A DNA stretch of 63,318 nt, filler included, from Octopus bimaculoides (taxonomy: Eukaryota), in NCBI RefSeq assembly GCF_001194135.2. It is 5 parts of 5 records of this genome, joined end to end, with 100 filler letters (N's around TTAATTAATTAA, not from the genome) between each part and the next. Parts side by side here need not be neighbours in the genome. Positions count along the whole stretch, not along the records: positions 43,502 to 60,654 come from NC_069000.1; 4 more parts are not named here. The stretch is one strand, 5' to 3'. The notes below the pieces were generated by a model that worked only from the letters and a program-made list of their open reading frames with translations, was not told the DNA's origin and searched no databases. Of this stretch, positions 1 to 63,318 are shown one piece after another. Every line of letters starts with the position of its first letter. The first letter of the stretch is position 1. Position numbers and translations under genes: made by a program.

Positions 1-13447: not shown

Positions 13448-14619
13448 GAGAATTCACAAAAAAAACAAACGAAGACAGGTGGTGTAGGCAACTAACTGAT
13501 GTATTAGTTTAACGCTCGGGAAGTGAAGAAGTCTTTAACGTTTCCAGCCTACTCTCTTGCACAGAAATGAACGTAGAAACAAACAAGGAGAGAAAATAAA
13601 GAATGTGTAGTTGCTAGCGATTTATCATGGCGAATGCCAACAGATGCGGATTAGAGAAAACAGAATAACAACCAGAGTAGGAAGAAACGACAATAGGAAA
13701 AAGCAGAAAGTACAAAAAGGTGAAGAAAAGTTCAAAAGCTCCGAACGTCGCGGTATATTGGAGCGATATTTCATTAACAGAAGAGTCCAGTGTAATCCAT
13801 GGGCAGGAGAGGTGCAGCTGAAGTGTACGAGAGTATAAAGTCCAGGTAGAGAATCCAGGTAGAATAGTCCAGTGTAGAAGGTGTATAAGGTGTAGAAAAT
13901 CCAAGAAAAGTTCGCTGGGTAATGAGGTAAGCATATGGATATGAAAGTAAGCAGAACAACATACAGACGGATAGTTACATAGGTTATATGAACAAGAACA
14001 CATACTCAAATGAAGATAAAAAACACATGACCATATATACACACACACTTTACTTCACGCAAGCACACATATGGAGACACACGTCCACACATATGGAGAT
14101 GCACATTCATACATACAAACATGGTACATAGTTGCAAAACACACACATACACTCAGACATGCGCACACAAGGAGACAGAGGTACACACACACATATACAA
14201 AGACACATACACACATACATAAAAACACACAAACATGGACATGCAAACACATGAATATGCAGAATACATACATACAAATGTACACATATAGATACATATG
14301 ATACGTAGATACACACACATGCATACATACATACATGAATGCATATATAGGCACACACACACACACACACTGATCCAGACACATGTGCACAAACAAACAA
14401 AAAGGAACGCAGTGTGAGTAACGGACAGAGTCAAGACTATTAAAAAGGTTGCAAGACAACAAAAATTTTAGGAAAATAAAAATAAGGAATAAGTGGAAAT
14501 TTTACCGGTGAGTGTGTTAAATGTTAAGGCACAATAAGAAAACGACTCTCCCCAGACACAACAGAATATGCTTCAACACACGAACTCACATAAAGAATCT
14601 TGCAAATCAAATCCCAAAA

Positions 14620-14670
14620 CGAAATATATATAAGAGCTTTGCTCGAAACGTAAAACCAAATCTCTTTCCT
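14620..14670 (+). ncRNA. Partial hammerhead-like motif in a presumed Penelope pseudo-LTR
   Basis: aaGAGC-TTT-GCTC GAAA CGTA aaacc gives stem II, GAAA and a palindromic ACGT stem III, but the CUGANGA core and the 5' strand of stem I are not intact. Confidence 0.4.
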
Positions 14671-15282
14671 TCCCTGAGCGTCTGCGGATAATTTGCATGA
14701 ACCACGTACTCGAGTTGCTGTTTTTTTTTCTTGTGTTTGTTCAAACAGACATACCTTGCTGTAGGTTAAAATGGCATAGTTTTTTTTTTTATTTTACTAG
14801 TTTCAGTTATTTGACTCTGGCCATGCTTGAGCACTGCCTTTGATCGAACAAAGTTAGTACTTATTTATATCNNNNNNNNNNNNNNNNNNNNNNNNNNNNN
14901 NNNNNNNNNNNNNNNNNNNNNNNNNNNNNNNNNNNNNNNNNNNNNNNNNNNNNNNNNNNNNNNNNNNNNNNNNNNNNNNNNNNNNNNNNNNNNNNNNNNN
15001 NNNNNNNNNNNNNNNNNNNNNNNNNNNNNNNNNNNNNNNNNNNNNNNNNNNNNNNNNNNNNNNNNNNNNNNNNNNNNNNNNNNNNNNNNNNNNNNNNNNN
15101 NNNNNNNNNNNNNNNNNNNNNNNNNNNNNNNNNNNNNNNNNNNNNNNNNNNNNNNNNNNNNNNNNNNNNNNNNNNNNNNNNNNNNNNNNNNNNNNNNNNN
15201 NNNNNNNNNNNNNNNNNNNNNNNNNNNNNNNNNNNNNNNNNNNNNNNNNNNNTATATATACACATGTATATATATATATATC

Positions 15283-15338
<56 letters not shown>

Positions 15339-15476
15339 TATATATACATATATATATCTATATATGCATATACATATACATGCACACGTATATATATATT
15401 TATATATATATGCATCTCCATCTATATACATATACATCTATATATACATATACATATATATGTTTATATATATATA

Positions 15477-16748
15477 CAGACATGCAGGAAGTAAATAGAC
15501 ACCTTTAATTTTTAAACTCTGTTATCTAAGCGTCTTAATGTTTTCAGCGGTGTAGAATTTACGATGTAATTATTCTTTTTCATTCCAGGTGCCATTATAT
15601 TAAACATTTGCGAAGAGTAACCATACCACGCACAAAATATTCAGCAGAAATGTCAGGTTTCCAAAGAGGTCGTATTGTTGGACAATCTGAGGCTGGTCTT
15701 AGCCAGCGAAAATTTGCCGAAGATCTTCAAATTCCTCTTGCTACTGTTAATATAATTATAGTGCAATTCAAAAGCCAAGGAAATGAATGAACAGATTCTC
15801 GTCCCGGCCGACCTCGGAAAGGAATCTTCACTGTTTGAAGAGAATTGTGGAAGACGAACCCCGTTCGAAGGCTTCTGACATTGCAAAACAGCTGGAAGTT
15901 AATCCAAGAATGTGTGTTACATTTATGCATAAGCTTGGGCTTTATGGACGAGCAACCAGAAGAAAACCTTTCCTTCGACCGATTAAATTTCATGAAAGGA
16001 AAGAAATGGGCTAAGGAGATGTCAGAAAAATCCAGTTCATTTTGGGATAGAGGGATTTTTCTCAGATAAATTCAGATTTGCATTATTTTCAGACAGTGGA
16101 CGTGTTTGGGTCTGAAGACTTCCTAATCAAGGATTTGATTCGAAACGATTCTAACCAACTGTGAAACATGGCGATATCTCTGTAATGGTATGGGGAGCTG
16201 TCACCGACAATGGTCGTTCTGAGCAGATCGAATGTGTTGGAACCATAAAGTCTGAAAAATACATCGCAATACTTAAGCAAGGACTACTTCCGATGTATTC
16301 ACACGATAACATAGCGAAGAATGAGTTTTTATTCATGGAAGATGGGGCTCCATGCCACACAGCGAAAAGGAATCAACAATGGCCGACTGAAAATGGGATC
16401 AAAATGCTTCCTTGGCCTAGCCAATCTCCTGACATGAACCTAATTGAAAATCTTTGGAGCATACTAGATAAAGCTATACGAAAACTCGACAGATACCTAA
16501 TAAACCTATGTAAAGATGAATTGTTTCGATTGTTGCGTGAAAAGTGGGCAGAAATTCCACAAGAGACAATCACAAAGCTCATCAGTTCAATGCTGAAAAG
16601 AGTTCCTGAATTAAAACCTGCAAAGGGAATGTCAATTAAATACTAAAGTATGTTGTCCTATCTATGGATTACATTTCAATTGTTCGCTTTGAGTATTAAA
16701 TAAAAGATTTTGAAAATTAAAGGTGTCTATTTACTTCCTGCAAGTCTG
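15477..16748 (+). mobile_element. Near full-length Tc1 (DD34E) DNA transposon
   Basis: 36-bp TIRs CAGAC(A/T)TGCAGGAAGTAAATAGACACCTTTAATTTT at 15477-15512 and 16713-16748 (1 mismatch); TA on the left flank; inserted in a TA/CA microsatellite. Confidence 0.95.
15608..16646 (+). pseudogene. Tc1 transposase, frameshifted and with stops
   Basis: HTH region (RGRIVG..EAGLSQRK), RKPFL, then VKHGDISVMVWGA..FMEDGAPCH..WPSQSPDMNLIENLW with exactly 34 residues between the second D and the E. Confidence 0.93.
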
Positions 16749-17234
16749 TGTATATATATACATATATATGTACATATATATATATATATANNNNNNNNNN
16801 NNNNNNNNNNNNNNNNNNNNNNNNNNNNNNNNNNNNNNNNNNNNNNNNNNNNNNNNNNNNNNNNNNNNNNNNNNNNNNNNNNNNNNNNNNNNNNNNNNNN
16901 NNNNNNNNNNNNNNNNNNNNNNNNNNNNNNNNNNNNNNNNNNNNNNNNNNNNNNNNNNNNNNNNNNNNNNNNNNNNNNNNNNNNNNNNNNNNNNNNNNNN
17001 NNNNNNNNNNNNNNNNNNNNNNNNNNNNNNNNNNNNNNNNNNNNNNNNNNNNNNNNNNNNNNNNNNNNNNNNNNNNNNNNNNNNNNNNNNNNNNNNNNNN
17101 NNNNNNNNNNNNNNNNNNNNNNNNNNNNNNNNNNNNNNNNNNNNNNNNNNNNNNNNNNNNNNNNNNNNATATATAAATATATATATACTATTGCATTTGT
17201 TCCTCCATACCTATGCATTATATATTTAATACAT

Positions 17235-17700
17235 GTTATACAGTAAAAAAGAGAATACCTACGCTGAGCTATTGAGAAATCTGCAGTTACTCTATCCGGA
17301 TTACAAGTTCAGGTTTATACCTGTAATTATTGGGGCCCTAGGGCAAGTAACACACTGCCTAAATACCAATCTTGAGAAATTAGGATTCTCAAAACCAGAT
17401 TGGAGAAAGCTAATTCAAAGACTACAGATCCAATCCATCACTGAAACTGTAAAAATCTGTTAAACTTTCCAGAAGTTTATCACTTAAATATATATGGCCA
17501 TGTCTAGATATGCAACTATATGCATGAGAATACACATATAAAACAAAACATACAAATCTGCACATATACATTCATACAAACAAAAATACCCTGTTGCTGG
17601 TGTTGAAATTCCAATGAAGGAGCCTTGGATCTAGGTTAGAGACCGGCTCTTTCTCTATTGGCAAGAAATCTTGAAATAAAACTAAACGATGACATAAATA
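17235..17700 (+). mobile_element. R4/Dong-like LINE 3' end with 3' UTR
   Basis: KENTYAELLRNLQLLYPDYKFRFIPVIIGALG..LEKLGFS; the UTR aaggagccttggatctaggttaga.accggctctttctctat is also found at 54235-54340. Confidence 0.85.
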
Positions 17701-17839
17701 CTTAAAGTATAAAATATATACAGTATATTTAAACCCCTTCCTCCAAGACCATTTTGAAAGTAATGACATCGTCACAGAAGAACAAGCAGCTGAGTAAAAG
17801 GGAGTCTGGGGATGTGCCGAGCAATTGTTAATAAACAAA

Positions 17840-18600
17840 ACTGTGATGTCAGAGGTGCGGGAGCATAGAAAGAACCTAGTTTCAATGTGGCTAGACTACA
17901 AGAAAACCTTTGACTCTGTTCGCCACTCATGGACGCGAGAAGCCCTTCAACTTACTAAAGTTCCAGTGAGAATAGCCAAAGCCATAGCGATCTGACTTTA
18001 TCGTGGGCCACCAAACTGAAGTTAAATACAAGGAGTGATTGTATTATCACTGACGAATACAGTATCGCAGAGGCATATTCCAAAGAGCAATCTCTCTCTG
18101 TGATGTTTGTGTTTTCTGTAAACCCTTTATTCGTGTTAAGAAAGCATGAAGGATATCACACTGGTTCACAAGGAAACAAAAATACCAAAATTACACATTA
18201 TTTCTTTGTGGATGTCCTGGAACTACATGCAAAGTATATGCATGAAATGAAAAAGAGCCTTGCCTTGGTTACAACATTCTCAAAGGATATAGGGTTGAAG
18301 TTTGGCCATGATAAATTGGTATATGGTTGTGAAACGTGAAAAAACTGTAAACCAGTCTAGCAACATCTCCAACAATGACTTAACTGTTTCCTCTATATCC
18401 GATGATGTTACAGGTATCTAGGAGTGGATGAAACATGACACCTGTAAAAAAAACACGTATCACTAAAGAATATTACTACCAAATAAATATAATATGAACC
18501 TCGGAACTTTCTACATTCAATAGAACAGTGACCCACAATGTGTTTGCAGTGCTAATATTTATACCAACGTTTGGGCTACTTGGTTGGACCCAAAGAAGTC
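17840..18600 (+). mobile_element. R4/Dong-like reverse transcriptase fragment, decayed
   Basis: HRKNLVSMWLDYKKTFDSVRHSW; RRGIF..SLS; FFVDVLELH (from FVDDLKLY); THNVFAVLIFIPTFGLLGWT. Multiple frameshifts. Confidence 0.8.
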
Positions 18601-18639
18601 GTACGACTCTACCGCAACGTATTATCAGATGAAAAGATA

Positions 18640-19245
18640 AAAGTATATCAGCAGAAGACCATGCATATGTTAGTAGAAAGCTCCAGGATGATAGTTTCGT
18701 GCTTCGTGGGTGCAGTCGTTCCACGAAACAAGAAAGTGGGTAAACAATATAAGAAAGCCCCTAACACCAAGTTGGAAAAGCGCTTCCTTAAACTGCCCTA
18801 CATCGACGACAGAATAACTGCAGCTATCCAGCATGCCATCCACAGGAACGGACTTCACATACAGTTGGTACACACAAGTCAATCCCTGAGGAAAGTTCTG
18901 TCAAGGAAAAATACCACATAGAGCACAGTGTTGTGCACACTCACCGACTGCCCTATCAACGACACCAAAACATGCTCGAGGGCCTATGTAGTATACGAGG
19001 TATTCTGCAGTAAACGTGAAGCATGCTACATAGCGAGCACAACTAGGAAGCTACACATCCATATAAAGGAGCATATGCAGATAGACACTGCAATAAAGAA
19101 ATACTTTAGAAAATACCAAACACAGAATTTCAAAGTTTCCATCAAGGCAACCCAACGAAACAGAGGCAATCTCAGAATTATAAACAAATTGCGACCATCC
19201 ATGAACAATAAGAAAGAACTACATGAAGCAAACTGGTTACTATAG
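18640..19245 (+). mobile_element. Penelope-like element thumb/linker + GIY-YIG endonuclease, decayed
   Basis: FLKLPYID..LRKVLSR; one in-frame TAG at 18919; then C.LTDCPINDTKTCS..VVYEVFCSKREACYIASTTRKLHIHIKEH..INKLRPSMNNK. Confidence 0.85.
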
Positions 19246-19329
19246 CAACAACAGTCTGCGCATGTCACCATTCTCTTTCCTTCCTCATAGCATCTGAGCA
19301 ACGACCTTTTCAACCACAGCCTTTTCCAA

Positions 19330-19369
19330 ATGTCCTGAAGAAGGGGTATTCACCCCGAAATATAGAAAT
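19330..19369 (+). ncRNA. Minimal type I hammerhead ribozyme in the Penelope 3' pseudo-LTR
   Basis: ATGTC CTGAAGA A GGGG-TATTCA-CCCC GAAA TA-TA GAAAT: intact core, 4-bp stem II, palindromic ATAT stem III, AUA cleavage triplet, stem I with one mismatch. Confidence 0.7.
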
Positions 19370-19789
19370 ACAATGTAAAACTGCGACACAACAAATGGAT
19401 TGCGGTTCTCTACAGTTGTTTCAGACGTGTTTATTTTTAAATGATGAACAGAAGTGTTACATCAGGTGAATACAGGTAAGAATTAACAATTAGAACTTCT
19501 AAGGAACAAGTACATTTGATATGTGTAACATAATTCAATTGTTTGAACATTCAATGTAAGAGGTTTGCAAGTAGCCACAATGATGAAACGAACGTAAGGA
19601 ACATGCGGCAGAAACTTGTGTTTACATAAATTTCTCCTATATTTGCTCTGTATATTATAAGCAATAATACTTCTAATTACAGTAGTAATCACACCACTCT
19701 AGTGGAAGACGACTGGATGATAATAATCTGCGCGAAGCCCTAAATTCTCCTAAAGCATCTAACCGGACACTCCAAGATACTATATATTG

Positions 19790-20085
19790 AAATGGTTTTT
19801 ATAATAATAATAGACACACACAGGCTGTATGTACCAAGAACAATAGGGAGAAGAGGACTTATTGGACGCGAATACAGCATTAGAGAAGAAGTAAACAACA
19901 TAGCATGGTATGTAAAAAATGCCACAGAACTGTTATTATTAGAAGAAGGTCACCCTTGTATAGGATGAAAGCTTGCAAAAATAAAGTACTGTACAAGCAA
20001 CTGAAAACGAACGAAACTGAAAGTAGGTTGGTAAAGAAAAGAATGCATGGACAATTTCATAGGGATGTTGAAGATAAGACAGACA
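19790..20085 (+). mobile_element. R4/Dong-like LINE post-RT fragment
   Basis: DTHRLYVPRTIGRRGLIG..REEVNNIAWYVKN and KKRMHGQFHRDVE match the RLY..R..GGRGL and K.MHGQF motifs of RLE LINEs. Confidence 0.7.
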
Positions 20086-20089
20086 GACA

Positions 20090-20164
<75 letters not shown>

Positions 20165-20167
20165 TTT

Positions 20168-20267
20168 NNNNNNNNNNNNNNNNNNNNNNNNNNNNNNNNN
20201 NNNNNNNNNNNTTAATTAATTAANNNNNNNNNNNNNNNNNNNNNNNNNNNNNNNNNNNNNNNNNNNN
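20168..20267. other. Assembly linker N44-TTAATTAATTAA-N44
   Basis: Same 100-bp spacer at four places; the 12-mer has stops in all six frames. Confidence 0.95.
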
Positions 20268-20419
20268 TTGCTGGGGAATGGGGGGAAGGAGAGTTCTGGA
20301 AAGGGGATGAGAGGGAAGAGAGATGATGTGAGTTTCTATGGATGCATAGATGCGTTGGTGAAGGAGGGAGAGAGAGAAGGCGGGAGAAATATGGAAGGTG
20401 AGATAGATAAATAGAGAGA

Positions 20420-20451
<32 letters not shown>

Positions 20452-20704
20452 CAGAGAGAGAGAGAGAGTGTGTGTGTATGTTTGTGTGTGTGTGTGTATA
20501 GTGAGAGTACATGTGTGATGGATCAGGGAGAGAGTGTAATGTGTTGGGTGCAGATGGATACAAACAGACACACACACATAGGCACACAAACACCCTTTAT
20601 AGATAGATAGATTGACAAATAGATAGAAAGGTAGATAGATACACACACACATATAGATAGCTAGCTAGATAGATAGATAGATAGAGAGCTATATAGGTTA
20701 GTAG

Positions 20705-20772
<68 letters not shown>

Positions 20773-20959
20773 TACTCTCCACACCAAAGTTAGCAACATT
20801 GTCAGAGCCAAAAGCCATGTGTCTTGTGTCTATTCAAAACCGAAACAACAAATAAATAAATGCAGGAATCGATACTCGCCGCGTTTCTCCCATTCCTGGC
20901 TGCAGTCGTCACCGCAGTTGTTCTTATTGTTCTTATTGTTGTTGTCATCGTTATTTTAT

Positions 20960-21290
20960 CCACCACCTTGCTCAACGTTAAGATGATTCATGATCAAAAG
21001 CGCTCCAGCCGTGTCTATCCAACCAACGTCGTCGACCCCAGGACTTATTCTTTGTAAGCCTAGAACTTATATCTATCGGTCTCTTTTGCCGAACCGCTAA
21101 GTTACTGGGACGTAAACACACCAGCATTGGTTGTCAAGCGATGTTGGGGGACAAAGACACACAAACATACACACACACACACATATATATATACATATAT
21201 ACGACAGGCTTCTTTCAGTTTCCGTCTACCAAATCCAAGGCTTTGGTCGGCCCGAGGCTATAGTAGAAGACACTTGCCCAAGGTGTCACG
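20960..21290 (-). mobile_element. SINE family B (3' module + part of head)
   Basis: Reverse complement of the 6934-7245 type sequence. Confidence 0.8.
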
Positions 21291-21321
<31 letters not shown>

Positions 21322-21899
21322 NNNNNNNNNNNNNNNNNNNNNNNNNNNNNNNNNNNNNNNNNNNNNNNNNNNNNNNNNNNNNNNNNNNNNNNNNNNNNNN
21401 NNNNNNNNNNNNNNNNNNNNNNNNNNNNNNNNNNNNNNNNNNNNNNNNNNNNNNNNNNNNNNNNNNNNNNNNNNNNNNNNNNNNNNNNNNNNNNNNNNNN
21501 NNNNNNNNNNNNNNNNNNNNNNNNNNNNNNNNNNNNNNNNNNNNNNNNNNNNNNNNNNNNNNNNNNNNNNNNNNNNNNNNNNNNNNNNNNNNNNNNNNNN
21601 NNNNNNNNNNNNNNNNNNNNNNNNNNNNNNNNNNNNNNNNNNNNNNNNNNNNNNNNNNNNNNNNNNNNNNNNNNNNNNNNNNNNNNNNNNNNNNNNNNNN
21701 NNNNNNNNNNNNNNNNNNNNNNNNNNNNNNNNNNNNNNNNNTATGAAATGAAAGTAAACGGCGTGAGACAACGACGACCCGCGACCAGTATCTCATATAA
21801 GGCTATTGTATGAAACAGTACCGGCCATTGGCGTCTCGTTTGGAGTTCTTCAGTTGAAAGACAACCCCGCTGTCGACGTATTTCAGCGAATGAAAAGGC

Positions 21900-22265
21900 A
21901 ACTATAATCTTTATAAAGGCAATGTTTAATCGCGTGGGTAACGGTGAAGGAAAAGATCTCCTTCGGTAATGAATGCCCATGGGATTGCACGTAGGAAGTT
22001 CCCCCTCTGAGGCACAAGTCCGGTTAAGGGTTGTTCATGGAAGACCAGCGGTCGCCCATGCATACCAGCGTCTCCTCTCCACGCAGCCGATGTTGTCCAA
22101 GGGAGAGACAAAGGATGACACAGCTTGGCGCCAGTGATGTCGCAACTCATTTCTACAGACGAGTGAACTGGATCAACAAGAAATAAACACACAGCCCGGT
22201 CCGGGAATCGAACTCACTACTTCGTGATTGTAAGCCCGACGCTCTAACCACTGAGCCATGCGCCT
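21900..22265 (-). mobile_element. tRNA-head SINE, family C
   Basis: Reverse complement starts ggcgcatggctcagtggttagagcgtcgggcttacaatcacgaagtagtgagttcgattcccgg, with Pol III A-box and B-box-like motifs. Confidence 0.75.
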
Positions 22266-22516
22266 TCACCTTATTTAATGGCGTGGTTATATGGCTCGAT
22301 AACACGTCGCAGGTTTCCCTAAATAGTTTTAGGGGATCATGTAGCAGAGACAGACACTCTCTAGAATCTTTTCTCTTGGCCCAGCAGTACCGTCTGAAGA
22401 CATAACTTCTCTGGACAGTTGCTCGAGGGCCTCACGGGTCTAGCAGCCCGATTCTGATCTATGAGAGTTTATGTCATTAAACTGTGGCCATGCTAGAGCA
22501 CCACCTTGGAGAATTT

Positions 22517-23330
22517 GGATCTTTATGATTTGACGGGCAACACTTGTTTTCTTAACGAAACACTTTCAAACTTGGGACACTGGTAGAATGTGTCATATAA
22601 AACAACTTCTTCTCTTAACCTTCTTAACAAAAAATTATACATCGCAAGTTATTTCATGTTAAAGTTGTCGTATTTCTGTAATTTCAACCAATCACTGACG
22701 TCTATTCAGCTGAATACAGTTAGTGCTGTTCGGTGTCAAGTGTGTTATTCCCTGTTTAATTATATCATTATTCCCTAGTAAGGGTTTAGGGTTTTAGGGT
22801 TAAGGTTCGGGCTTTAGGGTTAGGACTTTAGGGTTAGGGTTGGGGTTATGGTTATGAGTTATAGGGTTAGAGTTAAGGTTATGGCAAAAATAATCATAAC
22901 CCTAACCGTAATCCTAAAACTAACCCTAACTCTAAAACCCGAACCCTAACCCTAAAACCCTAAAGCTAATTCCAGCACAAACGCACGAACGATGTCATAA
23001 ATAACAGTGACAAACGAAATATATACGGCTGATAGTTGTTGTTGACAACGGATAGTTTTTGTTGACAAACAACGGCACTAATTTTATTCAAGGGAAAAAA
23101 TCCCGTAACACCGTTGTTTACATTCCACAGCGTAATTATTTTCACCTCAATAGACGTTAGTGACTGGTTGAAATTACCGAAATACGACAATTTTTCACAT
23201 GAAATAACTTCGAATACAAAATTTTTTTTCTGTTCTATACCACAAAATATACAAGTATTCGAAGTTTGAAAGTGTTTCGGTACCAAAAACACTACATAAA
23301 AAAATGTTGCCCGTCAAATCACAAAGGTCC
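22517..23330. mobile_element. Non-autonomous fold-back DNA transposon, 8-bp TSD, GG-ended TIRs (Merlin-like)
   Basis: TSD GAGAATTT at 22509-22516 and 23331-23338; 25-bp TIR GGA(T/C)CTTT(A/G)TGATTTGACGGGCAAC; inner IR about 22646-22715 / 23142-23211; splits a family B SINE. Superfamily assignment is inferred. Confidence 0.88.
22780..22965. repeat. Degenerate head-to-head (TTAGGG)n/(CCCTAA)n array inside the fold-back element
   Basis: tttagggttttagggttaaggtt..ttagggttagggtt, then taaccctaacc..taaccctaaaaccctaa. Confidence 0.85.
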
Positions 23331-23982
23331 GAGAATTTTAGTCGAACAAATCGACTTCAGTCTTTTTTTTTTTAATGCCTAGCATTTATTCTATCGGAGT
23401 CTTTTTGCTGAACCGTTAAGTTACGTGAACGTAAACACACCAACACCGGTTGTCTTGCCGTGGTGAGGGACAGACACACTCTACATACATACACAGACAT
23501 ACATACATACATACATACACACACGCATACATACAGACGCACATACATACATAGATACATATATTCATATGCGTTTGTGTCTAATCACCGCTTGACAACC
23601 GGTGTTATTTTGTTTATGTTACCGTAACGATAGCGATTCAGCAGAAGAGGGCGACAGAATAATTACCAGACTTAGAAAATAAACACTGGGATCGATTCGT
23701 GCCACTGAATCCTCTGAGAAGGTGCCCCAGTATGGCCGCGACTGAAGCAAGTTTGTGATAAAAGGCGAAATGCTAAGAATCTTACAAAATCGAGATCTTC
23801 TTACTGGAAACAACAACGGAAATAAACTAAAAAAACCGCGGTGACAGTCAACGCCATCTGTGAACCACCGTGTAAACAAGTTTGGCGACCTCGAAAATTT
23901 AAGTTCCTACTTGTAATTTAGCCCGGACTATGAGCGGAACCGAACCAGCCGTTGCTGGAAATTCGGTGTCGTACTCGTATTA

Positions 23983-24748
23983 CCGCGTTTCTCCGAAAAT
24001 AAGAACTAACCAGAAAATAAGACCTATCATGATTTTAATATAAGTCCAAGTTGAGAGCAGCAGACAGCTGAAACAAATAAGCAGCCTCTTCGTATTGATT
24101 CAAACCGCTTTAAGTGATTCAGCCAGGTAATTCATGAAATAACTGAATTATATACGTTAACGGTAACATATACACTGTATACACTGTTCAAAATATCTAA
24201 AACTTACGACGTCACAAAATCTATTCGGGTGCCTCTTTCCTAACTCAAATATTAATAAGCAAACCTCCACCAAGGCAACACCAACGTCTTCTCAACGATT
24301 AACCGGAGATGATTTTTAAAATGATAATATCTGAAATAAACTCGACTTCTCTCACAAACGAGAATACTAAAAATGAACCTGACTGCTCTCAAAAATTAAA
24401 TAAAAAACACGAAAAATGATCCAGAACCCTTGTCTAGTACCAGATCAATCACAAAATCTAATCAGTTTGTGCCAGTCACAAACATCCCTGAAAGTTTTAT
24501 CCGAATCCATCCTGTGGTTCTTGAGATATCTTGTCCAAGGACAAAGAAACTCGACTGAAAACTGTACCTCCATCTTCGCACAGGTGGAGGTAACAAGCTA
24601 TACATAAAATAATTTCGCAATTTTCTATTTCATAATGTCGCTTTTCGGTACATGAAAAAAATATGAACAACCCCCGAAAATAAGCTCTAGTGGGTCATTT
24701 CTGGAGGAAAATTAATATAAGCCCCGTCTTATTTTCGGGGAAACACGG
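23983..24748. mobile_element. Non-autonomous TA-TSD DNA transposon (pogo/Tc1-mariner type MITE)
   Basis: TA|CCGCGTTTCTCCGAAAATAAGA ... TCTTATTTTCGGGGAAACACGG|TA; about 22-bp TIR with 2 mismatches; no coding capacity. Confidence 0.82.
24255..24597 (+). mobile_element. Helentron-associated (HINE/DINE-like) non-autonomous element nested in the MITE
   Basis: 5' gcaaacctccaccaaggc; internal aaagttttatccgaatccatcc..ttcttgagatatc; 3' hairpin TACCTCCA-N12-TGGAGGTA (24565-24592). Confidence 0.5.
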
Positions 24749-24964
24749 TAGTTATTCTTTCACAATTACGGGTGACAACTCATGACATGTTTTCCGGTCC
24801 TATTACGTGAAACCTCAACAGCCAAGAAGAGGGTTAGGGTTGTAACTACATGTACAATATCGACTCTCCGGAACTTAGGGTTCCACAACCTTTCCACATT
24901 ACGGATGGTTACTTTGGGCAACACACTGAAAGCATATATTAAATTTACTTCAAGAATTCAAAAA

Positions 24965-25125
24965 GGTGCAGGCGTAGCTGTGTGGTAATGAACTTGCTTC
25001 CCAACCACATGGTTCCAGGTTCAGTCCCTCTGCATAGCACCTTGGGCAAGTGTCTTCTACTATGGCCTCTGGCCGACCAAAGTCTTGTGAGTGGAATTGG
25101 TAGACGGAAACTGAAAGAAGCCCAT
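24965..25125 (+). mobile_element. SINE family B head
   Basis: ggtgcaggcgtagctgtgtggtaatgaacttgcttcccaaccacatggttccaggttcagtcc..gcaccttgggcaagtgtcttctac. Confidence 0.85.
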
Positions 25126-25144
25126 AGTGTGTATGTATGTATGT

Positions 25145-38234: not shown

Positions 38235-38398
38235 CGACAGGTTTCATTCAGTTTCCGACTCACAAGACTTTGGTCAGCCCGAAGCTATAGTAGAAGACAC
38301 TTGTCCAAGGTGCCACTGCATTGAAACCCGAGTCATGTGGTTAGGAAACAAGTTTCTTACCACACAGCCACGCCTGCGCCTACATGCCATGCCTGCGC
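38235..38398 (-). mobile_element. SINE family B head
   Basis: Reverse complement of the 24965-type head. Confidence 0.75.
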
Positions 38399-38980
38399 CT
38401 CTATATATATCTTACCCGTGACCAGAATATTTATTCTTTGTCAATAACTTTCCAAGGAAGATTTATTATTATGATTGGAAGTATATGTTAATTGGTAAAG
38501 ACCTTACTGAAAATCCTCCTCAAACATGGCTGACCTGGATGGAAACTAAATAACAACAACAACAACAACAACAATGACTTTAACATGAACAAGAGGAACA
38601 ACAACTTCCGGTCTACTTATTATTATGACAAGGACAGGAAGTAATGAAGAGAGAAAAAAGAAAAAAAGAAATAAAGATAAAAGAGTGACAACAGCTTTAA
38701 CAAGAACAATAATCATTATAACATTAATCACAGTTATTATGATTGTCGTAACACATAAGTATGAATATTATTATTTTTAATAATGGCGGTAATACAATAT
38801 GGAGGTCAGAGCCGATAAAGAGTTTAACGAAGGGAAGAGGGGGTAAGTGCTTAAGGAAGTGAAACGTAGACAATGGTTCGTCTAATTGACTTAACCCCCG
38901 TGTTAAGTGTTCAGATAATCACTGGCACCGCTGGTGGAAGAAATCTCTTTCTAGAAACGTCTTTAACACGCTGACACATC

Positions 38981-39055
<75 letters not shown>

Positions 39056-39244
39056 GCCGAAATCACAAGTGGCCAGTAGGCTGAATGCTGGATTTATAGA
39101 AATGTATATGAATATGTGTGCGTATGTGTGTGTACATATATATATATATGTATATAATTTATTATATATAATTTATTAGGACAGCGCTTTTGTGAGACGA
39201 TCGTAAGATGCATTAAAACTTAATTCAAAATCTTTAAACTGACA

Positions 39245-39280
<36 letters not shown>

Positions 39281-39909
39281 TATATATTTATACTTATACA
39301 TATTTACATATATTTTTACATATCATTTTAATACAACAATTATTCTACACATGTACATATCTTTCTGATGAATTTTCTATTGATTTCCTTATATTAATAA
39401 TAATATATTATAAAATATATATATATATTTATATATATACAGATATAGGGCAGGGAATCGTCAATTAGTAATAAAATTAATAATTAACAATTTTGCCAAG
39501 TAGCCATCCGTTAGAGAAAAAAATTTGTAGTTTGGAATCAGTAGTTCTTTGACTGCTATTTCTAAATTTTCAGTATGTTGGAGAAGCAACTCATGCTAAT
39601 CNNNNNNNNNNNNNNNNNNNNNNNNNNNNNNNNNNNNNNNNNNNNNNNNNNNNNNNNNNNNNNNNNNNNNNNNNNNNNNNNNNNNNNNNNNNNNNNNNNN
39701 NNNNNNNNNNNNNNNNNNNNNNNNNNNNNNNNNNNNNNNNNNNNNNNNNNNNNNNNNNNNNNNNNNNNNNNNNNNNNNNNNNNNNNNNNNNNNNNNNNNN
39801 NNNNNNNNNNNNNNNNNNNNNNNNNNNNNNNNNNNNNNNNNNNNNNNNNNNNNNNNNNNNNNNNNNNNNNNNNNNNNNNNNNNNNNNNNNNNNNNNNNNN
39901 NNNNNNNNN

Positions 39910-39962
<53 letters not shown>

Positions 39963-40265
39963 TGTGTGTGTGTGTGTGTGCGTGTGTATGTATATTTACA
40001 TACAAACATATATACTAAACTTAAACTAGCTTATATTTCTTCTTAACGTTCCCTACATATGCGTTCGTGTACGAGTGATATTTTCTCAGTTCACTTTGGA
40101 TTGCCTTGATAACGCTGTGTTAACATGTCTTTTCTGATATATTAATTTGACTGACATTTTCTCCGTCTAAATATGTTGATAAAACAGAAACGGTTGCCGG
40201 CATTGCATGGTTAAATCATTAATTAAAGATGTGATTTCCTCCATTCGCATTCTTGGTGCTATATT

Positions 40266-40333
<68 letters not shown>

Positions 40334-40685
40334 CATAATGAAGGGTACTATTGTAGTACCAGCACTGCTAAAAATAGGAGTCAAAACGACTCAAAACCAC
40401 AGTTTTCACTTGTACACACTGGTGAATTGGAGGGAACGAGCAAAGTATAAAAACCCAACTTATCATTAACTTTAAAAAATCGTAAATGAAATTTCAGACC
40501 TATTCATATCACGTGATTTCGAGCCCTGTGAATTATCACTTAGTCCATCATCAGTGAGTATTACTGACCAAGGGCTAAAAAATACTCGTCTCAACCATGT
40601 GCGTACTCATCATATTTAATGCAGCGGCATATTTAAAAGATGATCGAAGTGAATTAAAAATTTATAAAAATATATAAGGATTTAA

Positions 40686-40728
<43 letters not shown>

Positions 40729-42638
40729 NNNNNNNNNNNNNNNNNNNNNNNNNNNNNNNNNNNNNNNNNNNNNNNNNNNNNNNNNNNNNNNNNNNNNNNN
40801 NNNNNNNNNNNNNNNNNNNNNNNNNNNNNNNNNNNNNNNNNNNNNNNNNNNNNNNNNNNNNNNNNNNNNNNNNNNNNNNNNNNNNNNNNNNNNNNNNNNN
40901 NNNNNNNNNNNNNNNNNNNNNNNNNNNNNNNNNNNNNNNNNNNNNNNNNNNNNNNNNNNNNNNNNNNNNNNNNNNNNNNNNNNNNNNNNNNNNNNNNNNN
41001 NNNNNNNNNNNNNNNNNNNNNNNNNNNNNNNNNNNNNNNNNNNNNNNNNNNNNNNNNNNNNNNNNNNNNNNNNNNNNNNNNNNNNNNNNNNNNNNNNNNN
41101 NNNNNNNNNNNNNNNNNNNNNNNNNNNNNNNNNNNNNNNNNNNNNNNNNNNNNNNNNNNNNNNNNNNNNNNNNNNNNNNNNNNNNNNNNNNNNNNNNNNN
41201 NNNNNNNNNNNNNNNNNNNNNNNNNNNNNNNNNNNNNNNNNNNNNNNNNNNNNNNNNNNNNNNNNNNNNNNNNNNNNNNNNNNNNNNNNNNNNNNNNNNN
41301 NNNNNNNNNNNNNNNNNNNNNNNNNNNNNNNNNNNNNNNNNNNNNNNNNNNNNNNNNNNNNNNNNNNNNNNNNNNNNNNNNNNNNNNNNNNNNNNNNNNN
41401 NNNNNNNNNNNNNNNNNNNNNNNNNNNNNNNNNNNNNNNNNNNNNNNNNNNNNNNNNNNNNNNNNNNNNNNNNNNNNNNNNNNNNNNNNNNNNNNNNNNN
41501 NNNNNNNNNNNNNNNNNNNNNNNNNNNNNNNNNNNNNNNNNNNNNNNNNNNNNNNNNNNNNNNNNNNNNNNNNNNNNNNNNNNNNNNNNNNNNNNNNNNN
41601 NNNNNNNNNNNNNNNNNNNNNNNNNNNNNNNATATATATATAAGCAGTTTCCCCACCGCTCTGATCACAATCAACTTAAACTGACTATCACAATGGCGTG
41701 CAACTCGAGTTTCATGAAAAAGAATTCAGTTTAAACAAACAATATAATTCTACACCGTGTATTCTGTTCGGTGGTCGTCTTTCTTTGATAAACTGTAACA
41801 TCTAAATACGTCTGGCTGCTTATCATATATAAATGCTATGTTATATATGCAGTGATTAAACATTCTCTGATATAGAACAACAATAGGAAATATAGACTAT
41901 ATATATGCATGTGTGTGTGTATGTATGTGTGTGTGTGTATGTGTGTATATATAGACACACACACACGCACATTTATAAAAGCATGTATGTCACTAACATG
42001 ACGTTTAGACAAACACAAATCTACAAACATAACACACATCCACACACACACACATACACACACACACACACATCCACACACACACATACAACAGCTGTAG
42101 ATCTGTGATGTCTGATGAAGGAAACAATTAATTGTTGTTAGTGTCAGCGGTCGTTATCTCGCCAAAGACAGTAAAAACCTAATAAAACGAATAATAAGCG
42201 CATTTAATTATTTTCATTTGTATATATTCGAATATCACACGGAACTATCTCTTCTATCTGTTATTATCCATCTTATTTTCCTGCTCATCTCTGTCTGTCT
42301 CTGACTCGGTCTATCACTCTGTATGTCTGTCTATCTGTTTGTCTGTCTGTCTGTTTGTCTGTTCGTCGGCTTGTCCGTTTAAATGTCTCTTCTTACTGAG
42401 GCTCCGTGTCTTTGTGTCTCTATTCTTGCTCTCTATTTCTGTCTGCCTGTATGGACAGACTCTCTTTGTCTGCCTGTATGGACTATCGAGTGTCAGTATT
42501 GACGATCCATCCATCCATCCATCCATCCATCCTTCCACTCGCCCACCTATCTATCTATCTATCTATCTGTCTATTTATCTATCTATCTGTCTATCTGTCT
42601 ATCTGTCTAGCTATCTATCTATTTATCTATCTATTTAG

Positions 42639-42670
<32 letters not shown>

Positions 42671-42800
42671 AGGTCGACTTTGCCTTTCATCCTTTCGAGG
42701 TCGATAAATTAAGTACCAGTTGAATATGGGGGGGGGGNNNNNNNNNNNNNNNNNNNNNNNNNNNNNNNNNNNNNNNNNNNNNNNNNNNNNNNNNNNTATA

Positions 42801-42844
<44 letters not shown>

Positions 42845-43401
42845 TTCTTCTTCTTCTTCTTCTTCTTCTTCTTCTTCTTCTTCTTCATCATCTTCTTCTT
42901 CAAGTTTAAGCCTAAATAAAAGTAAAACTATGCGCGTGTGAAAGCTTTCTGAAAAATGAATATTTTGACAGACATATATTTTCTTTTAAAAATCTCTTTT
43001 CAAAACAAAAATATTATTATCTGTGCCATTACCATATTTACAGTGTCTGCCAAAACATATGGCAGCGTAGCATTTGACTGGAACCTTCAGACTAAGATTT
43101 CATGGACCGTAATACGAGAAATTCGCTAAAATAAGAAATACAACTCACTAAATCGCCTAAAACAACTTAATACATAATCATAAACGTCGTTTCAATGTAT
43201 GCTATAAGAAACTTCAACGACAGAGAGTTCATAGAACAGAGAGTGTACGGGAAGAAGATATATGCATTTGAAAAGAGGGCAGATAGAAGAAATTGTTTGG
43301 TGATAGCGAGAAAATTTAAAGATATATGTTTCTTAGTGGATGTCGACACCCATGTTTGCGTGAATGTATTTATATACATATACATATATATATATATATA
43401 T

Positions 43402-43501
43402 NNNNNNNNNNNNNNNNNNNNNNNNNNNNNNNNNNNNNNNNNNNNTTAATTAATTAANNNNNNNNNNNNNNNNNNNNNNNNNNNNNNNNNNNNNNNNNNN
43501 N
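43402..43501. other. Assembly linker N44-TTAATTAATTAA-N44
   Basis: 12-mer at 43446-43457. Confidence 0.95.
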
Positions 43502-44112
43502 TACTAACGGACTCATCGTTTTAGATCATTGTTACGCGGCGGAGTGTTCTGAAGTTTTGCATCCCTACATACATACATACATACATATTTACATACATAC
43601 ATACATACGTACATACATCTTTTAGAGGCAAAGATAATTTTAATAAACCAAGAATGTATGTATATGAATTACCCGAGAAAGCTTTTGCAAAATTACCTGG
43701 CAAGACAAGGTGACAGACACGGAGGTCTTCTCTCGAGCCGATCAGGAGGATCACCAAACGTTTGGCAAAATTTGATGCAGATGTCTGCTTGACTTTCTCT
43801 GTCATTGTCAATGTGACGATCACACGCTACACACCTTCCTTCCAAGCACTGCTGTAAATAGCAGAAGTGTGGTAGAACGTTAAAACTTAGTGCGCATGCA
43901 CAGCAGAGTTGGAGGAAATCTGTGCCAAGCGTATTTGCTCTGCTTGCTTTGGCTTCGTTATTATGGCAACAATGCCCATACTTATTGATCAGACCACGTA
44001 TATGCGTATGTGTGCGCACATGTGTTTTTATATGTATATATGACGTGGAAAATCCATATATATTGTTACCAGGTATATGTGTGTGCGTGTGTGAGTGTAA
44101 TACCTAGAGAGA

Positions 44113-44145
<33 letters not shown>

Positions 44146-44576
44146 AAAGAGTAATGAAGTGAATTTGAATTTTACGTAAGGATTTAAATATTACTCAGAC
44201 ATTTCCCAAGTAATTTTCGGAGTGATTGTAAAAAGGAAAAAAATTGGTGTTTCATTGTGTCCTAAATGACGACAGCAATACTGTTGTGTCGACGCCCCCA
44301 GGCGAAGAAGTAGGATCTCCTAAGACATATAAATAGAGGTAGTTCGGCCGTGGTAGGTGTGTTGAGTAGCAGTCGAGTAGCGATTGTATAGCGGTTGAGT
44401 AGAGGTCATCCGAAGGTGCTAGATAGCAGTAGGGTTGAGGCATAACAAATACACATATAACAATAAACATTTAAAAAGAGCATTACAAAACACTATGCAA
44501 AGTTTATTTGAGCACAATGCAATCCATATTCAAATTAACATCCATTTTCTCCTACTTTTTCATGGCCATCATTGTA

Positions 44577-44745
44577 TTCTTCTTCTTCTTCTTCTTCTTC
44601 TTCTTCTTCTTCTTCTTCTTCTTCTTCTTCTTCTTCTTCTTCTTCCACCTCCTCTTCCTGCTCCCCTCTTCTTCTTCTTCTTCTTCTTCTTCTTCTTCTT
44701 CTTCTTCTTCTTCTTCTTCTTCTTCTTCTTCTTCTTCTTCTTCTC
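44577..44745. repeat. (TCT)n microsatellite
   Basis: Directly visible, about 80 bp upstream of the Ig exon acceptor. Confidence 0.95.
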
Positions 44746-44825
44746 AAGTTGTTCTGTAAATGCAGTTATGTTTTAACAACAAACACTTCCTCTGATTTAT
44801 TCTTTTTTTTCTTTTTTCTACACAG

Positions 44826-45131
44826 TTGTTGATATCGATATATACCCTACTGAGGGTATTGATTTTGGTCTAATAACTATAATATGTAGGTATGATGAGC
44901 AAAATATCACTGAGCTTTCTCTGGTGCAAAATCAAAACCATACCATTGTGAATTTTAAATACAAAGAGAATGGTGTCAATGAGAAAACAATCGAGCAGAA
45001 CAATTTCAAGTGTTCAATTCAACCTGATATAGATGAGGTTGTCTGCTTGAAGTTGCCAGGCTCTTGCGAGGATGTGGCAAACTACACATGTGAAACACCT
45101 TTAGAATCTTCAGAACCTAAACCCCTGACAG
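44826..45131 (+). CDS. Internal coding exon: V-like immunoglobulin domain
   Basis: Polypyrimidine tract + cacag acceptor; 306 nt open; G|gtcagt donor; phase 1-1. VDIDIYPTEGIDFGLITIICRYDEQNITELSLVQNQNHTIVNFKY..FKCSIQPDIDEVVCLKLPGSCEDVANYTCETPLESSEPKPLT: B-strand Cys, D-x-A-x-Y-x-C F-strand motif, three N-glycosylation sequons. Confidence 0.8.
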
Positions 45132-45304
45132 GTCAGTGTTACCAGTTTTATTTGTTTTCACTTATTAAGCCCCAATATCATTAATTTTATCCCTATTGCG
45201 TGTTTCTACTGCACTATCGGGAACACATTTGTAGCATTTGATATATGCAATATTTTACTCTGGTTTTGTATTTTCTATTGCAGAAATAATCTACTTATTG
45301 GGTA

Positions 45305-46030
45305 CAGTAACAGTTGTACACTTTACTCGTTTTACAAATCAATTTTCCCCATTGAAATTAACTGCACTATAATTAATCCGTTCCAGGCTCCCCAAACCAT
45401 CCAAAAACAATTTATTTTTTTATGAGTTTTAAGACAGAAAAGGTGTAGTTACAATTAAAATGACAATTATAAAAAAGAGAATGTAAAAGAAATATATAAA
45501 CAGGTTTTATTAGCTGAATTATCTTAAAAATGGGACGATATGTGCGCGAGGAAGACGATAGAGAGGGGAGGAGAATTACTGTTCGGAAGGAGAATCTCCT
45601 TCCATTAAGACTTCATAAGGAACGACCTCTGGCATTTCCTGTTTCACTTTGCCAAATTTAGTCTTTTGGGACACACTTTCTTCACTTTTTACACTTGCAG
45701 GTTACTTCATTAGAAACATATCAAGAGAAGTTTGCTTTTTCCTGCCTCTCAAAATGTTACGAAAATGCGCCAGAGCAGTGTCATTAAATAAAGCAGTTGC
45801 ATGACCTGCAGATACTTTTTCAGGATGATATTTTTCTACAAATTCAATAAAATACTGCCACATTGCCAACACTGCATTTATGCCACTCGTAGTGATAACA
45901 TTCCCTGCTACACTGTCTTCCCCCGAGGAACCAATCCTTTCCACCGCATCCAAATGCTGTTGCTCCTGAATCTACAGGAGTTCATCTATCGTCAGGTCCT
46001 CTGAGTGTTCTCGACAAGATCATTTATTGG
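45305..46030 (-). mobile_element. Tigger/pogo-like transposon 3' fragment in the Ig gene intron
   Basis: EHSEDLTIDELL and MWQYFIEFVEKYHPEKVSAGHATALFNDTALAHFRNILRGRKKQTSLD match the Tigger-type transposase C-terminus; TA|CAGT terminus at about 45303. Confidence 0.8.
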
Positions 46031-46494
46031 AAGGTCGTGATCCAACTCAAATAAACATTAACAGCTGTGTGACGTGAGGGGTAAGGGGACATGAAAGTGT
46101 CACCTCTGGAGTTTGCCAACTGATTCCTATGCCGATAGGTAACTGAACAGAAATTGGCAATCTATAAGTCTCTTTGAATGACCAATCACTTATCTGGAAA
46201 GGCCTTGAAATCAATGTTACCATCTGGGGACTGTCTCTGACCCAGTGATAATAAAAAGCCTCAACGGAGGTCTACAACCAAATAACTTTACTCAAAATGA
46301 CACTTTGCAACAAAGCCAGTGGAGGCAAAGATGCCTCTCCCTTACTTGACAATTTATGCACCACATTGCAGAAATCACAATCTAAGTATATCTCAAAGCA
46401 AAGTCGTACACCATTGAATTACAAATAACGCTCATCTTTTATCCTCGGGTGTCTTTACAGCTTCCAAGACTACAACTGTATTCATCTTAGCTTA

Positions 46495-47153
46495 GGAAAA
46501 ATGACTAAATTATGGGAGTTAAGCCTCCATTAATGGGTCTTATTAATCTCCTAAGAAGTTGAAATTTTAGGAACACTACTTCATTTGTGTCTAATATCTA
46601 TGGTTAAATTTTCATCAACAGTAAAAATATATGAATATTTATGAGGGTTATAGCCTCACTTAAAACCCCTCACTTTCAAACTTATACTATTTTACATATA
46701 CCCTTATGCATAGAATATAATCTCCAAATTTTATAAAGACCCATACAGTACTTCTGACCTTGTTTTGGATCATGAATAATGACTAGAATTTGGGAGTTAA
46801 GGCCCCCATTATGGGGTCTTAGAATCCTCATGTGAAGCAGAAACTTTGGGAATACTTCTTGATTTGAAATTACATCAACATCAGAAATTTATGAATTTTC
46901 ATGGGAGGTTGTGCACCCTTTAAGTCCCACAAATTAAAACCAAACATACTGCATTATACCTGCCCTTATGCATTGAATCTATGTTCTAAATATCCTAAGG
47001 ATCCATCAGGTAATTTTGGTCCATAAAAAATGACAAAAATTTGGTGGTTAAGCCCCCATTAGGGGGGGGGGTCTTAGAATAATCCAAAGAAATGGAAATT
47101 TTGGGTATATTTTAAAATTTATTTCTAATACTTAGGGGTCAAATTTCATCAAA
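46495..47153. repeat. Diverged tandem repeat, ~250-280 bp unit, at least 2.5 copies
   Basis: aatgac.a.aatt..gg.gttaag.c.ccatt..ggg.tctta at about 46498, 46778 and 47027; cccttatgcat.gaat twice; runs into an N gap. Confidence 0.75.
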
Positions 47154-48006
47154 ANNNNNNNNNNNNNNNNNNNNNNNNNNNNNNNNNNNNNNNNNNNNNN
47201 NNNNNNNNNNNNNNNNNNNNNNNNNNNNNNNNNNNNNNNNNNNNNNNNNNNNNNNNNNNNNNNNNNNNNNNNNNNNNNNNNNNNNNNNNNNNNNNNNNNN
47301 NNNNNNNNNNNNNNNNNNNNNNNNNNNNNNNNNNNNNNNNNNNNNNNNNNNNNNNNNNNNNNNNNNNNNNNNNNNNNNNNNNNNNNNNNNNNNNNNNNNN
47401 NNNNNNNNNNNNNNNNNNNNNNNNNNNNNNNNNNNNNNNNNNNNNNNNNNNNNNNNNNNNNNNNNNNNNNNNNNNNNNNNNNNNNNNNNNNNNNNNNNNN
47501 NNNNNNNNNNNNNNNNNNNNNNNNNNNNNNNNNNNNNNNNNNNNNNNNNNNNNNNNNNNNNNNNNNNNNNNNNNNNNNNNNNNNNNNNNNNNNNNNNNNN
47601 NNNNNNNNNNNNNNNNNNNNNNNNNNNNNNNNNNNNNNNNNNNNNNNNNNNNNNNNNNNNNNNNNNNNNNNNNNNNNNNNNNNNNNNNNNNNNNNNNNNN
47701 NNNNNNNNNNNNNNNNNNNNNNNNNNNNNNNNNNNNNNNNNNNNNNNNNNNNNNNNNNNNNNNNNNNNNNNNNNNNNNNNNNNNNNNNNNNNNNNNNNNN
47801 NNNNNNNNNNNNNNNNNNNNNNNNNNNNNNNNNNNNNNNNNNNNNNNNNNNNNNNNNNNNNNNNNNNNNNNNNNNNNNNNNNNNNNNNNNNNNNNNNNNN
47901 NNNNNNNNNNNNNNNNNNNNNNNNNNNNNNNNNNNNNNNNNNNNNNNNNNNNNNNNNNNNNNNNNNNNNNNNNNNNNNNNNNNNNNNNNNNNNNNNNNNN
48001 NNNNNN

Positions 48007-48052
<46 letters not shown>

Positions 48053-48352
48053 GAATATATGTATATATCTTTATATAAGTATAAATTTGTATGAATGTAT
48101 TATTCATGTGCTTGTATGGTTATTGCTATTGACTCGGCTCCACAATGCTCTACCACCGCCTTTATTAAAAAGTTATACAGTTGAACACTTAGAAGCAGTA
48201 TTTCAAAGAGCTTAGCATCACAGATAGTTTGAGTGTTGTTATACACTTTGGTTGAGTATGAAGATTGTAGTTTATATCAGTGAAACCACTCAATATATTA
48301 TTGTAGTTCTATTATCCTAAAATTAACAAATGTTAATTTGTTTACTTTTCAG

Positions 48353-48655
48353 TAAGATCTTACATGATGAATCTGGAACTTCTTAACCCACCCTTTGAAG
48401 TAAACAAGCTATCGATATTCAAATGTACAGCAAAGGTTGGTTCACCTTTTGGTCATCAAGCCTTTCTTTGGGTTGAAGACAGTCATCGTGGCAAAATTAC
48501 AAATGAAGATTATGTGAATGTTTTAACTAATGACAAATGTTATGTTGTAGCAGAGTCAATTTTTGAGTACACTGTAAACAAGGACGACATTGACGTCACA
48601 ACCATCTCATGTGCAGTGTTCGGTGAAACACTTAATATACCAATCATCTCCACTG
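48353..48655 (+). CDS. Coding exon: C2-set (CD80/nectin-like) immunoglobulin domain
   Basis: tttacttttcag acceptor; 303 nt; G|gtgagc donor; phase 1-1 and in frame with the 44826 exon. ..PFEVNKLSIFKCTAKVGSPFGHQAFLW..KCYVVAESIFEYTVNKDDIDVTTISCAVFGETL: Cys, W, S-x-F-x-Y-x-V..DD..C pattern. Confidence 0.82.
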
Positions 48656-50929
48656 GTGAGCAAATGCCCTTTATGCTACTTTGGTTTGCGTTTTTACTTT
48701 TTCTGTTAATGTTGCTGTGGCTATCTAACCTCAGATCTTTACTAATAGAAGTTGGAGATTTTGAAAGACTTATCTATGTAAGAAGTACCGTATCTGCAGT
48801 AAAGGACGATGTCACCATTATAGTATAGGATACAAAGACAAACCAAAAATGGTCTATTCCCCATCGACTAGGTGATTAGATTTCGAAGGCTTTGGTTCGA
48901 TTTCGATTTCCAGATTGATTGAGAAGTATTTGCGAGGTAAATGGCCTGACTCTTTCAGAAATTCACTGTGTGAAAGCAGTCCTTGTAAGGTTGAAAGGAG
49001 CGGGGTTAATACTTTAGCGTGATTGTGATGCATCTAATGAAGAATCGACAATAGAGAACATGTGCTTCGTGTTCAATTCTTAAAATCACATTAAATTGAA
49101 CATAATATTTCATTTTATTTATTTAACCAGGAACAGCTGTTATATAACACCAACATAATGTATAATTGGGGAGGGCAGATTAAGTTAAAGAAACAAGAGA
49201 ATGAGATTTACCGACATAAATCCGTGGTGTTTCCCATTGTTGTTAATATTTGAAGATAGAGAAAACGACATATCCTCTTGTAGAATCTGATGTCTGTCCA
49301 TTTATTTATGTTTGTTCGCCTTTAATATTTCGTCGGTAAAGTTTTAAAACATTCTATAAGTCATTTGGCAAGATTTTAACTCACCAATCGATCTGATTGG
49401 CTGAGCCACAATCGCTTGGGTTTGTTTATGACAACCATGGTAAAAAGCCGGGAAATATGAATGCGATGGTTCAAAACAGCTGTAATCTCGCTACAATGTC
49501 CATATTGCCTGACTGATGTACTTTGCCATAGAAAACATCTAATCAGAGTGAAGTGTTTGTGTTTTTGCTTTCGAAGGGACAGGTTCCGCAGACAAAGAAA
49601 CTCACGACACACTACCACTTGAACCTCAGTGGAACGTCAAACTTCTGTCTGTTCCTGAGTAAGACTGGCTACAGTGCTCGTTACCTCCTTACACTTTTGA
49701 TCGACTTGGTTGATGGGATCAAACCAGGCACCGAGTTCTTCAACTGGTCCGTCATTTCAGAACGATCAGAGGCACACAAAAGTTGTCAATGTAGGTAGTG
49801 AAGTCTACTATCGTTGCTGACTCATTACACTCACCGAAAGATCAAGCAAAGAAATGCCGGACAGCTGCCTGTATCATGTATCACTATAGTATCTGATACG
49901 ACATGCTAGTCTCAGTCCGCCAGTGATTAGATTGTGGGTTTTTCTGTTACATCCTATTTTCACTGTTTGACTCTATCGGACAGCCTTCGATTCTTCCTTT
50001 TTTTTTAGCACACGAACACAACTTTGTCAATACAGCTTCCATATTTCATGAATAGAAATAAATGAGTGCCATTCCTGGTGCTAGCCTGTAACTTTAGCCT
50101 CTTCTAGATTACTCACTAGAGCTTATCTCAATTTATTCTTCTCTGTCATTACTGCTTTACTAAACGTTAACGATACTCATCCAACTTAACTCTTCGGAGT
50201 GTTTCACCAGGAGTTGCTGACAATTATTTCCATTAAGTATCGCTAAGCCGAATCCTGTAGTTTTGCGAGCTGATAAGCGTACATTCAGCTTCCTCTAACC
50301 GAGTCTCTCTTTACAGATCTAATCTAAATCGATCGACATCTTAGGGTAAATTTGGAAATGGCACTCGCTATGTTTTTCGAGAAGGGCCCTCTTGTTAAAT
50401 GAGGAAAAAAACAATGAAAAACCTTTCTAAGCTTCTCTTGATCAGTTTCTTCCTGAAACCCTGATTTTTATAGAATAAAGTTTTAGGTCACTACATGTGC
50501 TTGTGCCAGTTTAAATAAATAGTAGTTTTCGAAAGATATTCATCGAATCCCCACCTTTGCAAGAACGATTTCGCTTCCTATGGACAACACCGCCGCCACT
50601 ATAAGCAGTGTTGATGAGGAGGGGCTTGGGGTTCGGCGTCAGTGTTTTTCTCTGTGTTTAATTGTTATTGTTGATAACCCTGTTTTGACTTTTGTTTTCG
50701 TGTTGCTGGTAGTGGAGTTTCTAACCCACCATTGCTCCTGTTGATGAAATTACTGTTGTTCTTGGTGTAGTTGTTGTTATGGTTGTGGTGCTGGCAGCAG
50801 TGCGAACCCCACTCTTGCTTCTATTTGTTGAGAGTAGAAGATTTCTGAGTAGTTGTTGTTACACACATGTGTGAGGTATTTAGTACTTCTGCATTCAAGC
50901 ATAACCTGCAGATGAGACCCATCTATTTT

Positions 50930-51050
50930 TACTTATATAAGCAAACGAGCACGTCCCTCGCAGGATCAATCGATATCGTATACATAGCACCAACATCGCC
51001 TTTGATCCACAACCTATCATCTCTGATATATACCTAGAATTAAGACACTT
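50930..51050 (-). mobile_element. Possible Penelope RT motif remnant
   Basis: DDRLWIKGDVGAMYT resembles the PLE RT D-V-x-x-(L/M)-Y-T motif; short and flanked by stops. Confidence 0.3.
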
Positions 51051-51991
51051 CGGACAAGGCTCACATTTAGTTGACATAAAAAAACTGCTTCCTGTTAGAG
51101 TCATGCATCCTCAAATACATTCCATTTTTGTGGGTTGAATAAAATGTACCTGCAATGGAATGGCCCCGTACAAACACAGAAAATCTTTTCAAATAAATCG
51201 TTATTAAAGATTTATACAAAGCAACGAAATAAAACTTATTGATTGAATTTCAGTTCAAGATCGAAATTTGATTGTACCTTTCGATTGTAGCTCNNNNNNN
51301 NNNNNNNNNNNNNNNNNNNNNNNNNNNNNNNNNNNNNNNNNNNNNNNNNNNNNNNNNNNNNNNNNNNNNNNNNNNNNNNNNNNNNNNNNNNNNNNNNNNN
51401 NNNNNNNNNNNNNNNNNNNNNNNNNNNNNNNNNNNNNNNNNNNNNNNNNNNNNNNNNNNNNNNNNNNNNNNNNNNNNNNNNNNNNNNNNNNNNNNNNNNN
51501 NNNNNNNNNNNNNNNNNNNNNNNNNNNNNNNNNNNNNNNNNNNNNNNNNNNNNNNNNNNNNNNNNNNNNNNNNNNNNNNNNNNNNNNNNNNNNNNNNNNN
51601 NNNNNNNNNNNNNNNNNNNNNNNNNNNNNNNNNNNNNNNNNNNNNNNNNNNNNNNNNNNNNNNNNNNNNNNNNNNNNNNNNNNNNNNNNNNNNNNNNNNN
51701 NNNNNNNNNNNNNNNNNNNNNNNNNNNNNNNNNNNNNNNNNNNNNNNNNNNNNNNNNNNNNNNNNNNNNNNNNNNNNNNNNNNNNNNNNNNNNNNNNNNN
51801 NNNNNNNNNNNNNNNNNNNNNNNNNNNNNNNNNNNNNNNNNNNNNNNNNNNNNNNNNNNNNNNNNNNNNNNNNNNNNNNNNNNNNNNNNNNNNNNNNNNN
51901 NNNNNNNNNNNNNNNNNNNNNNNNNNNNNNNNNNNNNNNNNNNNNNNNNNNNNNNNNNNNNNNNNNNNNNNNNNNNNNNNNNNNNNNNNNN

Positions 51992-52029
<38 letters not shown>

Positions 52030-52459
52030 TAGTATCATATTAACGATAATAACATATCCACTCCATTACCCAATATACAACTCCCTATATTTCTGACTCA
52101 CGGATATTTAGACGACAATGTGTTTCTGCTTAAGAGCGTCTGATGTGGATTGTTACGCACGTTTTTAGTATTATTATAGTCCGTCTAACGGCTGAAGTCA
52201 TCTGAACTTCTTCTAGGTTTAATTTACTGACCAGTTTTTGTTTCAATCTCTCTAGGTTTAATTTCATTCTCTCACACTACACAGCTCTTCAACACAGCCC
52301 TCACAATTCTCCACTGTAATCATTGAATCAACCCCTTCTTCGACGCCAGTCTTACATCTAAGTGACAAGTTTCACGGACTTGCAATATTCAGTAAGTTAT
52401 ATGTTTGTAGCGTGTCCTGTTTATGGTCGCCGATACAAAGAACCAAGAAAATACTGGAC

Positions 52460-52566
52460 CGACTTACCCTAAAATAATCAACCTCTCACAACGGAATCTT
52501 ATGGAAAGGGAAATAAAAATTCTACAATATGGTCTAAAATTCTCTCCAACACAACGGACTTTATAA
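52460..52566 (+). mobile_element. Penelope-like ORF N-terminal fragment
   Basis: PKIINLSQRNLMEREIKILQYGLKFSPT matches the PLE IINLS..L...E..LL..GLKF.PT signature. Confidence 0.7.
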
Positions 52567-52954
52567 AAGATACCTATTTTACTATCAGGCGCTCACAGCC
52601 CTCTGTCAGCCAGATAATTTGGTCTGTGTATGTTACAGCAAGACATTCTATAGAAAATTAGTGGTCCGTAAAAGTGACAACGACCTCAAGGAAATTCTGG
52701 GTGCCGATGATGACCAACTGGCTCGTCTTTTCCGAAGCTGGGTTCTATGAATAATTAATAGAAATCCCTTGCCTAGCAGTGCAAAAGAATGACTTTGGTG
52801 AACAGGGTGACTCGGGATGTGTGGAGATTCCGAATTATTCCTGGGTCGCATTTCCCTTTTATTGTGGAATTTTGTTCTGATTTTCTTGATAATGTTTATT
52901 TATTGTTTATACGTGTTTATATAAATCCCTAATATCCTTAATTTTTTTTTCTGA

Positions 52955-53165
52955 GGCGGCGAGCTGGCAAAATCGTTGGAGGCTGGAAAAAATGTTTGGA
53001 GGCATTTTGTGTGGCTTTACTTCCTGAGTTCAAATTCCGCCGAAATTGACTTTGTTATCCATTCTTTCTGAATCAATAAAATAAGTACCAATCAATTACT
53101 GGAGTCGAACTATTCGATTTTCCCATCTTCTGAAATTTCTGACATTATACCAAATTTAGGAAGGA
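52955..53165 (+). mobile_element. SINE family A (OK-like), decayed
   Basis: ggcggcgagctggcaaaatcgt..ctgagttcaaattccgccga..gactttg..aataagtacca. Confidence 0.75.
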
Positions 53166-53425
53166 ATATTATATCTTTTTTCCTCTATTACAGATAAATT
53201 GAATGGTGCGGATATGATTACTAAAATTTTAACTTTTGCCGCAATCCTGCTTTTTATGGGCAATTTTCCTTAAGGGTCGTGCAAAAAAGAAAACAAAAAA
53301 TAACAGAAACAACTCGGTTAGTATCATATATACTCTTGACCCTCGTCTGCGTGTGTATAAATCATGATGTATCTATGCACGTTGACACGTGTGGGTACAT
53401 ACATAATACATACATACATACATAC

Positions 53426-53461
<36 letters not shown>

Positions 53462-54234
53462 NNNNNNNNNNNNNNNNNNNNNNNNNNNNNNNNNNNNNNN
53501 NNNNNNNNNNNNNNNNNNNNNNNNNNNNNNNNNNNNNNNNNNNNNNNNNNNNNNNNNNNNNNNNNNNNNNNNNNNNNNNNNNNNNNNNNNNNNNNNNNNN
53601 NNNNNNNNNNNNNNNNNNNNNNNNNNNNNNNNNNNNNNNNNNNNNNNNNNNNNNNNNNNNNNNNNNNNNNNNNNNNNNNNNNNNNNNNNNNNNNNNNNNN
53701 NNNNNNNNNNNNNNNNNNNNNNNNNNNNNNNNNNNNNNNNNNNNNNNNNNNNNNNNNNNNNNNNNNNNNNNNNNNNNNNNNNNNNNNNNNNNNNNNNNNN
53801 NNNNNNNNNNNNNNNNNNNNNNNNNNNNNNNNNNNNNNNNNNNNNNNNNNNNNNNNNNNNNNNNNNNNNNNNNNNNNNNNNNNNNNNNNNNNNNNNNNNN
53901 NNNNNNNNNNNNNNNNNNNNNNNNNNNNNNNNNNNNNNNNNNNNNNNNNNNNNNNNNNNACCCATCCATCCATCCATCCATCCATGCATACATAGAAACA
54001 TACATACATACTTACAAAGCTACCGACCCACATACCTGCGTACCTACCTACTTACCTACAAATCTATCTATCTACCTTCCTACAAACCTACCAACATACC
54101 TACCTACCTTCCTATACACACTCACACATTCATGCATACATACACACACATACAAACATGCATACATACATACATACATACGTACATCTGGGCATACACT
54201 AACACAAAATACTGCACACACACACATATGCACA

Positions 54235-54340
54235 AATACCTAGTTGATGTTGATAGAAGTTCCAATAAAGGAGCCTTGAATCTATGTTAGAGTCCGGCTC
54301 TTTCTCTATGGACAAGAAATACAGAAATGAAACTGATTGA
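54235..54340 (+). mobile_element. R4/Dong-like LINE 3' UTR remnant
   Basis: Homologous to 17590-17700. Confidence 0.7.
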
Positions 54341-56171
54341 TAACATACATATATATCGTTTCTCTCTAAATTGACAAAACTTTATTTTTTTCAGCTTACT
54401 GCCTGATTCAGCGAATCTTTCAAGTAACAGCCAACTCACGTTTACCCCGGAAATAAATATTTGACGCTACACTATACATTGAGTGCTTTTTCCAGTTACC
54501 GCTCGTTGTTTTCTGATGCTGAAAATATTATATGAATATGTGTGATTGTATGTGTGCGATATATATATGCGTGTACATACGTGCCCATACATATGCATCT
54601 AAATAGATATAATAAAACAAATTTTCACCTATAAGTACATAGTCTCTATCTTTTTTCCAACTAGAATCTACTTTTCCTAAATTAGGGAAAGCATTGTAGG
54701 CATGGTGTAGCAAAACTAGAAAGTTATATGAAAATGTCGTTTAAATTCTTCGCAAAGTTTAGCCTATCAGTCACAATAGAAACGAATTACAGATCTGCTC
54801 CTTTTCTACATGTTCCTGGCTGAAATGTTAGATTATATGCTCCTTACCATAAACCAAACGAGAATCTTAGGAACGTTAAAACATACTCAAATTATCCCTC
54901 TGCAATTATAACCTCTATAGTTAATAGCGTTTCGTATAGAATGCCGAGATAGCCATTCATGTAGCGTGGCGCCAATTCATAACAGCTGGCAATATGACTG
55001 CTGAGGAAATATGATTGTCGTTTTCCTATTGGTTGAAAACTGCTCATATTTGAATTCTGAAAATTAGTAAAAGAATATTTTTATGCAATTTCAATTCTTA
55101 AAAGTCAAGTTGAGAAGTTATAGAAACCCTGGATTTTGGGGAAAACTTTAGTGTCTGTGGTTGTCTAAATGAATCCACGTCACTCAAATCCAGAGTAATG
55201 GTTATTGCCATGAGAAATACTCTTTAAAAGTCCGACACCTATTTTGGTTGTCGTATTTCATTAGCTAGAAAAATGATATACATATAAATGTATATAAATA
55301 AACTATATTTCTTCGCAACCTGTTTAACATATTTAATTCTGTTTAATAATCTGTAACGTTTTGTTTTTATAGCGGTACGTAATAAGGACACGATTTTCAA
55401 TATACATTTGCATAAGACGTATAGGTGTAAATTAGCGTCTGTACAAGACTTACGCTAACATGGCGTACATTTTAACTTGAGAGATAATACTTATTGATAT
55501 CCTTTACAAGTTAAGGATCAGCTTTATCAATATCAACTTCCACTCAAGACAATTAAAATATACACTCGTAAATGAGTATAAAATAAGCAGCCTTAAAATA
55601 ACGATTATTTTAACTGCTATAACTGTTGTAGAAAAACTGGTGACTACCAATAAAACTGTTATAAAACTTTTTTTTGAAGGTTTAAGAGAAGATTTTAATG
55701 ATATGTCAACATGTATGTCTGTGTGTGTGAGTGCGACATAGAAACATAATAGACAGGCCGTCATGTAAACAAAGTGTATGTGTATACAAACATGGATTTA
55801 TGTGTGTGCGAGAAATACAGAGCATAGAAAAGAGTCTTAGAAAAGGACGTTAGAAGAAAGTCCAGACACAAGGATGATAAATACCAGTTCATATTCAAGG
55901 TATACAGTGGTTGAGGTGCTGTAACAAGAACTTGAGGCCTCGTAGCAGAGCTGGAGGAGAGGCACATGTCGTGAGAGGTTGTGGCTTCAATGCTGCTGCC
56001 GGTTACTTGGTACAAGAGTTCTTACAGGTTGTATTCGCTGTTAACCATGGTGAAGTAATTCACAAAGTGTTGTGATAGAACCTGTGCGAGTGCTGTTGGT
56101 AGTGTGCACGTAGAGAGGTTGGTGTAGACGCTAAGAAGCTGGAGGCGACGAAGGTGGAGTCTGTCGTAAGC

Positions 56172-56455
56172 TGACATTCCAAAGACTGGGGCAGTTTGAA
56201 TGGGAAACGATGCCCCACCCAATATATTCGCCGGACATGGCCCATCTGCTTATCATTTATTCCGTGGTCTTTCAAGATCGTTTAGACGGAAAAAATATGA
56301 ATTCTGTAGATGAGGTCAGAACAGTACTGGGGGAGTATTTTCCGTCACAGACAGGTGACTTTTAGAAGAGGGGCCTTGCAAGCCCACCAGATAGATGGAA
56401 GAGAATTGTAGAAAATGAAGGAGAGTATATTTTAGATTAAAAAATAACTTTATCT
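56172..56455 (+). mobile_element. Mariner 3' fragment (same family as 10349-11244)
   Basis: FQRLGQFEWETMPHP..YSPD..HLF..LDGKNMNSVDEV..DRW..IVENEGEYILD*; reverse-complement match to 10380-10630. Confidence 0.85.
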
Positions 56456-58393
56456 TACATTTACACACACATACACACACGCACACACGCACTCACACGC
56501 GCACTCACACACACCCACATATCTATACATATACATATATGCTGGAGGACTTAGAAATTTCTGGTTTGGTGACCGAGTGCGCAGGTAGATTACCAGGGTA
56601 AGTTGAAATCTAAACCGTGGCGAAGAGAACTGACATACGAGATGAAGACCTCTAACAGAAAATCCTGAGATATGTCGTTCGTGGAATCTGTGGAAAATAT
56701 TTGCAACAACTTTCTGCTATTAGTATTTTCAAATAGGCTGGCTGTACTACACGCCCTTCGCCACTTAAAACCATCTGGCTATCATATTCACTAATAATAC
56801 ATTACATATACACGACGAAATGACGGTAGAATCTGCTTTTTCGCTTTTTCACTCTCACCGTCTTTCTCTCCTTCTGCGTGCGCGCGTACACACACACACA
56901 CAATATATATTGTAGCCCACTGTGCCGATTTCCTTAATGTGCTTGTACACCCAATCCAATGTAGAGTAGTTCAGTAGATAAAATTCGTCCACCAAGCATC
57001 TAAAATGAGTGGCAGCAGTTTGAACATATGCAGGATGGGACAGACAACAGCTAAATGTGTGGCTGATAATCGAATAAAAGCAATCACAGCACTCAACGTT
57101 GCCTATGGATTTGCCAGGTGAAGCTTCATCGATGTTAGGTAACCCTGGGTTACCAAATACAATTGTTACAGGAACTGGGAATGCAGTACAAAGGATCCAG
57201 TGAAGAAGAACAGCAACCCATTAAGATATTCTTAGGAAGAATGTCATGGAATTCGTAGAGAAAGGGGCCAGAGTAATACAGCTTTCGTTTCCGACCTATT
57301 TAACTCTACCAAGAAGCTGCTCGTGATGTGGGTTTCTCGAATGCTTGGTGGGTGAAGTATATACTTTTTATTCTCGACTGCCTGGGTGACCCTGCAGTAA
57401 AAAAGGAGCATGGACAAGGTATAAACCTGATAAACCTTACATCGCCAACGATTGAGTTTTACATGAAGCAATTGAGCATGAAGAAAGTTCAGGATGTTGT
57501 TAAGGCAGTAAGTTTAGCCTCTGCTACCGGGGCTCTTTGCAGTAGCCTACTGAAAGCCAATAAGGAAAAATATNNNNNNNNNNNNNNNNNNNNNNNNNNN
57601 NNNNNNNNNNNNNNNNNNNNNNNNNNNNNNNNNNNNNNNNNNNNNNNNNNNNNNNNNNNNNNNNNNNNNNNNNNNNNNNNNNNNNNNNNNNNNNNNNNNN
57701 NNNNNNNNNNNNNNNNNNNNNNNNNNNNNNNNNNNNNNNNNNNNNNNNNNNNNNNNNNNNNNNNNNNNNNNNNNNNNNNNNNNNNNNNNNNNNNNNNNNN
57801 NNNNNNNNNNNNNNNNNNNNNNNNNNNNNNNNNNNNNNNNNNNNNNNNNNNNNNNNNNNNNNNNNNNNNNNNNNNNNNNNNNNNNNNNNNNNNNNNNNNN
57901 NNNNNNNNNNNNNNNNNNNNNNNNNNNNNNNNNNNNNNNNNNNNNNNNNNNNNNNNNNNNNNNNNNNNNNNNNNNNNNNNNNNNNNNNNNNNNNNNNNNN
58001 NNNNNNNNNNNNNNNNNNNNNNNNNNNNNNNNNNNNNNNNNNNNNNNNNNNNNNNNNNNNNNNNNNNNNNNNTATATATATATATATATATATATATTCT
58101 ACCTGTCTACTTCTCGAAGCCGAAAGAGAGCGAGTAAGAGAGAAAGAGAGAGAGAGAGAAAGAGAAAGAAGGAGAAAGTAAGAGAAAATGAAACAATGTC
58201 AGCTTCACTCACACTTCGAATTGCACTCCCTCTCTCATTCACACTTACATATATTGTACTTTTGTCTCTGTTTTTGCTGTTTGACTATTTCGACTTCACA
58301 TTTCGAATCAGACACGTCTTTTCGTTGATTTGTGTTGCTGGGAGCCGAAGATCATTTCCCTTTCTGCTTAATACCTACCTGTTAAGATCAGGG

Positions 58394-58442
58394 ATGTTAT
58401 TAGTTATATTGATATTGATGGTGGTTTCTTACAATTCAGCCC
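58394..58442 (+). CDS. Candidate signal-peptide exon (MLLVILILMVVSYNSA, phase-1 donor)
   Basis: ATG, 11 hydrophobic residues, S-x-A end, then a strong C|gtaagt donor in phase 1, which would fit a following Ig exon. No downstream exon was identified. Confidence 0.35.
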
Positions 58443-58588
58443 GTAAGTTAAGATTCTAGAAAATATTTTCCTTTCAGCTCCGACACTCTACCTTTCTCTG
58501 TTAGATCTCATACTTACATTAATGGGTGCCTGTGCTTACTATATTGTTCTATCTCCCCCTATTTGCCCTTTTTCACTCGCATTTTCTT

Positions 58589-58636
<48 letters not shown>

Positions 58637-58914
58637 ATTAATGGGTCTCCGTTCATGACGAGGCAATCATCAAAGGGGACAACCAAGGCTGCTATTCTCG
58701 TATTGTTTCGTAAGAGATGTGATACTTTCTCCACAAGAAGCACTGTGCATACAAATATACATATATACGTGTTCGTGATTAATTTGGAGAATTTTTGTCT
58801 CATCTTTTCGGGAATTGCTTGATGTATTGGTGAACAGTTAATGGTATAGGAAAATATAAAGATGAAAATTCTGGTTGAGAAGAAGTTAGTTGACATGGTA
58901 GACTGAAGCCGTGT

Positions 58915-59720
58915 GAATACTGGAAAAGAGATGCCTGTATCATGTTGATTTGCGACGGGTATCAAAATGTCGACATCATGACTGCTATCAGTGCTTTGTG
59001 AACACTGTAAAGATTGTAAAACGTAACATGAATTTCATGAAAACCAAGTTCCCCCAAAATGTTATGGCTTTGGGTGTGTAAGGTTTTTGCATGTGCCTCC
59101 AGTGAGGGTGAACTCACTGAACTGAGCCTTAGGCCTTGAACTGATCCGTAGGTTTTGAACTGAACCTTGGGCTTTGAACTGAGCCCTAGGCTCAATTCAG
59201 ACGGTTAGGTGAAGCTGCTGGAGTTTGTTGTCAAACCGTGTCTGGAGAAGGTTGCTGCTGGAAGGCTATATGTATGGCAGCAGGATTCGGCTCTTTGTCA
59301 TACTTCCGGAAAAAGGTCAGAGGTGGTAGTCGGAGAATTTCTATGATTTCACCAGTCTCAGTTTCTGGCCTCTTAATTCTCCCAGTTGTAATCTCATGGA
59401 ATACTATGTGTGGGATATAGTTGAAAAAGAAATCAGCCGCTTTTACCTGCTGCGACGAGGCTGAGCGCGTGGTCAAGTTCGGAAAGATGTTCGAAGATCT
59501 TCCTAGGGACGCAGTGAGGAACGCATGCGCCACACCCCGGAGCCGTCGTGAGGTCGTGGTGGAAGCTGAAGCAGCTACCTTAATTAAACTGTTATCTCCC
59601 AGCCTTAGTCTAGTTGATATTTTCTGTTTTAAACTACATTTACTTTTGAAAACAATATTGTGTTTTCATTTTGTGCCAACTGTTAAGTTTATTCCAAACA
59701 GCCTAAAATGTATGTTTGTT
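58915..59720 (+). mobile_element. Internally deleted DD37D (maT-like) Tc1/mariner element
   Basis: MKTKFP.NVM.LGV; VWQQDSA.CHTSGK..W.SENFYDFTS..FWP.NSP.CN.M(E/D)YYVW with 37 residues after the second D once one frameshift is corrected. Confidence 0.7.
59119..59195. repeat. 19-bp minisatellite x4 (tgaactgagccttaggcct)
   Basis: Directly visible inside the DD37D element. Confidence 0.8.
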
Positions 59721-60100
59721 TGTGTGTGTGTGTGCATGTGTGCGTGCGTGTGTGTGGATATATATATATACACGCATATATTTTTATTAATATTTGGCAG
59801 AATTAACAGACTCAAGAGACGTGAGTTTCGTGCGTTGGCATTTATCAAATTGGATTGGTCACTCAGTTGCTTCTGCTAAATATTAATAAAAATACACAGA
59901 TACTCATATTTTGAGTTCTATTTTCCTGTTTGCAACAGCATACCTGTACATACATACATACATACATACAAACATACGTACATGCATACATACATACATA
60001 CATACGTACATACGTACGTACGTACGTACGTATGTATGTGTATGTATTTATATATATATATTTATATATATTTACATATATATATATGTATACAAATGAA

Positions 60101-60154
<54 letters not shown>

Positions 60155-60410
60155 ACTATGTTGTTTGCAGGTAGTAATTCAAATGAGATAGAAATATGTA
60201 GTTAATACGTATAGAAGAGTAAATATAAAATTATTAAAGTCGACTTCATATTTTTTCTAATTCATATTCCTTTCACTCAAGTAGCGTTCAACACGTCCAT
60301 TTCGAACGTAGAATATTTTTGACTTTACATGCTAACGGATTCATCGTTTTAGATCAGTGTTACGCGACGGAGTGTTCTGAAGCTTTGCATCCAAACATAC
60401 ATACATACAT

Positions 60411-60654
60411 AGCCCACAATGTGTTTGCAGTACCAGTACTCATACCGACATTCGGGATACTTGACTGGACGATCGATGAAATCCGAGCCTTTGATGTGAA
60501 GACCCGAAAAATACTAACGAGCACGAACAACTTTCACATCAATAGCGATGTAGACCGCCTATACCTAAAACGAAATAAAGGAGGGAGGGGCCTAACATCA
60601 ATTCAGACTGCCTTTGAATGCCGTGTCATATCTCTTCGACATCATCTCATAACC
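60411..60654 (+). mobile_element. 5'-truncated R4/Dong-like LINE (RT C-terminal region), truncated by the contig end
   Basis: AHNVFAVPVLIPTFGILDWTIDEIRAFDVKTRKILT..FHINSDVDRLYLKRNKGGRGL, uninterrupted; begins right after (CATA)4. Confidence 0.88.
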
Positions 60655-60754
60655 NNNNNNNNNNNNNNNNNNNNNNNNNNNNNNNNNNNNNNNNNNNNTT
60701 AATTAATTAANNNNNNNNNNNNNNNNNNNNNNNNNNNNNNNNNNNNNNNNNNNN
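60655..60754. other. Assembly linker N44-TTAATTAATTAA-N44
   Basis: 12-mer at 60699-60710. Confidence 0.95.
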
Positions 60755-60939
60755 ATATATAAGTAGAGAGATACAATTGACAATCCAGTATTTTTGGACT
60801 AATGGGTATATGTCGACTAGTGTGCTTTGTAAAGCACTGGCACAGTTTGGGTTACCTGGTGTCATCCACAGTCGGGGTGGGTTTCCATTGGATTAACCTT
60901 AGGTATTCCGCTGTGTTAGTTGAGATAATAATAATAATT

Positions 60940-61100
60940 GCTTGAGTAACCAGAGGATAGGTTTGGTGGATCTCCTTTCAACATGTTGTGTTGCATCAAT
61001 TTTGCAGTTTGGGTCCCATCAAAGGTTTGTGGCTCGCTAAAGATCCCGAGCTTTGACTGTCATGTTGTTATATGCCCGCCTGGTTAGGAAATGACGTATC
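60940..61100 (-). mobile_element. Possible CR1-like RT C-terminal remnant
   Basis: WDPNCKIDATQHVERRSTKPI resembles W.P..K.D...LE.VQRRATK.I; heavily decayed. Confidence 0.35.
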
Positions 61101-61943
61101 ATTACTATTACTATTCTATTACTATTATCTTCGTATGTACATATAAGCAAGTAATTGTTGATGACAAAAATGTTCGTAAAGGAAATAAATGGATGGATAG
61201 GGATGGATTGAGTTACACTGGGTTTAAGACAGATGAATGGTATTAGAAGAAGGGAGGAGTGATACGTATGCAGGCTGTAATATCTAAGGGGGCGAAAAGT
61301 TGTTGAGCTAGCTAGCGTCGATCAGGATGCATACACACAGATTTTCGCTCGTACATGCACTCACACAGGGGATGTTGGCCACCCGCCCATCCGGNNNNNN
61401 NNNNNNNNNNNNNNNNNNNNNNNNNNNNNNNNNNNNNNNNNNNNNNTGTCTCAGTTAATGTTGTTGACTGTTTTAGTTAAAGCTACGGCTTAAGTATATC
61501 TAGAGTTGTCTCTCTTCGGTATTTAACATTGATAACGGCTAAAGAGCTAGAAACAGAACCGACAGTAGGCAGCACTGGACAGATATGGTTCTGCATCCTT
61601 TTATTTTAAAAGAGAATTTTTTTCATCACGGTAACTGCAATGAAGTTGAAATATAACAGACATATTTTAACTCATCTAAAGATCGCTTATGCCTAAACAC
61701 TGCAAGACACCGTTACTGCTGCAATATCCTACATATTATAAAATACTATATGGGTATCATAGGTTACGCTAGGAAGAGAAGAGTAAAACAAGAAAAGGAG
61801 TGGGAGGGTGGTAATCAGAGACGCTGAATGCAGGCGAACAGTGTTCAAAGATGTTGCCCTAAAGAAGCCAGTAGTTTAATAAAAATACAACCGCTAATCT
61901 TTATCGTGAATTGCATTTAGTTAATCAGTTACGCGCACGCACG

Positions 61944-61978
<35 letters not shown>

Positions 61979-62779
61979 NNNNNNNNNNNNNNNNNNNNNN
62001 NNNNNNNNNNNNNNNNNNNNNNNNNNNNNNNNNNNNNNNNNNNNNNNNNNNNNNNNNNNNNNNNNNNNNNNNNNNNNNNNNNNNNNNNNNNNNNNNNNNN
62101 NNNNNNNNNNNNNNNNNNNNNNNNNNNNNNNNNNNNNNNNNNNNNNNNNNNNNNNNNNNNNNNNNNNNNNNNNNNNNNNNNNNNNNNNNNNNNNNNNNNN
62201 NNNNNNNNNNNNNNNNNNNNNNNNNNNNNNNNNNNNNNNNNNNNNNNNNNNNNNNNNNNNNNNNNNNNNNNNNNNNNNNNNNNNNNNNNNNNNNNNNNNN
62301 NNNNNNNNNNNNNNNNNNNNNNNNNNNNNNNNNNNNNNNNNNNNNNNNNNNNNNNNNNNNNNNNNNNNNNNNNNNNNNNNNNNNNNNNNNNNNNNNNNNN
62401 NNNNNNNNNNNNNNNNNNNNNNNNNNNNNNNNNNNNNNNNNNNNNNNNNNNNNNNNNNNNNNNNNNNNNNNNNNNNNNNNNNNNNNNNNNNNNNNNNNNN
62501 NNNNNNNNNNNNNNNTGCTCCAGCATGGCCGCAGTCATATGACTGAAACAAGTAAAAGAGTGAAAGAGTGAAAGAGATCCAAATAACATACATGTGAATG
62601 TAACAACGATGCTTTGGACCAAAAGGAACGGCAATCCCAGAATCACATTCGGTGGGTGATCTTGAGATTGATATGAGCAACGATGCATCGCTTCACATGC
62701 ATATCACCAAGACGGTGGCAGAGAACCTTCAGAACAAGGGAAACTATGCAGGTCTTATGAAAGATATTTGTTCTCAGCC

Positions 62780-63270
62780 GTTTGGACTTCTCTCAAATGT
62801 GGTCACCTTACAATGTCAGAACTCGAGGCGGTTCAGTGAGGCTACACAAGGAAGATGGCATCAATAGAACAGCTGAGCCACTGGAGAGACTAAAAGAGCT
62901 ACGACTCTACTCCCTGGAGCGAAGCTGGAAGAGGTATGCAGTGATATTTGTGTGGAAGATATTGGAGGGGCTGGCACCAAACGTTGGAATTGAGAGTTAT
63001 ACCAGAGCACGAATTGGACGTCACTGCACTGTTCCAAAGGTCCCAGCTGTCCCATCTGAGGTGAGGAGCATGTACTGCAACAGCTGTGGATTCAAGCGCC
63101 CACAGCTATTTAACGCCTTGCCAAAACATCTGAGGGATCTGATGGAGTGGGAGTAGATGTTTTCAAGAAACAATTTGACCACTTGCTTTCCAAGATCCCA
63201 GATAAACCAATATCCAGGTAGTAAACTCGAAAGCGAGTAGCAACGTGAAACTCACTCCTTCACCAAAAGC
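62780..63270 (+). mobile_element. CR1-group LINE 3' fragment
   Basis: ERLKELRLYSLERSWKRYAVIFVWKILEGL.PN..PQLFNALPKHLR..VFKKQFDHLLSKIPD matches the CR1 post-RT C-terminus. Confidence 0.8.
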
Positions 63271-63318
63271 CAATCACACAGAATTGACCACACACGCGCG
63301 CACATTATATCAACAATA

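What the first reader, a model, noticed from the sequence alone, without database searches (positions are those of the whole stretch)
44826..48828. Two-domain (V-like + C2) Ig-superfamily gene absent from the ORF track as such
Seen: two ~100-codon exons with canonical acceptors and donors, both phase 1-1 and in frame. They carry Ig motifs (B-strand Cys, D-x-A-x-Y-x-C; C..W..S-x-F..DD..C) and 8 Cys in total (5+3), more than the two canonical pairs. Established: symmetric phase-1 exons are typical of IgSF modules, and V+C2 is the nectin/CD80/Beat-type architecture. Inference: a divergent, probably lineage-specific cell-surface recognition protein (neural or immune), not an ortholog I recognise.
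Basis: partly seen in the sequence, partly recalled or inferred. Interest (0 to 1): 0.7.

Follow-up and report, generated by a model that had tools for sequence, protein, structure and literature searches.

The report
Unannotated octopus two-Ig surface-protein gene
The two exons are real and encode a two-domain immunoglobulin-fold protein, probably lipid-anchored on the cell surface: an unannotated tandem copy in an uncharacterised family found so far only in octopods, whose exons differ about four times more than its introns.

Summary
The window piece is Octopus bimaculoides chromosome CM046620.1. Exons 44826-45131 and 48353-48655 are open, phase 1-1 and bounded by canonical AG/GT sites. They match the annotated paralog LOC106880707 at 60% identity (E 4e-68), straight across the splice junction. 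The N gap lies in the intron, in repeat-rich sequence that the gapless O. sinensis ortholog lacks, so it hides no exon.

Pfam finds no Ig domain. AlphaFold2 on a 21-sequence family alignment gives pLDDT 92.5, and all top-50 Foldseek PDB hits are two-domain Ig proteins. Domain 1 has nine strands (V-like) and domain 2 has seven (C2-like).

The exons form copy 2 of a tandem array and lie inside the last intron of the LOC106880707 X1 model, which is probably chimeric. With its own signal-peptide exon and a GPI-signal-like tail exon (53194-53273), copy 2 predicts a roughly 245-aa anchored surface protein. The ORF stretch 48656-48828 is intron.

About 40 related protein clusters were found. Every one whose source I looked up is octopod.

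Copy 1 and copy 2 exons differ by 20%, their flanking introns by 4-5%. Exon trees place the split before speciation, which suggests intron homogenisation with exon diversity retained. Function and expression are untested.

The parts
44826..45131 (+). Exon A: Ig domain 1 (V-like, 5 Cys, 3 N-glycosylation sequons), intron phase 1 on both sides
   Evidence: Open frame and AG/GT boundaries. 55-58% aa identity to LOC106880707 domain 1. AF2 predicts nine strands.
45132..48352 (+). Intron between the two Ig exons. It contains the assembly gap 47155-48006, degenerate repeats at 46496-47112 and (AT)n at 48007-48077.
   Evidence: Collinear with copy 1 and with the gapless O. sinensis locus, where there is no exon in the homologous interval.
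48353..48655 (+). Exon B: Ig domain 2 (C2-like, 3 Cys, invariant Trp141), intron phase 1 on both sides
   Evidence: Open frame and AG/GT boundaries. 63% aa identity to LOC106880707 domain 2 and 67% to the O. sinensis ortholog of copy 1. AF2 predicts seven strands.
48656..48828 (+). Read-through ORF with a hydrophobic stretch, included in the finding's range. It is most likely intron, not coding.
   Evidence: The donor GTGAGC is conserved in copy 1, copy 2 and O. sinensis. The read-through is frame-shifted between the copies after ...GDFER, carries a 27-nt indel, and stops after 9 codons in O. sinensis.
53194..53273 (+). Terminal exon encoding (D)KLNGADMITKILTFAAILLFMGNFP plus stop: a GPI-attachment-signal-like tail. 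It is annotated as the last exon of LOC106880707 isoform X1 but lies in copy 2's unit.
   Evidence: 100% match to the P0002 C-terminus. The acceptor ...ttacag| joins exon B in frame. The exon is intact in O. sinensis with an in-frame 3-nt deletion. The same tail type is seen in paralogs P0011, P0013, P0024, P0048 and P0049. Mean Kyte-Doolittle hydropathy is +1.87 for the last 15 residues.
54395..54456 (+). Alternative terminal exon (E6'), encoding (A)YCLIQRIFQVTANSRLPRK plus stop. It would give an unanchored, secreted isoform.
   Evidence: Paralog of the isoform X2 terminal exon, 71% aa identity, within a 541-nt block 94.5% identical to copy 1. It has an acceptor and joins exon B in frame.
58394..58442 (+). 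Signal-peptide exon (MLLVILILMVVSYNSA, donor GTAAGT) of the next tandem unit (copy 3). It belongs to the cluster, not to this gene.
   Evidence: Copy 2's own signal-peptide exon (MLLVILILMMVPNNSA) is at L001 26442-26490, upstream of the piece.
44577..44744 (.). (TTC)55 microsatellite about 80 nt upstream of the exon A acceptor
   Evidence: Tandem Repeats Finder. The flank, 44459-44645, aligns with copy 1 at L001 14189-14392.

Best explanation
The two exons are the Ig-domain exons of an unannotated gene, copy 2 of at least three head-to-tail units on Octopus bimaculoides chromosome CM046620.1.

Gene model. The parts are a signal-peptide exon (upstream of the piece), exon A (V-like Ig domain), exon B (C2-like Ig domain), and a short tail exon. 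The tail exon carries small residues (N-G-A), a short polar spacer and a 15-residue hydrophobic end. Shown: the exon structure, the homology, the predicted Ig fold and the family's distribution. Inferred: the precursor enters the ER, the tail is exchanged for a GPI anchor, and the mature protein of about 205 residues sits on the outer cell surface with the V-like domain distal. An alternative last exon would give a secreted form. The extra Cys pairs probably form C62-C73 within domain 1 and an interdomain C80-C164 bridge; this is inferred from the predicted strand positions only.

Evolution. The family behaves like a recognition-receptor cluster. Gene-wide dN/dS is about 1. The copy 1 and copy 2 exons diverged before the O. 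bimaculoides / O. vulgaris split. Their introns are nearly identical within O. bimaculoides. This pattern is best explained by gene conversion homogenising the repeat unit while the exons stay different.

Likely role. The most likely role is binding a ligand, either self or foreign, through the Ig ectodomain. Which ligand, and in which tissue, is unknown.
For: Identity and locus:
- The piece is 100% identical to L001 30285-47437.

Homology across the splice junction:
- E 3.9e-68, 60% identity.

Exon map:
- The annotated neighbour's exons are mapped, and all internal exons are phase 1-1.
- Each unit has its own signal-peptide exon. In copy 2 there is an in-frame stop upstream of the ATG.
- Copy 1's contig ends about 20 nt before its own expected tail-exon acceptor, at an assembly gap. 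The tail exon at 53194-53273 therefore belongs positionally to copy 2.
- The tail exon is intact in O. sinensis and conserved among paralogs.

Fold:
- AF2 gives pLDDT 92.5.
- All top-50 Foldseek hits are two-domain Ig proteins.
- In a profile search of PDB sequences, nearly all of the 60 listed hits are Ig proteins, led by Fc-gamma-RII and Fab light chains at E about 0.006.

Signs that copy 2 is functional:
- It keeps all 10 family-invariant and 7 near-invariant residues.
- Exon indels are all multiples of 3.
- The chance of staying stop-free after 90-123 neutral substitutions is 0.04-0.01.

Exon versus intron divergence:
- Exons differ at 123 of 606 sites and flanking introns at 53 of 1113 (Fisher p = 7e-23).
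- Synonymous sites versus introns: p = 4e-7.
- Paralog introns differ by 4-5%, against 11-12% between O. bimaculoides and O. sinensis.
- Exon trees: copy 2 domain 1 groups with O. vulgaris units at 100% bootstrap, and copy 1 groups with its orthologs at 98% and 94%.
- Four-taxon site counts are 7:1:0 and 6:3:0.
- dN/dS is 0.9-1.5 in all comparisons.
Against: - There is no transcript evidence for copy 2.
- dN/dS near 1 is also what a decaying duplicate would show.
- No counterparts of copy 1's two 39-nt linker exons were found in copy 2's assembled sequence.
- The GPI signal was judged by eye and by hydropathy, not with a dedicated predictor.
- Pfam Ig models do not reach threshold.
- Domain 1 lacks the canonical strand-C Trp, and copy 2 has Leu where nearly all other family members aligned have Trp in the C-W-K motif.
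- The trees are NJ trees on about 100 residues, with few informative sites.
Confidence: 0.7

Rival explanations
1. Copy 2 is a transcriptionally silent or decaying duplicate, a young pseudogene. Its exons are still open by luck and its fast exon change reflects lost constraint.
For: dN/dS is 1.0-1.5 against copy 1. There is no annotated model and no matching protein in the collection. Linker mini-exons were not found. The Trp of the C-W-K motif is replaced by Leu.
Against: Lost constraint cannot make exons diverge four times faster than the adjacent introns. All invariant Cys, Trp, Asp and Tyr positions are kept. Indels are in frame. The probability of staying stop-free is 0.01-0.04 under neutrality. 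Splice sites, the signal-peptide exon and the tail exon are intact. The clearly annotated orthologous pair, copy 1 versus O. sinensis, also shows dN/dS about 0.9-1.0, so a high ratio is a family trait.
Confidence: 0.15
2. The duplication is recent, after the split from O. sinensis and O. vulgaris, as the introns say. Copy 2's exons then changed extremely fast by positive selection or exon-targeted mutation. On this view the grouping with the O. vulgaris units is long-branch or convergent artefact.
For: Introns of the two copies differ by only 4-5%, less than half the between-species value. Copy 2's exon branch is about three times longer than copy 1's in three-point distances computed. Three of nine informative sites group the two O. 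bimaculoides copies in one comparison.
Against: Synonymous divergence in the exons (0.19-0.22) is also about four times the intron value, which selection on the protein does not explain. Copy 2 shares derived motifs with the O. vulgaris units (C-[LM]-K-L-P-x-S-C, N-[IV]-T-E-[LI]-S-L, KENGV), with 100% bootstrap. Domain 2 independently places copy 2 outside copy 1 plus its orthologs, at 94%.
Confidence: 0.2
3. The units are not separate genes but alternative cassettes of one transcription unit. Upstream Ig cassettes would be spliced to a shared downstream tail exon, as the isoform X1 model implies, in the manner of clustered protocadherin or UGT1A loci.
For: The RefSeq isoform X1 joins copy 1's exons to the tail exon at 53194-53273, skipping copy 2. 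All internal exons are phase 1-1, so any combination stays in frame.
Against: Copy 1's contig breaks about 20 nt before its own expected tail-exon acceptor. In the gapless O. sinensis locus a tail exon lies in the single unit sampled, about 9 kb downstream of its domain-2 exon. Each unit has its own ATG and signal-peptide exon and a conserved upstream region. Isoform X2 ends within copy 1's own unit.
Confidence: 0.05
4. Copies 1 and 2 are two very divergent alleles (haplotypes) of one gene that the gap-rich assembly placed in tandem.
For: The region is broken by 13 N gaps in 50 kb. A 244-nt stretch is 100% identical at two gap edges. Alleles of highly polymorphic immune genes do show divergent exons with similar introns.
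Against: Non-coding divergence of 4-8% with many indels, and unit lengths of 16.2 versus 18.7 kb, are far beyond ordinary allelic difference. A third, different signal-peptide exon follows. One O. vulgaris gene model, from an independent assembly, carries both copy-1-type and copy-2-type domains on one strand.
Confidence: 0.04

Closest known systems
Octopus bimaculoides LOC106880707 (XP_014786268/9) and its cluster neighbours LOC106880708, -713, -715, LOC128250265 and LOC128250267; O. sinensis LOC118766816; O. vulgaris CAI9737731, CAI9737736 and CAI9737738
   Same: True homologs, with E values from 1e-154 to 1e-10. They share the layout of signal peptide, Ig domain, Ig domain, linker and tail, the same eight Cys, and the same phase 1-1 exons. 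Members sit on the same chromosome record within O. bimaculoides (47.9 Mb) and within O. vulgaris (73.6 Mb).
   Different: The window gene is a separate copy, 60% identical to the nearest one. It is not annotated, and it lies inside the nearest one's last intron. None of these proteins has a described function, and none of six of their locus names occurs in the paper library.
Vertebrate V-C2 two-domain surface proteins of the CD2/CD48/CD58 and CD80/CD86 type, and CEACAMs (comparison from my own knowledge)
   Same: An N-terminal V-like domain plus a C2-like domain. Some of these are GPI-anchored (CD48, a CD58 isoform, several CEACAMs). They occur in tandem gene clusters and their sequences change fast. 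The predicted fold matches two-domain Ig proteins including CD4 D1D2 and BTN3A1.
   Different: No sequence relationship is detectable: the exhaustive HMMER search listed only uncharacterised family proteins plus two weak repeat-protein hits, and no vertebrate protein was recognised among them. This family has extra conserved Cys residues (C62, C73, C80, C164) and no strand-C Trp in domain 1. The resemblance is one of architecture, not of membership.
Drosophila Dpr and Beat two-Ig neuronal recognition proteins (from my own knowledge)
   Same: Two Ig domains, membrane tethering that is often through GPI, a multi-gene family, and a lineage-restricted expansion.
   Different: Dprs and Beats are conserved under purifying selection, whereas here dN/dS is about 1. 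No sequence homology was found.
MHC-type concerted evolution with selected exon diversity, e.g. badger MHC class I (PMC3434948)
   Same: Different parts of one gene tell different histories. Some regions are homogenised within a species, while selected coding regions keep older, trans-species lineages. Here, introns group by species and exons group by copy type.
   Different: The protein family, the phylum and presumably the ligand are all different. Here both Ig exons, rather than one binding domain, escape homogenisation. Conversion was inferred from divergence contrasts and was not tested with a recombination-detection method.
Gastropod FREPs, the fibrinogen-related proteins with IgSF domains (from my own knowledge)
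   Same: Molluscan, with one or two N-terminal Ig-superfamily domains, a diversified multi-gene family, and an immune-recognition role.
   Different: FREPs are defined by a C-terminal fibrinogen domain, which is absent here. The predicted product ends in a 26-residue tail, and no fibrinogen Pfam hit appears in any of 21 members.

Membership tests
Immunoglobulin superfamily (Ig-like beta-sandwich fold) | Two-sheet Greek-key beta-sandwich in each domain | tested here: met
   The AF2 model has pLDDT 92.5 and pTM 0.79 and is all-beta. Foldseek gives 1288 PDB matches at E<=1e-3, and all of the top 50 are two-domain Ig chains. This rests on a predicted structure, not a solved one.
Immunoglobulin superfamily (Ig-like beta-sandwich fold) | Cys in strand B and Cys in strand F, with D-x-x-x-Y-x-C before the latter | tested here: met
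   C20...C80-E-D-V-A-N-Y-T-C88 in domain 1 and C126...C188 in domain 2. Both pairs are conserved across the family, and their positions fall in the predicted B and F strands.
Immunoglobulin superfamily (Ig-like beta-sandwich fold) | Core Trp in strand C | tested here: inconclusive
   Domain 2 has the invariant W141, 15 residues after C126. Domain 1 has no Trp at the equivalent place in any member.
Immunoglobulin superfamily (Ig-like beta-sandwich fold) | Significant match to curated Ig sequence models (Pfam V-set, I-set, C2-set, Ig_2, Ig_3) | tested here: not met
   The window protein has no Ig family hit at E<=10. Among 21 family members there are only sub-threshold hits: Ig_2 in 3 members (best E 0.017), C2-set_2 in 1 (0.03) and Ig_3 in 1 (0.058). 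The family profile against PDB sequences gives Ig proteins at E about 0.006.
V-set Ig domain (domain 1) | Nine strands including C' and C'', and about 65-75 residues between the B and F Cys | tested here: inconclusive
   DSSP on the model gives nine strand segments in residues 2-101, and the Cys spacing is 68. There is no Pfam V-set hit.
C2-set Ig domain (domain 2) | Seven strands A-B-C-C'-E-F-G, with C' hairpinned to C and no D strand | tested here: inconclusive
   There are seven strand segments in residues 105-198, and strands 136-145 and 148-157 are joined by a two-residue turn. Sheet membership was not verifiable. The Cys spacing of 62 is long for a C2 domain.
GPI-anchored surface protein | Cleavable N-terminal signal peptide | tested here: met
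   MLLVILILMMVPNNSA is encoded at L001 26442-26490 with donor GTAAGT, phase 1, and an in-frame stop upstream. The peptide is conserved in copies 1 and 3 and across the family. It was judged by eye, without a signal-peptide predictor.
GPI-anchored surface protein | C-terminal signal: small omega, omega+1 and omega+2 residues, a short polar spacer, then a hydrophobic end with no cytoplasmic tail | tested here: inconclusive
   The tail is K-L-N-G-A-D-M-I-T-K followed by ILTFAAILLFMGNFP and a stop. Mean hydropathy is +1.87 for the last 15 residues. The same design is seen in paralogs. No GPI predictor was available.
GPI-anchored surface protein | Release from cells by PI-specific phospholipase C | not testable with these tools
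   This needs an experiment.
Octopod two-Ig family (LOC106880707-like; unnamed) | Significant sequence homology over both domains, plus the conserved F-x-C, C-W-K, C-x-D-x-x-x-Y-x-C, K-S, F-x-C-x-A, W, C, S and C positions | tested here: met
   E 3.9e-68 to P0001. The window protein carries all 10 invariant and 7 near-invariant residues of the 21-member alignment. Its only departure from the C-W-K motif is W74 replaced by L.
Gastropod FREP | C-terminal fibrinogen-related domain | tested here: not met
   No such domain is present in the predicted product or in any of 21 relatives.

The most novel reading that the evidence does not exclude
The cluster is an octopod-specific diversified recognition system of GPI-anchored two-Ig receptors. 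On this reading the exon sequences are actively kept different, or driven apart, while gene conversion homogenises the rest of each repeat unit. It would be the invertebrate counterpart of KIR, CEACAM or MHC-style evolution, serving immune or self/non-self recognition in an animal without antibodies.
Probability: 0.2. Interest if true: 0.7.

Novelty: new member of a known kind. Interest (0 to 1): 0.45.

Why it matters
The result has three practical consequences.

- It adds a missing gene to the O. bimaculoides annotation.
- It flags a probably chimeric RefSeq model: LOC106880707 isoform X1 borrows the neighbour's last exon across an assembly gap.
- It shows that a group of "uncharacterized" octopus proteins is one family of signal-peptide-bearing, membrane-tethered two-Ig proteins that standard domain models miss.

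The contrast between 20% exon divergence and 4-5% intron divergence, together with exon lineages older than the species, is the signature usually seen in immune or mating recognition genes. That gives a concrete, testable candidate locus for recognition biology in cephalopods, where little is known beyond protocadherins. If expression turns out to be absent, the locus is simply a decaying duplicate.

Tried and rejected
- Pfam on the exon products found no Ig hit, only noise (ZoocinA_TRD, Ependymin, SRA) at E 0.02-0.14.
- AF2 with a two-sequence alignment gave pLDDT 30 and was unusable. I repeated it with 21 sequences.
- The word-indexed homolog search found only one cluster, then two with a profile. 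The exhaustive HMMER search was needed to see the family.
- The idea that the read-through ORF to 48828 is a transmembrane tail was rejected. It is not conserved in frame between the copies and is stopped in O. sinensis.
- Copy 2 counterparts of the 39-nt linker exons were sought by blastn with word size 7 and by a pattern search. None was found in assembled sequence. They may lie in the gap 51294-51991 or be absent.
- The O. vulgaris locus returned no DNA because the gene range is too long.
- An exact-product look-up of the exon-B ORF found nothing on record.
- A test for amino-acid differences concentrating in loops rather than strands showed no enrichment (p = 0.66).
- Eight other ORFs in the piece gave no Pfam hit.
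- Literature searches on six of the family's locus names and on octopus IgSF families found nothing on this family.
- High-copy TE fragment was rejected. The exons occur twice in the 50 kb of L001, and their relatives are a protein family with conserved Cys, a signal peptide and tails.

Full report
**Where the sequence comes from.** The piece 43502-60654 is 100% identical to L001 30285-47437, including the positions of the N gaps. L001 is Octopus bimaculoides chromosome CM046620.1:16172797-16222852, from assembly GCA_001194135.2. Window coordinate minus 13217 gives the L001 coordinate.

**The observation.** Exon A (44826-45131, 306 nt) and exon B (48353-48655, 303 nt) are open in the frame that begins at their third base, which is intron phase 1 on both sides. 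Each has a polypyrimidine tract plus CAG acceptor and a GT donor. Joined, they give 203 residues with eight Cys, split 5 + 3, and three N-x-[ST] sequons, all in domain 1. In the mechanical ORF list they appear only as truncated pieces. The spliced product matches one protein cluster in the 5.8-billion-cluster collection. That cluster is O. bimaculoides "uncharacterized protein LOC106880707" isoforms X1 and X2, at E 3.9e-68 and 60% identity, and the alignment runs through the exon junction without an indel. The exons are therefore real and correctly delimited at 44826, 45131 and 48353.

**The gap.** The N run 47155-48006 lies inside the intron. Sequence on both sides is collinear with the paralogous unit upstream: 44667-45463 matches L001 14325-15129, and 48020-49135 matches L001 15507-16576. 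It is also collinear with the gapless O. sinensis locus L002. There the homologous exons, 19044-19370 and 21553-21855, are separated by one continuous intron, and the O. bimaculoides flanks both abut position 21337. The gap therefore sits in about 1.6 kb of extra repeat-rich sequence (degenerate repeats at 46496-47112, (AT)n at 48007-48077) and hides no exon. Frame continuity across the intron follows from the phases and from the protein alignments.

**The end of the finding.** The stated end, 48828, is the stop of an ORF that reads through the donor at 48655 into a T-rich, and so Phe/Leu-rich, stretch. This read-through is also open in copy 1. However, it carries a 27-nt indel and then a frameshift relative to copy 2, and in O. 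sinensis it stops after nine codons. The GTGAGC donor is conserved in all three. I treat 48656-48828 as intron.

**Gene context.** Mapping LOC106880707 onto L001 reproduces both isoforms exactly:

- first coding exon 10001-10253
- domain 1 exon 14482-14799
- domain 2 exon 15832-16134
- two 39-nt linker exons, 17350-17388 and 19672-19710
- a last exon at 22090-22151 (isoform X2) or 39977-40056 (isoform X1)

All internal exons are phase 1-1. The window's two exons (L001 31609-31914 and 35136-35438) therefore lie inside the last intron of the X1 model. They belong to a second, unannotated unit (copy 2).

Copy 2 has its own signal-peptide exon at L001 26442-26490. It encodes MLLVILILMMVPNNSA, has donor GTAAGT, and has an in-frame stop just upstream. 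A third unit starts at window 58394-58442. The stop upstream of copy 2's ATG also suggests that the first 68 residues of the annotated LOC106880707 proteins are translated 5'UTR.

**The X1 last exon.** This exon is window 53194-53273. In copy 1, sequence homologous to the 52 nt lying just upstream of this exon runs up to L001 20414, and the assembly breaks at 20419-21586. That break is about 20 nt before the point where copy 1's own acceptor would be. The gapless O. sinensis unit has its own intact tail exon, with an in-frame 3-nt deletion and a stop at the same place, about 9 kb downstream of its domain 2 exon.

I conclude that each unit has its own tail exon, that copy 1's is hidden in a gap, and that the X1 model is probably chimeric. 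The exon at 53194-53273 then belongs to copy 2. Exon B joins it in frame and gives ...IPIISTDKLNGADMITKILTFAAILLFMGNFP*. A second possible last exon, 54395-54456, is the paralog of the X2 terminal exon and would give a hydrophilic end.

**Fold.** Pfam finds no Ig domain in the window protein at E<=10. Among 21 family members it gives only sub-threshold Ig_2, C2-set_2 and Ig_3 hits. A family profile against PDB sequences gives 78 hits at E<=10. Nearly all of the 60 listed are Ig proteins, led by Fc-gamma-RII and Fab light chains at E about 0.006, and the best alignment covers an F-strand D-x-x-x-Y-x-C, the linker, and the next domain's B-strand Cys.

AF2 with two sequences failed, at pLDDT 30. 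With the 21-sequence alignment it gave pLDDT 92.5 and pTM 0.79. Foldseek against the PDB returned 1288 matches at E<=1e-3, and all of the top 50 are two-domain Ig chains: Fab heavy and light chains, scFv, CD4 D1D2 and BTN3A1.

DSSP on the model gives nine strand segments in domain 1, with a B-F Cys spacing of 68, which is V-like. It gives seven in domain 2, with a two-residue C-C' hairpin, which is C2-like. I could not inspect coordinates, so sheet pairing is unchecked. The proposed disulfides are inference from strand and loop positions: C20-C88 and C126-C188 as the canonical pairs, C62-C73 across the D-E hairpin, and C80-C164 between the domains.

**The family.** An exhaustive HMMER search of 1.84 billion representatives found 44 proteins at E<=1e-3, of which 35 are at <=1e-10. 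Two of the weakest are long non-family repeat proteins. Every member whose source I looked up is from O. bimaculoides, O. vulgaris, O. sinensis or Argonauta hians. That covers about 20 named clusters; three more come from unnamed Logan contigs. Many of the O. bimaculoides members lie on the same 47.9-Mb chromosome record, with neighbouring LOC numbers. UniProt labels several of them "Ig-like domain-containing protein". I did not look up the sources of the remaining clusters, so "octopod-only" is provisional.

The shared layout is a signal peptide (MLL..ILMMASY.SA), domain 1, domain 2, a variable or mucin-like linker, and one of three kinds of end. The first is the DKL.GAN.ITKIL.FA..L..G... tail seen here. 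The second is an ...SG..SKW.LV.NLILLL....SR tail. The third is a true transmembrane helix with a cytoplasmic tail. Membrane attachment is therefore a family trait.

The window protein keeps all ten invariant residues (F60, C62, C73, C80, D82, Y86, S104, C126, W141, C188) and all seven near-invariant ones. Its one notable change is Leu for the Trp of the C-W-K motif. The locus-name and keyword searches of the literature library found no paper that mentions these loci or describes the family.

**Exon and intron histories disagree.**

| Comparison | Domain 1 exon | Domain 2 exon | Flanking introns |
|---|---|---|---|
| Copy 1 vs copy 2 (both O. bimaculoides) | 20.8% | 19.8% | 5.4% and 4.3% |
| Copy 1 vs O. 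sinensis ortholog of copy 1 | 13.5% | 9.2% | 11.5% and 12.3% |
| Copy 2 vs O. sinensis ortholog of copy 1 | 25.5% | 17.5% | 10.9% and 11.3% |

- Between copy 1 and copy 2, the flanking introns include 100-200-nt stretches that are 98-100% identical, and the change in mismatch density coincides with the exon borders.
- The exon-versus-intron contrast gives Fisher p = 7e-23.
- It is not only an amino-acid effect. Synonymous divergence is 0.19-0.22, against 0.05 in the introns (p = 4e-7).
- So the two copies' introns are closer to each other than to O. sinensis (p = 5e-10), while copy 1's exons are closer to their O. sinensis ortholog than to copy 2.
- In NJ trees of protein domains, copy 2's domain 1 groups with two units of the O. 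vulgaris model CAI9737736 at 100% bootstrap. Copy 1 groups with its O. sinensis and O. vulgaris orthologs at 98%. In domain 2, copy 2 falls outside copy 1 plus its orthologs at 94%.
- Four-taxon informative sites favour this topology at 7:1:0 and 6:3:0. The minority sites form a species-specific patch: LVQNQNHT is shared by both O. bimaculoides copies, and NHNLT by the O. sinensis ortholog and one O. vulgaris unit.

The simplest reading is that the two exon lineages predate the species split. Gene conversion or unequal exchange has since homogenised the non-coding parts of the repeat unit, and patches of the exons, within O. bimaculoides. Most of the exon sequence has stayed different, either because selection favours different proteins or because its divergence blocks conversion. 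The same kind of region-by-region discordance is described for MHC genes (PMC3434948). The rival reading, a recent duplication followed by extreme exon acceleration, cannot be excluded with the data available.

**Is copy 2 functional?**

For function:
- Splice sites, the signal-peptide exon and the tail exon are intact.
- Exon indels are in frame.
- All structural key residues are retained.
- In simulation, the chance of remaining stop-free after 90-123 random substitutions is 0.04-0.01.
- dN/dS near 1 is also seen between the annotated orthologs (0.87-1.01), so it is a family property rather than a sign of decay in this copy.

Against function:
- There is no transcript or protein evidence.
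- No linker mini-exons were found.
- dN/dS is 1.0-1.5 against copy 1.
- Amino-acid differences are not concentrated in loops.

**Verdict.** The finding is a correct reading of a real gene: an unannotated tandem member of an uncharacterised two-Ig surface-protein family found so far only in octopods. I file it as a new member of a known kind, namely Ig-superfamily V-C2 surface proteins. It is not a homolog of the vertebrate or insect families with the same architecture, since no sequence link to them was found. The most interesting aspect is the exon-restricted divergence within a conversion-homogenised tandem array. This points to a recognition function under diversifying pressure, but that role and even expression remain untested.

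Noticed in passing
window 53194-53273; L001 20363-20414 and gap 20419-21586: The RefSeq model LOC106880707 isoform X1 probably borrows its last exon from the neighbouring unit. Copy 1's contig ends about 20 nt before its own expected tail-exon acceptor, at an assembly gap.
   Followed up: yes
L001 10001-10204 (outside the piece); compare L001 26241-26441: The first 68 residues of the annotated LOC106880707 proteins (MENLSF...HTYIY...) look like translated 5'UTR or microsatellite. The same frame has stops in copy 2, and the conserved start in all three units is MLLVIL.
   Followed up: partly
L001 17230-17508 and 19551-19822 (outside the piece): Copy 1's two 39-nt linker exons and their flanks are tandem duplicates of each other (84-85% identical). 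No counterpart was found in copy 2's assembled sequence.
   Followed up: partly
window 58394-58442 (+): This is the signal-peptide exon (MLLVILILMVVSYNSA, donor GTAAGT) of a third tandem unit. Its Ig exons lie beyond the end of the piece and of L001.
   Followed up: partly
window 46496-47112 and 48007-48077: Degenerate repeats of a few hundred nt (two overlapping copies, 66% identical) and an (AT)n run flank the N gap. The whole block from about 46566 to 48139 is absent from the homologous O. sinensis intron.
   Followed up: partly
window 44577-44744: A (TTC)55 microsatellite lies about 80 nt upstream of the exon A acceptor. Its flank, 44459-44645, aligns with copy 1 at L001 14189-14392.
   Followed up: no
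window 56135-56362 (+) and 60238-60654 (+): By eye these ORFs resemble a mariner-type transposase fragment (...HPIYSPDMAHL...) and the tail of a non-LTR reverse transcriptase. Neither gave a Pfam hit at E<=0.01, so this is unverified.
   Followed up: partly
window 57330-57573 versus L001 9200-9443: A 244-nt stretch is 100% identical between the regions upstream of the copy 3 and copy 1 signal-peptide exons. Both stretches abut assembly gaps. This is either very recent homogenisation or a gap-edge assembly artefact.
   Followed up: no
window 44826-45131, residues 32-39 of the product: There is a species-specific patch inside exon A. Both O. bimaculoides copies read LVQNQNHT, whereas the O. sinensis ortholog of copy 1 and one O. 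vulgaris copy-2-like unit read NHNLT. This hints at gene conversion acting inside the exon as well.
   Followed up: partly
L002 34936-34998 (minus strand): In O. sinensis the next signal-peptide exon after copy 1 lies on the opposite strand. The arrangement of units therefore differs between the species.
   Followed up: no
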